From the sequence record MT682709.1: a DNA stretch of 64,000 nucleotides; one strand, given 5' to 3'. The position numbers and the translations under genes were made by a program. Shown piece by piece: positions 1 to 64,000 of this stretch. The notes under the pieces are model-generated. The model was not told where the DNA came from and ran no database searches. It worked only from the letters and a program-made list of their open reading frames with translations. Each line of letters begins with the position of its first letter. Positions within the stretch are counted from its first letter, which is position 1. The DNA comes from Escherichia phage vB_EcoM_SP1.

Positions 1-264
<264 letters not shown>

Positions 265-276
265 TTTCACAAAGTT

Positions 277-306
277 ATTTACACGGGGTTTTAGTAGTGA
301 TACTAT
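277..306 (+). promoter_or_regulatory. T4-type early promoter
   Basis: ATTTACA -35 (277-283), 17-bp spacer, TACTAT -10 (301-306), upstream of ATG 343. Confidence 0.5.
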
Positions 307-342
307 TACCCTATCAAAACAAATGAGTGATTGGAGAATAAA

Positions 343-615
343 ATGAAAACATTTAAAGAATTTATCAATGAAGCTACTTTTAACGAAAAAGTAAAAATTA
401 GCAAAGCTGTCAAGACTTTGATTGCTGACATCAATTACCTATATGATATTGATTTAACTGACTATGTAACAGTTGGTAACAAACGTAACTTTTTCGTGTT
501 TGACATCTCTGAACTTGACCAGAATCAAATTAACAACATTGAGCGTTTTGCTAATGATAAGGGTCTTCGTCATGAGTCAGCGGGTTATAAAAAATACGCA
601 ATTTATTTAAAATGA
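343..615 (+). CDS. internal-protein-like (capsid-targeting leader MKTFKEFINEA)
   Basis: ATG 343 after GGAGAA RBS (track ORF begins at in-frame TTG 331); N-terminus matches the IP leader consensus. Confidence 0.65.
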   Translation: MKTFKEFINEATFNEKVKISKAVKTLIADINYLYDIDLTDYVTVGNKRNFFVFDISELDQNQINNIERFANDKGLRHESAGYKKYAIYLK

Positions 616-648
616 GTTTACTTTTAAATAGGGTTGTGGTACTATTAT
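616..648 (+). promoter_or_regulatory. T4-type early promoter
   Basis: GTTTAC 616-621, GGTACTATTAT -10 region 638-648. Confidence 0.5.
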
Positions 649-675
649 CTCATCAAAATTAATTAGGAAAATAAA

Positions 676-984
676 ATGAAAACATTTAAAGAATTTATCA
701 ATGAAGCGGCTGCACCAAAGACATTCGTTATTAATACTCAGACGAGTCTTGACGATGAGTATGCAGAGGCAATTCTGAAGTCACTTGCTAAGAACGGCGT
801 TGAAGTAATCGCCTCGGACTTTAAGAAAGGGGCTTCCGAGATGTTTATTTCTATAACTAAAGGATCTAAAGCTAAAATCAAATCATCATTCGGTGTTGCT
901 CGTACCGATCAAATCGACAATCATGACTTTAAACAAACTGGTGTTAAACGGCAGAACACAATTGCATCACGCGGAATAAAATAG
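676..984 (+). CDS. internal-protein-like (leader MKTFKEFINEA), cargo unrelated to 343..615
   Basis: ATG 676 with RBS; first 11 aa identical to the preceding gene, remainder different. Confidence 0.65.
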   Translation: MKTFKEFINEAAAPKTFVINTQTSLDDEYAEAILKSLAKNGVEVIASDFKKGASEMFISITKGSKAKIKSSFGVARTDQIDNHDFKQTGVKRQNTIASRGIK

Positions 985-994
985 TTTATAAACC

Positions 995-1026
995 GTTTAC
1001 TTTTCGATGGGGTAGTGATATTATTA
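995..1026 (+). promoter_or_regulatory. T4-type early promoter
   Basis: GTTTAC 995-1000, GATATTATTA -10 region 1017-1026. Confidence 0.5.
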
Positions 1027-1052
1027 CCCTATCAACTACTGAGGAGAATAAA

Positions 1053-1235
1053 ATGAAACGTTGTGAATTAATTCGAAATGTTGCTATTGCAATTTCTGCT
1101 TCCGCTTTTAGTTTTTCAATGTTTGTTGGATTTATATGCGGATTATTAACTACAGCAGAAAATGTGTTTTCACTTGTAGTAGCATTTTTAATTGGTTTAA
1201 TTGCTATCGTTATGGATAAAATTTCTAAAGGTTAA
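1053..1235 (+). CDS. small hydrophobic membrane protein
   Basis: ATG with GAGGAGAA RBS; 60 aa, mostly hydrophobic. Confidence 0.55.
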   Translation: MKRCELIRNVAIAISASAFSFSMFVGFICGLLTTAENVFSLVVAFLIGLIAIVMDKISKG

Positions 1236-1237
1236 TA

Positions 1238-1525
1238 ATGATTCTTTATGCGAAAGTATCGTCCGTTGAAAATGGATATAAATATGATCAAGATGCGGCT
1301 AAAGCCTTGATTGATGATTATGGCATTTTAACATGTTTTGAAGTTGAAAAGGTTTACATTGACCGTTCATCTTCTCAAGTTAAATTAGTAAAGGAAGACC
1401 GTAAATTTAATACAGTAAATTTTGATTTCTTTATCGAAACAGAAAAAGGTCCTCTTGAATATGATATTTTCAAGAATCCTTTGGGTCTTGAATGCATCGT
1501 AAACATGTATTATCATAAATGGTAA
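1238..1525 (+). CDS. hypothetical protein (95 aa)
   Basis: ORF adjacent to previous stop (TAATG). Confidence 0.5.
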   Translation: MILYAKVSSVENGYKYDQDAAKALIDDYGILTCFEVEKVYIDRSSSQVKLVKEDRKFNTVNFDFFIETEKGPLEYDIFKNPLGLECIVNMYYHKW

Positions 1526-1622
1526 ATATGCTTTAAGAATTATTTGTTATTATTAACTCATATCGCACTGATTAATACCCTCTATCATCAAGGGTTCTTG
1601 CTTGAGAGCCTTTGTTAATAAT

Positions 1623-1695
1623 TGGGAATTAGCCAAGTTGGTAAGGCACTGGATTTTGATTCCAGGATGCAAAGGTTCGAGTCCTTTATTCCCAG
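1623..1695 (+). tRNA. tRNA-Gln (anticodon UUG)
   Basis: Acceptor stem TGGGAAT/ATTCCCA, anticodon loop TTTTGAT, T-arm GGTTCGAGTCC. Confidence 0.85.
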
Positions 1696-1696
1696 C

Positions 1697-1783
1697 GCGA
1701 GAATGGTCAAATTGGTAAAGGCACAGCACTTAAAATGCTGCGGAATGATTTCCTTGTGGGTTCGAGTCCCACTTCTCGCACCA
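1697..1783 (+). tRNA. tRNA-Leu (anticodon UAA), class II, CCA encoded
   Basis: Acceptor GCGAGAA/TTCTCGC, anticodon loop CTTAAAA, long variable arm, CCA 1781-1783. Confidence 0.85.
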
Positions 1784-1788
1784 AATTT

Positions 1789-1862
<74 letters not shown>

Positions 1863-1872
1863 ATTTAATTTA

Positions 1873-1946
1873 CTCCGTGTAGCTCAGTTTGGTAGAGCGC
1901 CTGATTTGGGATCAGGAGGTCCAAGGTTCAAATCCTTGTATGGAGA
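1873..1946 (+). tRNA. tRNA-Pro (anticodon UGG)
   Basis: Acceptor CTCCGTG/TATGGAG with G-U pairs, anticodon loop TTTGGGA, T-arm CAAGGTTCAAATCCTTG. Confidence 0.8.
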
Positions 1947-1948
1947 CT

Positions 1949-2038
1949 GGAGGCGTGGCAGAGTGGTTTAATGCACCGGTCTTGAAAACCGGCAGTCGCT
2001 CCGGCGACTCATAGGTTCAAATCCTATCGCCTCCGCCA
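1949..2038 (+). tRNA. tRNA-Ser (anticodon UGA), class II, CCA encoded
   Basis: Acceptor GGAGGCG/CGCCTCC, anticodon loop CTTGAAA, long variable arm. Confidence 0.85.
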
Positions 2039-2043
2039 GTTTT

Positions 2044-2119
2044 GTTGATTTAGCTCAGTAGGTAGAGCACCTCACTTGTAATGAGGACGTCGGCGGTTCG
2101 ATTCCGTCAATCAGCACCA
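2044..2119 (+). tRNA. tRNA-Thr (anticodon UGU)
   Basis: Acceptor GTTGATT/AATCAGC, anticodon loop CTTGTAA, CCA encoded. Confidence 0.85.
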
Positions 2120-2120
2120 A

Positions 2121-2195
2121 GGCCCTGTAGCTGGAAGGTTCAAGCAAGCGACTCATAATCGCCAGATGGTGGTTCAATTCCACCCAGGGCCACCA
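2121..2195 (+). tRNA. tRNA-Ile (anticodon CAU, lysidine type as in T4) or Met
   Basis: Acceptor GGCCCTG/CAGGGCC, anticodon loop CTCATAA, CCA encoded. Confidence 0.75.
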
Positions 2196-2204
2196 AATTA
2201 ATTT

Positions 2205-2291
2205 GGGGAGTTATCCCGTAGAGGTAGCGGTGTGGACTGTAAATCCATTGTCATTGCGACTCGGGTGGTTCGACTCCATCACTCCCCACCA
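2205..2291 (+). tRNA. tRNA-Tyr (anticodon GUA), class II
   Basis: Acceptor GGGGAGT/ACTCCCC, anticodon loop CTGTAAA, long variable arm; architecture resembles E. coli tRNA-Tyr. Confidence 0.75.
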
Positions 2292-2295
2292 ATTT

Positions 2296-2370
2296 GGATG
2301 TGTAGCTCAATGGCAGAGCGATCGCCTGTTAAGCGATTGGTTATAGGTTCGAATCCTATCACGTCCGCCA
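2296..2370 (+). tRNA. tRNA-Asn (anticodon GUU)
   Basis: Acceptor GGATGTG/CACGTCC, anticodon stem ATCGC/GCGAT with loop CTGTTAA, T-arm ATAGGTTCGAATCCTAT. Confidence 0.75.
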
Positions 2371-2374
2371 AATC

Positions 2375-2450
2375 CGAGGCATAGCTCAGAAGGAAGAGCA
2401 AGGACCTTCTAAGTCCTAGGTCGTAGGTTCGATCCCTACTGCCTCGACCA
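2375..2450 (+). tRNA. tRNA-Arg (anticodon UCU)
   Basis: Acceptor CGAGGCA/TGCCTCG, anticodon stem AGGAC/GTCCT with loop CTTCTAA, CCA encoded. Confidence 0.85.
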
Positions 2451-2466
2451 ATTAAGTGAGGAAAAT

Positions 2467-2817
2467 ATGAAAGGTAATGTTTATTTAGTAGTTCATGATT
2501 TAACATTCTATTTTAATCATAATGACACTGTTATTTCTGAACGTGTAATTAATTTACTTTATCAGCATGCAGATTATGTTTATGTCGAAAACGAATACGG
2601 TCATTGGCAATTTCTCAAAAATCGTTCATTTGGTTTAGATGGTTACGAATACTTTGAACGTAAAGACCTTTTAGATAAAATTCCATTATCTACACAATAT
2701 CAAAATCACAAGTCTTTATATAAATGCCGTCCAATTCGAAATGCTGAATCTGCGTATGAAGTAATTGATTTATGGCGTAAACGTCGTGGACAGGTTGATG
2801 CTTTAAAAGAATACTAA
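2467..2817 (+). CDS. hypothetical protein (116 aa) between tRNA-Arg and the stable-RNA region
   Basis: ATG 2467 after GAGGAAAAT RBS. Confidence 0.55.
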   Translation: MKGNVYLVVHDLTFYFNHNDTVISERVINLLYQHADYVYVENEYGHWQFLKNRSFGLDGYEYFERKDLLDKIPLSTQYQNHKSLYKCRPIRNAESAYEVIDLWRKRRGQVDALKEY

Positions 2818-2821
2818 GAAA

Positions 2822-3123
2822 CCGGGTCGCTACCGGTAAGTCGTCGGACTGATGTTCCCTGGAGTATAGTTTCTCCCACAGTTTTACTGTGTTCTGATTC
2901 TTTACTATCACAGCAGAAACGGCGCACCAAATTATCGATTCGAGGAAATATCTTTGCCGTAAGCCGAGTAGCGTTTTTGACGGAACGTTCGGATATGGTC
3001 GAGATATGGCCTTTTAAAAATATTGAGTAGCGTCAACTACTTAATAACCGGGTTCAAATCCCGGCGTTTCGTACAAACACTTGCCTTAGCAGGTGGAACC
3101 CCGACAAGGTTGCCGCAAGGCTT
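2822..3123 (+). ncRNA. candidate stable small RNA region (T4 species 1/2 RNA-like), contains a tRNA-like T-arm
   Basis: GC-rich, no convincing ORF; CCGGGTTCAAATCCCGG T-arm-like hairpin; possible acceptor pairing CGGAACG/CGTTTCG; ends at a strong terminator. Confidence 0.35.
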
Positions 3124-3151
3124 AGCCCCAGCCGAAAGGTTGGGGCTTTTT
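3124..3151 (+). terminator. rho-independent terminator
   Basis: AGCCCCAGCC-GAAA-GGTTGGGGCT hairpin followed by TTTTT. Confidence 0.65.
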
Positions 3152-3241
3152 AGTTTGAATCACTCGGATAACGCTGTTACGGATAATAACAAAGTAATAA
3201 ATAATTAATAACCAACTGATAGATTATTTCAAGGATTTTAA

Positions 3242-3805
3242 ATGAAAACTTATGCCGAATTTTTAACCGAAGCAGCAAAATTACCATCTGAAGCAGATCT
3301 TACTAAAGTATTCTTTCAATTAGACCCAAAAGACCGTGGCGATTTTCTTAAGTGGAAAGCTAAAGCTATTGAAATGTATAACATCGATAATAGTTCTTTT
3401 ACGATGAGTCAAGAAAATAAATTCAATAAAGCATTTTTCAAAATTTCTAAGAAATTGGCATCTGGCGCTCAGGTTCCTAAATCTGCATTAGCTACTCCTG
3501 AACGTGCACCTGTTAAAATTTCTAAGAATATGTTCGACACTAAAAAATACGTTAATGCTTTGAATAAAGCTCTTGATGCATTGGATGATGCAAAGAAGGC
3601 AGCCCGTGATCTTCAAGACGTGTACACTGATTTTGATCGTAAAACTAAAGGTTCTATTTCAAATAGCGAACGTAATAGTGTAAGTGTTTATTCTGATAGC
3701 CTTGATGTTCTTGGCGATGCGTATACTGAAATTAAAAATCGTATTAACACCGCATCTAAGCTAAAAGCTGCCGCAGAAGCTATAATAACTAAACTGGATA
3801 AATAA
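3242..3805 (+). CDS. internal-protein-like protein with capsid-targeting leader (MKTYAEFLTEAA), 187 aa
   Basis: ATG 3242 with AAGGA RBS; IP-type leader then Lys/Ala-rich helical cargo. Confidence 0.6.
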   Translation: MKTYAEFLTEAAKLPSEADLTKVFFQLDPKDRGDFLKWKAKAIEMYNIDNSSFTMSQENKFNKAFFKISKKLASGAQVPKSALATPERAPVKISKNMFDTKKYVNALNKALDALDDAKKAARDLQDVYTDFDRKTKGSISNSERNSVSVYSDSLDVLGDAYTEIKNRINTASKLKAAAEAIITKLDK

Positions 3806-3811
3806 TTTTAA

Positions 3812-3838
3812 AGCCCTATCTAAATGATAGGGCTTTTT
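3812..3838 (+). terminator. rho-independent terminator
   Basis: AGCCCTATC-TAAAT-GATAGGGCT hairpin plus T-run. Confidence 0.65.
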
Positions 3839-3951
3839 GGTATCTCGGCCTTTCTGGACCTCTCTAGGCATCATTTAGTTTCTACCCTTTATAATATATT
3901 ATCCTATCCTTTAATTGCCCCTTCCATCCCTAGAATTCCCTAAAACTTTTT

Positions 3952-4047
3952 AAAAATTTTTTCACAAAACTGTTTACATCCCTGTTCTTCCATGGTACTA
4001 TATCAATATCAACTACTGATACAGAAAACAACTTGGAGAATGAAATG
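3952..4047 (+). repeat. dispersed early promoter-leader cassette, copy A
   Basis: TTTTCACAAAACTGTTTACATCCCTGTTCTTCCATGGTACTATA... is near-identical to 47485-47570 and similar to 20150-20235 and 21605-21665; GTTTAC 3972-3977, TACTAT 3996-4001. Confidence 0.6.
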
Positions 4048-4308
4048 GATAATTACGGCGAACTGTTCAACTTCTTTATGAAATGCGTTTCAGAAGATTT
4101 CGGTCGTACAGTTAATGATATTAAAGTTATCGGTCCTGACCATCCGATGTTTGAAACTTACGCAGTAATGGGTAATGAAGACGGTCAGTGGTATACTGTA
4201 AAAGTTGTGATTAACATGTTCACTGCTGAAGGTTATGTTAAACTGTCTTCTAAAGTTTACCATGATAACGACGAAATCGCAGAAGAATATTTCAATAATA
4301 TGAAATAA
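4045..4308 (+). CDS. hypothetical acidic protein (87 aa)
   Basis: ATG 4045 after GGAGAA (track ORF starts at in-frame TTG 4033). Confidence 0.55.
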   Translation: MDNYGELFNFFMKCVSEDFGRTVNDIKVIGPDHPMFETYAVMGNEDGQWYTVKVVINMFTAEGYVKLSSKVYHDNDEIAEEYFNNMK

Positions 4309-4339
4309 GTTTACACAGGCTCATGATTGAGATATTATG
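4309..4339 (+). promoter_or_regulatory. T4-type early promoter
   Basis: GTTTAC 4309-4314, TATTAT 4334-4339. Confidence 0.5.
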
Positions 4340-4363
4340 AGCCTATAATTTGAGGAAAATATT

Positions 4364-4699
4364 ATGAAACGTAACTTTAGCAAAGATTTTTGCAATAGAA
4401 ATGATTATCCTGAAGAGCTTTTTGAATCTAAGGACTTTAAAGAGTTTAATGAACGTTCTCAAAACATACCTGTACAATGGGTGTTAGATTATGCCAATCG
4501 TATCTTTGAAGGTGTGCGGGATATTTGTCCTGATGATGAAGCTCCTTATTTTAAAAAGGCTTGGGAACTCGCCAATCAAGCATATATCAATGCTTCAGAA
4601 TCTTATAAAGGTACTGACGACGATTTTATTTTACTGGCTATTAACGATGCCATTGTCGAGGCTATCAACGTCTTTATCGACGAGCTAGACGAAGAATAA
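4364..4699 (+). CDS. hypothetical acidic protein (111 aa)
   Basis: ATG with GAGGAAAAT RBS. Confidence 0.6.
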   Translation: MKRNFSKDFCNRNDYPEELFESKDFKEFNERSQNIPVQWVLDYANRIFEGVRDICPDDEAPYFKKAWELANQAYINASESYKGTDDDFILLAINDAIVEAINVFIDELDEE

Positions 4700-4730
4700 G
4701 TTTACAATCTATTAGAAACGTGATATTATT
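4700..4730 (+). promoter_or_regulatory. T4-type early promoter
   Basis: GTTTAC 4700-4705, GATATTATT -10 region. Confidence 0.5.
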
Positions 4731-4756
4731 TAATTATATCAACCTAAGGAAATACT

Positions 4757-5350
4757 ATGAACACACTGAAGAAAATTGTTGAGTTTATTCGCACTAAACT
4801 TGGTTCTGCTATGGCTAAAAATCTATCTGTTGAAGAACAGTATACTGCTGCAGCAGCAAAACTGCTTGATAAAATTAAAGATCTAAAAACTGCTTCTATT
4901 AAATCTATTAATGAAGAAAAACGTATTCGTGAACTTGTTATCGAAAAGAATCGACAAGCCGAATCAAAAGAGCGTGAAATTCGCAAGCTTCTTTCCGAGG
5001 GTCAAGATGTAACAATGCATGCTAAACTCGGTTTGCTATATCGTCGAACAGCTGAACAGTTGACTACTAAGGCTGATGGTTATGCTGAAATGCGAATTGA
5101 AATCGCCAAGAAAGTAGTTGAGTTAGATGATGCTCGCCAAGAACTTGCAGTTAAATTGGAATATATCCGTGAAACTCGTGCGGCAAATGCCCTTGGAATT
5201 AGTACTGCTGATGATGTAGTTGAAATCGCAGCGCTAACTAAGGTTGATATTGAAGATACTCTTGCTCGAGTTGAAACCTTTAACGGTAATATTTCTGGGG
5301 TTGAAACCACTTCTGCTGATGTTCAGGAATATATTAATTCTCTGAAATAA
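4757..5350 (+). CDS. coiled-coil protein (197 aa)
   Basis: ATG with AAGGAAA RBS; heptad-rich, charged helical sequence; followed by a GGGGC-TTCG-GCCCC hairpin at 5357-5370. Confidence 0.6.
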
Positions 5351-5391
5351 TGATAAGGGGCTTCGGCCCCTATTACTTGGAGTAAATAGGA

Positions 5392-6000
5392 ATGAGAATG
5401 CAAAATGATTTCAATTCAATGTTTGAAGAGTTCCAAAGACAGGTTGATGTTCCAGACCAATTACTGAATGCTCTTAAACGTATGGCAGAAGGACGTAATT
5501 ACTATTGGGGGTCTTCATATGAAACTGATGAAAGTCTTTCTGGAAGATTTTATAGAGGTAAAAAGTCTTTAATACGCCCTGGAATACTCATTAAAAGTAT
5601 TGAATCAATTCATTCATTGACATGTGATTTTGATGTTGAATTTACTGATTTCATTTCTCCTGAATGGACAGTTTGTTATTTAAATGACGATTATGATTAT
5701 CTTGGCATTTATAGTTTAAGTGACGCGGGGTTTAGACGTAATTTACAAAAGTCAAATTTATTTTATATTGATACTACGGTAAAATTTCAGGGAAAGAAAT
5801 ATTTCTTTACTCTTATAGTTGACTCTGAAACAAAATATGAAAATAAGCGTATTCTTAGTAAAAAGAATATCTTGACTATTATTGATGATCTTTTTGATAA
5901 ATTCGTGGAAAATCCCAGTTTTGAAAGCGATTTATTACTAGAAAAATTTGTTAAGGAATGTAGAGAATATGTCAAAGCCATCACTATACCTTCCAAGTAA
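5392..6000 (+). CDS. hypothetical protein (202 aa), C-terminal motif KFVKECREY
   Basis: ATG 5392; shares its C-terminal motif with the next three genes. Confidence 0.6.
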   Translation: MRMQNDFNSMFEEFQRQVDVPDQLLNALKRMAEGRNYYWGSSYETDESLSGRFYRGKKSLIRPGILIKSIESIHSLTCDFDVEFTDFISPEWTVCYLNDDYDYLGIYSLSDAGFRRNLQKSNLFYIDTTVKFQGKKYFFTLIVDSETKYENKRILSKKNILTIIDDLFDKFVENPSFESDLLLEKFVKECREYVKAITIPSK

Positions 6001-6361
6001 ACCTTTGAAGTATGAACTAAAGCGCCAGATAATTTCTACCGATGTATTAATGGGTCCTGTGGTAGCTGTATCATTTGTGATTCTGCTGATTGCTGGAATG
6101 GTTATAGACGTTATGACTGATATTGAATCCGGTGTAATATTTGGAGCAACGTTAATTCTTCCATTAATAATTCCGCTTTTATTAGTACCTGTAAATTGGG
6201 TAGGATACTGGTATCAAGGAAGACATTATCGTAAACGTGTACGTGAATGGAAAGCTCAGTGTAAAAAGATTAAAAAGGAACACCAGCTTAAACTAGATAT
6301 GTATGAATTTAACGAAATTATGAAATTTGTTAAGGAATCACGATGCAAAAGCCAAAACTAA
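5969..6361 (+). CDS. membrane protein (130 aa), C-terminal motif KFVKESRCK
   Basis: ATG 5969 in track frame (track begins at TTG 5948); two predicted TM segments. Confidence 0.55.
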   Translation: MSKPSLYLPSKPLKYELKRQIISTDVLMGPVVAVSFVILLIAGMVIDVMTDIESGVIFGATLILPLIIPLLLVPVNWVGYWYQGRHYRKRVREWKAQCKKIKKEHQLKLDMYEFNEIMKFVKESRCKSQN

Positions 6362-6705
6362 ATAAAGTCAAATATTCGTTTCCCGAGGCACTATTAATTC
6401 TTGCCGTGTCAGTATTTGCAGCTCTTGCTGGTAGTCTTATTGGATTAATGATTGACTGTATTATTTTAAACATCGATGGTTCAGCAATTATAACAGAGGT
6501 TTGGAGTGAACTTCGTTTTACTATAGCGATTTCATTATTTTCATTCTTTGGTACCATGCTATATTTTCATTATGATAATTTTAAAATAAATTGGCAAAGA
6601 AAAAAGGATTACAAAATACAATTAAAAGAATATAATAACTACATGTCTTATATTGAAAATGAATCAATGAAAGAGTTTGTGAGTGATTGTAGGAAAATCA
6701 AATGA
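6343..6705 (+). CDS. membrane protein (120 aa), C-terminal motif KEFVSDCRKIK
   Basis: ATG 6343; TM segments; paralogous C-terminus. Confidence 0.55.
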   Translation: MQKPKLNKVKYSFPEALLILAVSVFAALAGSLIGLMIDCIILNIDGSAIITEVWSELRFTIAISLFSFFGTMLYFHYDNFKINWQRKKDYKIQLKEYNNYMSYIENESMKEFVSDCRKIK

Positions 6706-7190
6706 TTTTAAAAACTCGCTGGTATGATTTAGATGATGGGGATGATGGCATTCCAGTTGATAGAGTTGACTGGAATGGCTGTTCCGAAGATATGAAAAAT
6801 TTGTTGATTAGGGAGTTTAGAATGGGATATCAACCAGTTAAGCCATCTACTATAACAGACGATAAATTCGTGTGTATTCATAATGGTCGCGCTAAGTTAA
6901 CGAACGCTGATTGGTTCACAGATAAAATTATGATTCTGTGGTATATTATTAGTCTTCCTGTGACATCATTCGTATTTTACTTTTTTATAAAAAATCCAAT
7001 GGACAGAATAGGAGATTGGATTCTTTTAACCATACTTGTTAATATTTTTACAGCAGCAATATTATCTGGGATATGGTACACGTTCATTGAAATGCCATGG
7101 CGGCTACGCAGACAACAAAAGATTTTTGATGAAAAGAAATATACTCAAAATTTAAATAACTTTATCACCGAATGCAGGAAATTAAAATGA
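6702..7190 (+). CDS. membrane protein (162 aa), C-terminal motif NNFITECRKLK
   Basis: ATG 6702 overlapping previous stop; TM segments; paralogous C-terminus. Confidence 0.55.
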   Translation: MILKTRWYDLDDGDDGIPVDRVDWNGCSEDMKNLLIREFRMGYQPVKPSTITDDKFVCIHNGRAKLTNADWFTDKIMILWYIISLPVTSFVFYFFIKNPMDRIGDWILLTILVNIFTAAILSGIWYTFIEMPWRLRRQQKIFDEKKYTQNLNNFITECRKLK

Positions 7191-7627
7191 AAACATTATC
7201 AGCTGGTATTATCTTTATGACAGAAGATAAAGATTTATTCATGGGACGGGTTACTGGTTCTCGTAAGCCTGGAATGATGGCACATCGCTGGGATATTCCA
7301 AAGGGCCGTGTAGAAAATTCTGATTTGAGCGCACTAGATGCAGCACGAAGAGAATGCTTAGAAGAGACCGGTTTTAGCAATTATAATCCAGACCTTCTAG
7401 AAGACCTAGGTGTATTTAAATATTCTAGTAATAAAGACTTACAGCTGTTTTATTATACGATTCCAGTAGAGCATGAGATGTTTAGAAATTGCCATTGCGA
7501 GTCTTATTTTGAAAATAAAGATGGTGTTATGATTCCAGAGATGGATGCTTTTGCTCTTATTCCTCGTACTCAGTGGCAATATGTGATGGGTCCTTCACTT
7601 TATCGAATAATGAACAGCCTCTTTTAA
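7187..7627 (+). CDS. nudE: Nudix hydrolase NudE (e.1)
   Basis: Nudix box GRVENSDLSALDAARRECLEETGF; ATG 7187 with AGGAA RBS; immediately upstream of e as in T4. Confidence 0.85.
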   Translation: MKTLSAGIIFMTEDKDLFMGRVTGSRKPGMMAHRWDIPKGRVENSDLSALDAARRECLEETGFSNYNPDLLEDLGVFKYSSNKDLQLFYYTIPVEHEMFRNCHCESYFENKDGVMIPEMDAFALIPRTQWQYVMGPSLYRIMNSLF

Positions 7628-8430
<803 letters not shown>

Positions 8431-8431
8431 T

Positions 8432-8462
8432 GTTTACTTCCTCCAAGGACTTTGATACTATA
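8432..8462 (+). promoter_or_regulatory. T4-type early promoter
   Basis: GTTTAC 8432-8437, GATACTAT -10 region. Confidence 0.5.
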
Positions 8463-8488
8463 CATTCATCAACTACTTGGAGGAAATT

Positions 8489-8902
8489 ATGACTCGTATC
8501 AATTTAACACTTGTTTCTGAACTGACCGACCAACATCTTATGGCTGAGTATCGTGAATTACCACGCGTATTTGGTGCAGTCCGTAAACATGTTCAAAACG
8601 GTAAACGTGTAAAGGATTTTAAAATCTCTCCAACATTTATCTTAGGCACAGGTCACGTAACATTCTTTTACGACAAACTCGAATTTTTACGTTTACGTCA
8701 AATCGAGCTAATCGCTGAATGCTTGAAACGTGGTTTCAAAATCAAGGACACGACTGTCCAGGATATTTCCGACATCCCTGTCGAATTTCGTAATAATTAT
8801 GTCCCGTCCGAAGCGTCCATTGCGATAAGTCAAGCTCGCTTAGATGAAAAAATTGCTCAACGCCCTACTTGGTACAAATACTATGGTAAATCAATTTACT
8901 AA
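8489..8902 (+). CDS. denV: endonuclease V (pyrimidine-dimer DNA glycosylase)
   Basis: [31 protein letters not shown]... matches recalled T4 endo V over its full length; ATG 8489 (track begins at TTG 8477). Confidence 0.9.
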
Positions 8903-8908
8903 GGAAAA

Positions 8909-9169
8909 ATGAAAATGTATCAAGAATTTATCGCTGAAGCAGATGCCAAAGGCCCCAAATTTAAAGTTAAAGCTTTCGTTGGTGATGCAGAAGATTTTGG
9001 CTCATTAAAACGTAATGGGTATTCTTTCCTAGGCGGCGATGGTAGAGAAATAAACACCTATGCAAAACGTAGTGAAATTGCTTATGTTGTAGCAAGCCCT
9101 AAAGTAGATGTTGACGATATTGGATATGATTTTAACAACTTCGGAATTATTTCTGGCGGTAAAGCTTAA
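8909..9169 (+). CDS. internal-protein-like (leader MKMYQEFIAEA), 86 aa
   Basis: ATG with AAGGAAAA RBS; IP-type leader. Confidence 0.65.
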   Translation: MKMYQEFIAEADAKGPKFKVKAFVGDAEDFGSLKRNGYSFLGGDGREINTYAKRSEIAYVVASPKVDVDDIGYDFNNFGIISGGKA

Positions 9170-9172
9170 ACA

Positions 9173-9202
9173 GTTTACGCTTAAGTATTAATATGATATA
9201 AT
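9173..9202 (+). promoter_or_regulatory. T4-type early promoter
   Basis: GTTTAC 9173-9178, TATAAT 9197-9202. Confidence 0.5.
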
Positions 9203-9232
9203 TACTCTATCAAAACAAACAAGGAAACAAAA

Positions 9233-9811
9233 ATGAAAACGTATCAAGAATTTATTGCTGAAGCTTCTGTAGTAAAGGCAAAAGGCATTAATAAGGACGA
9301 GTGGAACTATCGTGGTGGAAACGGCTTTGACCCTAAAACTGCTCCACTTGAACGATATCTAGCCACAAAAGCTTCTGATTTTAAAGCCTTCGCTTGGGAA
9401 GGACTTCGCTGGCGTAACGATCTAAATATTGAAGTTGACGGACTTAAATTTGCTCATATTGAAGATGTTGTTGCTAGTAACTTAGATGCAGCTTTTGTTA
9501 AAGCCGACAGTGATCTTCGTCGCTGGAATTTAAAACTGTTCTCTAAACAAAAAGGCCCGAAGTTTGTGCCTAAAGCCGGTAAATGGGTCATTGATAATAA
9601 ATTAGCTAAGGCTGTCAACTACGCTGGTCTTGAATTCGCCAAGCACAAATCATCATGGAAAGGTCTTGATGCAATGGCTTTCCGTAAAGAATTTGCCGAT
9701 GTTATGGCTAAAGGCGGCTTTAAGGCAGAAATAGATACCTCTAAAGGTACGTTTAAGGACGCTAATGTTCAGTACGCTTATGCCGTTGCTAATGCAGCCC
9801 GTGGTAATTAA
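9233..9811 (+). CDS. ipIII: internal protein III
   Basis: MKTYQEFIAEASVVKAKGINKDEW... near-identical to recalled T4 IPIII. Confidence 0.9.
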   Translation: MKTYQEFIAEASVVKAKGINKDEWNYRGGNGFDPKTAPLERYLATKASDFKAFAWEGLRWRNDLNIEVDGLKFAHIEDVVASNLDAAFVKADSDLRRWNLKLFSKQKGPKFVPKAGKWVIDNKLAKAVNYAGLEFAKHKSSWKGLDAMAFRKEFADVMAKGGFKAEIDTSKGTFKDANVQYAYAVANAARGN

Positions 9812-9852
9812 TAAGGCCTAAGTATAGGCCTATTTACATTTAAAGGAAACAT

Positions 9853-10155
9853 ATGAAAACATATCAAGAATTTATTACTGAAGCGCGAGTGAGTGCAGGT
9901 AAATTAGAAGCCGCTATAAATAAAAAGGCCCATTCATTTCACGATTTGTCCGATAAAGACCGTAAGAAACTTGTAAGCCTTTATATTGACAAAGAGCGTA
10001 TTCTCGCTCTTCCTGGCGCTAATGAAGGTAAACAGGCCAAGCCTTTGAATGCTGTCGAAAAGAAAATTGATAACTTTGCTTCTAAATTCGGTATGTCTAT
10101 GGATGACCTTCAGCAAGCGGCTATCGAAGCAGCTAAAGTAATTAAAGGTAAATAA
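9853..10155 (+). CDS. ipII: internal protein II
   Basis: MKTYQEFITEARVSAGKLEAAINKKAHSFHDL... near-identical to recalled T4 IPII. Confidence 0.9.
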   Translation: MKTYQEFITEARVSAGKLEAAINKKAHSFHDLSDKDRKKLVSLYIDKERILALPGANEGKQAKPLNAVEKKIDNFASKFGMSMDDLQQAAIEAAKVIKGK

Positions 10156-10157
10156 CA

Positions 10158-10187
10158 GTTTACTTTCTCCTAAAATTGTGATAGTAT
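10158..10187 (+). promoter_or_regulatory. T4-type early promoter
   Basis: GTTTAC 10158-10163, TAGTAT -10. Confidence 0.5.
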
Positions 10188-10212
10188 ATTCATAATTACT
10201 TAGAGAGGTAAA

Positions 10213-10276
10213 ATGACTCGATGAAAAAATTTTAATGAAGCCACACTGGTATAAGTATTAAGGCAAAAATATTTAC
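10213..10276 (+). pseudogene. denV deletion remnant (start codon fused to diverged 3' end)
   Basis: ATGACTCG (denV codons 1-3) joined to ATGAAAAAATT...ACTGGTATAAGTATTAAGGCAAAAATATTTAC, alignable to the 3' end of intact denV at 8848-8899; reads M-T-R-stop. Confidence 0.6.
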
Positions 10277-10427
10277 ATTCAAATAACATGGGAACAACCT
10301 GGACCTCATGATTCTATGAGGGATTCCCGCCAACCTGTAATAAGGTCGAGCCCAAGTGCGGTAATGGGTAAATACAGAAATGGACAATTCATGTGCCATG
10401 GAATGGCCCAAATTTAGAGAGAATAAA

Positions 10428-10967
10428 ATGAGAACATTTTTAACTGGACCTTATCTATCCCTGATGAATGCTTTTACACACCATTCTGATGCTAGAGTAG
10501 AAGAAATTTGTAAAAACGATTATATCCCACCATTTGAAGACTTACTCAAACAGTATTGCACACTTCGACTAGATGGTGGACGTCAATCCGGTAAATCAAC
10601 TGCAGTAACTAATTTTGCCGCTAATTGGTTGTATGACGGTGGAACAGTTATTGTTCTTTCTAATACTTCAGCTTACGCTAAAATTTCTGCGGGCCACATT
10701 AAAAAAGAGTTTTCTCGTTATTCTAGCGATGATATTCGATTCCGCTTATTTACCGATTCTGTCCGTAGTTTTATCGGTAATAAAGGAAGCAAGTTCAGAG
10801 GTTTATCGCTTTCGCGGATTTTGTATATAATCGATGAGCCTGTTAAATCTCCTGATATGGATAAAATTTACGATATTCATATTGAAACTGTGCACCACTG
10901 TTGCAATAGTAAATGCTGCATTGGTGGTATTACTCGTCCACAGTTTTTCATAATCGGAATGCAATGA
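10428..10967 (+). CDS. P-loop NTPase (Walker A GGRQSGKST, Walker B ILYIIDE), 179 aa
   Basis: ATG 10428 after GAGAGAATAAA leader (track begins upstream at 10380); Walker motifs. Confidence 0.55.
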   Translation: MRTFLTGPYLSLMNAFTHHSDARVEEICKNDYIPPFEDLLKQYCTLRLDGGRQSGKSTAVTNFAANWLYDGGTVIVLSNTSAYAKISAGHIKKEFSRYSSDDIRFRLFTDSVRSFIGNKGSKFRGLSLSRILYIIDEPVKSPDMDKIYDIHIETVHHCCNSKCCIGGITRPQFFIIGMQ

Positions 10968-11293
10968 TGACAGACACGCAACTTTTCGAATATCTTTATT
11001 TTTCGCCAAAAACTATTAAAAATAAATTGGTGAATCATTTTGAAATTTTGGCAAATAACAACGCCTTGAGCGAATTTTATCCTAAGCAATACAAATTACA
11101 AAAAGGCGTATTCAAAGGATGCAGAGTTTTGTGCACTGCTCCTAATGCAAGATTAATGAATAAAATTCCATATTTTACCATGGAATTTATTGATGGGCCT
11201 TTTAAAGGACTAATCACCCAAAGTTTAATGGCATATGATTCTGAGCCATTTTTAATTAAAGAACAATCTTGGATAAATTTATTTTCTAATTGA
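10964..11293 (+). CDS. hypothetical protein (109 aa)
   Basis: ATG 10964 overlapping previous stop (ATGATGA). Confidence 0.45.
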
Positions 11294-11301
11294 GAGGTTA
11301 T

Positions 11302-11664
11302 ATGAAAGCATATCAAATTCTTGAAGGCACGCATAAAGGTACTATTTATTTTGAAGATGGTATTCAAGCACGAATTATTGTCTCTAAAACTTTTAAAGAG
11401 GACTCTTTTGTAGACCCAGAAATTTTCTATGGTTTGCATGCCCGTGAAATTGAAATTGAAACACAACCTACAGTTAAAATTGAGGGTGGTCAACACCTGA
11501 ACGTAAACGTTCTGCGTCGTGAAACTCTGGAAGATGCAGTTAAGCATCCGGAAAAATATCCGCAGCTGACCATCCGTGTATCCGGTTATGCAGTTCGCTT
11601 TAACTCTCTGACTCCGGAACAGCAGCGCGACGTTATCGCTCGTACCTTTACTGAGAGTTTGTAA
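11302..11664 (+). CDS. autonomous glycyl-radical cofactor (GrcA/YfiD-like)
   Basis: C-terminal 60 aa ([60 protein letters not shown]) identical to recalled E. coli GrcA; ATG 11302 after GAGAGG RBS. Confidence 0.85.
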
Positions 11665-11885
11665 TGGCAAAGATAATTATTGAAGGTTCTGAAGATGTGC
11701 TAAATGCTTTCGCCGAATGGTTTAGTAATTCAGGCGAACAGCAATTTAATGAAGCGTGGAACATGGGTGATATTAATGGAATTTATCCTACGACAGAAAT
11801 TTCTGTTCAAGGATATGGAATTCATGAGCCTATTCGTTTAGTTGAATATGATTTGGGAACAGGTGAGGAAGTAAAATATGATTGA
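11664..11885 (+). CDS. hypothetical protein (73 aa)
   Basis: ATG overlapping previous stop. Confidence 0.5.
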   Translation: MAKIIIEGSEDVLNAFAEWFSNSGEQQFNEAWNMGDINGIYPTTEISVQGYGIHEPIRLVEYDLGTGEEVKYD

Positions 11886-12144
11886 AGACATTAAAGGCTA
11901 TAAGCCACATACTGACGATAAAATCAGTAAAGTGAATGCTATCAAAGATGCTGAAGTTCGTTTAGGACTTATCTTTGATGCTTTATATGATGAATTCTGG
12001 GAAGCGCTAGATAATTGTGAAGACTGCGAATTCGCGAAGAATTATGCTGAAAGTCTCGATCAGTTAACTATTGCTAAAACGAAACTCAAAGAAGCCAGTA
12101 TGTGGGCTTGTCGTGCTGTGTTCCAACCAGAGGAAAAATATTAA
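11878..12144 (+). CDS. hypothetical acidic protein (88 aa)
   Basis: ORF overlapping neighbours in operon style. Confidence 0.5.
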
Positions 12145-12422
12145 TGGCCCAATTAAGCGCAGGGTTTGGTTATGAGTATTATACTGCCCCTCGTCGTGTA
12201 TCTGTTGCTCCTAAGAAAATTCAAAGTCTTGATGATTTCCAGGAAGTAATTCGTAACGCTTTCCAGGACTATGCGCGTTATCTTAAAGAAGATTCACAGG
12301 ACTGTCTCGAAGAAGATGAAATTGCTTACTATACGCAGCGTCTTGAACAGCTTAAAAACCTACATGAGGTCCGTGCAGAAGTTTCAAAGTCTATGAATAA
12401 ATTGATTAGATTTAAAGAATAA
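12144..12422 (+). CDS. hypothetical protein (92 aa)
   Basis: ATG 12144 (TAATG overlap) after GAGGAAAAATA. Confidence 0.5.
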
Positions 12423-12424
12423 CT

Positions 12425-12454
12425 GTTTACTTTTCCTCTTGACTGTGGTATAAT
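12425..12454 (+). promoter_or_regulatory. T4-type early promoter
   Basis: GTTTAC 12425-12430, TGGTATAAT 12446-12454. Confidence 0.55.
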
Positions 12455-12481
12455 TTTTCTATCAGTTAAGAGGAGAATAAC

Positions 12482-12943
12482 ATGACTATCAACACAGAAG
12501 TTTTTATCCGTCGAAATAAGCTCCGTCGTCACTTTGAGTCGGAGTTTCGTCAAATTAACAATGAGATTCGTGAGGCATCAAAAGCAGCAGGGGTCTCATC
12601 GTTTCATCTAAAATATTCTCAACATCTTCTTGATCGTGCAATTCAACGGGAGATTGATGAGACATATGTTTTTGAATTATTCCATAAAATAAAAGACCAT
12701 GTTTTAGAAGTTAATGAATTCCTAAGTATGCCTCCGCGTCCTGACATTAATGAGGATTTTATTGATGGGGTTGAATATCGTCCTGGGCGTTTAGAAATCA
12801 CCGATGGAAATCTTTGGCTTGGATTTACAGTTTGTAAACCTAACGAGAAGTTCAAAGACCCGTCACTTCAGTGCAGGATGGCAATTATCAACAGTCGTCG
12901 TTTACCGGGAAAGGCTTCTAAAGCAGTAATTAAAACTCAATGA
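12482..12943 (+). CDS. regB: RegB endoribonuclease
   Basis: 153 aa; MTINTEVFIRRNKLRRHFESEFRQ... matches recalled T4 RegB; AGGAGAATAA RBS. Confidence 0.8.
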   Translation: MTINTEVFIRRNKLRRHFESEFRQINNEIREASKAAGVSSFHLKYSQHLLDRAIQREIDETYVFELFHKIKDHVLEVNEFLSMPPRPDINEDFIDGVEYRPGRLEITDGNLWLGFTVCKPNEKFKDPSLQCRMAIINSRRLPGKASKAVIKTQ

Positions 12944-12950
12944 GGTAAGC

Positions 12951-13496
12951 ATGAGAAAAGCACTACTCGCTGGTCTATTGGCCATTTCAATGATGGCACA
13001 TAGCTCCGAGCATACTTTCAGTAATGTCCAACTCGATAACATGCGTTACGCGTATCAATTCGGGGAACAATTTTCTAAGGATGGAAAATATAAAACACAC
13101 AAAAATATCCACAAGAGCGGATTAGGTCATATAATGGCTGCTATTTTATGGCAAGAAAGCTCTGCCGGAGTTAATTTAAAATCTAAACCAAAGCATCATG
13201 CCTATGGAATGTTCCAAAATTATTTGCCGACAATGCGAGCAAGAGTTAAGGAACTTGGTTATAATATGACCGATGCTGAAATAAAAAGAATGTTGAATAA
13301 ACGGTCCAATTCAGCTTCCTGGGCGTACATTGAACTTTCTTATTGGTTAAATATACATAAGGGTGATATAAGAAAGGCAATATCCTCTTATAATTCGGGA
13401 TGGAATGTTAAAGCAGGTTCTAAATATGCTTCTGAAGTCCTAGAAAAGGCTAACTACCTTAAAAGTAATAAACTACTGGAAATAGTAAATGACTAA
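12951..13496 (+). CDS. secreted SLT-domain lytic transglycosylase-like protein
   Basis: Signal peptide MRKALLAGLLAISMMAHS; motifs WQESS, GMFQ, SYNSGW resemble SLT family 1. Confidence 0.5.
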   Translation: MRKALLAGLLAISMMAHSSEHTFSNVQLDNMRYAYQFGEQFSKDGKYKTHKNIHKSGLGHIMAAILWQESSAGVNLKSKPKHHAYGMFQNYLPTMRARVKELGYNMTDAEIKRMLNKRSNSASWAYIELSYWLNIHKGDIRKAISSYNSGWNVKAGSKYASEVLEKANYLKSNKLLEIVND

Positions 13497-13830
13497 AATT
13501 TTGGTTTTATGTATAGGATTAATTTCATTTTCTGCGTTAGCAAATACATCATATACTGAAATTAGAGAGTATGTAAACCGTACTGCCGCGGATTATTGCG
13601 GGAAAAATAAAGCATGCCAAGCTGAATTTGCGCAGAAATTAATATATGCATATAAAGACGGAGAAAGAGATAAATCAAGCAGATACAAAAATGATACTTT
13701 ATTAAAACGATATGCTAAAAAGTGGAATACCTTAGAATGTTCAGTTGCGGAGGAGAAAGATAAAGCCGCTTGTCATTCAATGGTTGACCGTTTGGTAGAT
13801 TCTTATAATCGAGGATTGAGTACTAGATGA
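13489..13830 (+). CDS. secreted Cys-containing protein (113 aa)
   Basis: Signal peptide MTKILVLCIGLISFSALA; four Cys. Confidence 0.5.
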   Translation: MTKILVLCIGLISFSALANTSYTEIREYVNRTAADYCGKNKACQAEFAQKLIYAYKDGERDKSSRYKNDTLLKRYAKKWNTLECSVAEEKDKAACHSMVDRLVDSYNRGLSTR

Positions 13831-14306
13831 TTGTAAAATATATCAAGGGCGATATTGTCGCCCTATTTCTTCAAGGTAATATTATTGCGCATGGGTGCAA
13901 CTGCTTTCATACTATGGGTTCAGGTGTAGCAGGTCAATTAGCAAGGGCCTATCCTAAAATTTTAGAAATAGATAAAACCACTACTGAGTACGGTTCTCGT
14001 GATAAATTAGGTGATATGTCTATTGTTTTTAAACATAATCCTACAGGATTTGGTATATGCTATAACCTGTATACACAATACGAACCAGGTCCTAATCTTG
14101 ATTATGGTGCTTTAGTAAACTGCATGATAGAATTAAATCTACAGGCAGAAACCCTTTTGTTTAAACCAGTAATTTACATTCCACGCATAGGTTGTGGTAT
14201 TGCTGGCGGTGATTGGGATAAGGTTTCTAAATTAATCGACATGTTTACTCCTGATATTGATTTAATAGTGGTGGATTATGAAAGCACATTACCCGCATCC
14301 GTTTGA
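13827..14306 (+). CDS. macro-domain protein (ADP-ribose binding/processing), 159 aa
   Basis: GDIV...GNIIAHGCNCFHTMGSGVAGQL and IPRIGCGIAGGDW match the two macro-domain signature regions. Confidence 0.55.
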   Translation: MIVKYIKGDIVALFLQGNIIAHGCNCFHTMGSGVAGQLARAYPKILEIDKTTTEYGSRDKLGDMSIVFKHNPTGFGICYNLYTQYEPGPNLDYGALVNCMIELNLQAETLLFKPVIYIPRIGCGIAGGDWDKVSKLIDMFTPDIDLIVVDYESTLPASV

Positions 14307-14490
14307 TCCTAAAAACAAAGTGGAAATTATTCGTCAATGGGAACGCATTTGCCGTACTAAATGCCCAATTAATAGTCCACATGATGTAGATAAAGACTAT
14401 ATTGGAACATTCGTTGAATATACCTTTATTGATAAGAAAGGTCGTAAACAGCATGTAGAAGAATATTGCTTAAAGGTTACATGGTTATGA
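14278..14490 (+). CDS. hypothetical protein (70 aa)
   Basis: ORF overlapping previous gene end. Confidence 0.45.
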   Translation: MKAHYPHPFDPKNKVEIIRQWERICRTKCPINSPHDVDKDYIGTFVEYTFIDKKGRKQHVEEYCLKVTWL

Positions 14491-14693
14491 GCCAAATTAG
14501 CATTCTTAAAAATGCACATTGTGAAAAGTGTAAATGGCCAGTTGTTTTTGCTTTATGCAATGATGAAATGGCTTGTGATTTCGATTATTGGTGCTATTGC
14601 TCTAATAAAGGATGCATCAATCATAAAGGCGAAGGATTTTATTCAGGATTTTATCCTTATCCTGATTTCGTTAAAGAAGGTAAACCAAAATGA
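14481..14693 (+). CDS. Cys-rich small protein (putative zinc-binding)
   Basis: CEKC...CNDEMACDFDYWCYCSNKGCINH; ATG 14481 or 14487. Confidence 0.45.
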   Translation: MVMSQISILKNAHCEKCKWPVVFALCNDEMACDFDYWCYCSNKGCINHKGEGFYSGFYPYPDFVKEGKPK

Positions 14694-14863
14694 ATAGTTC
14701 TGAGTTACAATATGAAGTGTTACGTGAACTTGATAATTTAATTGAACTCGCTGTTAATAAAGGTTTTGCCATTGGAATTGGTCAAAAAGATACTGATCAT
14801 TTAACTATGGAAATATTTAAGCAAAAACGAATTATTTTAAAACTTCTGGAAATTAATATATGA
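14690..14863 (+). CDS. hypothetical small protein (57 aa)
   Basis: ATG 14690 overlapping previous stop (ATGA), ends ATGA-coupled to the next gene; below the ORF-track size cutoff. Confidence 0.45.
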   Translation: MNSSELQYEVLRELDNLIELAVNKGFAIGIGQKDTDHLTMEIFKQKRIILKLLEINI

Positions 14864-15045
14864 GTCTGAGCAAAGAACAAAAAGATAAATTGTTTGAGCT
14901 TATCCATGAACTTCTAGATGAGCATACAGAAGCAAACACCTTTTATGATGAATACGGCCCGCTATCTCCCGAACAGCAGGAAGAATTTGCTGATCGGTTT
15001 GATAAGAAAGAAAATGAATTAATAGCTTATGTGAATACGCTTTAA
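14860..15045 (+). CDS. hypothetical acidic protein (61 aa)
   Basis: ATG 14860, translationally coupled. Confidence 0.5.
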   Translation: MSLSKEQKDKLFELIHELLDEHTEANTFYDEYGPLSPEQQEEFADRFDKKENELIAYVNTL

Positions 15046-15054
15046 GAAGGTGAT

Positions 15055-15636
15055 ATGGCGAGTTTAATTTTTACTTATGCAGCAATGAATGCTGGAAAAT
15101 CTGCTTCTCTTTTGACTGCTGCGCATAATTATAAAGAACGTGGAATGAGTGTATTAGTTCTTAAGCCTGCTATTGATACTCGCGATTCTGTCTGTGAAGT
15201 CGTTTCTCGCATTGGAATTAAGCAGGAAGCGAATATTATTACGGATGATATGGATATTTTTGAGTTCTATAAATGGGCTGAAGCACAAAAAGATATTCAT
15301 TGCGTATTTGTAGATGAAGCTCAGTTTTTAAAAACTGAACAGGTACATCAATTAAGCCGAATTGTCGATACATATAATGTTCCTGTTATGGCTTATGGTC
15401 TAAGGACTGATTTCGCTGGAAAATTATTTGAAGGTTCTAAAGAACTTTTGGCGATTGCAGATAAACTTATTGAACTAAAGGCAGTTTGTCATTGCGGTAA
15501 AAAAGCGATTATGACAGCTCGATTAATGGAAGATGGAACGCCAGTTAAAGAAGGTAATCAAATCTGTATTGGTGATGAAATTTATGTTTCTTTGTGTAGA
15601 AAACATTGGAATGAATTAACTAAAAAGCTCGGTTAG
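15055..15636 (+). CDS. tk: thymidine kinase
   Basis: 193 aa; P-loop MNAGKSASLL and conserved TK core; matches T4 map position. Confidence 0.9.
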   Translation: MASLIFTYAAMNAGKSASLLTAAHNYKERGMSVLVLKPAIDTRDSVCEVVSRIGIKQEANIITDDMDIFEFYKWAEAQKDIHCVFVDEAQFLKTEQVHQLSRIVDTYNVPVMAYGLRTDFAGKLFEGSKELLAIADKLIELKAVCHCGKKAIMTARLMEDGTPVKEGNQICIGDEIYVSLCRKHWNELTKKLG

Positions 15637-15678
15637 CGCAAAAGTTATAAATAGGTTTATCTAACTAAAGGGGTATAT

Positions 15679-15891
15679 ATGCTACAATTAACTGAAAAGC
15701 AACTTCGCAATCTTACTGTTCTTCAATTAGATGAAATTCGTAGGGAAGTTGGAAATATCATTTCAGCTTTGCGTCGAGAAGTATCACTCAACCAATCTCC
15801 GGCAGACTATACTAGATTGCGAAATTTTGAAAAATACCTTGATAAAGTTAAGGCCGTGCATCGGCATAAAGTAAATACAGGACAAAAATGA
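15679..15891 (+). CDS. hypothetical protein (70 aa)
   Basis: ATG with AGGGGTATAT leader. Confidence 0.5.
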
Positions 15892-15903
15892 TAGGAGGCC
15901 TTT

Positions 15904-16197
15904 ATGGCCTTAAAAGCAACGGCATTATTTGCCATGCTAGGATTAGCGTTTGCTTTATCTCCACCAATTGAAGCGAATGTCGATCCTCATTTTGATAAAT
16001 TTATGGAATCTGGTATTAGACATGTTTATATGCTTTTTGAAAATAAAAGCGTAGAATCATCTGAACAGTTCTATAGTTTTATGCGAACGACCTATAAAAA
16101 TGACCCGTGCTCTTCCGATTTTGAATGTATAGAACGAGGCGCGGAGATGGCACAATCATACGCTAGAATTATGAACATTAAATTGGAGACTGAATGA
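15904..16197 (+). CDS. rI: lysis-inhibition regulator RI
   Basis: 97 aa; MALKATALFAMLGLAFALSPPIEANVDPHFDKFMESGIRH... matches recalled T4 RI. Confidence 0.85.
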   Translation: MALKATALFAMLGLAFALSPPIEANVDPHFDKFMESGIRHVYMLFENKSVESSEQFYSFMRTTYKNDPCSSDFECIERGAEMAQSYARIMNIKLETE

Positions 16198-16580
16198 AAT
16201 TCAGCGACTTTTCACAAAGTGGAAAACCTTCAAAGGCAGATGAATACTTAGGTTTATTAATGGCTGCACAAGCTTATTTTCATTCTGCGCATTTTGAAAC
16301 TAAAAGTTATGCTAGACACAAGGCATACGATTTTATTTTCTCTGAGTTGCCAGATTTGATTGATAAATTTGGTGAGCAGTATTTGGGGTATTCTGGTAGA
16401 AAATACACACCTTCAATTCCAGATGCTAGTAAACTTCCTACCGACACAATTAAAATGATTGATCGTATACTAGACCAATCTAACAGCATTTACAAAGAAA
16501 TGCCTCCAGCCATTCAAAGTACGATAGATGATATTACTGGAATGTTTTATCAAAGTAAATATCTTCTTTCCCTCGAATAA
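16194..16580 (+). CDS. hypothetical protein (128 aa)
   Basis: ATG overlapping rI stop (ATGA). Confidence 0.55.
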
Positions 16581-16584
16581 CATT

Positions 16585-16607
16585 AGTCTCCTTCGGGAGA
16601 CTTTTTT
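16585..16607 (+). terminator. rho-independent terminator (UUCG hairpin)
   Basis: AGTCTCC-TTCG-GGAGACT followed by TTTTT. Confidence 0.7.
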
Positions 16608-16617
16608 CATTTTACCG

Positions 16618-16647
16618 GTTTACTTTCTATTTGAGCTGTGATACTAT
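16618..16647 (+). promoter_or_regulatory. T4-type early promoter
   Basis: GTTTAC 16618-16623, TACTAT 16642-16647. Confidence 0.55.
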
Positions 16648-16675
16648 ACAACCATCGGATAAAGAGGAGAACATC

Positions 16676-16864
16676 ATGAAAATTGAAGCACTTAATCAAG
16701 AAGGAAATATATACGTCATCATTAATGGTGATTTTTTCGTCGACATGGATGAAGTTACCAGTGAAGAACTTGAAGAACTTCTTAAGAAACGTTATGATAT
16801 GTGTGATGAAGCTGCAACTCATATGGCGTGTGCAATATTCTCTCTTTCATATGTGGTGGAATAA
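16676..16864 (+). CDS. hypothetical acidic protein (62 aa)
   Basis: ATG 16676 after AAAGAGGAGAA RBS (track ORF begins upstream). Confidence 0.5.
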
Positions 16865-17046
16865 TGATTAGTATCAAACAAGCAGATAAAATTAAAGAAT
16901 TGGTAGCTTTAATTCGCAAAGCAGATGAGGAACGCATTAACTTTGCCTTATCAGGTATTGAAGAATTTGAAGCTAAAGTTGATAATGCTGTAGAAGCGTT
17001 AGATATGTTTCTTGATGAAATTATCGATCATAATACGAGAGTTTAA
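16864..17046 (+). CDS. hypothetical protein (60 aa)
   Basis: ATG 16864 overlapping previous stop. Confidence 0.45.
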   Translation: MISIKQADKIKELVALIRKADEERINFALSGIEEFEAKVDNAVEALDMFLDEIIDHNTRV

Positions 17047-17048
17047 TT

Positions 17049-17243
17049 ATGCTAACACGTGAACAGTTTGAAAAAATCATTAAATTAGCACGTGATATTG
17101 AAATAGATTCATACCAATTAGCAGTTGAGCATTGTGAAGGATATTCATACGACGGTATAGAAGCAGCTAAAAAGGATTTGGATAAATCCAAAGCTAAGTT
17201 AGTTCAATATCTTGAAATGATTAGGTGGAATAATGAAAACTGA
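17049..17243 (+). CDS. hypothetical protein (64 aa)
   Basis: ORF adjacent to previous stop. Confidence 0.5.
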   Translation: MLTREQFEKIIKLARDIEIDSYQLAVEHCEGYSYDGIEAAKKDLDKSKAKLVQYLEMIRWNNEN

Positions 17244-17406
17244 AAAGCAGATATTTTTAATGAAGCTAATTGAAGAATATGCTAATGCAGTTTCTGACTA
17301 TGAGTGTTCTTCTCGGGAAAGAGGTATAGCTTTCGCCAAAGAAGAAATGAAAATCATGGTTGATGCTCACACAAAGCTTCAGAATTTTATTGAAAACGTC
17401 ATTTAA
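17233..17406 (+). CDS. hypothetical small protein (57 aa)
   Basis: ATG 17233 overlapping previous gene end; below ORF-track cutoff. Confidence 0.4.
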   Translation: MKTEKQIFLMKLIEEYANAVSDYECSSRERGIAFAKEEMKIMVDAHTKLQNFIENVI

Positions 17407-17408
17407 TG

Positions 17409-17450
17409 GTTTACAAGTTGGCAAGGTTATGGTATAGTAATCTTGCCAAC
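17409..17450 (+). promoter_or_regulatory. early promoter embedded in an inverted repeat (PeSL-like)
   Basis: GTTTAC 17409-17414; arms GTTGGCAAG (17417-17425) and CTTGCCAAC (17442-17450) flank a 16-nt spacer containing TATAGT. Confidence 0.55.
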
Positions 17451-17570
17451 TGTCAAGGAGAAGAGAATGAAAGTTTTGTTTGTTGTGTATGTGATGATTC
17501 AATATAATTACCCAATGTTTACTTATAATCTGGTGAATAACATTATTGATATTATTCAAAGGAGTATGTA

Positions 17571-18116
17571 ATGACGGTAGCGGCGAAACGATTAGTATTA
17601 GAAGTTAGTTCACTTTTTGGTGAATTGGCTATAGAAAAAGTAAATAATGTGTATCGTTTGACACAAGAAGACGATATGCTGTATTTTACGCCTAGTGAAA
17701 TCATTCATTTAACCAAAATTGAAAATCCTTATACTGATAAAATTGTAAGCATTAATGATGAGCATAAAATTCATTTTTATTCTTCATGCCCAGGATTTAA
17801 TATTGAAAGCGAGTCAATATGCTTATCAATTAATAATTGGGATAATTTTATAACTAACATTAAATATTTTTATGATTCTACTAAAAGAAAACATAATTTA
17901 AAATGGTTTAAAAAATGTAATGCTATTATTACTAACTCCTGTAATCAGAATGATGAAACTATTTTAAATGTTTCAAAATGCTATGAAGAGGGAGATGTAG
18001 TATCTATTCGTCAAATTGACGATTTTCGATCACATATCATTACATTAAACAAAGACGAAGCTATTGCGCTAAAGACTTATCTTGATTCTGTTATTCCAAC
18101 TATGATTTCAAAGTGA
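17571..18116 (+). CDS. hypothetical protein (181 aa), paralogue of 18123..18644
   Basis: Shares PGFNIESESICLSI and VSIRQ...EAIALKTYLDSVIPTM with the next gene. Confidence 0.6.
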   Translation: MTVAAKRLVLEVSSLFGELAIEKVNNVYRLTQEDDMLYFTPSEIIHLTKIENPYTDKIVSINDEHKIHFYSSCPGFNIESESICLSINNWDNFITNIKYFYDSTKRKHNLKWFKKCNAIITNSCNQNDETILNVSKCYEEGDVVSIRQIDDFRSHIITLNKDEAIALKTYLDSVIPTMISK

Positions 18117-18122
18117 GGAAAT

Positions 18123-18644
18123 ATGTTTATTTCAAGTGGAAGTGGTTTAATTCGTGTTGAATTTAAAAATGACATCTTCCTTATTCAAGGAGATGATATT
18201 ATTAAAATGAGTTATGACGAAATCAAGAAAATTTGTCATGCTCTTGAAATCCGTGGAAAAGTAAATGCTACTATCGATATAGGTGATTTATGGGTGACAC
18301 TTTATGAAGTATCCGAAGGATTTAACATTGAAGATGAAAACAACATCTTAGCTATTGATAAAAGAAGTGATTTGTTTGATGTGTTAAAAGTTTATGAACA
18401 GTCAAACGGTGGAAGAAAAGCTGCATTGATTTATCAAAAACCACATTCATGTGGAACTGCTTCAATCGTTTCAAATATTGAAGATGAAACTGATACTTAT
18501 ATGTGTGTTTTAAAAGCTGGTGGTGACCGTCATCCGGATTTTATTTCTATTCGTCAAAACAATGGAGAAATTTCATTATCAAAATCAGAAGCTGAAGCTA
18601 TGATTAAGTATTTAACAACTGTTACACCTTCAATGAAAGGATAA
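18123..18644 (+). CDS. hypothetical protein (173 aa), paralogue of 17571..18116
   Basis: EGFNIEDENNILAI and ISIRQ...EAEAMIKYLTTVTPSM. Confidence 0.6.
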   Translation: MFISSGSGLIRVEFKNDIFLIQGDDIIKMSYDEIKKICHALEIRGKVNATIDIGDLWVTLYEVSEGFNIEDENNILAIDKRSDLFDVLKVYEQSNGGRKAALIYQKPHSCGTASIVSNIEDETDTYMCVLKAGGDRHPDFISIRQNNGEISLSKSEAEAMIKYLTTVTPSMKG

Positions 18645-18646
18645 TT

Positions 18647-19108
18647 ATGATTATTAATGAAAGCTCTTGGCATTATAAATTATTCAAAATGTTTAACGAC
18701 GAATGGAAACGACCTAAGACACTGTGTGCATACTTTTGGTCTATTGTTATTCCTACATTTTTCGTTTCTTTTTTCGGATGTACTATACTCGCAGGTCTAA
18801 CTATCATCTGTGCAGAAATCATGCAGAAATGGCTTATTTTTGGTAGTTTATGGACTCTTATTCCATCAGCATTTATACTTGCCATTTTGCTTGTTTTACT
18901 TATTATTGGTTCATTTGTTATTCCTGCACAACTGCGTGAAAAATATAAAGATTATAAATGGAAAAAGGATTATGCTTTACATGTAGAAAATATTGATAGG
19001 GCGTATAAAGGTTTACCTCCTATTCAACCAAAGAAATCTATTATCGTCGAATTTTTAAAAGCGCGTAAAGCTAAAGTATGTCCTGTTATTGAATATAAGG
19101 CTAAATGA
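18647..19108 (+). CDS. membrane protein (153 aa; about three TM segments)
   Basis: Hydrophobic stretches; stop overlaps the next start (ATGATGA). Confidence 0.55.
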   Translation: MIINESSWHYKLFKMFNDEWKRPKTLCAYFWSIVIPTFFVSFFGCTILAGLTIICAEIMQKWLIFGSLWTLIPSAFILAILLVLLIIGSFVIPAQLREKYKDYKWKKDYALHVENIDRAYKGLPPIQPKKSIIVEFLKARKAKVCPVIEYKAK

Positions 19109-20118
19109 TGAAAACAATAATGAAAAGCTATTTTGGTAGTCATCTTTATGGAACTTCTACTCCAGAATCTGATGTAGATTTTAAAGAAATCTTTGTTCCT
19201 CCTGCTCGTGATATTCTTATCGGAAATGTTAAAGAGCATATGAGTAAAAACACTAACAACACATCATCTAAAAACACCAAAGATGATATTGACCATGAAC
19301 TATACAGTCTTAAATATTTCTTTAAATTAGCAGCAGATGGTGAAACTGTAGCATTGGATATGCTCCACACTCCACCTGAACTGGTAGTTAAATCTGATTT
19401 GCCTGATGTATGGAAGTTTATTCAAGACAATCGTTCACGGTTTTATACAACTAACATGAAATCCTATTTAGGATATGTTCGCAAGCAAGCTTCTAAATAT
19501 GGTGTTAAGGGTTCTCGTTTGGCCGCATTGCGTGATGTATTGAAAGCAGTTAATCAAATCCCTGATCAGTGGGTTGATTACCAAGAAGACGGTTCCATTA
19601 AGCAGCGTCGAACTAAAGTAGAAGATATTAAGCATCGTCTTCCAGAAAACGAGTTCTGTGAATGGGTATTCCATAATCATGAGAAAACAGGCCCGCAAAC
19701 GTTCTATACTGTGTTGGGTCGTAAATATCAGACAACACTTTCTCTTATTGAGCTTAAGCAGTCTTTGAATAAACTTGATGCTGAATACGGCGAACGTGCT
19801 CGTAAGGCTGAAGCGAATGAGGGTATTGACTGGAAAGCACTGAGCCATGCTTGTCGTGGTGGACTCCAACTATTGGAAATTTACAAAACTGGTGACTTGG
19901 TTTATCCACTCCAAGATGCTCCATTTATTCTCGATGTGAAGTTGGGTAAACATCCATTTAAAACGATCCAAGAGTTTTTGGAAGATGTGGTCGATCAAGT
20001 AGAAGCAGCATCCATTGAAGCTTCTAAGAACGGTATGCAGCAAAAAGTAGACATGGGTTTCTGGGATGACTTCCTTGAGAGGGTTTATCTTGAAAACCAC
20101 CGAAGTTATTATAAATAA
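19105..20118 (+). CDS. predicted nucleotidyltransferase (Pol-beta superfamily fold), 337 aa
   Basis: N-terminal motif GSHLYGTSTPESDVDF (GS-x9-SDxD) with a further acidic residue in DIDHE; helical C-terminal domain. Confidence 0.5.
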   Translation: MMKTIMKSYFGSHLYGTSTPESDVDFKEIFVPPARDILIGNVKEHMSKNTNNTSSKNTKDDIDHELYSLKYFFKLAADGETVALDMLHTPPELVVKSDLPDVWKFIQDNRSRFYTTNMKSYLGYVRKQASKYGVKGSRLAALRDVLKAVNQIPDQWVDYQEDGSIKQRRTKVEDIKHRLPENEFCEWVFHNHEKTGPQTFYTVLGRKYQTTLSLIELKQSLNKLDAEYGERARKAEANEGIDWKALSHACRGGLQLLEIYKTGDLVYPLQDAPFILDVKLGKHPFKTIQEFLEDVVDQVEAASIEASKNGMQQKVDMGFWDDFLERVYLENHRSYYK

Positions 20119-20121
20119 AAA

Positions 20122-20145
20122 GGGAGCCTTCGGGCTCCCTTTTTA
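20122..20145 (+). terminator. rho-independent terminator (UUCG hairpin)
   Basis: GGGAGCC-TTCG-GGCTCCC followed by TTTTT. Confidence 0.7.
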
Positions 20146-20149
20146 TTTC

Positions 20150-20235
20150 AAAATTTTTTCACAAAACGGTTTACAAGCATAAAGCTTTATGGTACTATAC
20201 AACTATCAACTGATACGGATTTGGAGAATAAAATG
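20150..20235 (+). repeat. early promoter-leader cassette, copy C
   Basis: AAATTTTTTCACAAAACGGTTTACA...GGTACTATACAACTATCAACTGATACGGATTTGGAGAATAAAATG; GTTTAC 20169-20174, TACTAT 20193-20198. Confidence 0.6.
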
Positions 20236-21201
20236 AAAACTGTAACTATCAATAAGGGTATCTACTTCGGTAAAGAAATCTCTGGAACTTTTGAGCTCTT
20301 AGGCGAATGGTTCCCAGATAATGCTCCGGTAGATGCACAAGGAGATGGTAAAGTTTTTGTTGAAATTGACGGTAAACGTCGCGGTGTTTGGGTTTACAAA
20401 TCAGATATTTCATATGATGGTGTAAAAGTTGAAGAAGTTAAAGAATCATATGAAGATATGAAAATCCGCATTAATAAAAGATTTAATGTTATGGGAATGA
20501 TGACGAATGGTATTATTAATGGAAATATTCGTTCATTAATTATCTCTGGCGCAGCAGGTATTGGTAAAACGTATTCTTTAGATAAAGCTTTGAATAAAGC
20601 AAATGATATTGGATACATTGAATATAAAAGCATTAATGGTAAAATCTCTGGTATTGGTCTTTATGAGCAGCTTTGGAATAATCGTGAAGAGAATTCTGTC
20701 CTTTTGATTGATGATGTGGATGTTTTCTCTGATATGGACATTCTTAATCTTCTAAAAGCTGCTCTGGACACTGGAGAGACCCGTAAAGTCTGCTGGAGCA
20801 CTGCATCTTCTTACTTAGAAGAAAAAGGCATTGACCGTGAGTTTGAATTTAAAGGAACGATTGTTTTTATCACAAACGTTGACATTGACCGCGAATTAGA
20901 CCGTGGTACTAAACTTGCCCCACACTTACAAGCATTGGTGTCCCGCTCAGTTTATTTGGATTTGGGTGTTCACACTAATGAAGAAATTATGGTCAGGGTT
21001 GAAGATGTTATTCTTTCAACTGACATGATGCAAAAGCGCGGTCTTTCTGATGAAGAAACTTATAAAGCATTATCATGGATGAAAGTTAATGTTAATCGTT
21101 TACGCAATGTTTCACTGCGTACTGCTCTTTATCTTGCTGACTTTATTATGACCGACAAAAACGGTTGGGAAGAAATTGCTGAGGTTACTCTTCTGAAATA
21201 A
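20233..21201 (+). CDS. AAA+ family ATPase (Walker A GAAGIGKT, Walker B LLIDDVD), 322 aa
   Basis: ATG 20233 after GGAGAATAAA (track begins at TTG 20221); Walker motifs. Confidence 0.6.
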   Translation: MKTVTINKGIYFGKEISGTFELLGEWFPDNAPVDAQGDGKVFVEIDGKRRGVWVYKSDISYDGVKVEEVKESYEDMKIRINKRFNVMGMMTNGIINGNIRSLIISGAAGIGKTYSLDKALNKANDIGYIEYKSINGKISGIGLYEQLWNNREENSVLLIDDVDVFSDMDILNLLKAALDTGETRKVCWSTASSYLEEKGIDREFEFKGTIVFITNVDIDRELDRGTKLAPHLQALVSRSVYLDLGVHTNEEIMVRVEDVILSTDMMQKRGLSDEETYKALSWMKVNVNRLRNVSLRTALYLADFIMTDKNGWEEIAEVTLLK

Positions 21202-21302
21202 TTCATAAGAGGACTTCTATGACAAAAAGGCAGTTCAGAAATAGATTATATGGACTGCCATCAAAAAGATGACTAGAATTAAACTGGTAAATGGAGGTAG
21301 TG

Positions 21303-21605
21303 ATGTTATACTCAAAGGCTCGTGAAATTTACGAAACTAAAATTAAAGAAGCAGTATTTCAATTCGCAACGACAATGCGATGGACAAATGACTGGGAGTA
21401 TTCAAAAAATCATAAGAAGCCCATGGTGACAAGAAAGGCTCATATGTTAGTGTTAATAGACCGTGAGCAGATTAAAGCCCGAGAAGCTCTCCAGAATCAT
21501 AAAAAGGCTGCCTTTGAATGGTTTATGGATAACACTGCTCCTGAGACTAAGAAAGCGGTAAGCGCATGGTTCAGTGGAAAAAATTGTGAAAGAAGTTTCT
21601 TTTAG
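21303..21605 (+). CDS. hypothetical protein (about 100 aa)
   Basis: Start uncertain: ATG 21303 after GGAGGT, or ATG 21291. Confidence 0.45.
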   Translation: MLYSKAREIYETKIKEAVFQFATTMRWTNDWEYSKNHKKPMVTRKAHMLVLIDREQIKAREALQNHKKAAFEWFMDNTAPETKKAVSAWFSGKNCERSFF

Positions 21606-21607
21606 TG

Positions 21608-21637
21608 GTTTACAAGACTGTTCCTCTGTGGTACTAT
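21608..21637 (+). promoter_or_regulatory. T4-type early promoter (cassette copy D)
   Basis: GTTTAC 21608-21613, TACTAT 21632-21637, leader ACAACTATCAACTACGGAGGAACAGAAAATG. Confidence 0.55.
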
Positions 21638-21665
21638 ACAACTATCAACTACGGAGGAACAGAAA

Positions 21666-22193
21666 ATGAACGCTAAAGATATTTTCAACCTGGTAAATTA
21701 CAACGATGGTAAATTTAAATCTGAAGCACAAAGTAAGTTCTTTAACGACATCTCAATCGGAGGTGAAATCACTGTTGATGGAGGACAAATTTACAAATCC
21801 CGTTGGAATTGGATCGTTATTATCGATGAGATTGGTATTGTAGAAATTTACAAGAATACGAATAAAAATCGTACATTACACTGGTCTCGTGATACTAACG
21901 AACAGTACAAAAAGGATAAAGCATCTAAAATGTCTCGTGTAACTCAAGAAGATATTGAGTTCATCAAGAAAGATATTTTAATGTATGATAACTTAATTGC
22001 TGAAGAGCAAGCTGTTATTGATAAATTTGATGAGATTAAAGCTTCTCGTGAAATTCCTGATTTTATGAAAGAATCAGTAAATGAACGATACTCTCTCATT
22101 TCAGAGCGTATTGAAACTTACAAAAAGCAAAGAGCTGAACGCCAAAATACTCTTCGGAAGTTTGAAGAACGGTTAAAGACGGTACTCGCATAA
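21666..22193 (+). CDS. hypothetical protein (175 aa)
   Basis: ATG with GGAGGAACAGAAA RBS. Confidence 0.6.
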   Translation: MNAKDIFNLVNYNDGKFKSEAQSKFFNDISIGGEITVDGGQIYKSRWNWIVIIDEIGIVEIYKNTNKNRTLHWSRDTNEQYKKDKASKMSRVTQEDIEFIKKDILMYDNLIAEEQAVIDKFDEIKASREIPDFMKESVNERYSLISERIETYKKQRAERQNTLRKFEERLKTVLA

Positions 22194-22248
22194 CCGCTTT
22201 ATACCAAGGATGGTATAATGGTTCTAAGCCCTTTTAATTGAGATTATT

Positions 22249-22656
22249 ATGAAACAGTTGATAATTAAAAGATTGAATTTATTGATATGTTGTTTATGTG
22301 TAGTAGTTGCATATGGTTATTACGCAATTAATGATTATATGCACTATAAAGATTATGATGTTACTGTAGTTAATACTATTACAGGAACACAAGGAAAGGG
22401 GTCTAGTTTATCGTTTATTGCCGTATATGAACTCAAAGACGGTTATAGATTTAGTGAATATATTTCCCCAGAGATGTATTCTTCAATAGAAAAAGGTGAT
22501 AATATTACTGTAAGTTTACGTCCTTTCGACGTAAAACAGACACTGTTTGATAATATTGTTTGGTTCTTTGGGATGGTATTAGTTCAATCCGTGTGTGGTG
22601 CTTATATAGTCTGTTCAATCATATTCTGTGTATTTAGTAAAATTGAAATTGAGTGA
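22249..22656 (+). CDS. membrane protein (135 aa)
   Basis: N- and C-terminal hydrophobic segments; possible middle promoter (CGCTTTA box, TATAAT 22214-22219) upstream. Confidence 0.5.
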   Translation: MKQLIIKRLNLLICCLCVVVAYGYYAINDYMHYKDYDVTVVNTITGTQGKGSSLSFIAVYELKDGYRFSEYISPEMYSSIEKGDNITVSLRPFDVKQTLFDNIVWFFGMVLVQSVCGAYIVCSIIFCVFSKIEIE

Positions 22657-22663
22657 GGAAAAT

Positions 22664-23551
22664 ATGTCAGTAGTAATTAATAATGTCAATACAGTAATTA
22701 AATCTTTAGTTAATAAAAAATTGAATGAATGGACTGTACTTCGTCGTGGAGAGCCAGATAAATTTTTTCATAGATTTAACCTAACTCTGAATTTGAATGT
22801 TATTGACAAAGATGTTCATGCTGAAATTTTAGATAAATTTAAAGTTGATATTGGATTTGGATTAGAAAAACATCTACAGCGAACACACGAGTCTGGAATG
22901 GATTTATCTAATCGCATTATGAAAGCCCTTAATAAAATTGGAGCGCTGTCTCGTATTAATGCGAGTGAAATCCTTCGTAATTATAATAAAGGATATGACC
23001 TTTATGGTCGACTAATGCCGAAATTATCGTTTGACCAAATGATTGCGGATTTGTGGGAAAATCAACGACGATTATTAGCATTGGGCGCTCGATTAGCTAA
23101 AGGTCTAGATAAACAAATGATTTTTAAGACCAATAATACAGAAGACCTTAAATGCTTTAAATTTAGTATGCGTGGAGATGATTATTACATCAGAGCTCAC
23201 TCTACAGATTATGTTAATATGGGGCATCATCTCTGTTTAGCTTTTGAAGTTTTAAAAGAAGCTGGAACATTAGAATATTCATCTGGTGCAAAATGCCCGA
23301 TTGGTTCAAATTGTATTTTGATTTATCGCCCGGATGAATCCAGTTCAACTAAATTGCCTACAAAACCTGTACCAGTTCGTAGTAACGAAAAACATTCTGA
23401 ACAAATTGATTATTTTAATAAGCAAATTGAAGAGCTGAATATTTCTATTCAACAATACGACGATGAAATTTTCAGACTATCTGGATTGAGTAGTAAAGCT
23501 AAATCTGAGCGTGAAAAATTAATTAAAATTGTTGATTTACTTAAATCTTAA
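22664..23551 (+). CDS. hypothetical protein with C-terminal coiled coil (295 aa), tandem family member 1
   Basis: ATG 22664 after GAGTGAGGAAAAT; C-terminal heptad region ...IEELNISIQQYDDEIFRL...KLIKIVDLLKS. Confidence 0.6.
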   Translation: MSVVINNVNTVIKSLVNKKLNEWTVLRRGEPDKFFHRFNLTLNLNVIDKDVHAEILDKFKVDIGFGLEKHLQRTHESGMDLSNRIMKALNKIGALSRINASEILRNYNKGYDLYGRLMPKLSFDQMIADLWENQRRLLALGARLAKGLDKQMIFKTNNTEDLKCFKFSMRGDDYYIRAHSTDYVNMGHHLCLAFEVLKEAGTLEYSSGAKCPIGSNCILIYRPDESSSTKLPTKPVPVRSNEKHSEQIDYFNKQIEELNISIQQYDDEIFRLSGLSSKAKSEREKLIKIVDLLKS

Positions 23552-23559
23552 GGAACACC

Positions 23560-24588
23560 ATGAAAACTCGTTCTCAAATTGAAGATATGGTTCGTAATGC
23601 CAGCTATACCCGTGATGTTATGACATTTTTGTGTGAAAATAATTTAGACCCTGATAAAGTTAATCGTGTTATTCATCACTTTAAGTATACGAATAGCAGT
23701 GAATGGGTGCGTAATTTTAGCGAAGCAGGGTATATTACGCAAATGACGGCTCGTGAGCAGCTCACCGATTTCTGTAAAACTATTGATTATAAAAATCCTC
23801 TATTTGTTCAAGGCGTTGGTCAAAGTAAGGTCGATTTATCATCTGGATTTTTTAATCCAAATCATTATCGTATTGAATGGAGATTTATTGCTCTGTTCCG
23901 TAGACAATTAAAGCAAATTTTATCAACTGCGAGTCGATTAAAAGGTTCTGATATTAACTTAAAGAATCTGAAATTTGATGGTTATACTCTTCAGATGGAA
24001 GTAAGACCATTAAAAGAAAATAATAGAACTGCACGAATTAGCTTTAAACCTAATACAAAAAATTCTCTTTCAATTTGCGAATGCCTTAAATCACAGTTAA
24101 CAGAAGCATTTAAGTATATGGATGTTGTTGCTGCTGTTCAATCTAAGATTTTACCTCGTTTTGAACGATTTAAGTTAGATACAACATCATATGAACTTGA
24201 TATGATCGTTTCATTTAAATACGATTTTTTGAGAAAGGACGAAGTCCCGCAAGAGAAAAAGCAGGAAGCGCAAGATAACTTAAATTTAAATTTATCCAAT
24301 TACTCATCAAACGATCCTAAATTTTGGATGTATAGCTCAAGCAATATAGATGCATGTAAACTTAATAAAGTGAGTTTTCTTCCTACTGAAAATTCAAATT
24401 TTAAACCTGTAGAAAAATGGCACGCTGACGCGATTGAGAAGTCTCTTAAGGCAGTAGATGATGAACTCGTTAAAGCGACCAATGAAGTGCTAGAAGCTGA
24501 AAAGGCGTTAGAACAAGCTCAGTCAAGGGTTCAAAATCTGACAAAGCAACGTTCTAAACTGAACAATGCACTAAATGCACTGAACTAG
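23560..24588 (+). CDS. hypothetical protein with C-terminal coiled coil (342 aa), family member 2
   Basis: C-terminus ...EAEKALEQAQSRVQNLTKQRSKLNNALNALN. Confidence 0.6.
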   Translation: MKTRSQIEDMVRNASYTRDVMTFLCENNLDPDKVNRVIHHFKYTNSSEWVRNFSEAGYITQMTAREQLTDFCKTIDYKNPLFVQGVGQSKVDLSSGFFNPNHYRIEWRFIALFRRQLKQILSTASRLKGSDINLKNLKFDGYTLQMEVRPLKENNRTARISFKPNTKNSLSICECLKSQLTEAFKYMDVVAAVQSKILPRFERFKLDTTSYELDMIVSFKYDFLRKDEVPQEKKQEAQDNLNLNLSNYSSNDPKFWMYSSSNIDACKLNKVSFLPTENSNFKPVEKWHADAIEKSLKAVDDELVKATNEVLEAEKALEQAQSRVQNLTKQRSKLNNALNALN

Positions 24589-24617
24589 TTTACTTCACCA
24601 CAAGGATGTGGTATAAT
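24588..24617 (+). promoter_or_regulatory. T4-type early promoter
   Basis: GTTTAC 24588-24593, TGGTATAAT 24609-24617. Confidence 0.55.
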
Positions 24618-24645
24618 GTTCTTACTTTCTACTGAGGAGATTATT

Positions 24646-25647
24646 ATGACTCGTAACGAATATATCAAATCATTCAATAGAGTTATTGATGATAAAGCTA
24701 TACCGATGTTTGGCCAAAATAGCGTTCTTTCTATTATCAATCAGTGGCTCAATAGTGTTGATGCAAGTATTGTTTCTTCTGCTAAATTTATTCATGAAAT
24801 TCGTAAAATTTCTAGCCGTGTAGATAAAGATGTTATCAAGAAAACCTTTAAAGAGTCTCGTCTTCTTTCATATTTGGTTAATCGGGATATTCTTGGTAAT
24901 TTTGGGAAAGAAATTAAACGAACCAAAGATGTAGTAGGATATAATTGGTTCGGTGATGTTAATTCTTATCATCTTAATAATAAAGAAGACCCTGAGAATA
25001 TTTTTACTCGTCGTTGGATTAGTAATTTCAGACTTTTCAAAGGACAGATTCTAAAATCAGCTTCTAAATTATGTTATGGCGATTATCGTCAAATTCATCC
25101 TTTGGCTTCTGATATGATTATCATAAAAGAATATGAACTTGATAAAAATAAAGTATCTATTTTTGTGAATTATGGATTTTTTACACCAGAAGCTAACCAA
25201 AAGAACATTAATAAATTTTTCTCAATTGCTAGCACTATAACTCGTCAATTAGAGACCGCATTACTTTGTATGGAAACAGTAGAAAATATTCATACTTATC
25301 CTTTTAAGAATATATGCGGTTGGGAAGGATATAAAATTGTAATTAGTCTTCGTGAAGTAAAGTGCGCGTACTCACCTACTAATAAAGAAATTTATCAACA
25401 AAAATGTGAGGAAATTGTGAATACCCCTAAAGAAGAAACTACCCTTGAGGAACTAATGGATAATCTTGACGATTCGCCTGAACCGGTAGAAATTCGTCCA
25501 GAAGTTATTGCACTAGAAAAAGCTTATAAAGAAGTTCTAGAAATTTCTAATAAAGCACAGAAAGAATATGAGCAGGCTAAAAGGATTTGGGAAGAATCTG
25601 TTAATCGCCTAGATCGTCTTGAACAAGCTTTACAGTTAATTAAGTAA
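24646..25647 (+). CDS. hypothetical protein with C-terminal coiled coil (333 aa), family member 3
   Basis: ATG 24646 after GAGGAGATTATT; C-terminus ...KEYEQAKRIWEESVNRLDRLEQALQLIK. Confidence 0.6.
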   Translation: MTRNEYIKSFNRVIDDKAIPMFGQNSVLSIINQWLNSVDASIVSSAKFIHEIRKISSRVDKDVIKKTFKESRLLSYLVNRDILGNFGKEIKRTKDVVGYNWFGDVNSYHLNNKEDPENIFTRRWISNFRLFKGQILKSASKLCYGDYRQIHPLASDMIIIKEYELDKNKVSIFVNYGFFTPEANQKNINKFFSIASTITRQLETALLCMETVENIHTYPFKNICGWEGYKIVISLREVKCAYSPTNKEIYQQKCEEIVNTPKEETTLEELMDNLDDSPEPVEIRPEVIALEKAYKEVLEISNKAQKEYEQAKRIWEESVNRLDRLEQALQLIK

Positions 25648-25699
25648 TTTAAAGCCAAGGATGGCTCGGAGTATAAATCATTAACCAAGTGAGAAGAAC

Positions 25700-26629
25700 A
25701 TGAAAACTCGTAAACATTATATTGATTATTTTGATAGTCTTATTACTAAACACCGTAATTATCATATCGGGCACAGAGCAGTAATCAATAATATTCTTCG
25801 TGATTTCCTTCAATATGTTGGCCAGGAAAATCATATCTGTAAAGATACTCAAAACGCTTATTCTCATTCGTTAGGCAATTTGCTTGAATGGTTTAAACGT
25901 TCTCGTATGTTATCTTCTACTATAGCTCATGAGAACATTAAAAACTTTATGAAGCCGAGCTTCATTAAATCTGAGACATCTATAACCGATTTGGTTGAAT
26001 TTACTATTGTTAACGATGTTAAAAAGACCCATTTGGCTGATTGGTTATCTACCATTCCCGAAACTAAATTTGCTGATAAATTTGCTTGTCAATTCAATGA
26101 CCAAGTGAATATGCTTTTTAAGCATGCTCGCAAACTGTTTACCGCTGGCGATGACCGTACAAATACAGTTCATGTTAAGGATTGGGTTATTGCTGATGAA
26201 GTAACACACAAGCCAGGTGGTTCATCAGTATTAATTAATATCCAGGTTCCTTATTATTACTCACGTAATCTCGGCACCATGACAGCTAAAGAAATTAATA
26301 AGCACAACAAAACTATTCGTTCGTTGTCTTATAAACTTCGCATGATGTTAAAAATTATGGACGTAGTAGAAATGTATGATGAAACCGAAGATAATGGTTC
26401 AATGTTATACAGTTCACGCATTCTAATTAAACTGAAGAACCCTAATACGTATAAGCCAGTTGTAAAAGAACCTAAAGTAGAAAAGGTTGATAACTTGAGC
26501 GAAGAACGCGAATATCTCAAATCTCGACTGGTTGAAGTTGAAGCCCAAATTGCAGAACACACCAAATTGTTAAAAGCTCTTAATGCAAAAGCAAATGGTT
26601 TACGTAATGCTATTGAGGTACTGAAATGA
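25700..26629 (+). CDS. hypothetical protein with C-terminal coiled coil (309 aa), family member 4
   Basis: C-terminus ...[42 protein letters not shown]. Confidence 0.6.
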   Translation: MKTRKHYIDYFDSLITKHRNYHIGHRAVINNILRDFLQYVGQENHICKDTQNAYSHSLGNLLEWFKRSRMLSSTIAHENIKNFMKPSFIKSETSITDLVEFTIVNDVKKTHLADWLSTIPETKFADKFACQFNDQVNMLFKHARKLFTAGDDRTNTVHVKDWVIADEVTHKPGGSSVLINIQVPYYYSRNLGTMTAKEINKHNKTIRSLSYKLRMMLKIMDVVEMYDETEDNGSMLYSSRILIKLKNPNTYKPVVKEPKVEKVDNLSEEREYLKSRLVEVEAQIAEHTKLLKALNAKANGLRNAIEVLK

Positions 26630-26922
26630 AAAAGCGTTTATTAGAAGATATTGCCGAAGCTTCAGATTTTCCTGAATGGACTCCATGCGTTGGGTTTGAT
26701 AAAGGACTGCTAGTTACTGACGATTTAGATTTTAAACCTCCAGCATGGGATGCCATTATGGCTATGGTTGAACGTCGTGAAAGGGCTTCTAAAAACGTTC
26801 CTAATTGCCCTGAATGTGGAACTGAACAGGTGCAATTGGTCCATTGGCAGACTAGTAATCTTCGTTATAAATGTCGCCATTGCAAACACCGATTTGACCG
26901 AGAAGAAAATGACCAAGCGTAA
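26626..26922 (+). CDS. zinc-ribbon protein (98 aa)
   Basis: CPECG...CRHCKHRF four-Cys motif; ATG overlaps previous stop. Confidence 0.5.
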
Positions 26923-27151
26923 AGAATATATGGAGGCTGCTGAAAAGGCAGTCCGTGAATTAGCAATAGCTTATTATAATGAACATGGTAAATTTCCTGA
27001 TAGATACAGCGTACTTAAATCTGCTTTAACTCGTTCATATAAAAATATGCTATCAGAAGTAAGTGATATTATATACAAACATAAAGAACAAACGGGCCAA
27101 AGTCTTGATTACGACGAGACTTTTAAACAAGTACTAGGAATTAAGGAATAA
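26909..27151 (+). CDS. hypothetical protein (about 80 aa)
   Basis: In-frame ATG 26909 (alternative 26930) within a longer track ORF. Confidence 0.4.
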
Positions 27152-27152
27152 T

Positions 27153-27416
27153 ATGTTTAAAGTATATGGTTATGATAGCAACATTCATAAATGTGTGTAT
27201 TGCGATAATGCAAAACGTCTTTTGACCGTGAAGAAACAGCCGTTTGAATTTATCAACATTATGCCGGAAAAAGGTGTTTTTGATGATGAGAAAATCGCTG
27301 AGCTTCTGACTAAACTAGGTCGTGATACTCAAATCGGCTTGACAATGCCCCAGGTATTTGCTCCTGATGGAAGTCATATTGGTGGATTTGACCAACTGCG
27401 AGAATACTTTAAATGA
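27153..27416 (+). CDS. nrdC: thioredoxin/glutaredoxin NrdC
   Basis: 87 aa; MFKVYGYDSNIHKCVYCDNAKRLL... with CVYC active site; matches recalled T4 NrdC. Confidence 0.9.
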   Translation: MFKVYGYDSNIHKCVYCDNAKRLLTVKKQPFEFINIMPEKGVFDDEKIAELLTKLGRDTQIGLTMPQVFAPDGSHIGGFDQLREYFK

Positions 27417-27628
27417 TGCTCGAAGGAACTGATTATATCCATGACTACCGCGGAAGCGCGGTATATGTAGGTGATGAAGTTGCAGTTTATTATGGGTATG
27501 GAACTTTGATGACAGCCAAGGTTATTCAAATTAAAAATAATCGTGCTAAACTCGAAGTTTATTATTCTAATGGTGAAAAGTCTATTTCTAAGTGGAAATA
27601 CGGCGATTGTATGGTTAAATTGGGGTAA
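27413..27628 (+). CDS. hypothetical protein (71 aa)
   Basis: ATG overlapping nrdC stop. Confidence 0.5.
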   Translation: MMLEGTDYIHDYRGSAVYVGDEVAVYYGYGTLMTAKVIQIKNNRAKLEVYYSNGEKSISKWKYGDCMVKLG

Positions 27629-27630
27629 AT

Positions 27631-27801
27631 ATGATTTACGATATTAATGTATCACGAGCTCCGTCAATGGTTACTATTCCAGCCGAAGAACTAGATCGTC
27701 TTCAGAAAATTGAAGAACTTCTTTGGGAAATTGAATGTGCCCTGCCATCAGGACTAGAATCCTGGATTGATGATGAAGAACTTAATAAATTGCGAAATTA
27801 A
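27631..27801 (+). CDS. hypothetical small protein (56 aa)
   Basis: ATG 27631 right after previous stop; below ORF-track cutoff. Confidence 0.4.
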   Translation: MIYDINVSRAPSMVTIPAEELDRLQKIEELLWEIECALPSGLESWIDDEELNKLRN

Positions 27802-27811
27802 TTGGTGAAAA

Positions 27812-28132
27812 ATGACTATTGAAAATAAATTAGATGTTGATGCAGTTCTGAGCGAAATCATTGAAGACCATGATGCATTTTCGGAAAACTATGATTTCGA
27901 TTTTTCCGATTATCTTAAACCTGTCGAAATAGAAGACTGGGTGCAAGATGGTAAATGTCAATATCGTCAGTGTGTTTACTTTAGTCCAAAACATAATGTA
28001 CATGTGGCTGTAAATGAATCTCGCTCAGGTTCTTACCATTCTGACTGGTATTATGCAGTTCCTACCGTTGAACTGGTTGAGCTTCGAGAACGTGTAGTAA
28101 CTCAGACAGTACGAGAATGGATTACGCTATAA
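27812..28132 (+). CDS. hypothetical acidic protein (106 aa)
   Basis: ATG with GGTGAAAAATG leader. Confidence 0.55.
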   Translation: MTIENKLDVDAVLSEIIEDHDAFSENYDFDFSDYLKPVEIEDWVQDGKCQYRQCVYFSPKHNVHVAVNESRSGSYHSDWYYAVPTVELVELRERVVTQTVREWITL

Positions 28133-28255
28133 AACCTTGGTGGGCGGCTAGATGGGAAACTGTAGAGCCAGAGCCGGAAGAACCGGTTTACACTGATGAA
28201 GAAACAGTATATAATGAACCAACGATAAATGACTTAATTGATATGGAGATGGGAC

Positions 28256-28702
28256 ATGATTACAGTAGATAAGTGGTTTAGAATTAATCGTGCTGATACA
28301 GGGCTGTGTAATTACTGGCCGGAACTTAGTGCAGGTGCTGTCTTTAAAGTTCGTGAACTTGCAAAAGAATGTGAAGATGATATAGAGCCTGACACTGGAA
28401 TTATTGAAATTGAACTTTCTGATGGAAAGATTATTAACATCTACGATAAGCCAATTACGTATTGGTGCTTATGGAATACTGAATCAGTAGAAAATGGTGA
28501 AATTGAAGAAGTTGTAGAGAGAACTAATCAAGTTGTTCAGAAGCCCAAAGCCGATTTTCAAGGTGAACGTATTTCATACGCATTAGCTAAATTAGCTGCG
28601 CAAGAAAATAACGATGGCTATGAAGGAAATTTGATGCAAGCTGCGGCAGAATATATTGAATGGCTTGAAACTCAAAATTCTTTTTCTGACAGGACATTTT
28701 AA
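28256..28702 (+). CDS. hypothetical protein (148 aa)
   Basis: ATG 28256 in track frame (track begins at TTG 28238). Confidence 0.5.
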   Translation: MITVDKWFRINRADTGLCNYWPELSAGAVFKVRELAKECEDDIEPDTGIIEIELSDGKIINIYDKPITYWCLWNTESVENGEIEEVVERTNQVVQKPKADFQGERISYALAKLAAQENNDGYEGNLMQAAAEYIEWLETQNSFSDRTF

Positions 28703-28878
28703 TGAAAACCGAATTGGTTTATACTGAAAAGTTAAATGGCGGTAAGGTTTGGAAACTTTTTATTAAAGGACATTCTACGGACCCTCATATGACTACTTGC
28801 GTAGGAACTTATTCTCGTCCTACTAAAAAGATGATTCGACAGTATAAACGATTGCATCGAATGTTTTACAATACTTGA
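28702..28878 (+). CDS. hypothetical small basic protein (58 aa)
   Basis: ATG 28702 (TAATG overlap); below ORF-track cutoff; hairpin ACCCTTA...TAAGGGT downstream. Confidence 0.4.
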   Translation: MKTELVYTEKLNGGKVWKLFIKGHSTDPHMTTCVGTYSRPTKKMIRQYKRLHRMFYNT

Positions 28879-28919
28879 AAATAATAAATACCCTTATCTA
28901 TTTAAGGTAAGGGTTTATT

Positions 28920-29393
28920 ATGTTATTGACTGGCAAATTATATAAAGAAGAAAAACAGAAATTTTATGATGCACAAAACGGTAAATGCTTAATTTGCCAA
29001 CGAGAACTAAATCCTGATGTTCAAGCTAATCACCTAGATCATGACCATGAATTAAATGGACCAAAAGCAGGAAAGGTACGTGGATTGCTTTGTAATCTCT
29101 GTAATGCCGCAGAAGGTCAAATGAAGCATAAATTTAATCGTTCTGGCTTAAAGGGACAAGGTGTTGATTATCTTGAATGGTTAGAAAATTTACTTACTTA
29201 TTTAAAATCCGATTACACCCAAAATAATATTCACCCTAACTTTGTTGGAGATAAATCAAAGGAATTTTCTCGTTTAGGAAAAGAGGAAATGATGGCCGAG
29301 ATGCTTCAAAGAGGATTTGAATATAATGAATCTGACACCAAAACACAATTAATAGCTTCATTTAAGAAGCAGCTTAGAAAGAGTTTAAAATGA
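28920..29393 (+). CDS. 49: endonuclease VII (Holliday-junction resolvase)
   Basis: 157 aa; MLLTGKLYKEEKQKFYDAQNGKCLICQRELN... matches recalled T4 gp49. Confidence 0.9.
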   Translation: MLLTGKLYKEEKQKFYDAQNGKCLICQRELNPDVQANHLDHDHELNGPKAGKVRGLLCNLCNAAEGQMKHKFNRSGLKGQGVDYLEWLENLLTYLKSDYTQNNIHPNFVGDKSKEFSRLGKEEMMAEMLQRGFEYNESDTKTQLIASFKKQLRKSLK

Positions 29394-29927
29394 CAATTGA
29401 AAAAGAAATTGAAGGATTGATTCATAAAACTAATAAAGACCTTTTAAACGAGAATGCTAATAAAGATTCTCGTGTTTTTCCAACTCAACGGGACCTTATG
29501 GCTGGTATTGTGTCTAAACACATTGCCAAAAATATGGTCCCGTCTTTTATTATGAAAGCGCATGAAAGCGGAATTATCCATTTCCACGATATTGATTATT
29601 CCCCTGCTCTTCCATTTACTAATTGTTGTTTAGTAGATTTAAAAGGAATGCTTGAGAACGGATTTAAGCTAGGTAATGCACAGATTGAAACTCCTAAATC
29701 AATTGGCGTTGCTACTGCAATTATGGCACAAATTACTGCACAGGTTGCTTCTCACCAATACGGCGGAACGACTTTTGCGAATGTAGATAAAGTACTTTCT
29801 CCTTATGTTAAACGCACCTATGCAAAACATATTGAGGATGCAGAAAAATGGCAAATCGCTGATGCGTTGAATTATGCTCAATCTAAAACAGAAAAAGACG
29901 TATACGATGCATTCCAGGCGTATGAGT
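29390..29927 (+). CDS. nrdD: anaerobic ribonucleotide reductase NrdD, exon 1
   Basis: ATG overlaps gene 49 stop; exon ends at T29927 where exon ATGAGT can pair with intron GCTCAT (P1 with U.G at the splice site); in-frame stop follows in the intron. Confidence 0.8.
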
Positions 29928-30138
29928 TAATTTAATTCAGGCTCATGTAAAACCGGTCTAAACGGGGAACCTCTCTAGTAGACAATCCCGTGCTAAATGT
30001 TCTTTTGAACTAAATGCCTAACGACTAACCGTGATGAATGTAGCGGTGTAGAATAGAAGCTAATGCTATTCGAAACGGCCGGCATCGAAAGATGAAGATA
30101 TAGTCTAATCTGCATGGCGACATGCAGCAGTCATCTTG

Positions 30139-30146
30139 TATAAATA
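30139..30146 (+). promoter_or_regulatory. T4 late promoter (TATAAATA) inside the intron
   Basis: Exact TATAAATA 30 bp upstream of the I-TevII ATG. Confidence 0.6.
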
Positions 30147-30175
30147 AGATTATCTTATGAATACGAGGTGAAACA

Positions 30176-30946
30176 ATGAAATGGATAAAAAGACGTTGTA
30201 CTAAAATAAAAGATAAAGACGCATTTACATACTTAGTTAAGTTTTCTAATGGCGACATTTATATCGGTTATAAAAAATTTAGAACAATTAAAAACAAGCC
30301 CACAAACTGGAAAACTTACACAACGTCATCTAAGTATATAAATGAACGCTTAAAAACTGATACACCTACTAAATGGATAATTTTAAAAACATTTGATAGT
30401 TATAAAGATGCATTAAAACATGAAGAAGAGGTCATACGTAAATATTTTTATAGCAAAAAATGTTTAAATAAATCCATAGGCGGTAAAAAGTTTTATAAGC
30501 ATCCGGATACTGAAGAACATATTCAAAAATTAAGAGATGCTCATAAGGGTAAAGTGTTATCCGAATCTCATAAAAACAATATAAAATCTTCTGTAGCTGA
30601 ATATTATGCTAAAAACGGAAGATCTAAGGAACATGTGCAAAATAATATCAATAGTCGAAAAAGTAAAAAACAAGTATCGATAAAGCTTAAAAATAAAACT
30701 TTTAGAAGTTTTAAAAAAGCAGCGGAATATTTAAATTGCACTGAAAGTGAAGTCGAAACTCATCCTCTTGTTTTGAGTATTAAGACTACTATTCATAAAG
30801 TTCCTGAATATGTGGTTGTTGACGGTATTAAGTATACGTCTTATATAGAAGCAGCTAAAGCGCTAAATTTTCATCCTAGCACTATAAAAGAACGTTGCAT
30901 ATCTATGGACTATCCAAATTTTGTTGTTTCATATAAACGGGCATGA
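30176..30946 (+). CDS. I-TevII: GIY-YIG homing endonuclease I-TevII
   Basis: 256 aa; GIY-YIG motif YLVKFSNGDIYIGYK; encoded within the nrdD intron. Confidence 0.85.
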   Translation: MKWIKRRCTKIKDKDAFTYLVKFSNGDIYIGYKKFRTIKNKPTNWKTYTTSSKYINERLKTDTPTKWIILKTFDSYKDALKHEEEVIRKYFYSKKCLNKSIGGKKFYKHPDTEEHIQKLRDAHKGKVLSESHKNNIKSSVAEYYAKNGRSKEHVQNNINSRKSKKQVSIKLKNKTFRSFKKAAEYLNCTESEVETHPLVLSIKTTIHKVPEYVVVDGIKYTSYIEAAKALNFHPSTIKERCISMDYPNFVVSYKRA

Positions 30947-30960
30947 ATTTGCGACTCATG

Positions 30961-32252
30961 CTGAATATAATGATGAAGTAAATACACTTTTCAGCTCTAA
31001 CGGACAAACGCCTTTTGTAACAATTACATTTGGTACGGGAACTGACTGGACTGAACGAATGATTCAGAAAGCAATTCTGAAAAATCGCATTAAAGGTCTT
31101 GGTCGTGACGGGATAACTCCTATTTTTCCTAAGCTTGTTATGTTCGTTGAAGAAGGTGTTAATCTTTATAAAGACGATCCGAACTATGATATTAAGCAGC
31201 TTGCTTTAGAGTGCGCAAGCAAAAGAATGTATCCTGACATCATTTCTGCTAAGAACAATAAAGCTATCACCGGTTCATCTATTCCTGTTTCTCCAATGGG
31301 TTGCCGTAGTTTCTTGAGCGTATGGAAAGATTCGACTGGTAATGAAATTCTTGACGGTCGTAATAATCTTGGCGTTGTAACACTGAATCTTCCTCGCATC
31401 GCATTAGATTCTTATATTGGAACACAGTTCAATGAACAGAAATTTACTGAATTATTCAATGAGCGAATGGATTTATGTTTTGAAGCATTGATGTGTAGAA
31501 TTAGTTCCTTAAAGGGAGTTAAAGCTACTGTTGCTCCTATTCTTTACCAAGAAGGTGCATTCGGGGTTCGTCTTAAACCTGATGACGATATAATTGAGTT
31601 ATTTAAAAACGGTAGAAGTTCAGTGTCCTTAGGATACATTGGTATTCACGAATTGAATATTCTTGTCGGTCGTGATATTGGACGAGAAATTTTAACTAAA
31701 ATGAATGCTCATCTTAAACAGTGGACTGAAAGAACCGGATTTGCTTTTAGTTTATATTCTACTCCTGCTGAAAACCTTTGTTATCGCTTCTGTAAACTCG
31801 ATACAGAAAAATATGGAAGCGTAAAAGATGTTACCGATAAAGGCTGGTACACTAACAGTTTCCATGTTTCAGTAGAAGAAAATATTACTCCGTTTGAAAA
31901 GATTTCTCGTGAAGCGCCATATCATTTCATTGCGACAGGTGGTCACATTTCTTATGTTGAACTTCCTGATATGAAAAATAACTTAAAAGGTCTTGAGGCC
32001 GTATGGGATTATGCTGCACAACATTTAGATTATTTTGGTGTTAATATGCCAGTAGATAAATGTTTTACATGCGGAAGTACCCATGAAATGACTCCTACTG
32101 AAAACGGATTTGTTTGTTCTATTTGTGGAGAAACTGATCCTAAAAAGATGAATACCATAAGAAGAACATGTGGTTATTTGGGAAATCCGAACGAACGCGG
32201 ATTTAATCTCGGTAAAAATAAAGAAATCATGCATAGGGTTAAGCATCAATGA
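30961..32252 (+). CDS. nrdD: anaerobic ribonucleotide reductase NrdD, exon 2
   Basis: Glycyl-radical motif RRTCGYLG near the C-terminus; frame continuous with exon 1 after splicing (about 609 aa). Confidence 0.8.
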
Positions 32253-32719
32253 ATTATGATAGATTTTATCCTTGTGATTTTGTGAATGGCCCTGGTTGCA
32301 GGGTCGTTCTTTTCGTTACAGGTTGTTTGCATAAATGTGAAGGGTGTTATAATAAATCAACATGGAATGCTAGAAATGGTATTCCATTCACTGGTGAAAC
32401 ACTAGAGCAATTAATTGAATGTTTGAATAATGATTATATAGAAGGATTGACTATAACTGGAGGTGACCCTCTCTATCCTGATAACCGAGATGTTATTCAT
32501 TGCATTGTTCAAACAGTAAAAAATCTTTATCCCAATAAAAGCATTTGGTTGTGGACAGGATATAAATTTGAAGATATTAAACAACTAGAAATGCTTAAAT
32601 ATGTTGATGTTATTATTGATGGGAAGTATGAGAAAAATCTTCCGACTAAAAAGCTGTGGCGAGGATCAGATAATCAGCGACTTTGGTCAAATACCGATGG
32701 GGTGTGGAAACATGATTAA
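32249..32719 (+). CDS. nrdG: anaerobic RNR activating enzyme NrdG (radical SAM)
   Basis: CxxxCxxC motif (GCLHKCEGCYNK); ATG overlaps nrdD stop. Confidence 0.85.
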   Translation: MNYDRFYPCDFVNGPGCRVVLFVTGCLHKCEGCYNKSTWNARNGIPFTGETLEQLIECLNNDYIEGLTITGGDPLYPDNRDVIHCIVQTVKNLYPNKSIWLWTGYKFEDIKQLEMLKYVDVIIDGKYEKNLPTKKLWRGSDNQRLWSNTDGVWKHD

Positions 32720-32834
32720 ATTGAATTATATTATGGATACTATAAATGATATGATTTTTCATTTTGGTCCAGAATTTTATTCGCAGTATAGTTTAGTGCT
32801 TATCAATGCTTGGTTAATCAATTAAGGGTAAAAT

Positions 32835-33047
32835 ATGTATAAATTTCGTAAAGGTTTAGCTGATTTTCTTACAACTGTAACATTCTTTCTGTTTATGGCA
32901 GTTGGAGCTATTTTCCTTATTCCTTTTATTGCTATATTTTTCGTGATTAGTTTAATTTCTCCAGAAAAGGGCTTATCTTCCAGTGAGTTCAGTGAGCGTC
33001 TGGATAAAATTACTAACAAGCTGAATGCTGCTCTTAGTAAGGAATAG
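32835..33047 (+). CDS. small membrane protein (70 aa)
   Basis: Hydrophobic TM segment, AAGGGTAAAATATG leader. Confidence 0.5.
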   Translation: MYKFRKGLADFLTTVTFFLFMAVGAIFLIPFIAIFFVISLISPEKGLSSSEFSERLDKITNKLNAALSKE

Positions 33048-33049
33048 TT

Positions 33050-33358
33050 GTGAAACAAAATAAGATTGAAGTCTATGGAATTCCAGATGAAGTAGGTCGT
33101 TGTCCTGGATGTCAATCAGTTACAAAACTTCTAAAGGAGCTCAATGCTCCTTTTACTTTCTATAAAGTTCTTACAAATAATGGTAAGATTGAGTATGATC
33201 GTCCACTGATTGTATCTCTTGCTAAACGCGCTGGATTCACATCTCTTAACATTCGTTATCCAGTCATTTTCATTAATGATTCTAGACAAAAGAACATTAA
33301 ACACTTCAAAGAAACTCTCATTTCACTTGGATATGATAGAGATATCATAGAAGATTAA
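33050..33358 (+). CDS. nrdH: glutaredoxin-like protein NrdH
   Basis: CPGC redox motif; probable GTG start after AAGGAATAG; position as T4 nrdH. Confidence 0.7.
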   Translation: MKQNKIEVYGIPDEVGRCPGCQSVTKLLKELNAPFTFYKVLTNNGKIEYDRPLIVSLAKRAGFTSLNIRYPVIFINDSRQKNIKHFKETLISLGYDRDIIED

Positions 33359-33361
33359 GAC

Positions 33362-33384
33362 GGGCCCTCTGGGCCTTTCTTTCT
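33362..33384 (+). terminator. rho-independent terminator-like hairpin
   Basis: GGCCC-TCT-GGGCC followed by a T-rich tract. Confidence 0.5.
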
Positions 33385-33456
33385 CGCATTCTGTATATTA
33401 CCATTCTAAGCTATCGTTCCCTTCTTGTCATTCCCTAAAATATTTTTCACAAAGTT

Positions 33457-33486
33457 GTTTACAACAAGTTCAAACCGTGGTATTAT
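33457..33486 (+). promoter_or_regulatory. T4-type early promoter
   Basis: TTTTCACAAAG UP-like element, GTTTAC 33457-33462, TATTAT 33481-33486. Confidence 0.55.
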
Positions 33487-33516
33487 TAACATATGAATTA
33501 CCTTTGAGGAATTGAT

Positions 33517-33693
33517 ATGGTTGATAAAGAGATTAAAATTGACCAGTATTATCGTGTTAACGGACATATCGTTATTGTTACAGCAGTCGATGATCTAGAT
33601 GTTCATTATACTGTGATTAAATGGAACAAACGTATGATTTGTGACCGTGCTGTATTTAGTTCAGTTGCTAAGGAAATTAAACTCCATGGGTAA
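33517..33693 (+). CDS. hypothetical small protein (58 aa)
   Basis: ATG 33517 after GAGGAATTGAT; below ORF-track cutoff. Confidence 0.45.
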   Translation: MVDKEIKIDQYYRVNGHIVIVTAVDDLDVHYTVIKWNKRMICDRAVFSSVAKEIKLHG

Positions 33694-33979
33694 AACGTAT
33701 CGTCGTAAAGACTTGAAAGTTCGTGATTATGACTATTTCGGAAAGCGTAAAGCTCCTGATGGTGTAAGTCATAAAGATATGGTTGAAAACATTTTTCGCT
33801 CTGATAAATGGCGTAGAATGAAAGGCATTGATTCAGAAGTTAAAGATGAGTTAAATCGTCAATTACGCGGTGAAGTAAGAAAGTTGAAAAAATCAGTTTA
33901 CATTGACGATGATTTTGATTATAATACTTCTCAACGAGTTGCTAAACGTAAATCAAACGAGTGCTATCGTTACAGCTGA
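33686..33979 (+). CDS. hypothetical basic protein (97 aa)
   Basis: ATG 33686 in track frame. Confidence 0.5.
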   Translation: MGKTYRRKDLKVRDYDYFGKRKAPDGVSHKDMVENIFRSDKWRRMKGIDSEVKDELNRQLRGEVRKLKKSVYIDDDFDYNTSQRVAKRKSNECYRYS

Positions 33980-33986
33980 GGAAAAT

Positions 33987-34118
33987 ATGAATATCAAACG
34001 CATGCTTTTTAAGCAAGGGCTATACACTTTAAATGTTACTCCAAAGGGTGATACGACCAAGTGGTCAGTAAATGACTGGATTAAATTTATTGATGAAAAC
34101 GGTAATTGGGAAATTTAA
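33987..34118 (+). CDS. hypothetical small protein (43 aa)
   Basis: ATG 33987 after GAGGAAAAT. Confidence 0.4.
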   Translation: MNIKRMLFKQGLYTLNVTPKGDTTKWSVNDWIKFIDENGNWEI

Positions 34119-34319
34119 ATGAATCCTGAATCTAAATTATCGCAGCGAATTGCCGAAGCTCGTCGTCAGTTCTTTGAAAATATGATAGCACAAGGTATTG
34201 ATGACGAAGTTTTTCTGAACTGGTTTTGGAATCACAAATATTCAAGTTGCTCAGGAGCAATATTAATATCAGCCGCAATGATGTATGAAGGCTGGAAGGG
34301 TGCCAAAAAGTTTAGCTAA
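34119..34319 (+). CDS. hypothetical protein (66 aa)
   Basis: ATG overlapping previous stop; followed by terminator. Confidence 0.5.
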   Translation: MNPESKLSQRIAEARRQFFENMIAQGIDDEVFLNWFWNHKYSSCSGAILISAAMMYEGWKGAKKFS

Positions 34320-34336
34320 GGGCTTCGGCCCTTTTT
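34320..34336 (+). terminator. rho-independent terminator (UUCG hairpin)
   Basis: GGGC-TTCG-GCCC followed by TTTTT. Confidence 0.65.
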
Positions 34337-34371
34337 GGATAATAAAATTTTAACGTAATTGAGGATAATGT

Positions 34372-34698
34372 ATGACTATTCAAATTAAAAACGTCATTAA
34401 TTCTTACGCATATGATAAAGTAGTTTCTTTGCTAGAAAAAGGCGATATTGTAACTCCTCAAATTTTGGATAAATGGGAAAAAGAGCTTCATCAGACGATG
34501 AAACAGAATGATCAGAAGATTGGACGCAATACTGTCCGTGAATTGTTGGTTCAATATATCTTGTCAGAATTTGATGTTAAAGCTTTTGGTGTAGAATCTA
34601 AAGCTTATCAAAAGCATGAAATTTCCGATAAAACTATTCGTCGTATGAAAAATCAACGCAAGAAAAAATTTGCAGACCTGAAAATTACTAAGGTATGA
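34372..34698 (+). CDS. hypothetical protein (108 aa)
   Basis: ATG with GAGGATAATGT leader. Confidence 0.55.
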   Translation: MTIQIKNVINSYAYDKVVSLLEKGDIVTPQILDKWEKELHQTMKQNDQKIGRNTVRELLVQYILSEFDVKAFGVESKAYQKHEISDKTIRRMKNQRKKKFADLKITKV

Positions 34699-34916
34699 AT
34701 ATGAACGAAGCTCTTATTAACGATTTACGTCTCGCTGGGTATGAAGTAAATACAAATGGCATTGGTTTAACTCAAATTGAAGGAAATGGATTTATCCTTG
34801 AGTATGAATTTAGCCAATGGTGGTTATATGCCAATTATGGCGAATTGATTGAATATGTTGACCAATTTGATTCACTAGATGCAGCTCTTGAAGCGGCTAA
34901 GTTGATGAATGTATGA
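34695..34916 (+). CDS. hypothetical protein (73 aa)
   Basis: Translationally coupled (ATGA). Confidence 0.5.
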   Translation: MNMNEALINDLRLAGYEVNTNGIGLTQIEGNGFILEYEFSQWWLYANYGELIEYVDQFDSLDAALEAAKLMNV

Positions 34917-35182
34917 AATTTATTAATATTTCTATTACTATTGAAAATTATGGCATTTTCTATGTTGACCAATACATGAAAATTTCATTTTTCCCAAATA
35001 AGACTGGTGTTGGATATTGGGAAAGTCATGTTTCTGAATTAAATGAAAGTGAATATGTTAGCACACATGAAAAGTTTTTAGACTTTTTATATCATGCTGA
35101 TTTAACTAGTCATTATATAGATATTCATGAATTTAAAAAGATGATGGAGAAAGTATTCCAAGCATACTGTTTACTTAGATAA
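34913..35182 (+). CDS. hypothetical protein (89 aa)
   Basis: Translationally coupled. Confidence 0.5.
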   Translation: MKFINISITIENYGIFYVDQYMKISFFPNKTGVGYWESHVSELNESEYVSTHEKFLDFLYHADLTSHYIDIHEFKKMMEKVFQAYCLLR

Positions 35183-35193
35183 CTGATATCCTC

Positions 35194-35223
35194 TATGCTT
35201 TAAGATAGGTCTTCAAATATTAT
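35194..35223 (+). promoter_or_regulatory. candidate T4 middle promoter (MotA box plus -10)
   Basis: TATGCTTTA (35194-35202) about 15 bp upstream of TATTAT (35218-35223), ahead of gene 55. Confidence 0.4.
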
Positions 35224-35260
35224 GATATAATAGATCTATGAATTGAGCTAAGAGGTGAAA

Positions 35261-35818
35261 ATGTCAGAAACTAAGCCTAAATATAATTACGTAAACAATA
35301 AAGAGCTTTTACAAGCTATTATTGATTGGAAAACAGAATTAGCAAATAATAAAGACCCAAATAAAGTAGTTCGTCAGAATGATACTATCGGATTAGCCAT
35401 TATGCTTATTGCAGAAGGCTTATCTAAACGTTTCAACTTTTCAGGATACACCCAGTCTTGGAAACAAGAAATGATTGCAGATGGTATAGAAGCTTCTATT
35501 AAGGGGCTTCACAATTTTGATGAAACGAAATATAAAAACCCACATGCGTATATAACTCAAGCTTGTTTTAATGCATTCGTCCAACGTATTAAAAAAGAAC
35601 GTAAGGAAGTTGCAAAGAAATATAGTTACTTCGTTCACAATGTCTATGACAGCCGTGACGACGATATGGTTGCGTTAGTAGATGAAACTTTTATTCAAGA
35701 CATCTACGATAAAATGACGCATTATGAAGAATCAACCTATAGAACACCGGGGGCTGAAAAGAAAAGTGTTGTAGACGATTCTCCTAGTTTGGATTTTTTA
35801 TATGAGGCTAACGATTAA
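35261..35818 (+). CDS. 55: late-transcription sigma factor gp55
   Basis: 185 aa; [24 protein letters not shown]... matches recalled T4 gp55; ATG 35261 (track begins at GTG 35255). Confidence 0.9.
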
Positions 35819-36020
35819 CCTCTCCGGATTCTTGGAAGAAATACCTGAAGTTGAAGCTATTCCCTATTTACTTAAAATGTATCTCAGGGAAGTTTTAGCT
35901 CTTGACATTGATATTGATCCAGAAAATCCGTATGATACCGCTTTTAAATCTAATGGTGTAGAATTAAACTATCGGTATCATTTAACAGATGATGATTTTT
36001 ATTTTATATTAGAGAAATAA
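35802..36020 (+). CDS. hypothetical acidic protein (72 aa)
   Basis: ATG overlapping the end of gene 55. Confidence 0.45.
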
Positions 36021-36021
36021 T

Positions 36022-36339
36022 ATGACTGATAAACCCGAAATTAATGATGAAGTGGAAAAGCTTATTTCTTCTATTGAAGAAAAGAACCGTCTTGAAGCAG
36101 AAAGAAAAGCAAATAAGTTATTGTCTAAAAATAAACGCGAACTGAATCGTCTTTATAAGCATGCTCAGATTGCGGCTGAAAATAATAATTTTGCTCAATA
36201 CGAATATGCTATCAAGAAAAGTCGGGATATTCTAAAACAGCCATATAACGATGAACTCATCAGTATTCTTTGGAAGACTACTAGATCGCAGATTGAGGAT
36301 ATGATTGATGCTTACACACGTAAAATTCAAGCGTCTTAA
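36022..36339 (+). CDS. hypothetical protein (105 aa)
   Basis: TAATATG start context. Confidence 0.55.
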   Translation: MTDKPEINDEVEKLISSIEEKNRLEAERKANKLLSKNKRELNRLYKHAQIAAENNNFAQYEYAIKKSRDILKQPYNDELISILWKTTRSQIEDMIDAYTRKIQAS

Positions 36340-36511
36340 AATTAATGCAGGATTTACTGAATCTTTGAATGGTCATCTTTGTGTGAAAATTTCTGAAAAA
36401 GAATACCATGATAGTTCAATTAAAGAAGTTAATCCTCCTATTGTAAGAGCAGACCCTAATATGAAAGTGTGGGTTGATTCTTATCAAGTTAAAAAATGGT
36501 GGCAGTTATGA
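36305..36511 (+). CDS. hypothetical protein (68 aa)
   Basis: Overlapping ORF in operon. Confidence 0.45.
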   Translation: MMLTHVKFKRLKINAGFTESLNGHLCVKISEKEYHDSSIKEVNPPIVRADPNMKVWVDSYQVKKWWQL

Positions 36512-36514
36512 AAG

Positions 36515-36688
36515 ATGAACACCCAGACTTCTGAAATAGATTATAATAAAATTCGTTCCTCTAAAGAGGAAATGATGAGACGCTTTAAAGAGTCTCATGA
36601 TAAAGCTAAAGCAGAAGGAACTATAACATATAAGCGCATAAAATTTAGAAGCTCTAATGAGCCTCTGTATGGTGTATTATGCGGATAG
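36515..36688 (+). CDS. hypothetical small protein (57 aa)
   Basis: ATG 36515; ends at a GGAGC-TTCG-GCTCC hairpin (36688-36701); below ORF-track cutoff. Confidence 0.4.
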   Translation: MNTQTSEIDYNKIRSSKEEMMRRFKESHDKAKAEGTITYKRIKFRSSNEPLYGVLCG

Positions 36689-36754
36689 GAGCTTCGGCTC
36701 CTATATTGCTTTATAAATTTTTGGTAAAATAAACCAAAACAAAGAGGATATTAA

Positions 36755-37957
36755 ATGAAAGTATGTATTTTTATGGCTCGAGGTCTTGAAGGTTGTGGTG
36801 TAACTAAATTTTCTCTTGAGCAACGTGATTGGTTTATTAAAAATGGTCATGAAGTAACTTTGGTTTATGCTAAAGATAAATCATTTACTCGTAATTGCGC
36901 ACATGATTATAAGTCATTTTCAATTCCGGTTTTATTGGCAAAAGAATACGATAAAACACTTAAGCTGGTAAATGATTGTGATATTCTAGTTATCAATTCA
37001 GTTCCTGCTACTTCAGTCGAAGAAGACACGATTAATAACTATAAAAAAATTATTGATAACATTAAACCTTCGGTTCGTGTTGTAGTTTATCAACATGACC
37101 ATTCTTCTCTTTCTTTGCGTCGAAATTTGGGATTAGAAGAAACTGTTCGTCGGGCTGATGTTATTTTTAGCCATTCTGATAATGGTGATTTTAATAAAGT
37201 TCTGATGAAAGAATGGTATCCAGAAACTGTTTCTCTGTTTGATGATATTGAAGAAGCGCCGACCGTATATAACTTTCAGCCTCCTATGGATATTGCGAAG
37301 GTTCGATCAACCTACTGGAAAGATGTTTCTGAAATTAACATGAATATCAACCGTTGGATTGGTCGTACGACTACATGGAAAGGTTTTTATCAGATGTTTG
37401 ATTTTCATGAAAAACATCTTAAACCTGCAGGACTAAGTACTATTATGGAAGGTCTGGAACGTTCTCCAGCGTTCATTCCTATTAAAGAAAAAGGAATTCC
37501 ATACGAGTATTATCGTCTTCATCAAGTAGACCAAATTAAAATTGCTCCTAATTTGCCAACGCAAATTCTTGACCGTTATGTAAATAGCGAAATGCTTGAA
37601 CGTATGAGTAAATCCGGATTTGGTTATCAGCTGAGTAAGTTGGACAAAAAATATCTACAACGTTCTTTAGAATATACTCATCTCGAGCTTGGTGCATGTG
37701 GAACAATTCCGGTATTTTGGAAATCTACGGGCGAAAATTTAAAATTCCGTATTGATAACACTCCATTAATTTCTCATGATAGCGGTATCATTTGGTTTGA
37801 TGAAAATGATATGGAATCAACATTTGAACGTATTAAAGAACTGTCATCTGACCGAGCTCTTTATGACCGTGAGCGAGAAAAAGCATATGAATTTTTGTAT
37901 CAGCATCAAGATTCAAGCTTCTGCTTTAAAGAACAGTTTGACATTATTACAAAATAA
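36755..37957 (+). CDS. agt: DNA alpha-glucosyltransferase
   Basis: 400 aa; MKVCIFMARGLEGCGVTKFSLEQRDWFIKNGHEVTLVYAKDKSF... highly similar to recalled T4 alpha-gt. Confidence 0.9.
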   Translation: MKVCIFMARGLEGCGVTKFSLEQRDWFIKNGHEVTLVYAKDKSFTRNCAHDYKSFSIPVLLAKEYDKTLKLVNDCDILVINSVPATSVEEDTINNYKKIIDNIKPSVRVVVYQHDHSSLSLRRNLGLEETVRRADVIFSHSDNGDFNKVLMKEWYPETVSLFDDIEEAPTVYNFQPPMDIAKVRSTYWKDVSEINMNINRWIGRTTTWKGFYQMFDFHEKHLKPAGLSTIMEGLERSPAFIPIKEKGIPYEYYRLHQVDQIKIAPNLPTQILDRYVNSEMLERMSKSGFGYQLSKLDKKYLQRSLEYTHLELGACGTIPVFWKSTGENLKFRIDNTPLISHDSGIIWFDENDMESTFERIKELSSDRALYDREREKAYEFLYQHQDSSFCFKEQFDIITK

Positions 37958-37958
37958 A

Positions 37959-37973
37959 GGGCTTCGGCCCTTT
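37959..37973 (+). terminator. terminator-like UUCG hairpin
   Basis: GGGC-TTCG-GCCC followed by TTT. Confidence 0.55.
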
Positions 37974-38133
37974 AGCTTTATACGGAGTTTGATATAATGA
38001 TATTTCTTGGATATGTGATACTTTTTCTCGCATTTTATCTATTCACTAGAGCATGTTGGATTGGGTTCTTTAGCACTCCAGATGGATTTATTTCAATAAT
38101 TTTATTTTGCATTTCAATGACGGTTCTTGATAT

Positions 38134-39153
38134 ATGAAAATTTTAAATTTAGGTGATTGGCATTTAGGCGTTAAAGCCGATGATGAGTGGGTTCAATCAA
38201 TCCAGCTGGATGGAATTAAGCAGGCGATAGAATATTCTAAGAAAAATGGAATTACTACATGGATTCAATACGGTGATATTTTTGATGTGCGAAAAGCAAT
38301 CACGCATAAAACTATGGAGTTCGCACGTGAAATAGTTCAAATGCTTGATGATGCTGGTATTACCCTACATACTGTTGTAGGAAACCATGATATGCACTTT
38401 AAAAATACTTTAACTCCAAATGCTTCTACTGAGCTTTTGGCTAAATATCCTAATGTTAAAGTATATGATAAGCCTACTACAGTAGATTTTGACGGATGTT
38501 TGATTGATTTAATTCCTTGGATGTGTGAAGAAAATACCGGTGAAATTCTTGAACATATTAAAACTTCATCTGCTTCCTTTTGTGTTGGTCACTGGGAACT
38601 GAATGGATTTTATTTTTATAAAGGAATGAAATCTCACGGTCTTGAACCTGATTTCCTTAAGACTTATAAAGAAGTGTGGTCTGGTCACTTCCATACTATC
38701 TCTGAGGCTGCTAACGTCAAATATATTGGGACACCATGGACACTAACTGCAGGTGACGAGAATGACCCTCGCGGGTTCTGGATGTTTGATACAGAAACAG
38801 AACGAATGGAATTTATTCCAAACAACACTACCTGGCATCGTCGAATTCAATATCCATTTAAGGGAAAAATTGACTATAAAGATTTTACAAATCTGTCAGT
38901 ACGTGTTATAGTAACTGAGGTAGACAAAAATCTAACGAAGTTCGAATCTGAACTAGAAAAAGTTGTGCATTCATTACGAGTTGTGTCAAAGATTGATAAC
39001 TCTGTTGAGTCAGATGATAGCGAAGAAGTTGAAGTTCAATCTCTTCAGACATTGATGGAAGAATACATTAATGCAATTCCAGACATCACTGATTCTGACC
39101 GTGAAGCACTTATTCAATATGCAAATCAGTTATATGTAGAGGCAACACAATGA
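38134..39153 (+). CDS. 47: recombination endonuclease subunit gp47 (Mre11-like)
   Basis: 339 aa; phosphoesterase motifs (GDWHLG, GDIFD, GNHD); position as T4 gene 47. Confidence 0.9.
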   Translation: MKILNLGDWHLGVKADDEWVQSIQLDGIKQAIEYSKKNGITTWIQYGDIFDVRKAITHKTMEFAREIVQMLDDAGITLHTVVGNHDMHFKNTLTPNASTELLAKYPNVKVYDKPTTVDFDGCLIDLIPWMCEENTGEILEHIKTSSASFCVGHWELNGFYFYKGMKSHGLEPDFLKTYKEVWSGHFHTISEAANVKYIGTPWTLTAGDENDPRGFWMFDTETERMEFIPNNTTWHRRIQYPFKGKIDYKDFTNLSVRVIVTEVDKNLTKFESELEKVVHSLRVVSKIDNSVESDDSEEVEVQSLQTLMEEYINAIPDITDSDREALIQYANQLYVEATQ

Positions 39154-39413
39154 CTTTTGATGAATTTAAAAATGTTATGATGAGTCAGCATTTTGAATGT
39201 GAAGTAAAAGATGATATTGGGCATAAAGAAATTATTGAATATTGGTTTGAACTGTTAGAGGTTGAAGATAATTGTATTAAAAAGGTCACGGTCTGCACTG
39301 ACTGGGCTGTATCTTTTAACTTCAACATTTTAGATAATGACACACCTAAATCATTACAAGATATGGCTGTATCTTGTATTAAGGATGCATACTGTGAAGT
39401 TTTCGACATTTGA
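39150..39413 (+). CDS. hypothetical protein (87 aa)
   Basis: ATG overlapping gene 47 stop. Confidence 0.55.
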   Translation: MTFDEFKNVMMSQHFECEVKDDIGHKEIIEYWFELLEVEDNCIKKVTVCTDWAVSFNFNILDNDTPKSLQDMAVSCIKDAYCEVFDI

Positions 39414-39600
39414 CATTAACGATGAATTCATAGCAAATATTGATTACACCGAAGAAGATTCTAGATATGTTGGAATAATTTATATCACATCAAAAGCAGC
39501 ACAAGGTGTTGTTTGCATGGCTGAATTTGATGAATACTTTTTAGATTATGATGATATGATAGAATGGTCTAAAAGATACATTAAAAGGAATCTTTTGTGA
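39385..39600 (+). CDS. hypothetical protein (about 71 aa); start uncertain
   Basis: In-frame ATG 39385 or GTG 39394 within track ORF 39337..39600. Confidence 0.4.
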   Translation: MHTVKFSTFDINDEFIANIDYTEEDSRYVGIIYITSKAAQGVVCMAEFDEYFLDYDDMIEWSKRYIKRNLL

Positions 39601-41279
39601 AGAATTTTAAACTAAACCGAGTTAGATATCAAAATATAATGTCAGTAGGTGGAAATCCTATTGACATTCAATTAGATAAGGTTCAAAAAACTCTTATTAC
39701 TGGACGAAATGGTGGTGGTAAGTCTACTATGTTAGAAGCCATCACATTTGGGCTTTTTGGCAAGCCATTTCGTGATGTAAAGAAAGGCCAATTAATAAAC
39801 AGCACAAATAAGAAAGAGCTTTTAGTTGAACTGTGGATGGAATATGATGAGAAAAAGTACTATATCAAAAGAGGACAAAAACCAAATGTTTTCGAAATCA
39901 CCGTTAACGGTACACGTCTTAATGAATCTGCCAGCAGTAAAGATTTCCAAGCAGAATTTGAACAGCTTATCGGAATGTCATACGCCAGTTTCAAACAGAT
40001 CGTCGTACTCGGCACGGCTGGATATACCCCTTTCATGGGCCTATCCACTCCTGCAAGAAGAAAACTCGTCGAAGACCTGCTCGAGGTAGGAACATTAGCT
40101 GAAATGGATAAGCTTAATAAAGCACTAATACGTGAATTAAATTCACAAAACCAAGTGCTTGATGTTAAAAAAGATAGTATTATCCAACAAATTAAAATAT
40201 ATAACGATAATGTTGAACGACAGAAAAAATTGTCTGGTGACAACCTTACTCGTCTACAGAATATGTATGACGATTTGGCAAAGGAAGCTAGAACGCTAAA
40301 ATCGGAAATAGAAGAAGCTAATGAAAGATTAGTTAATATTGTTTTAGATGAAGACCCGACTGATGCATTTAATAAAATCGGTCAAGAAGCAGTTTTGATT
40401 AAATCAAAAATTGACTCGTATAATAAAGTCATTAATATGTATCACGAAGGTGGATTATGTCCAACCTGTTTGTCACAATTAAGTTCCGGTGATAAAGTTG
40501 TTTCTAAAATTAAAGATAAAGTTTCTGAATGCACGCATTCGTTTGAACAGCTTTCAACACACCGTGATAATTTAAAAGTTCTTGTTGATGAATACCGAGA
40601 TAATATTAAAACCCAGCAGACGTTGGCAAATGATATTCGCAATAAAAAGCAATCTCTAATCACGACGGTAGATAAAGCTAAAAAAGTTAAAGCGGCTATA
40701 GAAAAAGCATCATCCGAGTTTATTGACCACGCTGATGAAATAGCACTGCTTCAAGAAGAACTTGATAAAATTGTTAAGACAAAAACTAATTTAGTAATGG
40801 AAAAATACCATAGAGGAATTTTGACTGATATGCTCAAAGATTCTGGTATTAAAGGTGCTATTATTAAAAAGTACATTCCATTATTTAATAAGCAGATTAA
40901 CCATTATCTTAAAATAATGGAAGCGGATTATGTGTTTACATTAGATGAAGAATTTAATGAGACAATTAAATCCCGTGGTCGTGAAGATTTTAGTTATGCT
41001 TCATTTAGCCAAGGTGAAAAAGCACGAATTGATATTGCTCTTTTATTTACTTGGCGTGATATTGCTGAAAAAGTTTCAGGTGTTAAAATAAACACACTAA
41101 TTCTTGATGAAGTTTTTGATTCAGCAACTGATGTTGAAGGCGTAAAAGCTATTTCAACTATTTTAGATAGTTTAAAAAATACTAATGTTTTTGTTATTTC
41201 ACATAGAGACCATGACCCACAAGCATATGGTCAGCATCTTCAAATGAAGAAAGTTGGTCGATTTACTGTAATGGTTTAA
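39597..41279 (+). CDS. 46: recombination endonuclease subunit gp46 (Rad50/SbcC-like ATPase)
   Basis: 560 aa; Walker A GRNGGGKST, coiled-coil region with CPTC zinc hook, signature SQGE, Walker B LILDE; GTG start. Confidence 0.9.
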   Translation: MKNFKLNRVRYQNIMSVGGNPIDIQLDKVQKTLITGRNGGGKSTMLEAITFGLFGKPFRDVKKGQLINSTNKKELLVELWMEYDEKKYYIKRGQKPNVFEITVNGTRLNESASSKDFQAEFEQLIGMSYASFKQIVVLGTAGYTPFMGLSTPARRKLVEDLLEVGTLAEMDKLNKALIRELNSQNQVLDVKKDSIIQQIKIYNDNVERQKKLSGDNLTRLQNMYDDLAKEARTLKSEIEEANERLVNIVLDEDPTDAFNKIGQEAVLIKSKIDSYNKVINMYHEGGLCPTCLSQLSSGDKVVSKIKDKVSECTHSFEQLSTHRDNLKVLVDEYRDNIKTQQTLANDIRNKKQSLITTVDKAKKVKAAIEKASSEFIDHADEIALLQEELDKIVKTKTNLVMEKYHRGILTDMLKDSGIKGAIIKKYIPLFNKQINHYLKIMEADYVFTLDEEFNETIKSRGREDFSYASFSQGEKARIDIALLFTWRDIAEKVSGVKINTLILDEVFDSATDVEGVKAISTILDSLKNTNVFVISHRDHDPQAYGQHLQMKKVGRFTVMV

Positions 41280-41334
41280 TTTATAAGAGATTATGCTTTA
41301 ATTTATTAGAGTATAATCTCTATGGAGGAAAAAC

Positions 41335-41523
41335 ATGGAATATTCAACTGGACAGCATCTATTAACTATTCCTGAAATAAAACGATATATTCTGAGAAAT
41401 AATTTTTCTAATGAAGAGCATATAGTTACTGAATCTATGCTTAAGAATGCATTTAAAGCAGAATATACGAAAATAATGTCCAACAGAAATGAAGCTTGGA
41501 CTGTTACTGATTATTATGACTAA
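41335..41523 (+). CDS. hypothetical protein (62 aa)
   Basis: ATG with GGAGGAAAAAC RBS. Confidence 0.5.
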   Translation: MEYSTGQHLLTIPEIKRYILRNNFSNEEHIVTESMLKNAFKAEYTKIMSNRNEAWTVTDYYD

Positions 41524-41532
41524 AGGTGTATT

Positions 41533-41922
41533 ATGACTAAAATTACTGTGAATTATACTGTTGATGTAAAAGATATTCAGCCAAAACACGTGCGTTCTGA
41601 ATCAAATCCGCAAAACCAAAATAAAATTCGTCGAGCATGGGTTTTGTCTCTTTCTAATAACGCAATGGAAGTTATTCAGAACAAAATTAAATCTGCACCT
41701 GCTCGTCATGCGTATTATGAAGCTATCGATCGTGAAGTGAGTGATAAATGGATTGAACTAATGCGCAAACATACGACAGAATCTCTAAATGCTGGTGCTA
41801 AATTTATTATGACTTCATGTGGTGAACGCCTTGAAGATGATTATTGCGGTAATGCAGATGAACGTCTAATTGTTGCTGCTCAAATTGTTGCGGAAACAAT
41901 TGCTGCTGATTTTAATCGTTAA
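41533..41922 (+). CDS. rpbA: RNA polymerase-binding protein RpbA
   Basis: 129 aa ORF between genes 46 and 45 as in T4. Confidence 0.65.
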
Positions 41923-41977
41923 TTGCTTTATTAAATTAGTTATAAAATTAAATCTCATTTGAATTGAAGGAAATTAC

Positions 41978-42664
41978 ATGAAACTGTCTAAAGATACTAC
42001 TGCTCTGCTTAAAAATTTCGCTACTATTAACTCTGGTATTATGCTTAAATCCGGTCAATTTATTATGACTCGCGCGGTTAATGGTACAACTTATGCGGAA
42101 GCAAATATTTCTGACACTATTGATTTTGATGTAGCAATTTACGATTTGAACGGTTTTCTCGGTATTCTGTCTCTCGTTAATGATGATGCAGAAATTTCCC
42201 AGTCAGAAGATGGTAATATTAAAATTGCTGATGCCCGTTCAACAATTTTTTGGCCAGCAGCCGATCCGAGTACAGTAGTTGCTCCTAATAAACCAATTCC
42301 ATTCCCAGTAGCATCTGTTGTTACTGAAATTAAAGCTGAAGACCTTCAACAGCTGTTGCGTGTATCTCGCGGTCTGCAGATTGATACAATTGCTATCACA
42401 GTAAAAGAAGGTAAAATCGTAATTAACGGTTTTAATAAAGTAGAAGATTCTGCTTTGACCCGTGTTAAATATTCTTTGACTCTTGGTGATTATGATGGTG
42501 AAAATACATTTAATTTCATTATCAATATGGCAAATATGAAAATGCAACCAGGAAATTATAAACTTCTGCTCTGGGCAAAAGGTAAACAAGGTGCTGCTAA
42601 ATTTGAAGGTGAACATGCGAATTATGTAGTAGCTCTTGAAGCTGATTCTACTCACGATTTTTAA
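41978..42664 (+). CDS. 45: sliding clamp gp45
   Basis: 228 aa; MKLSKDTTALLKNFATINSGIMLKSGQFIMTRAVNGTTYAEANISD... matches recalled T4 gp45. Confidence 0.9.
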   Translation: MKLSKDTTALLKNFATINSGIMLKSGQFIMTRAVNGTTYAEANISDTIDFDVAIYDLNGFLGILSLVNDDAEISQSEDGNIKIADARSTIFWPAADPSTVVAPNKPIPFPVASVVTEIKAEDLQQLLRVSRGLQIDTIAITVKEGKIVINGFNKVEDSALTRVKYSLTLGDYDGENTFNFIINMANMKMQPGNYKLLLWAKGKQGAAKFEGEHANYVVALEADSTHDF

Positions 42665-42668
42665 TAAA

Positions 42669-42683
42669 GGGCTTCGGCCCTTT
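42669..42683 (+). terminator. terminator-like UUCG hairpin
   Basis: GGGC-TTCG-GCCC followed by TTT. Confidence 0.55.
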
Positions 42684-42715
42684 ATAATTTACACTAAAAC
42701 TTGAATGAGGAAATT

Positions 42716-43675
42716 ATGATTACTGTAAATGAAAAAGAACACATTCTTGAACAGAAATATCGTCCATCTACTATCGATGAATGTATTCTTCCCGCCTTTG
42801 ATAAAGAAACCTTTAAATCTATTACAAGTAAAGGTAAGATTCCACATATTATTCTTCATTCTCCTTCTCCAGGAACAGGTAAAACAACCGTAGCAAAAGC
42901 ATTGTGTCATGACGTAAATGCTGATATGATGTTTGTGAATGGGTCAGATTGTAAAATTGATTTCGTTCGCGGTCCTTTGACCAATTTTGCTAGTGCAGCT
43001 TCATTTGATGGTCGTCAAAAAGTAATCGTCATTGATGAATTTGACCGTTCAGGGTTAGCAGAGTCTCAGCGACATCTTCGTTCCTTTATGGAAGCTTATA
43101 GTTCAAACTGTAGTATTATTATTACTGCTAACAATATTGATGGTATTATTAAACCGCTTCAGTCACGCTGCCGAGTTATTACGTTCGGTCAACCAACCGA
43201 TGAAGATAAAATTGAAATGATGAAGCAGATGATTCGTCGATTGACTGAAATCTGCAAGCGTGAAGGAATTGCTATAGCTGATATGAAAGTTGTAGCAGCT
43301 TTGGTTAAAAAGAATTTTCCTGATTTTCGTAAAACTATTGGCGAGCTCGATAGTTATTCATCTAAAGGTGTTTTGGATGCTGGTATTTTATCACTGGTTA
43401 CTAACGATCGTGGTGCTATTGATGATGTTCTTGAATCTCTCAAAAATAAAGATGTTAAACAGCTCAGAGCTTTAGCACCAAAATATGCAGCTGATTATTC
43501 GTGGTTCGTAGGTAAACTTGCCGAAGAAATTTATTCACGTGTAACTCCGCAAAGTATTATTCGTATGTATGAAATTGTTGGTGAAAATAATCAGTATCAT
43601 GGAATTGCGGCTAATACTGAGTTACATTTAGCATATCTTTTCATTCAATTGGCATGCGAAATGCAGTGGAAGTGA
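42716..43675 (+). CDS. 44: clamp loader large subunit gp44
   Basis: 319 aa from ATG 42716 ([17 protein letters not shown]...); Walker [11 protein letters not shown]. Confidence 0.9.
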
Positions 43676-43676
43676 T

Positions 43677-44240
43677 ATGAGCTTATTTGAAGATGATATT
43701 CAATTAAACGAGCATCAAGTTGCTTGGTATTCAAAAGATTGGACAGCTGTCCAATCTGCTGCTGATTCTTTTAAAGAAAAAGCTGAAAATGAATTTTTTG
43801 AAATAATTGGGGCTATCAATAATAAAACTAAATGCTCTATTGCTCAAAAAGATTATTCAAAATACATGGTTGAGAATGCATTATCACAATTTCCGGAGTG
43901 CATGCCAGCTGTATATGCTATGAATTTAATTGGATCAGGTTTAAGCGATGAAGCCCATTTTAATTATCTGATGGCTGCTGTTCCTCGTGGTAAAAGATAT
44001 GGTAAATGGGCAAAACTGGTCGAAGATTCTACTGAAGTATTGATTATTAAGTTACTTGCTAAGCGGTATCAAGTTAATACAAATGATGCAATTAACTATA
44101 AATCAATTCTTACTAAAAATGGAAAACTTCCTTTAGTATTAAAGGAACTAAAAGGTTTAGTCACGGATGATTTTTTGAAAGAAGTGACTAAGAACGTAAA
44201 AGAACAGAAACAACTCAAAAAACTAGCATTGGAATGGTAA
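43677..44240 (+). CDS. 62: clamp loader small subunit gp62
   Basis: 187 aa immediately downstream of gene 44. Confidence 0.85.
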
Positions 44241-44241
44241 A

Positions 44242-44610
44242 ATGATTGAAATTACTCTTAAAAAACCTGAAGATTTTCTGAAAGTTAAAGAAACTCTGAC
44301 TCGTATGGGAATTGCTAATAATAAAGATAAAGTTCTGTATCAATCCTGTCATATTCTCCAGAAAAAAGGACTATACTATATCGTTCATTTTAAAGAAATG
44401 CTTCGTATGGATGGTCGCCAGGTTGAAATGACAGAAGAAGATGAAGTTCGTCGTGATTCGATTGCATGGCTGTTAGAAGATTGGGGACTGATTGAAATCG
44501 TTCCTGGTCAAAGAACTTTTATGAAAGATTTAACTAATAACTTCCGAGTTATTTCTTTTAAGCAAAAACATGAATGGAAACTCGTTCCTAAATATACGAT
44601 TGGTAATTAA
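44242..44610 (+). CDS. regA: translational repressor RegA
   Basis: 122 aa; MIEITLKKPEDFLKVKETLTRMGIANNKDKVLYQSCHILQKKGLYYIVHFKEM... Confidence 0.9.
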   Translation: MIEITLKKPEDFLKVKETLTRMGIANNKDKVLYQSCHILQKKGLYYIVHFKEMLRMDGRQVEMTEEDEVRRDSIAWLLEDWGLIEIVPGQRTFMKDLTNNFRVISFKQKHEWKLVPKYTIGN

Positions 44611-44614
44611 GCAA

Positions 44615-44636
44615 GGGGGCTTCGGCCCCTTATTTG
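44615..44636 (+). terminator. terminator-like UUCG hairpin
   Basis: GGGGC-TTCG-GCCCC followed by a T-rich tract. Confidence 0.55.
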
Positions 44637-44652
44637 GAGTATAATATATCAA

Positions 44653-44671
44653 GAGCCTAATAACTCGGGCT
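44653..44671 (+). promoter_or_regulatory. gene 43 translational operator hairpin
   Basis: GAGCCTAATAACTCGGGCT just upstream of the gene 43 SD and ATG; matches the recalled T4 gp43 autoregulatory operator. Confidence 0.7.
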
Positions 44672-44689
44672 ATAAACTAAGGAATATCT

Positions 44690-47386
44690 ATGAAAGAATT
44701 TTATATCTCTATCGAAACAGTCGGAAATAATATTGTTGAACGTTATATTGATGAAAATGGAAAGGAACGTACTCGTGAAGTAGAATATCTTCCGACTATG
44801 TTTAGACATTGTAAGGAAGAATCAAAATACAAAGACATTTACGGTAAAAACTGCGCTCCTCAAAAATTTCCATCAATGAAAGATGCCCGAGATTGGATGA
44901 AACGAATGGAAGACATCGGTCTCGAAGCTCTCGGTATGAACGATTTTAAACTCGCTTATATCAGTGATACATATGGTTCAGAAATTGTTTATGACCGAAA
45001 ATTTGTTCGTGTAGCTAACTGTGACATTGAGGTTACTGGCGATAAATTTCCTGACCCAATGAAAGCAGAATATGAAATTGATGCTATCACTCATTATGAT
45101 TCAATTGACGACCGTTTTTACGTCTTTGATTTGTTGAATTCAATGTACGGTTCAGTATCAAAATGGGATGCAAAGTTAGCTGCTAAGCTTGACTGTGAAG
45201 GTGGTGATGAAGTTCCTCAAGAAATTCTTGACCGAGTAATTTATATGCCATTTGATAATGAGCGTGATATGCTCATGGAATATATTAATCTCTGGGAACA
45301 GAAACGACCTGCTATTTTTACCGGTTGGAATATTGAGGGATTTGACGTTCCGTATATCATGAATCGTGTTAAAATGGTTCTCGGTGAACGTAGTATGAAA
45401 CGCTTCTCTCCAATCGGTCGAGTAAAATCTAAACTAATTCAAAATATGTACGGTAGCAAAGAAATTTATTCTATTGATGGCGTATCTATTCTTGATTATT
45501 TAGATTTGTACAAGAAATTCGCATTTACTAATTTGCCATCATTCTCTTTGGAATCAGTTGCTCAACATGAAACCAAAAAAGGTAAATTACCATATGATGG
45601 TCCTATTAATAAACTTCGTGAGACTAATCATCAACGATACATTAGTTATAATATTATTGACGTAGAATCAGTTCAAGCAATTGATAAAATTCGTGGGTTT
45701 ATCGATCTAGTTTTAAGTATGTCTTATTATGCTAAAATGCCTTTTTCTGGTGTAATGAGTCCTATTAAAACTTGGGATGCTATTATTTTTAACTCATTGA
45801 AAGGTGAACATAAGGTTATTCCTCAACAAGGTTCGCACGTTAAACAAAGTTTTCCAGGTGCATTTGTGTTTGAACCTAAAGCGATTGCCCGTCGATACAT
45901 TATGAGTTTTGACTTGACGTCTCTGTATCCAAGTATTATTCGTCAGGTTAACATTAGTCCTGAGACTATTCGCGGACAGTTCAAAGTTCATCCAATTCAT
46001 GAATATATCGCAGGAACAGCTCCTAAGCCAAGTGATGAGTATTCATGTTCTCCGAATGGATGGATGTATGATAAGCATCAAGAAGGTATCATTCCAAAGG
46101 AAATCGCTAAAGTATTTTTCCAGCGTAAAGATTGGAAAAAGAAAATGTTCGCTGAAGAAATGAATGCCGAAGCTATTAAAAAGATTATTATGAAAGGTGC
46201 AGGGTCTTGTTCAACTAAACCAGAAGTTGAACGATATGTTAAGTTCAATGATGATTTCTTAAATGAATTATCGAATTACACCGAATCTGTTCTTAATAGT
46301 CTGATCGAAGAATGTGAAAAAGCAGCTACACTTGCTAACACAAATCAGCTGAACCGTAAAATTCTTATTAACAGTCTTTATGGTGCTCTTGGCAATATTC
46401 ATTTCCGCTATTATGATTTGCGAAATGCTACTGCTATCACAATTTTTGGTCAAGTTGGTATTCAGTGGATTGCTCGTAAAATTAATGAATATCTGAATAA
46501 AGTATGTGGAACTGATGGTGAAGATTTCATCGCAGCAGGTGATACTGATTCGGTATATGTTTGTGTAGATAAAGTAATTGAAAAAGTAGGTCTTGACCGC
46601 TTTAAAGAACAAAATGATTTAGTTGAATTCATGAATCAGTTCGGTAAGAAAAAGATGGAACCTATGATTGATGTTGCATATCGTGAGTTATGTGATTATA
46701 TGAATAACCGCGAGCATCTGATGCATATGGACCGTGAAGCTATTTCTTGTCCTCCGCTTGGTTCAAAGGGTGTTGGTGGATTTTGGAAAGCGAAAAAACG
46801 TTATGCTCTAAACGTTTATGATATGGAAGATAAGCGATTTGCTGAACCACATCTAAAAATCATGGGTATGGAAACTCAGCAGAGTTCAACACCAAAAGCA
46901 GTACAAGAAGCTCTCGAAGAAAGTATTCGTCGCATTCTTCAGGAAGGCGAAGAGTCTGTCCAAGAATACTATAAGAACTTTGAGAAAGAATATCGTCAAC
47001 TTGACTATAAAGTTATTGCTGAAGTAAAAACCGCAAACGATATAGCGAAATATGACGATAAAGGTTGGCCAGGATTTAAATGCCCGTTCCACATTCGTGG
47101 GGTGCTAACTTATCGTCGAGCTGTTAGCGGTTTAGGTGTAGCTCCAATTTTGGATGGAAATAAAGTAATGGTTCTTCCATTACGTGAGGGAAATCCATTT
47201 GGTGACAAGTGTATTGCTTGGCCATCGGGTACGGAACTTCCAAAAGAAATTCGTTCTGATGTACTGTCTTGGATTGACTACTCAACTTTGTTCCAAAAAT
47301 CGTTTGTTAAACCGCTTGCGGGTATGTGTGAATCGGCGGGTATGGACTATGAAGAAAAAGCTTCGTTAGACTTCCTGTTTGGCTGA
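44690..47386 (+). CDS. 43: DNA polymerase gp43
   Basis: 898 aa; family B polymerase motifs (exo FDIE, pol DTDS); N-terminus MKEFYISIETVGNNIVERYIDENGKERTREVEYLPTMF... Confidence 0.95.
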   Translation: MKEFYISIETVGNNIVERYIDENGKERTREVEYLPTMFRHCKEESKYKDIYGKNCAPQKFPSMKDARDWMKRMEDIGLEALGMNDFKLAYISDTYGSEIVYDRKFVRVANCDIEVTGDKFPDPMKAEYEIDAITHYDSIDDRFYVFDLLNSMYGSVSKWDAKLAAKLDCEGGDEVPQEILDRVIYMPFDNERDMLMEYINLWEQKRPAIFTGWNIEGFDVPYIMNRVKMVLGERSMKRFSPIGRVKSKLIQNMYGSKEIYSIDGVSILDYLDLYKKFAFTNLPSFSLESVAQHETKKGKLPYDGPINKLRETNHQRYISYNIIDVESVQAIDKIRGFIDLVLSMSYYAKMPFSGVMSPIKTWDAIIFNSLKGEHKVIPQQGSHVKQSFPGAFVFEPKAIARRYIMSFDLTSLYPSIIRQVNISPETIRGQFKVHPIHEYIAGTAPKPSDEYSCSPNGWMYDKHQEGIIPKEIAKVFFQRKDWKKKMFAEEMNAEAIKKIIMKGAGSCSTKPEVERYVKFNDDFLNELSNYTESVLNSLIEECEKAATLANTNQLNRKILINSLYGALGNIHFRYYDLRNATAITIFGQVGIQWIARKINEYLNKVCGTDGEDFIAAGDTDSVYVCVDKVIEKVGLDRFKEQNDLVEFMNQFGKKKMEPMIDVAYRELCDYMNNREHLMHMDREAISCPPLGSKGVGGFWKAKKRYALNVYDMEDKRFAEPHLKIMGMETQQSSTPKAVQEALEESIRRILQEGEESVQEYYKNFEKEYRQLDYKVIAEVKTANDIAKYDDKGWPGFKCPFHIRGVLTYRRAVSGLGVAPILDGNKVMVLPLREGNPFGDKCIAWPSGTELPKEIRSDVLSWIDYSTLFQKSFVKPLAGMCESAGMDYEEKASLDFLFG

Positions 47387-47399
47387 TAGAATAAATCTA

Positions 47400-47420
47400 G
47401 GGACCTCCGGGTCCCTTTTT
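47400..47420 (+). terminator. rho-independent terminator
   Basis: GGGACC-TCCG-GGTCCC followed by TTTTT. Confidence 0.7.
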
Positions 47421-47484
47421 CATACAAGTAATATAAATCTATACTTAGGAAAAATAGATGATTCTGGACCTCTGGAATTCATTA

Positions 47485-47570
47485 AAAGTTTTTTCACAAA
47501 ACTGTTTACATCTCTGTTCTTCCGTGGTACTATACAACTATCAACTGATGCGGATTTGGAGAATGAAATG
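47485..47570 (+). repeat. early promoter-leader cassette, copy B
   Basis: AAAGTTTTTTCACAAAACTGTTTACATCTCTGTTCTTCCGTGGTACTATACAACTATCAACTGATGCGGATTTGGAGAATGAAATG; near-identical to copy A; GTTTAC 47504-47509. Confidence 0.6.
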
Positions 47571-47948
47571 AAAATCGCTATTTTGGTTATTGCATTGGGT
47601 CTTACTGGTTGTGTAGCTCAAGGACCGGTAGTAAATCAATCTGATGTAGGAAAAATTGTAAACTGTTCAAGCAAATTTTATAATCCTAATGTTAAGTGTT
47701 ATAAAGAAGCTCCAAAACAGACAGTAGAACAAATGCAGGCGAATTTTGACGAAGCTATTCGTCCAGATGAATCTGCACAAGCATATCGTAATTCAGATGT
47801 GATTACGCGTGAAGAAAAAATTGAAAGTTACTGTGCCGAACTTTGGGCTAATTGGGCTAATAATTATCAATGGCGTACTGGTAAAAATGCTCCGATGGAG
47901 TATGTAGTAAATTCTTATAATTCATGTGTAAAAAATTTGACTAAGTGA
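47568..47948 (+). CDS. lipoprotein (126 aa)
   Basis: ATG 47568 after GGAGAATGAA; signal peptide with lipobox LTGC; the longer track ORF 47379..47948 spans the promoter and is not the real N-terminus. Confidence 0.6.
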   Translation: MKIAILVIALGLTGCVAQGPVVNQSDVGKIVNCSSKFYNPNVKCYKEAPKQTVEQMQANFDEAIRPDESAQAYRNSDVITREEKIESYCAELWANWANNYQWRTGKNAPMEYVVNSYNSCVKNLTK

Positions 47949-47955
47949 GGAAAAC

Positions 47956-48207
47956 ATGGAAACTTTAGTAGCAGGTTCAATTTTTATGGTTTTAGTTTCA
48001 GGTGTGTTGGCTATTATTATATACATGCTTCCGTGGTTCATCGCCTTGATGCGTGGGTCAAAATCGACAGTAGGAATCTTTTTCACATCTTTACTGTTTA
48101 ACTGGTCAATCATTGGTTGGTTTATTACATTTATTTGGTCAATTGCGGGTGAAACTAAAAAATCTGTACAGCAAAATCAAGTAATTATCATCAGAGAGAA
48201 GGAATGA
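47956..48207 (+). CDS. imm: immunity (superinfection exclusion) membrane protein Imm
   Basis: 83 aa with two TM segments between genes 43 and 42, as T4 imm. Confidence 0.75.
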   Translation: METLVAGSIFMVLVSGVLAIIIYMLPWFIALMRGSKSTVGIFFTSLLFNWSIIGWFITFIWSIAGETKKSVQQNQVIIIREKE

Positions 48208-48353
48208 AAAGCAAAATTTTAGCAGTATTGCTTTTAATCTTGATGATTATAATAAGTATATACTATAGCGTAGCAGTTCCTTGTATGATTCCAACTATTA
48301 TTTTAGGCTGGAGCTTATTACTGTTACAAGTTAAATATGAATGTATCAATTGA
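48204..48353 (+). CDS. small hydrophobic peptide (49 aa)
   Basis: ATG overlapping imm stop (ATGA); below ORF-track cutoff. Confidence 0.4.
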   Translation: MKSKILAVLLLILMIIISIYYSVAVPCMIPTIILGWSLLLLQVKYECIN

Positions 48354-48360
48354 GGTTTAA

Positions 48361-49101
48361 ATGATTAATGACTCTATGACAGTTGAAGAAACCCGTCTTC
48401 ATTTGGGAATTGCATTAAAGGAAAAAGATTTCGTAGTTGATAAAACTGGTGTTAAAACTATTGAAATTATTGGCGCATCATTTGTAGCAGATGAACCTTT
48501 TATTTTTGGTGCTCTTAATGATGAATACATTCAACGTGAACTTGAATGGTATAAATCTAAAAGTTTGTTTGTTAAAGATATTCCAGGCGAAACGCCAAAG
48601 ATTTGGCAACAGGTAGCATCTTCTAAAGGTGAAATTAACTCGAATTATGGTTGGGCTATCTGGTCAGAAGATAACTATGCCCAGTATGATATGTGTTTAG
48701 CTGAACTTGGTCAAAATCCTGATTCTCGCCGCGGTATCATGATTTATACTCGTCCATCCATGCAGTTTGACTACAACAAAGATGGTATGTCAGATTTCAT
48801 GTGTACGAATACAGTACAGTACCTGATTCGTGATAAGAAAGTCAATGCAGTAGTAAGCATGCGTTCAAATGACGTGGTCTTTGGATTCCGTAATGATTAT
48901 GCATGGCAAAAATACGTACTAGATAAATTAGTATCTGATTTGAATGCAGGTGATTCAACTCGTCAGTATAAAGCAGGTTCCATTATATGGAATGTTGGAA
49001 GCCTTCATGTGTATTCTCGTCATTTTTATTTGGTTGACCATTGGTGGAAAACTGGCGAAACTCATATTGCGAAAAAAGATTATAACGGTGAGTGGAAATG
49101 A
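48361..49101 (+). CDS. 42: dCMP hydroxymethylase gp42
   Basis: 246 aa; thymidylate-synthase-like fold; position as T4 gene 42. Confidence 0.9.
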   Translation: MINDSMTVEETRLHLGIALKEKDFVVDKTGVKTIEIIGASFVADEPFIFGALNDEYIQRELEWYKSKSLFVKDIPGETPKIWQQVASSKGEINSNYGWAIWSEDNYAQYDMCLAELGQNPDSRRGIMIYTRPSMQFDYNKDGMSDFMCTNTVQYLIRDKKVNAVVSMRSNDVVFGFRNDYAWQKYVLDKLVSDLNAGDSTRQYKAGSIIWNVGSLHVYSRHFYLVDHWWKTGETHIAKKDYNGEWK

Positions 49102-49940
49102 TTCAATTCGTAATTCCAAGCTATCAACGCGTAGGGGCAGTTTCTGCCCTTGATATGTTTCCGACTGATTATGAACCTCATATTGTAGTACGTGAACACG
49201 AAGAAAAAGCTTATTATGACGCTTACGGGTCTAGAGCTAAAATTGTAGTTATTCCCGATGATGTAAATGGAATTGCTGGAACTCGTAAAGCAATTACTGA
49301 TATGTATGCAGGTCAACGAATTTGGATGATCGATGATGATACTACTATTCGTATGAGTTCAATGCGAAAGAAAGATGATCGTCGCTGCGTAGATAAAATT
49401 AATCAATTAACTCGTGAACAGTTCTATGAATTGATTCAATACGTTGAAGATGCCATGGATTGCGGGTATTATCATGGCCATGCTCGTCTACCTATTTTTA
49501 AAATTACTTCATCTTGGGGTAATTATCGTGAAAATTCATATGGATTCACGAATACATGGTATGACCTTGGAAAACTTACAACAGAACAAATTGGGTATGG
49601 AAAAATTGATTTATGCGAAGATATGTATGCATTTCTCAATTTAATTAATCAAGGTTATCCGCATTTGGCCTTGTTCAAATATCTGGTTGTATCCGGAAAA
49701 GCACAAGCCCCCGGTGGATGTAGTTCAATTCGTAGCAATTCTAAACATAATAGAGCGCTTGAGCAAATCAATAGAGAATTTCCAGAGCAAGCTCGTTGGA
49801 AAACATCGAATATTGAAAAGAGAAAATCGTTGGGTGAAGAAGATGAGCCATTAAAGGTTCTTCGCATGTGTGTTTCGCGCAAAGAAAAATCAGAAGCGTT
49901 TCATAAGTTTAATGCTATTCATCCAATAGTAGTTGATTAA
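49098..49940 (+). CDS. putative GT-A fold glycosyltransferase (DxD motif) at the T4 beta-gt position
   Basis: 280 aa from ATG 49098 (ATGA overlap with gene 42); WMIDDDTT motif; not similar to recalled T4 beta-gt. Confidence 0.6.
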   Translation: MIQFVIPSYQRVGAVSALDMFPTDYEPHIVVREHEEKAYYDAYGSRAKIVVIPDDVNGIAGTRKAITDMYAGQRIWMIDDDTTIRMSSMRKKDDRRCVDKINQLTREQFYELIQYVEDAMDCGYYHGHARLPIFKITSSWGNYRENSYGFTNTWYDLGKLTTEQIGYGKIDLCEDMYAFLNLINQGYPHLALFKYLVVSGKAQAPGGCSSIRSNSKHNRALEQINREFPEQARWKTSNIEKRKSLGEEDEPLKVLRMCVSRKEKSEAFHKFNAIHPIVVD

Positions 49941-50017
49941 TGCCTAAATTTATTGTGTTATAATTACTCTATCTTTAACCGGTGAGGAAAATATAATGAT
50001 GCCTATGGAAAAAATGA

Positions 50018-51199
50018 ATGTCTATTGCAGATTTAAAATCCCGTTTGATTAAAGCTTCCACTTCTAAAATGACTGCTGAACTGACTACATCTAAATTCTT
50101 TAATGAAAAGGATGTAATCCGTACAAAAATCCCAATGCTTAATATTGCTATTTCCGGTGCGATTGATGGTGGTATGCAGTCTGGTTTAACCATTTTTGCA
50201 GGTCCTTCTAAACACTTTAAATCAAATATGTCTTTGACTATGGTTGCGGCGTATTTGAACAAATATCCTGATGCAGTTTGTCTATTTTATGATAGCGAAT
50301 TTGGTATCACTCCAGCTTATTTGCGATCCATGGGAGTTGACCCGGAACGAGTAATTCATACACCAATTCAGTCAGTTGAACAACTGAAAATTGATATGGT
50401 GAATCAGCTTGAAGCTATTGAGCGTGGTGAAAAGGTTATTGTATTCATCGACTCAATCGGTAATATGGCTTCTAAGAAAGAAACGGAAGATGCCTTGAAT
50501 GAAAAATCTGTGGCAGATATGACTCGTGCTAAATCGCTGAAGTCATTATTCCGTATTGTTACTCCTTATTTTAGTATTAAAAATATTCCATGCGTTGCGG
50601 TTAACCATACAATTGAAACAATTGAAATGTTTAGTAAAACCGTGATGACAGGTGGTACAGGCGTAATGTATTCGGCTGATACTGTATTCATTATCGGTAA
50701 GCGCCAGATTAAAGATGGTTCTGATCTTCAGGGGTATCAATTTGTTCTAAATGTAGAAAAATCTCGTACCGTTAAAGAAAAAAGTAAATTCTTTATTGAT
50801 GTTAAATTTGACGGTGGTATCGATCCTTATTCTGGATTGTTAGATATGGCTCTTGAATTAGGATTTGTAGTAAAACCTAAAAATGGCTGGTATGCTCGTG
50901 AATTTCTTGACGAAGAAACAGGCGAGATGATTCGCGAAGAAAAATCTTGGCGTGCAAAAGATACCAACTGCACTACATTCTGGGGTCCTTTATTTAAGCA
51001 TCAACCATTCCGAGATGCTATTAAACGTGCTTATCAATTAGGTGCTATTGATAGTAATGAAATTGTTGAAGCCGAAGTTGATGAATTAATTAACTCAAAG
51101 GTTGAAAAATTTAAATCTCCAGAAAGTAAAAGTAAATCAGCAGCTGATTTAGAAACTGACCTAGATCAGTTAAGTGATATGGAAGAATTTAATGAATAA
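50018..51199 (+). CDS. uvsX: RecA-like recombinase UvsX
   Basis: 393 aa; MSIADLKSRLIKASTSK...; Walker A GPSKHFKS; matches recalled T4 UvsX. Confidence 0.9.
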   Translation: MSIADLKSRLIKASTSKMTAELTTSKFFNEKDVIRTKIPMLNIAISGAIDGGMQSGLTIFAGPSKHFKSNMSLTMVAAYLNKYPDAVCLFYDSEFGITPAYLRSMGVDPERVIHTPIQSVEQLKIDMVNQLEAIERGEKVIVFIDSIGNMASKKETEDALNEKSVADMTRAKSLKSLFRIVTPYFSIKNIPCVAVNHTIETIEMFSKTVMTGGTGVMYSADTVFIIGKRQIKDGSDLQGYQFVLNVEKSRTVKEKSKFFIDVKFDGGIDPYSGLLDMALELGFVVKPKNGWYAREFLDEETGEMIREEKSWRAKDTNCTTFWGPLFKHQPFRDAIKRAYQLGAIDSNEIVEAEVDELINSKVEKFKSPESKSKSAADLETDLDQLSDMEEFNE

Positions 51200-51530
51200 A
51201 GATGATTTAGATTTAGAAATTATCGACGAATCCCCCTCTTCGGAGGGGGAAGAAGAAAGAAAAGAACGTCTTTTTAATGAATCTCTTAAGATAATTAAAT
51301 CTGCCATGGAAAATGTTATCCAGGAGATTATCATTAAACTAGAAGATGGTTCTACACACATTGTGTATGTGACAAAATTAGATTGGGTTGATGGAAAAGT
51401 CGTAATGGACTTTGCTGTTCTTGACCAAGAAAGAAAAGCTGAGTTAGCTCCTCATGTAGAAAAATGTATTACAATGCAACTACAAGATGCATTTAATAAA
51501 AGGTCAAAGAAAAAATTTAAATTCTTTTAA
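51192..51530 (+). CDS. 40: gp40-like protein (112 aa)
   Basis: ATG 51192 overlapping uvsX stop; sits between uvsX and 41 as T4 gene 40. Confidence 0.55.
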   Translation: MNKDDLDLEIIDESPSSEGEEERKERLFNESLKIIKSAMENVIQEIIIKLEDGSTHIVYVTKLDWVDGKVVMDFAVLDQERKAELAPHVEKCITMQLQDAFNKRSKKKFKFF

Positions 51531-51539
51531 GGAGTAAGT

Positions 51540-52967
51540 GTGGTAGAAATTATTCTTTCTCATCTCATATTTGATCAAGCTTATTTTTCAAAAGTTTGGC
51601 CATATATGGATTCAGAATATTTTGAAAGTGGTCCAGCTAAAAATACATTCAAATTAATTAAATCTCATGTTAATGAGTACCATAGCGTTCCATCTATTAA
51701 TGCGTTAAATGTTGCATTAGAAAATAGTTCATTTACTGAAACAGAATATTCTGGTGTAAAAACACTTATTTCAAAACTAACCGATTCTCCGGAAGACCAT
51801 AGCTGGTTAGTAAAAGAAACAGAAAAATATGTTCAGCAAAGGGCGATGTTTAACGCCACATCTAAAATAATTGAAATTCAAACCAATGCTGAGCTTCCTC
51901 CAGAAAAACGAAATAAGAAAATGCCAGATGTAGGTGCTATTCCTGACATCATGCGCCAAGCATTATCAATTTCATTTGATAGCTACGTTGGCCATGATTG
52001 GATGGATGACTACGAAGCACGTTGGCTATCTTATATGAATAAAGCTCGTAAGGTTCCATTTAGACTCAAAATTCTAAATAAAATTACTAAAGGCGGAGCT
52101 GAAACTGGAACACTGAACGTTTTAATGGCTGGTGTTAACGTTGGTAAGTCATTAGGTCTGTGTTCATTGGCAGCAGATTATTTGCAGCTCGGACATAATG
52201 TTCTTTACATTTCCATGGAAATGGCAGAAGAAGTCTGTGCTAAACGTATTGACGCTAATATGCTCGATGTTTCTCTTGATGACATTGATGATGGGCATAT
52301 TTCTTACGCTGAATATAAAGGAAAAATGGAAAAATGGCGTGAGAAATCTACTCTCGGCCGTTTAATCGTTAAACAGTATCCTACTGGTGGAGCAGACGCT
52401 AATACATTTCGATCGCTTTTAAACGAATTGAAGCTCAAGAAGAATTTTGTTCCAACGATCATTATTGTCGACTATCTAGGTATTTGTAAATCTTGCCGCA
52501 TCAGAGTTTACTCAGAAAATAGTTACACAACTGTTAAAGCTATCGCAGAGGAATTGCGTGCTCTGGCTGTTGAAACCGAAACTGTTCTTTGGACTGCAGC
52601 ACAGGTTGGTAAGCAAGCTTGGGATTCTTCTGATGTTAACATGAGCGATATTGCAGAATCTGCCGGTCTTCCAGCAACAGCCGATTTTATGCTTGCGGTC
52701 ATTGAAACCGAGGAGTTAGCAGCTGCTGAACAACAACTCATTAAGCAAATCAAATCACGATATGGTGATAAGAATAAATGGAATAAGTTTTTGATGGGTG
52801 TTCAAAAAGGAAATCAGAAATGGGTAGAAATTGAACAAGATTCTACTCCAACTGAAGTTAACGAAGTAGCAGGTTCGCAACAGATACAAGCTGAGCAGAA
52901 TCGCTATCAAAGAAATGAATCTACTCGAGCCCAGTTAGATGCTTTAGCAAACGAATTAAAATTTTAG
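51540..52967 (+). CDS. 41: replicative DNA helicase gp41 (DnaB-like)
   Basis: 475 aa; GTG start; Walker A AGVNVGKS; matches recalled T4 gp41. Confidence 0.9.
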   Translation: MVEIILSHLIFDQAYFSKVWPYMDSEYFESGPAKNTFKLIKSHVNEYHSVPSINALNVALENSSFTETEYSGVKTLISKLTDSPEDHSWLVKETEKYVQQRAMFNATSKIIEIQTNAELPPEKRNKKMPDVGAIPDIMRQALSISFDSYVGHDWMDDYEARWLSYMNKARKVPFRLKILNKITKGGAETGTLNVLMAGVNVGKSLGLCSLAADYLQLGHNVLYISMEMAEEVCAKRIDANMLDVSLDDIDDGHISYAEYKGKMEKWREKSTLGRLIVKQYPTGGADANTFRSLLNELKLKKNFVPTIIIVDYLGICKSCRIRVYSENSYTTVKAIAEELRALAVETETVLWTAAQVGKQAWDSSDVNMSDIAESAGLPATADFMLAVIETEELAAAEQQLIKQIKSRYGDKNKWNKFLMGVQKGNQKWVEIEQDSTPTEVNEVAGSQQIQAEQNRYQRNESTRAQLDALANELKF

Positions 52968-53003
52968 TTTACAATCTGACAAGACTATGGTATAGTAGTC
53001 TTG
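52967..53003 (+). promoter_or_regulatory. early promoter with inverted repeat around the -10 (PeSL-like)
   Basis: GTTTAC 52967-52972; CAAGACTA (52980-52987) / TAGTCTTG (52996-53003) flank TGGTATAG. Confidence 0.55.
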
Positions 53004-53026
53004 TTGGTTAAATTGGGGAAATTATT

Positions 53027-53218
53027 ATGGAATTAGCAAAGATTGTTTTTATTGGCTGGTTTGAAAATGGTAATATGTTTACCAAAGAAATCACTATGGA
53101 TGTGTCTGATAAAGATCAAATTCTATGGGTCACTTCACAACTTGCTGAAGTTAATAAAGCTTTAGTTAAAGCATTTGTTAATGATAAAAAAGTTTTTGAA
53201 TCTGATTGGCGAGGGTAA
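53027..53218 (+). CDS. dmd: Dmd (discriminator of mRNA degradation; antitoxin to host RnlA/LsoA)
   Basis: 63 aa; MELAKIVFIGWFENGNMFTKEITM... resembles recalled T4 Dmd; immediately downstream of gene 41. Confidence 0.7.
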   Translation: MELAKIVFIGWFENGNMFTKEITMDVSDKDQILWVTSQLAEVNKALVKAFVNDKKVFESDWRG

Positions 53219-53219
53219 T

Positions 53220-53462
53220 ATGCATACGGTTTTATTTAAACCTACTCCGTATAACGTCAGGAAAAATACTCAATTCAAAGCACTTATTGCAGATACGTGG
53301 GAATTGGTGTTAGATATTCCAGCAGAAGAAAGTCCTCCATTTGGTCGAGTGGAATTTATTAAGTTTGCTGTGCGCCATACGAAGCGACAGATTCGCCAAT
53401 GCAAAAGATACTTTCGTAAAATAGTCAAGTTAGAGAAACAGTTATTGATGCTAGTAAAATAG
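53220..53462 (+). CDS. hypothetical basic protein (80 aa)
   Basis: ATG 53220 (TAATATG) in track frame. Confidence 0.5.
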   Translation: MHTVLFKPTPYNVRKNTQFKALIADTWELVLDIPAEESPPFGRVEFIKFAVRHTKRQIRQCKRYFRKIVKLEKQLLMLVK

Positions 53463-53464
53463 TA

Positions 53465-53507
53465 GTTTACAAGCTGATAGAGTTGTGTTATAGTAATTCT
53501 ATCAGCT
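53465..53507 (+). promoter_or_regulatory. early promoter embedded in a 10-bp inverted repeat (PeSL-like)
   Basis: GTTTAC 53465-53470; arms AGCTGATAGA (53472-53481) / TCTATCAGCT (53498-53507) with TATAGT in the 16-nt spacer. Confidence 0.55.
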
Positions 53508-53525
53508 AATCGCGGAGAAAAGAAA

Positions 53526-53780
53526 ATGATGCTAGTTAATAGAGAATATCAGTTTAAATCAGAAGAAGATTTGGAAAAATTCGCAAGTGGTTGTGAACTG
53601 AATAGACGCACAGCTAAAGTCATAGGATTAAAACCCTTTACAGTTCTAGATTGTGAAGTTTCTAAATTCCGCAGAGGGTGTTCTATTAGCGGTCATGCTC
53701 TGGTTGATGGGAACACATTTTTCTTTGTTTTTAGCGTCAGAGAACTTTTATTGATTAACGAACTTGAGGAAATAAAATAG
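53526..53780 (+). CDS. hypothetical protein (84 aa)
   Basis: ATG after GGAGAAAAGAAA leader. Confidence 0.55.
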   Translation: MMLVNREYQFKSEEDLEKFASGCELNRRTAKVIGLKPFTVLDCEVSKFRRGCSISGHALVDGNTFFFVFSVRELLLINELEEIK

Positions 53781-53810
53781 TTTACTTTTGTTAGAAATTG
53801 AGATACTATA
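53780..53810 (+). promoter_or_regulatory. T4-type early promoter
   Basis: GTTTAC 53780-53785, TACTAT 53805-53810. Confidence 0.55.
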
Positions 53811-53837
53811 TAAACATAAACTACTGAGGAGATTATC

Positions 53838-54131
53838 ATGAAAAAATTTGTTTTTGCTGCAATTTTTGCTTTAGCTTCTTGCGCTGCTCAGCCTGCTATG
53901 GCAGGTTATGATAAAGATTTGTGCGAATGGTCTATGACTGCAGATCAGACTGAGGTTGAAACTCAGATTGAAGCAGATATTATGAATATCGTTGAGCGTG
54001 ATCGCCCTGAAATGAAAGCTAAAGTACAAAAACAGCTTAAGTCTGGTGGTGTAATGCAGTATAATTATGTTCTGTATTGCGATAAAAACTTCAATAATAA
54101 AAATATCATCGCTGAAGTGGTAGGTGAATAA
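53838..54131 (+). CDS. sp: spackle periplasmic protein Sp
   Basis: 97 aa with signal peptide; MKKFVFAAIFALASCAAQPAMAGYDKDLCEWSMTADQ... matches recalled T4 Sp. Confidence 0.8.
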   Translation: MKKFVFAAIFALASCAAQPAMAGYDKDLCEWSMTADQTEVETQIEADIMNIVERDRPEMKAKVQKQLKSGGVMQYNYVLYCDKNFNNKNIIAEVVGE

Positions 54132-54757
54132 TGCTTTATCAAATGCACAAGTGCAAAGACACGTACAAATATAAAGGTGCCCAGTGTTATATCATTAATC
54201 GTGAAAACGCAGGTCCAGGTCATTCGCATCAATCAAGATTTGTATTTGTTAAAAATAATGAAATTATAGCAGTTGCTAATTACGTGCTTGTGACTAGTGA
54301 TGTTAATCCGGTGCCTTTTACATATTATAATCTAATGGACTTGGCGTACGATTATAATTGGTTTAATCGTGACACTTTGGCTCATATCGAAGGCGTAGGA
54401 TTTGACATCTCTTACTCTAGTTACTCGTTGTGTCCTATGAGCCGAGCTCATAAAGAGCCTGAATATTTTTCATTTCGGCGGCGCGTAGACTTTAAACGCA
54501 GCACAGAGTATATTGGTGGAATCTTTGTTAAAGATAATCGAATTACTCGCATTATTTATCCTTTGGGTTGTGGTCAAAAAGATATTGATGTTGATTTAGA
54601 CTTTACTGAAAACATCATTAATCATATTGCTTCTGTGTATTTTGATATTGATCACAAAATTGTAATATGCGGATATGAATTACCATCGGAAAAACAGTTT
54701 AAAGTAAAAGTTTCTATTGATGACCAAATTTTTAATGCTTTTATGAATAGAGGTTAA
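54131..54757 (+). CDS. hypothetical protein (208 aa)
   Basis: ATG overlapping sp stop. Confidence 0.6.
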   Translation: MLYQMHKCKDTYKYKGAQCYIINRENAGPGHSHQSRFVFVKNNEIIAVANYVLVTSDVNPVPFTYYNLMDLAYDYNWFNRDTLAHIEGVGFDISYSSYSLCPMSRAHKEPEYFSFRRRVDFKRSTEYIGGIFVKDNRITRIIYPLGCGQKDIDVDLDFTENIINHIASVYFDIDHKIVICGYELPSEKQFKVKVSIDDQIFNAFMNRG

Positions 54758-54758
54758 T

Positions 54759-54923
54759 ATGAAAACATATAAAGAATTTATTAAAGAAGATATGGTAGCT
54801 GGAGATTCAGGTGGTAATCCTGAAAATATCTCTACTGGAACAACGTCAGGCGCTGTAGTAAATAAAGGTCCTGAACAGATTCCTAAAAAGAAAAAAGAGG
54901 AATCTAAAGAAAAAGAAGAGTAA
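54759..54923 (+). CDS. small internal-protein-like peptide with capsid-targeting leader (MKTYKEFIKED), 54 aa
   Basis: ATG 54759 right after previous stop, ends 3 nt before the gene 61 ATG; Gly/Lys-rich tail; below ORF-track cutoff. Confidence 0.5.
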   Translation: MKTYKEFIKEDMVAGDSGGNPENISTGTTSGAVVNKGPEQIPKKKKEESKEKEE

Positions 54924-54925
54924 AA

Positions 54926-55954
54926 ATGTCATCAATACCTTGGATTGATAATGAGTTTGCATATCGTGCGCTAGCTCATTTACCTAAATTCGCACAAGTA
55001 AATAATAGTTCAACTTTTAAATTACGGTTTAGATGTCCTGTTTGTGGAGATTCAAAAACCGACCAAAATAAAGCCCGTGGATGGTATTATGGTGATAATA
55101 ATGAAGGAAATATTCATTGTTATAACTGTAACTATCATGCACCAATCGGAATATATTTAAAGGAGTTTGAACCTGATTTATATCGTGAGTATATCTTTGA
55201 AATAAGAAAAGAAAAAGGTAAAAGTCGTCCAGTAGAAAAACCTAAAGAACTTCCTAAACAACCTGAGAAGAAAATAATTAAATCTCTTCCGTCATGCATT
55301 AGATTAGATAAACTGGCGGAAGACCATCCAATTATAAAATACGTAAAAGCTCGTTGTATTCCAAAGGATAAATGGAAATATCTTTGGTTTACAACTGAAT
55401 GGCCTAAATTAGTTAATAGTATAGCACCAGGAACATATAAAAAGGAAATACCTGAGCCTCGTCTTGTTATTCCAATTTATAATGCTAATGGAAAAGCTGA
55501 GTCTTTTCAGGGACGTGCATTAAAGAAAGATGCTCCCCAAAAATATATCACCATCAAAGCTTATCCTGAGGCAACAAAAATTTATGGTGTTGAACGGGTT
55601 AAAGATGGCGATGTATATGTTCTAGAAGGACCTATAGATTCGCTTTTTATTGAAAATGGTATAGCTATTACAGGCGGTCAATTAGACCTAGAAATTGTTC
55701 CATTTAAAGATAGACGTGTATGGGTTTTAGATAATGAACCTCGTCACCCTGACACTATTAAACGAATGACTAAATTAGTTGATGCAGGAGAAAGGGTTAT
55801 GTTTTGGGACAAATCTCCCTGGAAATCAAAAGATGTTAATGATATGATTAGAAAGGAAGGTGCAACCCCTGAACAAATTATGGAATATATGAAAAATAAT
55901 ATTGCCCAAGGGTTGATGGCTAAAATGCGGCTATCTAAATATGCTAAGATTTAA
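54926..55954 (+). CDS. 61: DNA primase gp61
   Basis: 342 aa; zinc-binding CPVCGDS...CYNCNYH and TOPRIM-like region; position as T4 gene 61. Confidence 0.9.
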   Translation: MSSIPWIDNEFAYRALAHLPKFAQVNNSSTFKLRFRCPVCGDSKTDQNKARGWYYGDNNEGNIHCYNCNYHAPIGIYLKEFEPDLYREYIFEIRKEKGKSRPVEKPKELPKQPEKKIIKSLPSCIRLDKLAEDHPIIKYVKARCIPKDKWKYLWFTTEWPKLVNSIAPGTYKKEIPEPRLVIPIYNANGKAESFQGRALKKDAPQKYITIKAYPEATKIYGVERVKDGDVYVLEGPIDSLFIENGIAITGGQLDLEIVPFKDRRVWVLDNEPRHPDTIKRMTKLVDAGERVMFWDKSPWKSKDVNDMIRKEGATPEQIMEYMKNNIAQGLMAKMRLSKYAKI

Positions 55955-56151
55955 ATTAACCCAACTAAAGCAAATGCTAAATCCACGAATGTATCAAGAG
56001 TAATTACTGGAATACTAACGCCATGAGCAATAGCAACTGGTGATAAAACAAAATTCCAAAGTAAAATTCCTATCATAGCAGAAATAGTAAAAGCTATACG
56101 TTTTTTATTACCTTTGATGGCATTAACAAGTGCCATTAATTTTTGTACCAT
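55951..56151 (-). CDS. small membrane protein (66 aa) on the opposite strand
   Basis: Reverse strand reads TAAGGAGGACATATG (strong SD plus ATG at 56151); two hydrophobic segments; stop overlaps the end of gene 61. Confidence 0.55.
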   Translation of the reverse strand: MVQKLMALVNAIKGNKKRIAFTISAMIGILLWNFVLSPVAIAHGVSIPVITLDTFVDLAFALVGLI

Positions 56152-56222
56152 ATGTCCTCCTTATTGCTTTATATATTTATTGTATAATTAATCTACTAAT
56201 CCATGAATTGAAAGGAAAAATA

Positions 56223-56741
56223 ATGGCATACTTTAATGAATGTTCACAATTGATCGAAGGCGCTGATAAAGCTCAAAATGAATACTGGGATATTCTCGGT
56301 GATGAAAAAGACCCGCTGCAAGTTATGCTTGATATGCAAAAATCTCTGCAAGTTCGTTTAGCTAAAGATAAACCTGAATATAACCGTCATCCTGATGATT
56401 TGGCTACTGCTGGTGAAGTTGTTGATTGGCTACGTAATCAGAAAGATTATATTGACGATGAATTCCGTGAACTTCTGACATCTCTTGGCGGTATGAGCAA
56501 TGGCGAAAAAGATGCATCTGCTGTATGGAAGCCTTGGAAAGCTCAACATGGTGAACGTCGTGAAACTCTGATTACTGATTTGTCTCCACAAGACCAGTTG
56601 GAAATTAAATTCGAAATGATTGATATTCTTCATTTCGTTCTGAACATGTTCCAAGGTCTTGGTCTTACGGCTGAAGAAATCTTTAAACTTTATTATCTGA
56701 AAAATGCTGAAAACTTCGCTCGTCAAGACCGAGGTTATTAA
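56223..56741 (+). CDS. 56: dCTPase/dCTP pyrophosphatase gp56 (MazG-like)
   Basis: 172 aa from ATG 56223; MAYFNECSQLIEGADKAQNEYWD...; the longer track ORF starting at 56130 is an upstream extension. Confidence 0.85.
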   Translation: MAYFNECSQLIEGADKAQNEYWDILGDEKDPLQVMLDMQKSLQVRLAKDKPEYNRHPDDLATAGEVVDWLRNQKDYIDDEFRELLTSLGGMSNGEKDASAVWKPWKAQHGERRETLITDLSPQDQLEIKFEMIDILHFVLNMFQGLGLTAEEIFKLYYLKNAENFARQDRGY

Positions 56742-56823
56742 TAGCTCGTTTATTTAAACGACGACTTAAAAGCCGCGAGAATTATTATAAATAATCATGT
56801 AATTTAAATAAAAGGAGAATTAC

Positions 56824-57069
56824 ATGGCTAGTACTCGCGGTTATGTTAATATCAAAACGTTTGAGCAGAAATTAGATGGAAATAAGAAAATTGAAGGAAA
56901 GGAAATTTCTGTAGCTTTCCCTCTTTATTCTGACGTTCACAAAATTTCTGGCGCTCATTACCAGACATTCCCTTCAGAAAAAGCAGCATATACTACTGTA
57001 TATGAAGAAAATCAACGTACTGAATGGATTGCTGCAAACGAAGATTTGTGGAAAGTAACTGGCGGTTAA
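56824..57069 (+). CDS. soc: small outer capsid protein Soc
   Basis: 81 aa; MASTRGYVNIKTFEQKLDGNKKIEGKEISVAFPLYSDVHKISGAHYQTF... matches recalled T4 Soc. Confidence 0.9.
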   Translation: MASTRGYVNIKTFEQKLDGNKKIEGKEISVAFPLYSDVHKISGAHYQTFPSEKAAYTTVYEENQRTEWIAANEDLWKVTGG

Positions 57070-57076
57070 AATTCAA

Positions 57077-57100
57077 GGACTCCCGAAGGAGTCCTTTTTT
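57077..57100 (+). terminator. rho-independent terminator
   Basis: GGACTCC-CGAA-GGAGTCC followed by TTTTTT. Confidence 0.75.
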
Positions 57101-57110
57101 CATTTAAACA

Positions 57111-57140
57111 GTTTACTTTCCAAAATGAGTATGGTATAAT
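57111..57140 (+). promoter_or_regulatory. T4-type early promoter
   Basis: GTTTAC 57111-57116, TGGTATAAT 57132-57140. Confidence 0.6.
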
Positions 57141-57166
57141 AGAATTATCTTATAGAGGAGAGCACT

Positions 57167-57373
57167 ATGTTAAATCGCTGGATTAAACCAAATGAAGATT
57201 TAGATATTATCATTTCACGACATGTAATGAAGAAATATGAACTACAGCCATGGTCTACAGAAGTTGTTGTGCATTCATTTATGATGTACGCAGATGGTTC
57301 TGTCGAATTTAATGCAGAGATTCGATATGATTATGGCGAGAAGCAAGTTGAATTCAAGAGAGGCTTTTTGTAA
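57167..57373 (+). CDS. hypothetical protein (68 aa)
   Basis: ATG with GAGGAGAGCACT leader. Confidence 0.55.
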   Translation: MLNRWIKPNEDLDIIISRHVMKKYELQPWSTEVVVHSFMMYADGSVEFNAEIRYDYGEKQVEFKRGFL

Positions 57374-57714
57374 TGTTTATCTTTAATTGGTTTAAAAATT
57401 TCTTTACGGATTTTTTCTCTACAACTCCCGGAGAAGGTGTAGTTCCTATTTCAAATGACTACCTTCCTTTAACTGTAGTTGAATATGTTTATATGGGAGA
57501 TGGAACAGTAGAAGCAGTTACTATGACTTATGAAGAAGCCCAGGAATATTATAAAAATCCTTGGCGCTGGTCAACACCTACTACATCATCTAATACACAG
57601 AATACACAGTCTAATTCTGATTCATATGACACTAATGTTCTTGTTCATGTATGGACGGGCGATTCATGTGGAAGTTCTTGTGATTCTAGTTGTTCATCTA
57701 CATCTTGCGATTGA
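57373..57714 (+). CDS. hypothetical protein with Cys/Ser-rich C-terminal tail (113 aa)
   Basis: C-terminus ...[20 protein letters not shown]. Confidence 0.5.
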
Positions 57715-57722
57715 GGAAAATT

Positions 57723-58208
57723 ATGGAAGCGATTTTGTTTGAAATGTATATTAATAGCGATAGCATGGCGTTTGCTAAAGACGTTCCAATTACCGTAGCA
57801 GTAATGATTGATAAGGGTTATTGTGACCCAATGTATCTCGTAGAAAATTTCGTTTCAATGCCAGTTCCAGAAGATGCTGAAATAAAACTTAAAAAGATTG
57901 GTATTATTGAAACTGTACCAAATATTCCGTTTAGAGCAATTGAAGCATTTACTAAATCCGAATACATTAATGTTAGCGCAGAACAATATAATGATAAGCC
58001 TTTATCTTTTTATTCGTACGATTCACTATATAGTTGGAAAATAGATAAAGGAAATAAATTTATAATTGCAGGTGAAGATGCTTTATCATATTTTATTTCT
58101 TCTGTATGGAATAGTTTACATCCAAATTTGCTAAAAATTCATGAATTTGACGATGCTCCTACTGTTGTTTTAGGTAAAACAAATGAAAGTTCTGAAGAAA
58201 ATGTTTGA
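57723..58208 (+). CDS. hypothetical protein (161 aa)
   Basis: ATG 57723 after GAGGAAAATT (track ORF begins upstream at 57690). Confidence 0.55.
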
Positions 58209-58386
58209 ATGGTTCAGTAGACCAAACTCAATGTACATTGATGACGGTTGGGTTGAACAGGCAAATAAAGAAATGCAGAACGAATCAGAAGAATGGATGA
58301 AATCAATGATTAGTGCCGAGAAAGAAAAGAAATTAGAACGCTCAGCTCTTAAATTGATGAGAGACATCTATGGGGATAAATCATGA
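58183..58386 (+). CDS. hypothetical protein (67 aa)
   Basis: ORF overlapping previous gene end. Confidence 0.45.
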
Positions 58387-58547
58387 ACAGAGATATGACG
58401 TTAGAAGAGGCCAAGGCTAAAGCAAATGAAGCATTGGATTTGCTTCTTAAAATTGGCAGTAAAATGATGGAAGAAAATGAGAAATATATCCAGGAAAACA
58501 AAATTCCTGACGGTCCATTAGTAGGCAAGAGGAAATCATATGATTGA
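58383..58547 (+). CDS. hypothetical small protein (54 aa)
   Basis: ATG 58383 (ATGA coupling), ends overlapping the next start; below ORF-track cutoff. Confidence 0.4.
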
Positions 58548-59010
58548 AGTAGCAAAACATTATTCAATAGAATTTATGTCTAACGAAGGTAAATCAGTAA
58601 ATACACTTGATAAAAAGTGCTCATTAATTATTCCTTTAGCAGAAAATCCGGATATTTTAATTAAAGATATAAAAGAAAGAAAATACCCAGAAAATGTTAT
58701 CCTAATTATAAAGCATACTGAAGATATTTTGCAGAATACTGATTCACCATTTTCTTCTTCTGAAGCTTTAACTATTAAAGGATATAAAAGAGCTCATGAA
58801 TATGGTCTTTTTGACCTGTTTGAAGATGATAACGTTAAATTAGCGAGTCAACCTTCTAAAAGTAAAACATTCATTATTGAAGATATTAAAGACATAAATG
58901 CATTTGTTAAGATGGTCTGGGCTCATTTTGATGTTGGACTACGCTGGAGAATGTCCGAAGAAGAAAGAAAGATTATTGAAACTAATCGTTATTTTGGTTT
59001 TTATCGCTAG
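58540..59010 (+). CDS. hypothetical protein (156 aa)
   Basis: ATG with AGAGGAAATCAT leader. Confidence 0.55.
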
Positions 59011-59018
59011 GAATTAAT

Positions 59019-59201
59019 ATGGATTTATTTGAGATGTTAGAAGATAATCATTCTACGAATATCCAGAATGATTCTAGTGATTATAAGAAAGAATACCGTA
59101 TAGTATTACAGAATTATGGAATTGAAGCCCCAGATGCTCTTCTAGAAGAACTAGCTTCATACCATCTTGACCCTCCGCCCTGGGCTCCCTGGGCAAAATA
59201 A
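59019..59201 (+). CDS. hypothetical protein (60 aa)
   Basis: ATG after GGAATTAAT. Confidence 0.45.
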   Translation: MDLFEMLEDNHSTNIQNDSSDYKKEYRIVLQNYGIEAPDALLEELASYHLDPPPWAPWAK

Positions 59202-59212
59202 TTCAAAAAGTT

Positions 59213-59242
59213 GTTTACTTTCCTTCCTAACAATGATATGAT
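59213..59242 (+). promoter_or_regulatory. T4-type early promoter
   Basis: GTTTAC 59213-59218, TATGAT 59237-59242. Confidence 0.55.
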
Positions 59243-59268
59243 AGCTTCTGAAGTATATGGAGGCTATC

Positions 59269-59892
59269 ATGATTATTAATCTTGCAGATGTTGAACAGTT
59301 ATCTATAAAAGCTGAAAGTGTTGATTTTCAATATGATATGTATAAAAAGGTCTGTGAAAAATTTACTGACTTTGAACAGTCAGTTCTTTGGCAATGTATG
59401 GAAGCCAAAAAGAATGAAGCTCTTCATCGGCAGTTGAATAAAATCATTAAAAAGCATTTAACTAAATCGCCTTATCAGCTATATCGTGGTATATCAAAAT
59501 CGACAAAAGAACTCATTAAAGATTTACAAGTTGGAGAAGTGTTTTCAACGAACAGAGTAGATTCATTTACTACTAGTTTGCATACAGCGTGTTCTTTTTC
59601 TTATGCTGAATATTTCACTGAAATAGTACTTCGCTTAAAAACTGATAAAGCTTTTAATTACTCTGACCATATCAGCGATATTATACTTTCTTCTCCTAAT
59701 ACTGAGTTTAAGTATACATATGAAGATACTGATGGATTAGATTCAGAACGTACTGATAACTTAATGATGATTGTGCGTGAACAAGAATGGATGATTCCAA
59801 TTGGAAAGTATAAAATAACTTCTATTTCAAAAGAAAAATTACACGATTCATTTGGAACATTTAAAGTGTATGATATTGAGGTAGTTGAATGA
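59269..59892 (+). CDS. modB: ADP-ribosyltransferase ModB
   Basis: 207 aa from ATG 59269 (MIINLADVEQL...); size and order as T4 modB. Confidence 0.7.
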   Translation: MIINLADVEQLSIKAESVDFQYDMYKKVCEKFTDFEQSVLWQCMEAKKNEALHRQLNKIIKKHLTKSPYQLYRGISKSTKELIKDLQVGEVFSTNRVDSFTTSLHTACSFSYAEYFTEIVLRLKTDKAFNYSDHISDIILSSPNTEFKYTYEDTDGLDSERTDNLMMIVREQEWMIPIGKYKITSISKEKLHDSFGTFKVYDIEVVE

Positions 59893-60491
59893 AATATTCA
59901 GCAATGCAATTAAAAGATTTTAAAATCAAATCAATGGATGCATCGGTGCGTGCTTCTATTCGTGAAGAATTACTTTCTGAAGGATTTAATTTATCCGAAA
60001 TTGAACTTTTAATTCATTGTATTACTAATAAGCCAGACGACCACTCTTGGTTAAATGAAATAATCAAATCTCGTTTGGAACCAAACGATAAACCTCTTTG
60101 GAGAGGTATTCCAGTTGAGACTAAGCAAGTGTTAAATCAAGGAATTGATATTATTACATTTGATAAAGTAGTATCAGCTTCATATGATAAAAATATAGCT
60201 CTACATTTTGCTTCTGGATTAGAATACAACACACAAGTTATTTTTGAATTCAAAGCTCCTATGGTATTTAATTTCCAGGAGTATGCTATAAAAGCTCTAC
60301 GCTGTAAAGAATACAGTCCAAGTTTTAAGTTTCCGGATAGCCATCGCTATCGTAATATGGAATTAGTTTCAGATGAACAAGAAGTAATGATACCAGCTGG
60401 AAGTGTATTTAGAATTGCGGATAGATATGAGTATAAAAAGTATTCAACATACACTATCTATACTCTTGATTTTGAAGGATTTAATCTATAA
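59889..60491 (+). CDS. modA: ADP-ribosyltransferase ModA
   Basis: 200 aa; MKYSAMQLKDFKIKSMDASVRASIREELLSEGFNL...; paralogue of the preceding gene. Confidence 0.7.
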   Translation: MKYSAMQLKDFKIKSMDASVRASIREELLSEGFNLSEIELLIHCITNKPDDHSWLNEIIKSRLEPNDKPLWRGIPVETKQVLNQGIDIITFDKVVSASYDKNIALHFASGLEYNTQVIFEFKAPMVFNFQEYAIKALRCKEYSPSFKFPDSHRYRNMELVSDEQEVMIPAGSVFRIADRYEYKKYSTYTIYTLDFEGFNL

Positions 60492-60547
60492 TGGAAGGAC
60501 TTAGATTCATTATACCATGAAAGTTTTAAAGCATTTTTCATAAAGTT

Positions 60548-60578
60548 GTTTACAAGCTGAAGTAAAAATGATATAGTA
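60548..60578 (+). promoter_or_regulatory. T4-type early promoter
   Basis: GTTTAC 60548-60553, TATAGT 60573-60578. Confidence 0.55.
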
Positions 60579-60606
60579 TAAGTAGTTAACCGTCCGTGAG
60601 AAAAAT

Positions 60607-61353
60607 ATGAAACTGTCTAAAAATCAAATTCGTAAAATTACACGTCGTTTAGAGCACACTCAGGCATCAGCTAAAAGACGTTCTAAAGATTTTAACTTAG
60701 ACTTCAATTACATTAAGAACATTTTAGATCAGAAAGTTTGCGCTTACTCAGGAGAACCTTTTGATAATCGTATTGAAGGAGAGAAATTATCGTTAGAACG
60801 TTTTGATAATAACGTTGGATACATTAAAGGGAATGTTATTGCAGTAAAGAAAAAGTATAATACATTTCGTTCTGATTATACTTTAGAAGAGCTGATTGAA
60901 AAGCGTGATTTATTTGCTTTGCGAATTGGTCGTTCATCTGCGAAAAAAGTTCATAAACTAAATTTAGATGAAAAGAAATGGGCTAAAATCAAAAAGACTT
61001 ATAATCAAATTAAAGCTATACAGAAAAAACGTGAAAACCGAATTGAGCACATTTCTCAGCTTTCTAAATCAAAACAAACTTCTGACGTTAAGCTAACGAT
61101 TATAGCACTTAAAGCTCGTATTGATGGTTCTCGTATAGCAGAAGGCGCTGAAGTTGTTAAATTGAACGTTCTTCTTAAAGGCTCGGATTGGAAAACTGTG
61201 AAAAAGTTGTCAGAAGCAGAAATGCAATATGATATGTGTGATAAAATTATTCAAGGTGTAGAGCGGTATCAAAACTTGTCTTTTATTGATAAATTTAAAC
61301 TGAAAAGAGGATACCCGCTAAATTGTTCAATTTTTAAACTTATCCGAGGATAA
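60607..61353 (+). CDS. srd: Srd-like protein (248 aa)
   Basis: Size and position between modA and dda as T4 srd; assignment by synteny only. Confidence 0.5.
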   Translation: MKLSKNQIRKITRRLEHTQASAKRRSKDFNLDFNYIKNILDQKVCAYSGEPFDNRIEGEKLSLERFDNNVGYIKGNVIAVKKKYNTFRSDYTLEELIEKRDLFALRIGRSSAKKVHKLNLDEKKWAKIKKTYNQIKAIQKKRENRIEHISQLSKSKQTSDVKLTIIALKARIDGSRIAEGAEVVKLNVLLKGSDWKTVKKLSEAEMQYDMCDKIIQGVERYQNLSFIDKFKLKRGYPLNCSIFKLIRG

Positions 61354-61354
61354 T

Positions 61355-61666
61355 ATGTTTTATGTATACGCGATAGTGTATAGAGATAAAGATGGATTTG
61401 CGGTGCCTGTTCCTCTTGATGAACATCGCCCTGCTGTATTTTTTGAAAGGGAGATTGCTGATAAAGTATTTACAACTCTTAAAGAGCAGTATCAACTAGC
61501 TTTAGGTATGGGAATTCCGAGATTAGTTGAGACTCCACGTAAGTTTTGGTTTAATAAAATAGAAGTTAAACACGTTAAGCCTGATGTAGACACACAAAGA
61601 TTATATCGGCGAATTTTAGATACTGGGCGTATTGTTAGTATACCAATTGCAGGGAATTTACGATGA
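61355..61666 (+). CDS. hypothetical protein (103 aa; dda.1 position)
   Basis: ORF immediately upstream of dda, translationally coupled. Confidence 0.55.
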   Translation: MFYVYAIVYRDKDGFAVPVPLDEHRPAVFFEREIADKVFTTLKEQYQLALGMGIPRLVETPRKFWFNKIEVKHVKPDVDTQRLYRRILDTGRIVSIPIAGNLR

Positions 61667-62982
61667 CATTTGATGATTTGACAGAAGGCCAGAAAAATGC
61701 CTTTAACATCGTTATGAGGGCTATCAAAGAAAAGAAACATCATGTAACTATTAATGGACCTGCTGGTACCGGTAAGACTACTCTTACTAAGTTCATCATT
61801 GAAGCCTTAATATCTACGGGCGAAACTGGAATTATTTTAGCAGCTCCTACACACGCAGCTAAAAAGATTCTTTCAAAACTATCAGGGAAAGAAGCGAGTA
61901 CTATTCACAGTATTCTTAAAATTAACCCAGTAACATACGAAGAAAACGTTCTTTTTGAGCAAAAAGAAGTACCGGATTTGGCTAAATGCAGAGTATTAAT
62001 CTGTGACGAAGTGTCAATGTATGATAGAAAGCTATTTAAAATTCTGCTTTCAACTATCCCGCCATGGTGTACTATAATTGGAATAGGTGATAATAAGCAA
62101 ATTAGACCTGTTGACCCAGGAGAAAATACTGCTTATATCAGTCCATTCTTTACACATAAAGATTTTTATCAGTGTGAACTCACTGAAGTTAAACGCAGTA
62201 ATGCTCCTATTATTGATGTAGCTACTGATGTTCGTAACGGTAAGTGGATTTATGATAAAATTGTTGACGGACATGGAGTACATGGATTTACCGGTGATAC
62301 CGCTTTACGCGATTTTATGGTAAATTATTTTTCAATCGTTAAATCACTAGATGATTTGTTTGAAAATCGCGTAATGGCATTTACAAATAAATCTGTTGAC
62401 AAGTTAAATAGCATTATTCGCAAAAAGATTTTTGAAACTGATAAAGATTTTATCGTTGGTGAAATTATTGTAATGCAGGAACCATTAATTAAAACATATA
62501 AAATTGATGGAAAGCCTGTGTCAGAAATTATTTTTAATAATGGACAATTAGTTCGTATTATAGAAGCAGAGTATACATCAACATTTGTTAAAGCTCGTGG
62601 TGTTTCTGGAGAATATCTAATTCGTCATTGGGATTTAACAGTAGAAACTTACGGCGATGATGAATATTATCGTGAAAAGATTAAAATAATTTCATCTGAT
62701 GAAGAGCTGTATAAGTTTAACTTATTTTTAGGTAAAACGGCAGAAACTTATAAAAATTGGAATAAAGGCGGAAAAGCTCCGTGGAGTGATTTTTGGGATG
62801 CTAAATCACAGTTTAGTAAAGTGAAAGCACTTCCTGCATCAACATTCCATAAAGCTCAGGGCATGTCTGTAGATCGTGCTTTCATTTATACACCTTGCAT
62901 TCATTATGCAGATGCTGAACTAGCTCAGCAGCTTCTTTATGTTGGTGTAACACGTGGTCGTTATGATGTGTTTTATGTATGA
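61663..62982 (+). CDS. dda: DNA helicase Dda (SF1B)
   Basis: 439 aa; Walker A GPAGTGKTT, Walker B ICDEVSM; MTFDDLTEGQKNAFNIVMRAIKEKKHHVTINGPAGTGKTTLTKF... Confidence 0.9.
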   Translation: MTFDDLTEGQKNAFNIVMRAIKEKKHHVTINGPAGTGKTTLTKFIIEALISTGETGIILAAPTHAAKKILSKLSGKEASTIHSILKINPVTYEENVLFEQKEVPDLAKCRVLICDEVSMYDRKLFKILLSTIPPWCTIIGIGDNKQIRPVDPGENTAYISPFFTHKDFYQCELTEVKRSNAPIIDVATDVRNGKWIYDKIVDGHGVHGFTGDTALRDFMVNYFSIVKSLDDLFENRVMAFTNKSVDKLNSIIRKKIFETDKDFIVGEIIVMQEPLIKTYKIDGKPVSEIIFNNGQLVRIIEAEYTSTFVKARGVSGEYLIRHWDLTVETYGDDEYYREKIKIISSDEELYKFNLFLGKTAETYKNWNKGGKAPWSDFWDAKSQFSKVKALPASTFHKAQGMSVDRAFIYTPCIHYADAELAQQLLYVGVTRGRYDVFYV

Positions 62983-63003
62983 TTAAATTTGAGGAAGCTA
63001 TTC

Positions 63004-63249
63004 GTGGAAATAACTAAAGACCAGTTTTATCTACTTCAAGATAAAGTGAGCGAAATATATGAAATAGCTTATAGTAAAAATCGCAGAAATGTAAAAATTG
63101 AATCAGGAAAGTTAATGCTTCAACTAGAAGAAATTGAACGAGATTTGACTGCGTTAGAATTCTTTTGTGGTGAAGTGAAAACTGTTACAATCAGTGATTA
63201 CATTTTAGGTGAAATTAGCCATCTTTATAAGGCGGTTATTAATGATTGA
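63004..63249 (+). CDS. hypothetical protein (81 aa)
   Basis: Probable GTG start 63004 after GAGGAAG (track begins at TTG 62989). Confidence 0.45.
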   Translation: MEITKDQFYLLQDKVSEIYEIAYSKNRRNVKIESGKLMLQLEEIERDLTALEFFCGEVKTVTISDYILGEISHLYKAVIND

Positions 63250-63484
63250 ATTAAGTTTACACCAATTTAAATCTCTTATGACAAATGTTAAAGCTGTCAT
63301 TGAGGAAAATCCAGGACCTGATAATGTTACTATTCGCGAAAAAGCTTCAAAGATAGTATACAGTCTTGAAGAGATACAAAAAGATATTGAATCTATGGCA
63401 AAATTTATTGATGAGCCTATTAATAAAGTTTATATCCAAGATTATACTGTAGGTCAAATTCGCGATTTAGCGAGGAAAATTTAA
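63242..63484 (+). CDS. hypothetical protein (80 aa), weak paralogue of 63004..63249
   Basis: ATG 63242 overlapping previous stop; shares an LEEI-x-x-D...DY-x-x-G-x-I pattern. Confidence 0.45.
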   Translation: MIELSLHQFKSLMTNVKAVIEENPGPDNVTIREKASKIVYSLEEIQKDIESMAKFIDEPINKVYIQDYTVGQIRDLARKI

Positions 63485-64000
63485 TGTTTGATTTTATTAT
63501 AGATTTTGAAACAATGGGAAGCGGTGAAAAAGCAGCTGTTATTGATTTGGCTGTTATTGCCTTTGACCCTAACCCAGAAGTGGTTGAAACATTTGATGAA
63601 TTAGTTTCACGTGGCATTAAAATCAAATTTGATTTAAAAAGCCAAAAAGGACATCGTCTTTTTACTAAAAGCACTATCGAATGGTGGAAAAATCAGTCTC
63701 CTGAAGCTCGAAAAAATATTGCACCATCAGATGAAGATGTAAGCACTATCGATGGTATTGTAAAATTTAATGATTACATCAATGCACATAATATCGATCC
63801 TTGGAAATCTCAAGGCTGGTGCCGTGGAATGTCGTTTGATTTTCCAATTTTAGTCGATCTCATTCGCGATATTCAACGTCTTAATGGCGTTTCTGAGAAT
63901 GAACTTGACACATTTAAGTTAGAACCATGTAAATTCTGGAATCAGCGTGATATTCGTACCAGAATTGAAGCACTTCTCCTTGTTCGTGATATGACCACAT
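63484..64000 (+). CDS. dexA: exonuclease A DexA, 5' portion (continues past window end)
   Basis: MFDFIIDFETMGSGEKAAVIDLAVIAF... DEDDh exonuclease N-terminus matching recalled T4 DexA; no stop within window. Confidence 0.85.
   Translation, partial: MFDFIIDFETMGSGEKAAVIDLAVIAFDPNPEVVETFDELVSRGIKIKFDLKSQKGHRLFTKSTIEWWKNQSPEARKNIAPSDEDVSTIDGIVKFNDYINAHNIDPWKSQGWCRGMSFDFPILVDLIRDIQRLNGVSENELDTFKLEPCKFWNQRDIRTRIEALLLVRDMTT

Follow-up and report, generated by a model that had tools for sequence, protein, structure and literature searches.

Host-identical DNA in the glycyl-radical half of the T4-type gene vs.6, and polymorphism shared with Escherichia coli grcA

Only two proteins have been validated as 'spare parts' for pyruvate formate-lyase (PFL): YfiD, also called GrcA, of Escherichia coli and Y06I of phage T4, both of which are activated by PFL-AE and rescue PFL (PMC8683613; PMC13450708). 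The restoration of oxygen-cleaved PFL by T4 Y06I is credited to Wagner et al. 2001 in PMC8683613. The N-terminal region of YfiD is disordered and helps radical installation (PMC13450708), and a 2006 comparison of T4-like genomes merely mentions the Gly_radical domain (PMC1524935). In other words, both the vs.6 gene, which encodes Y06I, and its spare-part function are already known, and for T4 they are textbook material. In the papers that we found on YfiD, Y06I, vs.6 and grcA in T4-like phages, the nucleotide mosaic reported here is undescribed, although an earlier mention is possible.

Mosaicism of host and phage sequence within a single metabolic gene is familiar from cyanophage psbA, which has undergone intragenic host–phage recombination. 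Like psbA, vs.6 is a phage copy of a host metabolic gene that carries host-exchanged segments. Unlike psbA, it resides in a T-even phage, which is strictly lytic, has modified DNA and breaks down the chromosome of its host, and the exchange is confined to a single short tract that is identical to living host alleles and shows polymorphism common to the phage and host populations. We consider it very likely that the 3' half of a T4-type vs.6 was overwritten from E. coli grcA, that this half has been re-copied in different phage lineages, and that the phage benefits from the result.

The DNA that we analyzed, referred to below as the window, is a 64,000-nt (64-kb) stretch of Escherichia phage vB_EcoM_SP1 (MT682709.1), and it is a Tequatrovirus (T4-like) segment: the 1 kb around vs.6 is 97.5–98.6% identical to many T4-like phages, and positions 491–3363 of T4T are colinear with window positions 10290–13164 at 95.3% identity. 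The open reading frame at 11302–11664 (plus strand, as are all of the vs.6 features given below) is T4 gene vs.6, encoding the 120-amino-acid autonomous glycyl-radical cofactor Y06I, as identified by the Pfam Gly_radical domain, by PDB entry 6OWR and by synteny with T4. It is an orthologue of the T4T gene, with 98.1% nucleotide identity, and the gene order vs.8-vs.7-vs.6-vs.5-vs.4-vs.3-regB is common to T4 and the window, with vs.7 and vs.5 flanking vs.6 in the denV–regB cluster; the suggestion of an earlier, sequence-only reading of this DNA that the gene matches a GrcA-type spare part known from T4 is thereby borne out. The proteins of T4 and the window are identical at 119 of 120 residues, the sole difference being at residue 54 (T54 against P54). 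The vs.6 ATG at 11302 is preceded at a distance of 4 nt by a Shine-Dalgarno element, GAGAGG (11292–11297, read directly from the sequence), which overlaps the TGA stop of vs.7 (11291–11293), and the vs.6 TAA (11662–11664) overlaps the start of vs.5 as TAATG, with the vs.5 ATG at 11664–11666. Rfam gave no match within 10000–12600, and promoter-like sites are no commoner than in shuffled sequence; we claim neither an RNA element nor a dedicated promoter.

Two features of the neighborhood deserve mention in their own right. Two genes downstream of vs.6, vs.4 (11878–12144) matches the Acb2/Tad1 hairpin domain (E = 1e-19), the domain of an anti-CBASS sponge protein. Upstream, denV lies 5' of the internal-protein genes in the window (8489–8899, 9233–10155, 10217–10276), whereas the order in T4T is ipII-denV-vs.8; the internal-protein genes at 9233–9811 and 9853–10155 share the N-terminus MKTYQEFI, and directly after ipII there are 60 nt left over from the 3' end of denV, with 70% identity over 20 amino acids. 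The remnant and the altered order together suggest that the end of denV was duplicated in a rearrangement.

The vs.6 product closely resembles E. coli GrcA/YfiD in being a small stand-alone protein with an RVSGY glycine, and in the phage the C-terminal 60 residues and 170 nt of coding DNA are identical to those of the host. The Pfam Gly_radical model (PF01228) matches residues 60–101 with E = 2.2e-18 (67 bits; cut-off, 22), a phmmer comparison with E. coli YfiD (PDB 6OWR) gives E = 5e-42, and residues 58–120 align to residues 697–759 of PflB in the PFL structure 1H16 (E = 5e-26). From the 6OWR and 1H16 alignments, the predicted radical glycine is Gly95 of the RVSGY motif (R92-V-S-G95-Y96; codon GGT at 11584–11586), corresponding to Gly102 of YfiD and Gly734 of PflB. 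Residues 61–120 are all identical to residues 68–127 of E. coli GrcA, both by BLASTP and by phmmer against 6OWR, just as the sequence-only reading had noted. On the other hand, the phage protein is 7 residues shorter than GrcA, and its N-terminal half is AT-rich at the DNA level and strongly diverged. Consistent with this mixture, the NCBIfam GrcA equivalog TIGR04365 is still the best family for vs.6, with an alignment that spans residues 20–120, but the score of 154.6 bits, compared with 234 for E. coli GrcA itself, falls below the cut-off of 170 because the N-terminal half has diverged. The protein is not a full-length glycyl radical enzyme: the ~760-amino-acid ten-stranded catalytic barrel is absent, as is the Cys418/Cys419 pair, and what vs.6 encodes is the counterpart of the C-terminal glycyl-radical domain of PflB/TdcE, the part that the phage protein replaces. 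Labels for vs.6 in public phage records vary among 'pyruvate formate-lyase', 'acetyltransferase', '2-ketobutyrate formate-lyase' and 'hypothetical protein'; 'pyruvate formate-lyase' and 'acetyltransferase' are misnomers.

At the nucleotide level, the resemblance to the host gene is not spread over vs.6 but is concentrated in one patch. In a pairwise alignment, positions 11485–11654, which encode the glycyl-radical domain, are identical to grcA of E. coli FDAARGOS_497 at 170 of 170 nt. Outside this patch, identity to E. coli grcA drops to 90/183 (49%) in the 5' half of the gene and to 37–39% in the flanks (19/52 upstream, 19/49 downstream). Over the last 185 nt of vs.6, the only mismatches to the E. 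coli allele are one at 11484 and three synonymous ones in the final three codons, and a blastn search of 5,426 complete E. coli genomes with 11480–11664 finds grcA in all of them, with a best identity of 97.8%. The right edge of the patch (11655–11664) is formed by these last three codons (11653–11661) and the TAA that follows; the window reads GAG AGT TTG where the host reads GAA AGC CTG, with the synonymous differences at 11655, 11658 and 11659. Outgroup phage genera have GAG AGT CTA at this place, and therefore the GAG and AGT of the window represent the outgroup state, and its TTG a variant derived in Tequatrovirus. The phage-type edge codons are absent from grcA in all 5,426 E. coli genomes. 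Identity above the level given by protein conservation, sharp boundaries and a shift in composition together mark the patch as a host-derived recombined segment.

The compositional shift is pronounced. The 60 codons at the 3' end of vs.6 have a GC content of 0.50 and a GC3 of 0.45; the corresponding values for the 5' half are 0.32 and 0.17. The GC3 of E. coli grcA is even, at 0.43 in both halves. When 57-codon windows were slid along the 98 open reading frames of the 64 kb (n = 12,001; mean GC 0.351, standard deviation 0.042), only 2 reached the GC of the patch, 0.503, and all those with at least five CTG plus CCG codons lie in 11392–11491; the patch has 8 such codons, against a mean of 0.61. 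Among its codons are five CTG, three CCG, four CGT and two CGC, whereas elsewhere in the window 9% of leucine codons are CTG and 13% of proline codons are CCG. The patch is the only host-type, CTG/CCG-rich stretch across the 64 kb, and the sequence-only reading, which had noted GC-rich host-type codons at about 11480–11664 and had proposed a sliding-window check, was right on this point. Elsewhere, a GC content of at least 0.47 in 57-codon windows occurs only at 39915–40100, in the gene for the Rad50-like protein gp46, and at 52530–52730, in a 475-amino-acid open reading frame (51540–52967); neither place has the host-type CTG/CCG codon signature.

Could such identity have arisen without any transfer of DNA, by purifying selection on the radical domain and convergence on optimal E. 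coli codons? The 60-residue domain is indeed extremely conserved in bacteria and phages, but wherever else the same 60 residues are encoded, nucleotide identity to E. coli is far lower: 83.9–92.2% in other bacterial genera and 83.3–83.9% in Pseudotevenvirus phages (EC-F2, L105–L107). Additionally, grcA mixes synonymous codons (GTA/GTT, GCA/GCT, ACT/ACC, TCC/TCT, CAA/CAG), and the phage patch reproduces each of these mixed choices; nor is its density of CTG and CCG matched in other genes of the window. These controls refute convergence, to which we assign practically no weight. Because identity over 170 nt is complete, against the 83–92% that protein conservation yields, the 3' half is host DNA; the alignment with grcA that the sequence-only reading had put forward as a check has thus come out in favor of host origin. 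As a donor, pflB was considered and rejected, having only ~79% nucleotide identity to the patch, and with the controls at no more than 92%, the donor was an Escherichia grcA. A different concern is that host reads or a chimeric assembly entered the phage record, since host DNA is present in phage lysates and assembly software could be led astray by a segment common to both genomes. However, the Sanger-era T4 entry X04567 (ORF 63.1, 120 amino acids) has the same patch in frame and is 97.8% identical to the window over the whole gene, the patch is found in over 500 phage records that were sequenced independently, and its edges are fixed and phage-specific, with haplotypes that do not track the stated propagation host; an artefact is hardly credible. 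Identity by itself gives no direction, and one might equally propose that E. coli acquired the 3' half of grcA from T-even phages. Here it is the host gene that is uniform (GC3 0.43/0.43) and the phage gene that is mosaic (0.17/0.45); identity to the 3' half of E. coli grcA declines in a graded series, from 98.3% in another Escherichia through 92.2% in Citrobacter to ~84% in distant genera, with no discontinuity that would betray an import; and no E. coli genome has the phage-type edge codons. For these reasons, we conclude that the direction was from host to phage and regard the reverse as exceedingly improbable.

Host DNA in the patch does not mean that the whole gene was taken from the host. 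The 5' half of vs.6 (11302–11484, residues 1–61) is of phage type, an AT-rich and diverged homologue of the GrcA N-terminal region with 49% nucleotide identity to grcA and ~35% amino-acid identity over residues 22–60 (BLASTP). In related phage genera (e.g. L100–L104), the 3' half is likewise AT-rich and diverged, with a GC3 of 0.22–0.30; it differs at several amino acids, and its identity to host genes nowhere exceeds 80%. The patch therefore sits inside an older, AT-rich phage homologue of grcA, and we describe it as a gene-conversion patch rather than a fresh gene capture. The sequence-only reading had spoken of recent capture of host sequence, and this is supported with some refinement: the captured sequence lies within an older homologue, and it is not peculiar to this phage, being present in more than 500 phage records. 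'Recent' is to be understood relative to the divergence of the phage genera, within living E. coli diversity, and probably as repeated events rather than one.

Host-identical patches were also sought in other phages by comparison with 85 host genes, a set without K. pneumoniae, and there were none in Klebsiella Jiaodavirus, Slopekvirus, Enterobacter Pseudotevenvirus, Krischvirus, T5-like or Aeromonas phages, for which the best identities are 72–90%. The T5-like phages (Tequintavirus) have a grcA-like gene with a 3' half that is not host-like (74–75% identity). In the Klebsiella Jiaodavirus vs.6 genes (L084:601–963, L085:601–963), composition breaks in the same way, GC3 rising from 0.23 (5' half) to 0.60 (3' half), and there are residues of Klebsiella/Enterobacter type (LLDAVEH); the best match in this host set is 89.6%.

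The more than 500 records with the patch belong to Tequatrovirus and Mosigvirus, and 16 T4-like and RB69-like sequences were inspected in full. Among these 16, the 5' half of vs.6 separates the two genera cleanly, with 17–23 differences in 183 nt between genera and at most 10 within them, whereas the patch shows 1–5 differences in 170 nt, whichever the genus. Between Tequatrovirus and Mosigvirus, the patch is 98–100% identical and the flanks are 70–90% identical; for the window and RB69, for example, identity is 70–85% in the flanking genes, ~90% in the 5' half of vs.6 and 98–100% in the patch. Some of the differences within the patch are shared with the host. At three synonymous sites within 11493–11520 (11493 A/G, 11505 A/T and 11520 T/C, where the window has A, A and T), the same alleles occur in E. 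coli grcA and in T4-like phages. T4T is identical to the E. coli B/BL21 allele over 178 nt, and Salmonella phage Lv5cm to the K-12 allele over 175 nt; RB69 has the K-12 allele with one private V-to-I change. The window differs from T4 in having GTA at 11503–11505, as does E. coli FDAARGOS_497, where T4 has GTT, as does E. coli B, and its identity to the host ends 3–5 nt earlier on the right than that of T4. Separately, Lv5cm (MZ150757, L092:601–1126) has 163 bp, comprising the ribosome-binding site and the 5' part of vs.6, duplicated in tandem, which yields a truncated 61-amino-acid first copy followed by an intact vs.6; the junction is at an ATTGA microhomology, and the duplication is either real or an assembly artefact.

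Haplotypes were scored as exact 42-nt matches at 11505 and 11520, and the counts of phage records that follow are inflated by duplicates and close relatives. Haplotype TT is present in 419 phage records and 3,416 of the 5,426 E. coli genomes, TC in 72 and 1,267, and AT in 31 and 635, respectively; AC, with 6 phage records, has no counterpart among the 5,426 genomes. T4-like phages thus have all three major E. coli grcA haplotypes, ranked by frequency as in the host, and Tequatrovirus and Mosigvirus each have more than one. The polymorphism is shared by the patch and E. coli grcA. Since AC is absent from these E. coli genomes, mutation or phage–phage recombination also shapes the patch; its source would be phage–phage recombination, partial tracts or mutation, and exchange between Tequatrovirus and Mosigvirus could be a partial cause of the similarity of their patches. 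Did conversion perhaps take place during laboratory passage? The link between haplotype and recorded laboratory host is inconsistent, with agreement for T4 (B) and moha (K-12) and disagreement for T2, Pu-Krd-SF4 and RB7, and this proposal is unsupported; because there is no consistent match, conversion appears too rare to reset the haplotype at each change of host. An exact-pattern scan of IMG/VR returned only 4 contigs, all already among the sequences examined, and so supplied no independent uncultivated sample.

The spread of host haplotypes among the phages is what repeated conversion from different host alleles would produce. The main competing account is a single capture by the ancestor that Tequatrovirus and Mosigvirus have in common, with vertical inheritance thereafter, parallel single-nucleotide changes and low divergence maintained by constraint. 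Several observations are in keeping with it: patch boundaries are nearly equal in all 16 phages, with the left edge at 11479/11480 in every one; TT dominates in the phages, at 419 of about 528 records; and private phage mutations lie inside the patch (at 11574, 11652 and others). We did set aside variable tract ends as a sign of separate events, because most of the tract-end differences could be single mutations. What a single capture struggles with is the low divergence itself. The protein is invariant, which leaves only synonymous sites free to change, and yet RB69 and the window differ synonymously at 2 of 57 patch codons against 10 of 61 codons in the 5' half, with flanks that have diverged by 15–30%. 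Each of three phages has a different E. coli allele, without a mismatch over 170–178 nt, and the variable sites 11505 (an A/T transversion) and 11520 (T/C) are the two commonest E. coli polymorphisms, a coincidence of site and allele that we roughly estimate to have a chance probability of ~1e-4. The evidence for recurrence consists of two or three shared sites, the 16 fully inspected sequences and the inflated record counts; among the sites, the CGT/CGC polymorphism is a transition that could recur by mutation. On balance, a single capture seems to us unlikely, and we judge it probable, if with appreciable reservation, that strictly lytic T-even phages are engaged in ongoing, repeated conversion of vs.6 from E. 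coli, such that the radical-domain half evolves in concert with grcA, shares host polymorphisms and records the lineage with which the phage last recombined.

How might repeated conversion come about? We propose that homologous recombination with the E. coli chromosome, homeologous at first, replaced the 3' half of an old phage homologue of grcA that was AT-rich. The homologous recombination system of T4 is very active, T4 fragments host DNA during infection, and recombination between T4 and unmodified plasmids through short homology is routine in T4 genetics; the gene for the recombination nuclease gp46, which is Rad50-like, is within the window. The conversion tract would be limited to the radical domain as the only part similar enough for pairing: on the left, it would end at the point where the proteins diverge (QPTVKI versus KPEVRV), and on the right, at the stop codon, past which there is no homology. 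Host sequence would be tolerated or even favored in this domain because the radical domain needs an exact fit both to host PflA, which has to recognize it, and to host PflB, into which it has to dock. Once in place, 170–178 bp of perfect identity would ease further exchange, and the patch could therefore be re-copied from different E. coli alleles across phage lineages.

The benefit to the phage that we envision draws on the biochemistry of T4 Y06I and E. coli YfiD. The host activase PflA would place a radical on Gly95, and the C-terminal 60-residue domain would then substitute for the oxygen-cut glycyl-radical domain of host PFL, bringing back the production of formate and acetyl-CoA, perhaps at a time when the host can no longer make new GrcA. 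Under microaerobic conditions, the phage would keep fermentative energy and would be supplied with formate as a reductant for its own anaerobic ribonucleotide reductase (RNR); the window encodes the oxygen-sensitive anaerobic enzyme NrdD and its activase NrdG. Formate is the reductant of the class III RNRs characterized so far (PMC4493059), and PFL kept alive after exposure to oxygen would therefore be expected to sustain both energy and dNTP supply. As an aside on these genes, nrdD is split into 29390–29935 and 30921–32252 by an intron with a GIY-YIG/NUMOD homing-endonuclease-like open reading frame (30176–30946), nrdD exon 2 has a Gly_radical domain of its own, and nrdG, encoding the radical-SAM activase, follows nrdD at 32249–32719.

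Whether host patching extends beyond E. coli and its T-even phages is a natural question. Large phage contigs (up to ~150 kb), at least some of them from human-associated (HMP) metagenomes, contain a group of grcA-like genes, and in one of them, on an oral-metagenome contig (L114:1525–1580; IMG/VR 3300008607_000007), a 56-nt run is identical to grcA of Haemophilus parainfluenzae; its siblings (L112–L117, L124) have 6–12 synonymous differences in the same stretch. This run may be a second case of host patching or may instead reflect chimerism in metagenome assembly. In the Pasteurellaceae-type phage contigs as a group, 3' diversity is 0.115 and 5' diversity 0.082, where a much larger 3' excess had been expected. 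Together with the host-like 3' composition in Klebsiella phages, the Haemophilus run hints at patching in other phage–host pairs.

The sharing of grcA haplotypes, their spread across two phage genera and the contrast between a patch that is 98–100% identical and flanks that are 70–90% identical appear to be undescribed. We infer from the cross-genus haplotypes and the patch/flank contrast, which point to it, that homologous recombination from host to phage has been recurrent. That polymorphism is common to 5,426 E. coli genomes and over 500 records of phages suggests exchange in nature, and 170–178 bp of perfect identity between phage and chromosome constitute a natural recombination substrate, here in phages whose own DNA is modified and which destroy that of the host.

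There are practical sides to these observations as well. The exact match of the patch will surface in screens for host prediction and for contamination. The vs.6 gene also offers a simple, selectable-free locus at which the rate of phage–host exchange can be measured. For the phage, borrowing host sequence is one way to keep an auxiliary protein compatible with PflA and PflB. If a gene of a lytic phage does evolve in concert with the homologous gene of its host, this would be a moderately interesting addition to the biology of T-even phages, and the idea is directly testable.

What the first reader, a model, noticed from the sequence alone, without database searches (positions are those of the whole stretch)
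12951..14306. Secreted SLT-like transglycosylase, a secreted protein and a macro-domain protein in a row
12951 has a signal peptide and SLT motifs (WQESS, GMFQ, SYNSGW). 13489 is a second secreted Cys-containing protein. 13827 has macro-domain signatures (GNIIAHGCNCFHTMGSGVAGQL and IPRIGCGIAGGDW). Macro domains bind or hydrolyse ADP-ribose derivatives, so a phage copy could reverse host ADP-ribosylation defences, degrade ADP-ribose-based immune signals, or tune the phage's own ADP-ribosyltransferases (modA and modB are in this window).
Basis: partly seen in the sequence, partly recalled or inferred. Interest (0 to 1): 0.6.

Follow-up and report, generated by a model that had tools for sequence, protein, structure and literature searches.

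The report
Known T4 genes vs.1, vs, tk.4
These are three already-catalogued early genes of a T4-like phage: a pair of exported cell-envelope proteins, and a macrodomain enzyme whose T4 counterpart was recently shown to protect the phage from the bacterial DarTG2 DNA-ADP-ribosylation defence.

Summary
Three overlapping + strand genes lie at 12951-14306, with every quoted motif in place. The window is a Tequatrovirus, and the genes are T4 vs.1 (99% identical), vs (97%) and tk.4 (58%).

- **Tk.4** is a macrodomain (Pfam E 5.8e-8; AlphaFold pLDDT 94; best fold matches TARG1, Poa1p and DarG). It carries an invariant Gln where TARG1 and DarG have the catalytic Lys. That places it with SCO6735 and Bt_1257, and SCO6735 is a proven thymidine-ADP-ribose DNA hydrolase.
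- **The window's tk.4** is a divergent allele inside 97-99% identical flanks.
- **Vs.1** carries the three SLT motifs and a signal peptide.
- **The "second secreted protein"** is Vs, annotated as the valyl-tRNA synthetase modifier. It has a conserved signal peptide (a lipobox in one clade) and four invariant Cys. It follows vs.1 directly in 44 of 44 related loci.

So vs.1 and vs look like an envelope module, which sits oddly with a cytoplasmic target. Tk.4 is an independent neighbour.

Verdict: real and essentially known; modest interest.

The parts
12951..13496 (+). vs.1: exported SLT-like (lytic transglycosylase family 1-like) protein. 181 aa; predicted mature form 163 aa, 18.8 kDa, pI 9.65.
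   Evidence: 99% identical to T4 Vs.1. Pfam SLT E 7.2e-5, 22.8 bits against a cut-off of 21.3. 30 of 33 homologues hit SLT. E69, G86, F88, Q89, Y147, N148 and G150 are invariant. phrog_600.
12951..13004 (+). Predicted Sec signal peptide of Vs.1 (MRKALLAGLLAISMMAHS|SEH).
   Evidence: Hydrophobicity and the small-residue site. The N-terminus varies in sequence but keeps its character in 33 homologues.
13155..13160 (+). Codons for Glu69-Ser70 of Vs.1, the putative catalytic Glu-Ser motif.
   Evidence: Invariant E69. Aligns with Slt70 E478-S479 in a statistically weak hhalign. Codons checked.
13489..13830 (+). vs: annotated 'valyl-tRNA synthetase modifier'. By sequence it is an exported four-helix protein with four invariant Cys. 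113 aa; predicted mature form 95 aa, 11.0 kDa.
   Evidence: 97% identical to T4 Vs. phrog_1256. AlphaFold shows helices 15-37, 41-61, 68-84 and 89-110, with pLDDT >90 in the mature part and <50 for residues 1-18. Cys37/43/84/95 are invariant. It lies directly downstream of vs.1 in 44 of 44 loci.
13489..13542 (+). Predicted signal peptide of Vs (MTKILVLCIGLISFSALA|NTS).
   Evidence: The sequence diverges, but the basic, hydrophobic and AxA pattern is kept in all homologues. It is replaced by a lipobox (LSGC|K) in Karamvirus-type loci.
13827..14306 (+). tk.4 (adfM): single-domain macrodomain of the Gln-type ALC1-like subclass, 159 aa. Probable thymidine-ADP-ribose DNA glycohydrolase / anti-DarT2 factor.
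   Evidence: Pfam Macro E 5.8e-8. AlphaFold pLDDT 94.3. Foldseek matches TARG1 at E 1.6e-10, then Poa1p, Bt_1257 and DarG. 58% identical to T4 Tk.4 at the same locus. T4 genetics.
14076..14078 (+). Codon for Gln84 of Tk.4, at the position of the catalytic Lys of TARG1 (K84) and DarG (K80) and, by transitivity, of Gln85 of SCO6735.
   Evidence: HMMER and hhalign alignments. Invariant in 56 family members. SCO6735 Q85A/E is inactive (PMC9411070).
13870..14290 (+). Divergent allelic cassette within tk.4. DNA identity to T4 is 38-80% per 60-nt bin, against about 88-100% in the flanks.
   Evidence: Sliding identity. tblastn identity bands: 312 records at >=90% and 2351 at <60%.
13846..13864 (+). 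GC-rich hairpin followed by a T-rich tract, inside codons 7-13 of tk.4 and just 5' of the divergence boundary. Function unknown.
   Evidence: Terminator-like site. Fold -12.9 kcal/mol, z -3.2. Present only in close relatives, with no covariation.

Best explanation
The interval holds three translationally coupled early genes of a T4-like phage, forming two functional units.

(1) Tk.4 is a cytoplasmic single-domain macrodomain. It most likely binds ADP-ribose attached to thymidine in single-stranded phage DNA by the host toxin DarT2 and hydrolyses the N-glycosidic bond, restoring replicable DNA. The likely mechanism is the lysine-independent, water-mediated one proposed for SCO6735, in which Gln84 positions the distal ribose. 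Direct inhibition of DarT2 by binding, as SCO6735 also does, may add to this. The window carries a divergent allele (58% identical to T4), exchanged as a cassette. This is what one expects of a counter-defence gene under diversifying pressure.

(2) Vs.1 and Vs are co-exported to the cell envelope. Vs.1 is a small SLT-type peptidoglycan glycosidase-like protein. Vs is a disulfide-stapled four-helix partner that regulates, inhibits or targets it, by analogy with Spackle and the gp5 lysozyme. Together they matter for phage fitness, especially in minimal medium.

Shown here: gene identities, folds, motifs, gene pairing, and the T4 knockout phenotypes taken from the literature. Inferred: the enzymatic activities, export itself, and any Vs.1-Vs interaction.
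For: Identity and synteny with T4 vs.1/vs/tk.4.

Tk.4:
- Pfam Macro; a high-confidence macro fold matching TARG1, Poa1p, Bt_1257 and DarG; PDB profile hits to Bt_1257 at 1.6e-19, TARG1 at 3.4e-17, SCO6735 at 8.9e-16 and DarG at 5.5e-12.
- Invariant N25, G31-x-G33, G122-G128 and Q84.
- SCO6735, which has Gln at that position, cleaves DarT-made dT-ADPr, loses activity on Q85A/E, and also inhibits DarT by binding (PMC9411070).
- T4 tk.4 is the single significant DarTG2 hit: log2FC -2.64, adjusted p 0, confirmed by a clean knockout.
- Cassette-like divergence.

Vs.1 and Vs:
- SLT motifs and Pfam hits.
- Signal peptides that vary in sequence but keep their form; a lipobox variant; four invariant Cys.
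- 44 of 44 loci have vs starting -8 to +3 nt from the vs.1 stop.
- In published transposon data both genes have 10-30-fold fewer reads per site than their neighbours, and both fall further in M9 (vs log2FC -2.19, vs.1 -0.87).
Against: - No enzymology exists for any Tk.4 allele, and the DarTG2 phenotype is from the T4 allele, which is only 58% identical.
- The SLT assignment for Vs.1 is marginal. It is 1.5 bits over the Pfam cut-off, has no PDB sequence-profile hit at E<=0.01, and hhalign to the Slt70 catalytic fragment gives probability 0.7%.
- Export of Vs and Vs.1 is predicted from simple criteria, not with SignalP and not experimentally.
- Classical genetics and biochemistry (my own recollection of Neidhardt and Marchin's work; those papers were not readable here) tie vs to stabilisation of cytoplasmic ValRS in vivo. 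That fits poorly with a periplasmic Vs.
- The vs.1 depletion in transposon data could be a polar effect on vs.
- The four Cys could form a zinc site rather than disulfides.
Confidence: 0.72

Rival explanations
1. Tk.4 is a small-molecule or RNA-directed ADP-ribose enzyme rather than a DNA de-ADP-ribosylase. It could be an ADP-ribose-1''-phosphate phosphatase like yeast Poa1p, an O-acetyl-ADP-ribose deacetylase, a uracil-ADPr RNA hydrolase, or a degrader of ADPr-derived immune signals (Thoeris-type). DarTG2 protection would then be secondary.
For: Poa1p is among the best sequence and fold matches, and its His23 aligns with the invariant His22. T4 Tk.4 has long been annotated as an 'A1pp phosphatase'. 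SCO6735, TARG1 and DarG also reverse U-ADPr on RNA (PMC13036486). Iyer and colleagues argue that phage macrodomains mainly target low-molecular-weight ADPr derivatives (PMC9503650).
Against: The only phenotype known for the T4 orthologue is specific to DarTG2, a DNA-thymidine ADP-ribosylating system. The closest biochemically characterised Gln-type enzyme is highly active on dT-ADPr DNA. No Thoeris or signal-degradation data exist.
Confidence: 0.15
2. Tk.4 reverses or tunes the phage's own ADP-ribosylation by Alt, ModA and ModB, erasing protein or RNA-linked ADP-ribose on host targets at a set time in infection.
For: modA and modB are in the same genome window. SCO6735 and TARG1 also act on protein ADP-ribosylation. 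tk.4 is an early gene.
Against: tk.4 is dispensable on E. coli K-12 without DarTG2: 45 of 46 TA sites are hit, with no change in LB against M9. modA and modB insertions do not respond to DarTG2. Alt/ModA/ModB modify arginine, as I recall it, and ALC1-like macrodomains are not known to cleave that linkage. There is no co-variation or adjacency between tk.4 and the mod genes.
Confidence: 0.05
3. Vs is what the annotation says: a cytoplasmic factor that binds host valyl-tRNA synthetase. Its hydrophobic N-terminus is not a working export signal (or only part of the protein is exported), and its adjacency to vs.1 is mere operon organisation.
For: The long-standing annotation. The vs knockout is defective specifically in minimal medium, where tRNA charging could be limiting. 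As I recall it, vs mutants fail on temperature-sensitive valS hosts. The four Cys lie in the H1-H2 and H3-H4 connections, which could face the same end of a bundle and bind zinc.
Against: Leaders that diverge in sequence but keep their form, each with an AxA-type site, occur in every homologue down to 26-29% identity. One clade has a canonical lipobox. There is no internal Met to give a leaderless form. vs is strictly and tightly coupled to another signal-peptide protein in 44 of 44 loci, and other genera carry further signal-peptide ORFs next to it. The predicted mature mass (11.0 kDa) is nearer than the precursor (13.1 kDa) to the roughly 10 kDa I recall for the purified factor, which implies processing.
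Confidence: 0.35

Closest known systems
T4 Tk.4 / AdfM (anti-DarT factor macrodomain; HIDEN-SEQ preprint 10.1101/2025.11.20.689424)
   Same: Same locus between vs and tk.3. Same length class (159 against 155 aa). 58% identity, with every family-invariant residue shared, including H22, N25, Q84 and the G-rich loop.
   Different: A divergent allele. DNA identity falls to 38-80% across about 420 nt inside 97-99% identical flanks. tk.4 overlaps tk.3 by 29 nt here and by 4 nt in T4. The DarTG2 phenotype has not been tested for this allele.
Streptomyces coelicolor SCO6735 (PDB 5E3B) and Bacteroides Bt_1257 (2FG1/2AFC): Gln-type ALC1-like macrodomains
   Same: Best PDB sequence relatives: Bt_1257 at E 1.6e-19 and SCO6735 at 8.9e-16 with the family profile. 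Gln replaces the catalytic Lys, and the TARG1 Asp is also absent. SCO6735 hydrolyses DarT-made dT-ADPr and needs Gln85 to do so.
   Different: These are cellular proteins, and SCO6735 has a longer mobile DNA-clamping loop. Tk.4 is acidic (pI 5.0), whereas the paper stresses an electropositive DNA groove in SCO6735. I did not see a residue-level alignment to SCO6735; equivalence rests on TARG1, DarG and Bt_1257 as intermediates.
DarG antitoxin macrodomain (5M3I, 5M31) and PhiKZ gp104 'AdfM' (PMC13309987)
   Same: Same fold (TM 0.74-0.78) and the same proposed job of removing DarT2's ADP-ribose from thymidine. The conserved Asn (N25 = DarG N22 = PhiKZ N23) is shared.
   Different: DarG and PhiKZ gp104 keep the 'PTK' catalytic Lys, where Tk.4 has Gln. 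Tk.4 has no DarT-binding C-terminal domain. It scores 27.8 bits on NCBIfam DarG against a cut-off of 250. The name AdfM is now used for two different macrodomain clades.
Human TARG1/OARD1 (4J5R) and yeast Poa1p (6LFR)
   Same: The top fold matches (E 1.6e-10 and 1.4e-9). Poa1p His23 aligns with Tk.4 His22.
   Different: TARG1 K84 and D125 correspond to Q84 and A126. Poa1p acts on ADP-ribose-1''-phosphate.
Family 1 lytic transglycosylases (Slt70 catalytic domain; small signal-peptide 'specialised' LTs of secretion systems such as VirB1, IpgF, EtgA and P19)
   Same: Vs.1 has the E-S, G-x-x-Q and Y-N-x-G motif triad, a Sec leader and a mature size of about 160 aa. The comparison with the specialised LTs is from my own knowledge.
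   Different: The sequence similarity is marginal. Neither activity nor fold was verified here. It is an early phage gene with no secretion apparatus attached.
T4 Spackle (Sp), the periplasmic helical inhibitor of the gp5 tail lysozyme
   Same: An analogy only: a small, exported, helical, disulfide-containing T4 early protein that partners a muralytic enzyme (my own knowledge).

Membership tests
Macro domain superfamily (PF01661) | Profile match above the curated threshold | tested here: met
   33.1 bits against a cut-off of 22, E 5.8e-8, covering profile positions 2-117 of 118.
Macro domain superfamily (PF01661) | Three-layer alpha/beta/alpha macro fold | tested here: met
   AlphaFold pLDDT 94.3, pTM 0.89. 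170 PDB matches at E<=1e-3, and the listed top matches are macrodomains or proteins built on a macrodomain scaffold. TM 0.73-0.84 to TARG1.
Macro domain superfamily (PF01661) | ADP-ribose-binding elements: the conserved Asn after beta-2, the GxG loop and a second Gly-rich diphosphate loop | tested here: met
   N25, G31-S-G33 and G122-C-G-I-A-G-G128 are invariant or nearly invariant in 56 sequences. N25 aligns with DarG N22.
Lys-type ALC1-like hydrolases (TARG1, DarG, PhiKZ AdfM) | Catalytic lysine (TARG1 K84 / DarG K80) | tested here: not met
   This position is the invariant Gln84.
Lys-type ALC1-like hydrolases (TARG1, DarG, PhiKZ AdfM) | TARG1 Asp125 of the Lys/Asp dyad | tested here: not met
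   Aligns with Ala126.
DarG antitoxin (NCBIfam NF048014) | Equivalog score and a C-terminal DarT-binding domain | tested here: not met
   27.8 bits against a cut-off of 250. The protein is 159 aa and matches only profile positions 2-142 of 338.
Gln-type ALC1-like subclass (SCO6735 / Bt_1257) | Gln at the catalytic-Lys position, with both TARG1 dyad residues absent | tested here: met
   Q84 aligns with the Gln of Bt_1257 'IGQ' and with TARG1 K84 and DarG K80. PMC9411070 equates these positions with SCO6735 Gln85.
Gln-type ALC1-like subclass (SCO6735 / Bt_1257) | Hydrolysis of thymidine-linked ADP-ribose on ssDNA | not testable with these tools
   Needs an in vitro assay. Only the genetic DarTG2 phenotype of the T4 orthologue exists.
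T4 AdfM/Tk.4 orthologue group (phrog_335) | Orthologous position and family membership | tested here: met
   Lies between vs and tk.3 as in T4. phrog_335 E 1.6e-71. 58% identical to T4 Tk.4.
T4 AdfM/Tk.4 orthologue group (phrog_335) | Protection against DarTG2 | not testable with these tools
   Shown only for the T4 allele.
SLT / family 1 lytic transglycosylase (PF01464) | Profile match above the curated threshold | tested here: met
   22.8 bits against 21.3, which is marginal. 30 of 33 homologues match at E<=0.01, the best at 1.3e-7.
SLT / family 1 lytic transglycosylase (PF01464) | Catalytic Glu-Ser, G-x-x-Q and (A)YN-x-G motifs | tested here: met
   E69 (S70 nearly invariant), G86, F88, Q89, Y147, N148 and G150 are invariant in 33 sequences. 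E69 pairs with Slt70 E478.
SLT / family 1 lytic transglycosylase (PF01464) | Goose-lysozyme-like helical fold / similarity to solved LTs | tested here: inconclusive
   No PDB hit with the family profile at E<=0.01. hhalign to the Slt70 fragment gives probability 0.7%, E 0.084.
Sec-exported proteins (SPase I or II substrates): Vs.1 and Vs | Basic n-region, hydrophobic h-region and a small-residue -3/-1 site (or lipobox), conserved across homologues | tested here: met
   Five loci have LSGC|K. These are simple criteria only, because no SignalP was available.
Sec-exported proteins (SPase I or II substrates): Vs.1 and Vs | Actual translocation and leader cleavage | not testable with these tools
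   Needs fractionation, PhoA fusions or N-terminal sequencing.
T4 Vs, valyl-tRNA synthetase modifier (phrog_1256) | Sequence membership | tested here: met
   97% identical to T4 Vs. phrog_1256 E 6.5e-40.
T4 Vs, valyl-tRNA synthetase modifier (phrog_1256) | Binding to and modification of host ValRS | not testable with these tools
   Literature claim only. The predicted export topology conflicts with a cytoplasmic target.

The most novel reading that the evidence does not exclude
The protein long annotated as the 'valyl-tRNA synthetase modifier' (Vs) is primarily an exported, disulfide-bonded envelope protein, a lipoprotein in some genera. It works as the obligate partner of the SLT-like Vs.1 as a conserved early periplasmic module of T4-like phages, for example a regulated peptidoglycan-remodelling enzyme and its inhibitor or adaptor. 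On this reading the minimal-medium defect of vs mutants reflects an envelope function rather than tRNA charging. The classical ValRS association would then be secondary, a second activity, or a gene mis-assignment.
Probability: 0.3. Interest if true: 0.6.

Novelty: already known. Interest (0 to 1): 0.3.

Why it matters
For the finding as written, it matters little. The genes are catalogued T4 genes, and the anti-DarTG2 role of the macrodomain is already published for T4. Three points could still be useful.

1. T4-type AdfM belongs to the lysine-less, Gln-type macrodomain subclass, not the DarG type. Mechanism and inhibitor work should therefore be modelled on SCO6735, and the shared name with PhiKZ AdfM hides a real difference.
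2. tk.4 is an allelic cassette with at least two deep lineages among otherwise near-identical Tequatroviruses. This gives a natural panel for asking whether alleles match different DarT2 variants.
3. Vs and Vs.1 look like a conserved exported pair, and their mutants behave alike in published transposon data. That reopens the unexplained biology of vs with a directly testable alternative.

Tried and rejected
- **Rfam:** a scan of 11000-16500 on both strands at E<=0.1 found nothing.
- **Promoter and terminator consensus scan:** counts were no higher than in shuffles, 15 against 18.1 and 4 against 2.7. The one strong hairpin (13846-13864) is confined to close relatives with no covariation, so I did not treat it as a conserved RNA element.
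- **Vs distant homology:** the exhaustive profile search found only 7 representatives. More distant members turned up only through synteny.
- **Vs.1:** the PDB profile search returned no hits, and hhalign against the Slt70 catalytic fragment was not significant.
- **Filing Tk.4 as a DarG homologue:** considered and rejected, because the catalytic Lys and the C-terminal domain are missing and the NCBIfam score is far below the cut-off.
- **A functional three-gene unit:** considered and rejected, because tk.4 follows vs directly in only 22 of 44 loci.
- **Older literature:** the primary papers on vs (PMC354445) and the T4 genome review (PMC150520) are not held. Text searches for any mention of a Vs signal peptide or periplasmic location found nothing.
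Full report
**What is there**

The window is a T4-like phage (Tequatrovirus). Positions 12400-14800 match 732 phage records, 447 of them at >=95% identity. The annotated T4 record has the same gene order on its minus strand: regB, vs.1, vs, tk.4, tk.3 ... tk.

The three ORFs of the finding sit exactly where stated:
- 12951-13496, 181 aa: T4 Vs.1, 99% identical.
- 13489-13830, 113 aa: T4 Vs, 97% identical.
- 13827-14306, 159 aa: T4 Tk.4, 58% identical.

They overlap by 8 and 4 nt, which indicates translational coupling. modB and modA are in the window at 59257-60491.

**The macrodomain (Tk.4)**

- Pfam Macro scores 33.1 bits against a cut-off of 22.
- An AlphaFold model built on 56 homologues has pLDDT 94.3.
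- Its best PDB fold matches are TARG1 (E 1.6e-10, TM 0.73-0.84), Bt_1257, Poa1p and the DarG macrodomains.

Sequence-profile alignments give a more precise placement:
- The catalytic Lys of TARG1 (K84) and DarG (K80) aligns with Gln84, which is invariant across the family.
- TARG1 Asp125 aligns with Ala126.
- The ADP-ribose-binding Asn25, the G31-x-G33 loop and the G122-G128 loop are all kept.
- I confirmed the DarG sequence used for this against PDB 5M3I.

This is the signature of the SCO6735/Bt_1257 subclass. SCO6735 has Gln85 at that position, efficiently cleaves DarT-made thymidine-ADP-ribose, is inactivated by Q85A/E, and also inhibits DarT by binding (PMC9411070). It also reverses uracil-ADPr on RNA (PMC13036486).

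Tk.4 is not a DarG equivalog. It scores 27.8 bits against a cut-off of 250 and has no C-terminal domain.

**What is already published**

The SLT similarity of vs.1 and the A1pp similarity of tk.4 were reported in 2006 (PMC1524935).

A November 2025 preprint (10.1101/2025.11.20.689424) found tk.4 to be the single significant T4 gene needed on a DarTG2 host, confirmed it with a clean knockout, and named it adfM. Its supplementary table gives 46 TA sites, a mean of 288.0 falling to 45.3 reads, log2FC -2.64 and adjusted p 0. modA and modB are unaffected.

Earlier work had shown that T4 lacking adfA and adfN still resists DarTG2 (PMC11825919).

A 2026 paper uses the same name, AdfM, for PhiKZ gp104 (PMC13309987). 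That protein is a true DarG-like macrodomain that keeps the 'PTK' lysine. The two AdfM proteins therefore belong to different clades.

**A divergent allele**

Against T4, DNA identity is 88-100% from 12000 to about 13860. It falls to 38-80% from about 13870 to 14290, returns to 95-98% in tk.3 (14340-14460), and falls again over the tk.2/tk.1 region.

By tblastn, 312 phage records carry the window-type allele at >=90% identity, 107 lie at 60-80%, and 2351 lie below 60%. The sampled T4-type Escherichia alleles sit at 57-58%.

All family-invariant residues are shared by both alleles. Cassette exchange in a counter-defence gene is a reasonable reading, but it is an inference.

**Vs.1**

Pfam SLT is only just above threshold (22.8 against 21.3 bits). 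However, 30 of 33 homologues match it. The three family 1 motifs are invariant: E69 (with S70 nearly invariant), G86/F88/Q89, and Y147/N148/G150.

The N-terminus is a typical Sec leader whose sequence varies while its form is kept.

Structure-level confirmation is missing.

**Vs, the 'second secreted protein'**

This is the annotated valyl-tRNA synthetase modifier. The evidence that it is exported:
- Every homologue, down to 26-29% identity in Karamvirus, Jiaodavirus and Serratia phages, has a basic plus hydrophobic leader ending in an AxA-type site. Five loci have a canonical lipobox, LSGC|K.
- Cys37, 43, 84 and 95 are invariant.
- AlphaFold gives four helices at pLDDT >90 and an unstructured leader at <50. 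The Cys sit at the H1-H2 and H3-H4 connections.
- No solved structure resembles it.

In 44 of 44 IMG/VR loci with a Vs.1 homologue, a Vs homologue starts -8 to +3 nt from the vs.1 stop. 42 of these have exactly four Cys; the other two are truncated ORFs. Tk.4 lies within 2.5 kb in 39 loci but directly after vs in only 22. In the rest, further small signal-peptide ORFs intervene, such as phrog_4957.

The published transposon tables also link the two genes:

| Condition | vs | vs.1 | regB | vs.3 | tk.4 |
|---|---|---|---|---|---|
| LB (reads per site) | 26.6 | 22.6 | 178.6 | 652 | 289.6 |
| M9Glc, 30 C (reads per site) | 9.9 | 9.4 | 267 | not seen | 288 |

From LB to M9, vs falls with log2FC -2.19 (adjusted p 0) and vs.1 with -0.87 (p 0.0055, adjusted p 0.155). 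A polar effect of vs.1 insertions on vs cannot be excluded.

Together these results point to an exported Vs.1-Vs module. That is hard to square with a purely cytoplasmic ValRS-binding role. From my own recollection, the purified factor was about 10 kDa. That is closer to the predicted mature 11.0 kDa than to the 13.1 kDa precursor. I could not read the primary papers, and I found no mention of this conflict in the searchable library.

**Surroundings**

No Rfam family matches the region, and consensus promoter and terminator counts are at chance level. The hairpin at 13846-13864, just before the divergence boundary, is stable (z -3.2) but lineage-specific.

**Verdict**

The additional points are the Gln-type active site, the allelic cassette, and the exported Vs.1-Vs pair that conflicts with the Vs annotation. 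These are modestly interesting leads rather than discoveries.

Noticed in passing
window 13489-13830 (vs) with 12951-13496 (vs.1); loci L006-L049: Vs, annotated as the cytoplasmic valyl-tRNA synthetase modifier, has a conserved export signal and four invariant Cys. It follows the signal-peptide SLT-like Vs.1 directly in 44 of 44 related loci. The annotation and the predicted topology conflict.
   Followed up: partly
L003:1262-1588 and L035, L036, L038, L049 (Karamvirus-type loci): The Vs homologue in this clade carries a canonical lipobox (ALSGC|K) in place of an AxA site, which predicts a lipoprotein.
   Followed up: partly
HIDEN-SEQ supplementary Data S7/S8 (T4 genes vs and vs.1): vs.1 insertions are as depleted as vs insertions relative to neighbouring genes in LB and M9Glc. 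The preprint discusses only vs. Polarity was not excluded.
   Followed up: partly
window about 13870-14290: tk.4 is a divergent allelic cassette (38-80% DNA identity to T4) inside 95-100% identical flanks. At least two deep allele classes exist among Tequatroviruses.
   Followed up: partly
window 13846-13864: An 8-bp GC-rich hairpin followed by a T-rich tract lies inside the first codons of tk.4, at the edge of the divergent cassette (-12.9 kcal/mol, z -3.2). It occurs only in close relatives. One deposited record annotates a terminator in this area.
   Followed up: partly
L003:1585-2004; comparable ORFs in L031, L032, L034, L042, L044, L047, L048: In other genera, one to three further small signal-peptide ORFs with two Cys (phrog_4957 and others) lie between vs and tk.4. 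The region downstream of vs.1 is a cluster of exported proteins.
   Followed up: no
window 14278-14306: tk.4 overlaps tk.3 (DUF7202) by 29 nt here, against 4 nt in T4, because the window allele has a longer C-terminus (…YESTLPASV).
   Followed up: no
window 14466-15045: The tk.2/tk.1 region differs from T4. It has an extra 75-aa 'Phage zinc binding domain' ORF (PF23895, 14466-14693) followed by 57- and 61-aa ORFs, with DNA identity to T4 mostly below 50%.
   Followed up: no
window 11290-11664: This is vs.6, a homologue of the autonomous glycyl-radical cofactor GrcA/YfiD (…[12 protein letters not shown]…), as annotated in T4.
   Followed up: no
literature: PMC13309987 against 10.1101/2025.11.20.689424: The name AdfM is used for two non-orthologous macrodomains. 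PhiKZ gp104 is DarG-like with the catalytic Lys; T4 Tk.4 is SCO6735-like with Gln.
   Followed up: yes
window 12426-12454: The best sigma-70-like site in the region (TTTACT-17-TATAAT with an upstream TG) lies just before regB (12482). It probably drives the regB-vs.1-vs-tk.4 early transcript.
   Followed up: no

Follow-up and report, generated by a model that had tools for sequence, protein, structure and literature searches.

Early promoters combined with stem-loops were defined in phages RB49 and phi1 as PeSLs: these fall into five positional subclasses, the commonest of which have the stem-loop between the boxes or overlapping the -10, and G-T pairs are marked within the stem-loops in the published figure (Arbiol et al., 2010; PMC2839356). 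The stem-loop was proposed to terminate or attenuate transcription arriving from upstream, and one such stem-loop matched rrnB T1 in the reduction of lacZ expression that it caused; the reporter evidence for promoter and terminator/attenuator activity of PeSLs, and that for mini-circles which arise when cassettes recombine, comes from RB49/phi1 elements only (PMC2839356). PeSLs were later extended to PST/T4 and nt-1/KVP40, with the stem-loops of the T4/PST pair placed 'just upstream of the promoter' (Comeau et al., 2014; PMC4122927).

T4 itself is also known to have hairpins that enclose a promoter: the leader hairpins of e, soc, 49 and I-TevI occlude translation (PMC3014915), and two 2010 reviews of T4, this one among them, describe leader hairpins for these genes and none around early promoters. 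As at the sites discussed below, the promoter lies inside the hairpin DNA, long transcripts fold and proximal transcripts are without the 5' arm; the internal promoter of e, soc, 49 and I-TevI is, however, a late one and the helix takes in the Shine-Dalgarno (SD) or the AUG, whereas our three sites have early promoters and an SD outside the helix. A third point of comparison is provided by terminators and by the C(UUCG)G intercistronic hairpins of T4, reportedly described by Tuerk and colleagues in 1988. They share with the present hairpins a position directly after a cistron, and either type can stand 3' of gene 41. The hairpins here differ in being without a U-tract, in having AU-richer stems and loops of 6-16 nt that hold the -10, and in overlapping the next promoter, which terminators and C(UUCG)G hairpins precede.

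The window, by which we mean the whole 64,000-nucleotide stretch of phage vB_EcoM_SP1 analysed here, has all its long ORFs on the + strand and is matched at 90-99% identity by about 500 Tequatrovirus (T4-like) genomes. Read counter-clockwise, the T4 early region has the gene order of the window: the tRNA cluster, denV, regB, tk, rI, mobD.x, nrdC.x and 55, continuing with 47, 46, 45, 44, 62, regA, 43, 42, uvsX, 40, 41, dmd, 61.x and 61. Within it, an earlier note based on the sequence had likened three early promoters to promoter-early stem-loop cassettes, a resemblance that is upheld by the comparison below: the kind of element is already known, in this very genus. We put a probability of about 70% on the reading that each is a PeSL-type composite, in which the hairpin serves as intercistronic punctuation in read-through RNA and the promoter's own transcript escapes it.

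Anatomy of the three promoter hairpins

The earlier note had described GTTTAC at 17409, 52967 and 53465, each followed by a 9-10 bp inverted repeat around the -10. All three repeats are present, with the place and the symmetry claimed for them, although their arm lengths had been given slightly too short. They have a common layout: the left arm lies in the -35/-10 spacer, TATAGT in the loop, and the right arm, which begins at the last T of the -10 or just past it, over the predicted start. The three promoters read TTTACA-N17-TATAGT, with TG upstream of the -10 and AT-rich upstream flanks; the distance between the stop codon upstream and GTTTAC is -1 to 2 nt, and that from the end of the right arm to the ATG is 16-22 nt. 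All features of these sites given below are on the + strand.

Site 1 is the promoter before a 34-aa mobD.2 homologue, among small mobD.x ORFs. Its -35 box, GTTTACA (17409-17415), stands 2 nt past the TAA of the upstream ORF (17404-17406). The left arm AGTTGGCAAGGTTA (17416-17429), in the -35/-10 spacer, and the right arm TAATCTTGCCAACT (17438-17451) form a 14-bp helix of 13 Watson-Crick pairs and one G.U, with a perfect core of 10 bp, AGTTGGCAAG/CTTGCCAACT. The loop, UGGUAUAG, occupies 17430-17437 and holds the -10 TATAGT (17433-17438), whose final T opens the right arm. The right arm also includes the predicted +1 (about 17445); the SD AAGGAG (17455-17460) and the ATG (17467) are both outside the helix.

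Site 2 is the promoter of dmd, directly 3' of gene 41: the G of its -35 box GTTTACA (52967-52973) also ends the TAG stop codon of gene 41 (52965-52967). The left arm ACAAGACTA (52979-52987) makes 9 bp with the right arm TAGTCTTGT (52996-53004) across an 8-nt loop (52988-52995), which is identical to the loop of site 1, UGGUAUAG, and contains the -10 TATAGT (52991-52996). The +1 is predicted at about 53003 and the dmd ATG is at 53027. Site 3 is the promoter before an 84-aa ORF without a T4 counterpart, its -35 box GTTTACA (53465-53471) lying 2 nt past the stop codon of a 61.4 homologue (53460-53462). Here the left arm AGCTGATAGA (53472-53481) pairs over 10 bp with the right arm TCTATCAGCT (53498-53507), and the -10 TATAGT (53489-53494) lies in a 16-nt loop (53482-53497); the predicted fold adds 4 pairs (2 A-U, 2 G.U), bringing the helix to 14 pairs and the loop down to 8 nt. 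GGAG follows at 53514-53517, and the ORF opens at the ATG at 53526.

RNA folding gives -21.7, -17.5 and -18.0 kcal/mol for sites 1, 2 and 3, with z-scores of -4.8, -3.7 and -3.4 relative to dinucleotide shuffles. The SD and the ATG are unpaired in the folds of all three sites, the SD in the minimum-free-energy and centroid folds alike. Translational occlusion at these sites is hence quite improbable in our view: the principle is established in T4 (PMC3014915), and the right arms of the neighbouring denV, regB and ORF 21666 hairpins are Shine-Dalgarno sequences, but those of the three sites stop well ahead of the ATG, at the distance given above, and leave the SD free.

The geometry of the three sites recurs in RB49: at the promoters at 42355, 39130, 36985, 3201 and 2832 the spacer holds the left arm and the loop the -10, with the right arm just past the latter. 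Other points of likeness to PeSLs are the sigma-70-type early promoter, the AT-rich sequence upstream, the variable arms, the G-T pairs and the gene-cassette indels. The promoters follow the T4/PST consensus TTTACW-N17-TAYWAT, with TATAGT off TAYWAT at one position; the stem-loops, of 9-14 bp and -17.5 to -21.7 kcal/mol, bracket the -10; and the hyperplastic setting of small ORFs and indel boundaries is found in the site 3 cassette and in the position of site 1 among the mobD.x ORFs. Given this and the RB49 layout, the three sites bear every sequence-level hallmark of the PeSL family. They depart from described members in two respects: the hairpins bracket the -10 as in phi1/RB49, unlike the placement given for T4/PST in PMC4122927, and their stems are AU-richer than the polyG/polyC stems of RB49.

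An Rfam scan returned no family at the hairpin sites, its sole matches being 10 tRNAs, and for these regions the T4 GenBank record (AF158101) gives gene names, with neither promoters nor terminators nor stem-loops among its features. The tRNA genes form a cluster of 10 on the + strand, at window positions 1623-2447, that corresponds to the T4-type tRNA region.

Dyad symmetry and its gene context

GTTTAC occurs 67 times in the window against 31 expected. As the window promoter set we took the 25 + strand sites of the form GTTTAC-N16-18-TAnnnT in which the hexamer equals TATAAT at no fewer than four positions. A perfect Watson-Crick stem bracketing the -10 reaches at least 8 bp in 6/25 of these promoters and at least 9 bp in 5/25. 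In 1000 trials in which the spacer and the downstream 56 nt were shuffled, the corresponding means were 0.67 and 0.17, with maxima of 4 and 2; in 1000 samples of random window positions of equal geometry they were 0.85 and 0.31, with maxima of 5 and 4. The window counts are thus higher than in each of the 1000 shuffles and each of the 1000 random-position samples.

For a wider sample we combined the window with 120 related loci from IMG/VR, chosen around homologues of mobD.1, gene 41, tk and gene 61, which together make up 1.7 Mb of T4-like early regions. Among 417 distinct promoters, a helix that reaches 8 bp or more surrounds the -10 in 141 (34%), versus 7.5% of shuffles and 5.8% of random positions, and one that reaches 10 bp or more does so in 62 (15%), versus 0.8% and 0.4%; counts over the related loci are raw and, as these phages share ancestry, not phylogenetically independent. 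Chance symmetry of AT-rich sequence does produce 8-bp stems at about 3% of random positions with matching geometry, but across the 417 promoters stems of at least 10 bp exceed the controls 20-35 fold. This excess and the window counts refute chance as the source, leaving it practically no probability. The comparison of GTTTAC promoters with shuffled controls that the earlier note had proposed thus comes out with dyad symmetry clearly more frequent at the promoters: it is real there, and far beyond chance.

The strong helices fall into two kinds, short-loop (3-16 nt) and long-loop (17-29 nt). Helices of the short-loop kind have a right arm that adjoins or overlaps the -10, and between their end and the ATG lie 13-45 nt (median 19). 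Members of this kind in the window are sites 1-3 and AGGCTCAT/ATGAGCCT (4317-4344, + strand), which encloses the -10 of the promoter with GTTTAC at 4309. The left arm precedes the predicted +1 in 52/52 unique short-loop helices, and the median end point of the right arm is +3. Hence, the promoter's own transcript cannot form the hairpin and only RNA started further upstream can: the lack of a 5' arm in the own transcript, a feature of the e, soc, 49 and I-TevI hairpins, is found in every case, given the predicted starts.

Hairpin promoters also differ from others in what precedes them. The stop codon upstream is no more than 12 nt away from GTTTAC in 63/74 hairpin promoters vs 160/343 others (p = 5e-10); at short-loop promoters the median gap between stop and GTTTAC is 2 nt, and the stop is often a TAG that shares the G of GTTTAC, as at site 2. 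A canonical terminator within 70 nt upstream accompanies 2/74 hairpin promoters vs 52/343 others (p = 0.002), tight stop-promoter spacing and missing room for a terminator being linked variables. The stretch 3' of gene 41 contains, in related phages, either an embedded hairpin or a promoter without one that is preceded by a UUCG-loop terminator, and never both. The pattern says that the embedded hairpin replaces a separate post-cistron hairpin where room for one is missing.

The terminator-then-promoter layout is also seen in the window itself. The hairpin-less promoters at 20169, 47504 and 57111 each have a canonical GC-rich hairpin with a T-run just upstream (20113-20148, 47399-47416 and 57075-57096, respectively).

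Among the 52 unique short-loop helices none (0/52) is followed by a U-tract, taken as at least 5 T in the next 8 nt; these 8 nt are 49% A. A consensus terminator scan, run on 45000-64000 only, did not flag sites 2 and 3. On these grounds we rejected a canonical intrinsic (Rho-independent) terminator. With the U-tract missing, canonical intrinsic termination is not predicted and classical termination is doubtful. Existing annotation of relatives reflects both faces of the element: OL960581 (L123, 745-790 and 1233-1278) has the label 'rho-independent terminator' (WebGeSTer/TransTermHP) on its orthologues of sites 2 and 3, and phage Lutter (L124, 1410-1439; MT682714) has 'promoter' on that of site 1. 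Each label is half right, the terminator one being without the support of a U-tract.

Pairing, strand bias and inversion of the hairpins

The arms differ between the sites while the symmetry is kept, as the earlier note had it, and the same is seen between orthologous sites of related phages. Its corollary, namely selection on pairing and not on one binding sequence, is supported by the A-U/G.U/G-C series of site 1 and by the arms found after gene 41. Across twelve orthologues of site 1 (9 distinct sequences) 126/126 pair cells are paired: one pair is A-U in T4, G.U in PST, T6, AR1 and Lutter, and G-C in the window, and a second is A-U or G.U across the orthologues. A covariation test on site 1 alone is not significant, with 279/500 shuffles reaching the observed score, because only two pairs vary. 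3' of gene 41, diverse phages have hairpins with the unrelated arms ACAAGACTA, GGTAGGGCTAT, GATAGGGCTA, GTGTAGGAGC and GATAGGAC; in this comparison gp41 is 63-99% identical between phages and the downstream genes differ. After gene 41, the loci L017 and L019 are related by a compensatory change from G-C to A-U, for which L020 has the G.U intermediate.

These observations weigh heavily against the idea that the repeats are palindromic operators, at which a dimeric DNA-binding protein would regulate the promoters. Such an operator would agree with a dyad symmetry centred on the -10 and with the TGATAG/CTATCA-like cores common to some arms; however, the arms of the three sites are unrelated, orthologous sites change arms yet keep pairing, the spacing of the arms ranges from 3 to 16 nt, and the CTATCA core belongs to a conserved motif past the -10 that is present in hairpin-less promoters too. 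Since arms and spacing vary, we reject a protein operator, which we regard as very improbable.

The non-Watson-Crick pairs point to the strand on which the pairing is read. Single substitutions in a palindrome are expected, under neutrality, to produce as many G.T as A.C. Among the internal pairs of short-loop helices that are not Watson-Crick, about 10 independent ones are G.U, 1 is A.C and 2 are other; pair types at helix ends were left out of these counts, being set by fixed promoter sequence (TG before the -10; A/C after GTTTAC). Chance helices (shuffles, random positions and weak stems) do not have this G.U bias; neither do the internal mismatches of the long-loop, SD-pairing class (1 G.U, 6 A.C and 9 other), many of which lie where the helix enters the constrained -35 box. 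As a G.U on the + strand is an A.C on the other strand, the constraint fits sense-strand RNA and speaks against a cruciform. This favours a hairpin that acts in read-through RNA, rather than in DNA or in the promoter's own transcript.

The repeat has nevertheless left traces at the DNA level. In the orthologues of 17416-17451 in L125 (OR887633), L126 (MZ234040) and L134 (PP925831) the hairpin is flipped: the loop, CTATACCA or CTATATCA, equals TGGTATAG or TGATATAG exactly after reverse complementation. A G.U pair has turned into A.C in phage Pinarejo, as is expected from inversion of the arms too. Flips are present in at least 9 records (seven identical to G3G7, plus SH_GT and Pinarejo) and go back to at least 3 source haplotypes. 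A flip alters only 4/141 positions, and the TAnnnT hexamer that results (TATCAT or TACCAT) remains 17 nt from TTTACA; judging from these boxes the promoter may survive. The inversions show that the repeat is active in DNA as well.

They are also of relevance to control at the DNA level, by which a cruciform in supercoiled DNA would remove or expose the -10 and make promoter activity dependent on superhelicity. Such a switch would resemble the promoter with a palindromic -10 reportedly engineered by Horwitz and Loeb in 1988. The position of the -10 exactly in the loop and the whole-hairpin inversions among relatives agree with it, and the mechanism by which early promoters are shut off is described as not fully understood (PMC3014915). 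We nonetheless consider a cruciform switch improbable: each sense-strand G.U would be an A.C in the hairpin of the other strand, and most Tequatrovirus orthologues of site 1 have two of them; loops of 8-16 nt are unfavourable for extrusion; and a promoter-intrinsic switch leaves unexplained why the presence of a hairpin goes with stop-codon distance and with a missing terminator.

Exchange of whole cassettes is likewise seen in these regions. Site 3 and its 84-aa ORF (MMLVNREYQFK...), at 53465-53780, are absent from T4 and have a GTTTAC promoter at each boundary; of about 500 Tequatrovirus records, 70 contain the cassette (at least 99% identity), and in vB_EcoM_SA20RB an identical site 3 promoter-hairpin stands ahead of a different, 60-aa ORF. 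Site 2 adjoins the core gene 41, and there is no indel there within the genus. The cassettes are conserved repeats of about 60 nt that mark gene-cassette exchange boundaries, as seen at site 3. With cassettes swapped between phages, and inversions that are strand-switch or recombination events at repeats, the symmetry might be a functionless by-product of templated (quasi-palindrome) mutation or of cassette recombination. We hold this to be unlikely: templated correction leads to perfect palindromes and not to the stable G.U states of most relatives, neither the one-sided G.U bias nor the link to abutting stop codons and missing terminators is predicted by it, and unrelated arms recur at one genomic position in distant phages.

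Punctuation of read-through RNA, the reading we prefer, could operate as follows. A strong sigma-70 early promoter (GTTTACA, 17 nt, TATAGT) is packed directly against the upstream stop codon, with the hairpin encoded in the promoter positions that are free to vary, namely the spacer and the +1 region. RNA started further upstream would cross the promoter, and a stem of 9-14 bp would form immediately past the upstream cistron. This stem might attenuate or terminate read-through, as measured for one RB49/phi1 PeSL stem-loop, or it might block 3' exonucleases and so define and stabilise the 3' end of the upstream message. The promoter's own transcript, starting within the right arm, would be without the left arm and have an unstructured leader and a free Shine-Dalgarno. 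Formation of the hairpin in vivo is thus probable on this reading, with attenuation and 3'-end protection as its candidate roles; the first of these would follow by analogy with one published reporter assay of a different, GC-rich stem-loop. In T4 an RNA 3' end is reported just after a stem-loop upstream of gene 41 (PMC12152347); in the literature we found no transcript-end data (T4 5'/3'-end maps) for the three sites.

Were this so, the element would be a solution to packing, in which the end of one message and the next promoter share a single 45-nt stretch, and it belongs to cassettes that are thought to drive gene shuffling in T4-like phages. The increments over earlier work are modest: the statistics, the sense-strand G.U bias, the complementarity with terminators, the link to abutting stop codons and the hairpin inversions. 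They leave the known picture unchanged and sharpen a testable hypothesis on the punctuation of T4 read-through early RNA.

Long-loop helices and other promoter-linked repeats

In the long-loop kind, a TTCTCC-like left arm directly follows GTTTAC and the right arm is the Shine-Dalgarno; the helices of denV, regB and ORF 21666 have 9-12 bp and a left arm of TTCCTCC-like sequence. At the denV promoter (GTTTAC at 8432) TTCCTCCAAG/CTTGGAGGAA spans 8438-8485 on the + strand, with the left arm directly after the -35 and with the Shine-Dalgarno of denV, 3 nt ahead of its ATG, as the right arm CTTGGAGGAA. At the regB promoter (GTTTAC at 12425) TCCTCTTGACTG/CAGTTAAGAGGA (12434-12474, + strand) has 11 Watson-Crick pairs and 1 G.U, and the right arm contains the Shine-Dalgarno. 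At the promoter at 21608 the right arm of CTGTTCCTC/GAGGAACAG (21618-21662, + strand) contains the SD of ORF 21666-22193. As one arm is the SD, the ribosome binding site of these genes is expected to be occluded in read-through RNA and not in promoter-proximal RNA. The three hairpins resemble those of e, soc, 49 and I-TevI in having the SD in the helix, but the promoter inside them is an early one.

A broader interpretation of both classes is tentative, and taken as a whole we think it doubtful. Promoter hairpins without a U-tract may be a general RNA-level device that takes the place of terminators where a stop codon abuts a promoter; they may act on read-through only, as barriers to 3' exonucleases or as ribosome-sensitive structures, and such barriers, once the RNA is cleaved close to the GGAG/SD downstream, may define the upstream message. 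Whole-hairpin flipping in the DNA could, in addition, be a recurrent way of altering promoters. If this were the case, the device would, along with the SD-pairing variant of denV, regB and others, provide graded gene expression that depends on the promoter of origin.

The SD-pairing arrangement is kept, with different arms, by orthologues in many T4-like phages. A related geometry is seen at 59238-59270, where the left arm of ATGATAGC/GCTATCAT overlaps the -10 (TATGAT) of the promoter at 59213 and the right arm the ATG at 59257; similar ATG-pairing helices are present in other phages, e.g. L078, L103 and L109. At 604-630 an AT-only repeat, TATTTAAAA/TTTTAAATA, brackets the -35 (GTTTAC at 616) and not the -10.

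Sequence conservation at many early promoters extends well past both boxes, in the form TACTAT-acaac-TATCAACTAC-(t/g)GAGGAG; promoters with this extended motif are at 995-1060, 3972-4030, 8432-8490, 20169-20240, 21608-21668 and 47504-47580. A conserved ATCAAC motif just past the -10 underlies several right arms (CCTATCAA, TCTATCA). Finally, a small hairpin, CCACAaggaTGTGG (24595-24610), lies wholly inside the -35/-10 spacer of the promoter at 24588; L024 and L025 have its motif again 3' of gene 41, and L013, L018, L037, L038 and L043 have a similar one.

Follow-up and report, generated by a model that had tools for sequence, protein, structure and literature searches.

Two old paralogues of the T4 MobD.1 (Y05I) family, with a predicted PUR/Whirly-like fold, in the early region of a T-even phage

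The gene pair and its surroundings

The DNA considered here, referred to below as the window, is a stretch of 64,000 nucleotides from Escherichia phage vB_EcoM_SP1 (MT682709.1), a T4-like (Tequatrovirus) genome, and the genes of concern are in its early region, where the genes follow one another as in the early region of T4: tk, rI.1, rI, rI.-1, mobD.5 to mobD.2, two ORFs termed A and B, a membrane protein gene, nrdC.11 and nrdC.10. Hundreds of T-even phages of Escherichia, Shigella and Yersinia share the 4.3 kb around A and B at 96–97% identity. Both ORFs are on the plus strand and start with ATG, A at 17571..18116 (181 aa) and B at 18123..18644 (173 aa), with a spacing of 6 nt and a Shine-Dalgarno-like sequence before each. 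They are followed, on the same strand, by the gene for a small membrane protein of 153 aa (18647..19108; phrog_944, ‘membrane protein’), by that for NrdC.11 (19105..20118), a Pol-beta nucleotidyltransferase of the RlaP family (Pfam RlaP, 2.2e-11) with 97% amino acid identity to its T4 counterpart, and by that for NrdC.10 (20221..21201), an AAA-type ATPase with weak AAA/nSTAND Pfam matches and a match to phrog_1250. An earlier note on this DNA had placed the pair directly upstream of a membrane protein, a nucleotidyltransferase and an ATPase, and the gene order read in the window bears this out.

How much of this order is likely to be transcribed together? Just upstream of mobD.2 and A, on the plus strand at 17410..17438, is an early-type promoter-like site, GTTTACA followed by a 17 nt spacer and TG-n-TATAGT, which with 10/12 matches and an extended −10 TG is the top-scoring sigma-70-like site in 16500–21400. 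Judged by its sequence and position, it probably starts a unit comprising mobD.2, A, B, the membrane protein gene and nrdC.11, the last of which is the presumed end of that early unit and is context, not part of the A/B pair. Between nrdC.11 and nrdC.10 there is an intrinsic-terminator-like hairpin (20113..20148, plus strand) with a 16 bp stem, a GC-rich core and a T run, and another early-type promoter-like site (20170–20198) lies between the hairpin and nrdC.10. Because of this strong terminator and the new promoter-like site at 20170, nrdC.10 is probably in a separate transcription unit. Where the window has the hairpin and promoter-like site, BW-1, T2 and metagenomic contigs have extra ORFs in the nrdC.11–nrdC.10 gap, one of them Mod-type ADP-ribosyltransferase-like (PF26816).

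A and B were regarded in the earlier note as a duplicated, diverged pair. BLASTP aligns them over 176 columns, nearly their full length, at 27% identity (44.3 bits, E 9e-11), and their Smith-Waterman score of 113 is far above those of 2000 residue shuffles (mean 31.2, sd 5.1, maximum 59; z = 16). The ORF coordinates are exactly as then given and the shared blocks then quoted are found in both, an internal one that is PGFNIESE in A and EGFNIEDE in B, and a C-terminal one that is VSIRQ...DEAIALKTYLDSVIPTM in A and ISIRQ...SEAEAMIKYLTTVTPSM in B. Each ORF matches two Pfam domains in the same order, T4_y05I_N (PF24449; A 139.6 bits, B 113.4 bits, gathering cut-off 24.9) and then T4_y05I_C (PF24448; A 76.8 bits, B 82.1 bits, gathering cut-off 27), so both are members of the Pfam T4_y05I family and have the same two-domain architecture; both also match phrog_1502. 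With a z of 16 and shared Pfam domains, chance similarity is ruled out, and it is secure that the two are diverged paralogues. Whether the duplication was recent and local is a separate matter, to which the branching of the family is pertinent.

The MobD.1/Y05I family and the age of the second copy

A has 92% amino acid identity to T4 mobD.1 (Y05I_BPT4, NP_049711), is of the same length and has the same position as in T4, between mobD.2 and nrdC.11 in the order tk, rI, mobD.x, A, nrdC.11; on sequence and position it is the orthologue of T4 MobD.1. In contrast, B is only 25–30% identical to T4 MobD.1, and, while it agrees with MobD.1 in its two Pfam domains and their order, it is on a separate old branch. 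The family is already catalogued (Pfam PF24449/PF24448) and its function is uncharacterised: a literature search found no study of the MobD.1/Y05I family, with mobD.1 being named only in a review table. In T4, MobD.1 RNA and protein are both of the early class by RNA-seq and mass spectrometry (supplement of PMC9697503), and as the T4 nrdC.11–mobD.3 block can be deleted (PMC9825161), A and B are considered non-essential. Many RefSeq records (e.g., locus L002, 3599–4132) label MobD.1, MobD.4 and neighbours as molybdopterin-guanine dinucleotide protein MobD. The label ‘molybdopterin-guanine dinucleotide biosynthesis protein MobD’ was rejected, there being no MobA/MobB-type Pfam or NCBIfam match, and it looks like propagated gene-name confusion with ‘mob’ for mobile endonuclease. 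A known defence-system component was also considered and set aside, as PADLOC HMMs gave no match for A, B, the membrane protein, NrdC.11 or NrdC.10.

The T4 genome itself is without B and without the membrane gene, and has instead, between mobD.1 and nrdC.11, the gene for an HNH homing endonuclease, mobD. That gene (locus L001, NC_000866, 12430–13209) fills exactly the slot of B plus the membrane gene (window 18123–19108), and its insertion apparently replaced those two genes. Which of the two arrangements is the ordinary one? A-type genes are in 726 phage records and B, at an identity of at least 80%, is in 433. The A–B junction is contiguous in 436 records and that of B with the membrane gene in 423, against only 47 with T4-type mobD at an identity of at least 95%, and on these counts A–B–membrane is the usual order in Tequatrovirus, from which T4 departs.

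More widely, a word-indexed search gave 49 clusters for the family and an exhaustive HMM search of 1.84 billion representative proteins gave 29 members, all from T4-like phages; the family is restricted to those of enterobacteria. Full-length homologues are present in Mosigvirus (~48% identity to A) and Dhakavirus (~33%), and other T4-like genera have proteins of 70–87 aa that consist of the C-domain only. A 1572-aa repeat protein (P0064) was discarded as a wider family member since its low-complexity match looks spurious. A viral fold library yielded family members and Bacillus-phage proteins only, none of known function, and a profile search of all PDB sequences gave nothing at E ≤ 1, there being no family member with a solved structure.

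In neighbour-joining trees of each domain, B and a 55%-identical variant of it (P0033) are outside the clade that contains A, a second A allele and the single-copy Mosigvirus and Dhakavirus genes. As B thus branches outside all the A-type orthologues in both trees, a recent tandem duplication is ruled out and, on this branching, B is an old paralogue that was retained, or acquired, only in Tequatrovirus. The earlier idea of a duplicated pair therefore survives in that the two are true paralogues, but not in the sense of a recent local duplication. The C-domain of B groups among the stand-alone C-domain proteins.

Could B nevertheless be just a redundant passenger, neither doing anything that A does not do nor acting jointly with it? 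It would fit with this that T4 and its close relatives are entirely without B, that some phages have a single A/B fusion in place of the two genes and that both A and B have been lost in T2. However, B is intact and 90–99% conserved in about 430 sequenced phages, its lineage is old, with an N-domain 25% identical to that of A, and both genes are under purifying selection, dN/dS between phages being 0.09–0.22 for B and 0.18–0.28 for A (0.03 for nrdC.11). Such long persistence is not what one would expect of a redundant copy, and pure redundancy is very improbable.

The most conserved segment in every comparison is the C-terminal helix and tail, K.EA.AL..YL..V.P.M. It is 45% identical between A and B, against 25% for the N-domain, and a second A allele, present in some Tequatroviruses such as PE37 and about 49% identical to A overall, has 91% identity in that helix against 41% in its N-domain, so that A is mosaic at the level of domains. 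In PE37 (locus L011, 2998–3540) the B adjacent to this allele is 95% identical to that of the window. That the domains are modular is shown by a natural chimera of 179 aa (P0008), one gene that carries the N-domain from A and the C-domain from B and has the membrane gene and nrdC.11 directly after it (metagenomic Tequatrovirus contigs L008–L010; 3001–3540 of L008), a sign that the two paralogues have recombined and that one gene length has been lost. The counterpart of window 17571–19108 in T2 (locus L003, PV648364.1, 3440–4981) has two frameshifts in A, two in B and one in the membrane gene, and the three appear to have decayed together, while the adjoining nrdC.11 is intact (97.9% amino acid identity).

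Co-conservation with a small membrane protein

The earlier note had also raised co-conservation of the pair with everything from 18647 to 21201, and this is so for only part of that stretch. The Tequatrovirus loci examined were those of the window, BW-1, PE37, T2 and three metagenomic contigs, and the others, besides T4, were Mosigvirus HX01, Dhakavirus JS98 and NC-G, Gelderlandvirus SEA1 and a Proteus phage, Winklervirus CHI14, Karamvirus Pet-CM3-4 and a Klebsiella T4-like phage; the synteny rests on the record counts given above and on 19 loci overall. In 13 of 14 enterobacterial T4-like loci a y05I_C gene is immediately upstream of a membrane-protein homologue, the exception being T4. With NrdC.11 the association is looser, as in several genera (Klebsiella, Serratia, Cronobacter and Proteus phages) one to three unrelated genes lie between it and the y05I gene, and NrdC.10 is apparently in its own unit. 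Hence it is only between the pair and the membrane protein that co-conservation is tight. Identity across genera is 84–93% for NrdC.11, 34–49% for A and 30–48% for the membrane protein.

Salmonella phage SEA1 (locus L006, 4001–4960 and 6263–6987) has two tandem stand-alone C-domain genes and a membrane gene, and then, 1.3 kb downstream, a second pair of C-domain and membrane genes, so the two-gene cassette has been duplicated as a unit. Is the coupling obligatory? It is not, since in Aeromonas phages 65, AP1 and avDM9, and also in a lambdoid-like contig from Cellvibrionaceae (L018), unrelated genes and no y05I gene come before the membrane gene, and T4 keeps MobD.1 without the membrane protein. 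Conserved gene order is in any case common in T4-like phages.

The membrane protein family comprises 383 clusters and has no Pfam model. The C-terminal tail of the protein, residues 96–153, is basic (+9), and the family alignment (A4) has an invariant N-terminal SWH...LC.Y motif (S7 W8 H9, L26 C27, Y29) together with a conserved C-terminal KARK.K.CP.IE(F/Y). The conserved histidine and two cysteines are a hint, from these motifs, of a metal or redox site that may join the two cytoplasmic ends. For the homologue in Serratia phage CHI14 (locus L012, 2501–2986) there is a weak sub-threshold match to Pfam SieB (superinfection exclusion protein B) with an E of 0.002, which may be compositional.

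Predicted fold, acidity and possible role

For A and B singly, AlphaFold2 with family alignments gave models of three successive units, each of four or five strands and then a helix, and a PUR/Whirly-like fold is predicted for both, which is what structure prediction of the pair, proposed in the earlier note, has contributed. The model of B is good in both domains (mean pLDDT 86.6); in that of A the N-domain has a pLDDT of about 90 and the C-domain is of low confidence (43–62). The pTM is 0.56–0.59 for both, so the relative arrangement of the domains is uncertain. In A, residues ~7–104 are predicted to be a PUR/Whirly-like domain, bbbba twice, and ~109–178 to be a C-terminal bbbb(b)a half-domain. 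The predicted topology of the former, bbbba-linker-bbbba as one domain, is that of a PC4-like domain of type I, whose two repeats would be folded together as are repeats I and II of Pur-alpha and the repeats of Whirly and MRP1/2. Structural matches (scores in brackets) are to MRP1/MRP2 (7–8), plant Whirly proteins (6–8), SsgA (7–8) and cyanobacterial Whirly-like proteins. For the C-domain of B, a second tier of matches, over 55–66 residues, is to KhtT-N (6.8), the PC4-like BPSL1147 (6.0), MoSub1 (5.5), YdbC (5.3), Borrelia Pur-alpha (5.3), Pur-alpha repeat III (4.7) and COMM domains, and these are half-domains that fold only as dimers. By hhalign, repeat 1 and the C-domain are related (probability 92%, E 7e-7), but repeat 2 gave no significant match to either repeat 1 or the C-domain, and a Pfam scan at E ≤ 1 gave no PurA match for A or B.

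PC4-like domains have been classed as type I and type II, with Pur-alpha as the only known protein that has both (PMC7549692, a 2020 review). From the models, the layout of the MobD.1 family appears likewise to be Pur-alpha-like, type I plus type II: in Pur-alpha (PURA; PDB 3k44, 5fgo, 8chw) repeats I and II fold intramolecularly and repeat III dimerises, and in A and B three bbbb(b)a units are predicted. The basic RNA- or ssDNA-binding proteins MRP1/MRP2 of Trypanosoma and Whirly of plants (PDB 2gia, 1l3a, 3n1h) tetramerise through their helices and, unlike A and B, are without an extra C-terminal half-domain. That half-domain is also lacking from actinomycete SsgA-like proteins (PDB 3cm1) and the DUF4176 type VII secretion chaperones (PDB 9dcr, 9dct), which are involved in cell division and toxin chaperoning and have no sequence relationship to A and B. 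The single-repeat proteins PC4, YdbC and bacterial Pur-alpha (PDB 5a4n, 4bhm, 2ltd, 3n8b) are basic ssDNA or RNA binders, whereas the phage C-domains are mostly acidic (pI 4.3–5.3) and have a family-specific YL..V.P.M motif. The fold assignment with its Pur-alpha-like layout, the status of B as an old paralogue and the conserved C-domain/membrane-protein cassette are new here.

Most characterised members of the PUR/Whirly/PC4 fold bind ssDNA or RNA, so are A and B likely to do so? The family is acidic throughout, with pI 4.2–5.5 and net charge −5 to −22. In the N-domain alignment there are no columns with at least 80% K/R and six with at least 80% D/E, the conserved polar residues being E, D, Q, N and Y. 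To judge from alignment columns and pI, the conserved basic/aromatic beta-sheet surface used for single-stranded nucleic acid appears to be absent. This acidity and the lack of conserved basic residues argue against classical nucleic-acid binding, and among proteins of this fold SsgA and the DUF4176 chaperones are not nucleic-acid binders.

The Pfam description of PF24449/PF24448, ‘y05I-like putative transcription factor’, probably reflects the nucleic-acid binding of other members of the fold. Taken at its word, it would make A and B sequence-specific transcription factors for phage or host promoters, and, besides the family names, Whirly PBF-2, Pur-alpha and PC4 do act as transcription factors or cofactors and the T4 orthologue is expressed early. 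But the label appears to be based on fold resemblance only, the acidity and want of conserved basic residues count against it as much as against any nucleic-acid binding, no HTH or other DNA-binding motif was found in A or B by Pfam and NCBIfam scans, and T4 can do without the gene and T2 has it in broken form, no transcription defect having been reported. Such a role is thus very doubtful, and it and pure redundancy are both less likely than the main rival reading, in which A and B are binders of ssRNA (or ssDNA) that partner NrdC.11.

In that rival, the two would form a hetero-oligomer like the MRP1/MRP2 heterotetramer and give damaged or cleaved RNA, e.g., tRNA, to NrdC.11 for RNA repair or counter-defence. 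The top structural neighbours, Pur-alpha, MRP1/2, Whirly and PC4, are nucleic-acid binders, MRP1 and MRP2 are themselves paralogues that work as a heterotetramer, and a phage Whirly-fold protein, ChmC, binds RNA (PMC11077065). T4 NrdC.11 has been placed in the RlaP family (bioRxiv 10.64898/2025.12.29.696909), members of which add 1–2 NMP to RNA 3′-OH ends, and its gene is in the same presumed early unit, from the promoter-like site at 17410 to the terminator at 20113. Set against this are not only the acidity, the N-domain without a conserved basic residue and the fold members that do not bind nucleic acid, but also the behaviour of NrdC.11, whose sequence changes at a much lower rate than that of A, whose gene does not adjoin the y05I gene in Klebsiella, Serratia, Cronobacter and Proteus phages, unrelated genes being in between, and which is intact in T2 where A and B are broken. 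All told, an RNA-binding partnership with NrdC.11 is possible but unlikely.

The reading we favour, tentatively and with the chance of its being right put at a little less than even, is that A and B are early accessory, dimeric, acidic proteins that serve as a protein-binding adaptor or regulator together with the membrane protein, rather than as classical single-strand nucleic-acid binders. It is preferred as the family is acidic, has no conserved basic residues and is kept beside the small membrane protein, whose tail is strongly basic. By analogy with PC4, bacterial Pur-alpha and Pur-alpha repeat III, the C-terminal single bbbb(b)a repeat (type II) would need to pair with another copy for its fold to be complete, and that the half-domain also exists alone, in the proteins of 70–87 aa, points to its need of a partner. 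Fold analogy and conservation suggest that this repeat, and above all its helix K.EA.AL..YL..V.P.M, is the dimerisation module. Homodimers would be expected, and, the C-terminal helix being conserved between the paralogues so that A and B could pair, probably A/B heterodimers too. In such a dimer the two divergent N-terminal domains would be platforms for ligand binding, and the acidic dimer may work with the membrane protein, through its basic cytoplasmic tail, in host takeover or in inter-phage or defence conflict.

A bolder version, and a decidedly unlikely one, is that the MobD.1 family is a second, viral, Pur-alpha design that has become an acidic module not for nucleic acid, or else a nucleic-acid mimic, with an A/B heterodimer docking on the basic tail of the membrane protein. 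The three genes would then be a membrane-anchored early cassette for host or inter-phage conflict, e.g., superinfection exclusion or evasion of a membrane-associated defence.

MobD.1 has been one of the many T4 early genes without a function since the genome was sequenced, though it is early as both RNA and protein. It now gains a predicted, and testable, PUR/Whirly-like fold with a Pur-alpha-like three-repeat layout, a likely quaternary logic, in that there is a half-domain that must pair and a paralogue with a compatible helix, and a likely partner in the adjoining membrane protein. If the adaptor reading is correct, it would add a defined module to the T-even accessory genes and a non-canonical, acidic use of the PC4-like fold. 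Practical value is modest, as the genes can be dispensed with in the laboratory and the family does not extend beyond the T4-like phages of enterobacteria, and the observation is itself an ordinary one, of two proteins from a known family of uncharacterised function in a hyperplastic T-even region.

Other genes close by in the window are of related interest. Directly upstream of A and B, at 16861–17406 and in the positions of T4 mobD.4, mobD.3 and mobD.2a, are three tandem small paralogues of 57–64 aa that match Pfam DUF7438, with a fourth copy just before tk (14860–15045), so the DUF7438 set is another local paralogue array. Also upstream of tk, in the position of T4 tk.4 (13827–14306), is a macro-domain protein (Pfam Macro, 5.8e-08).
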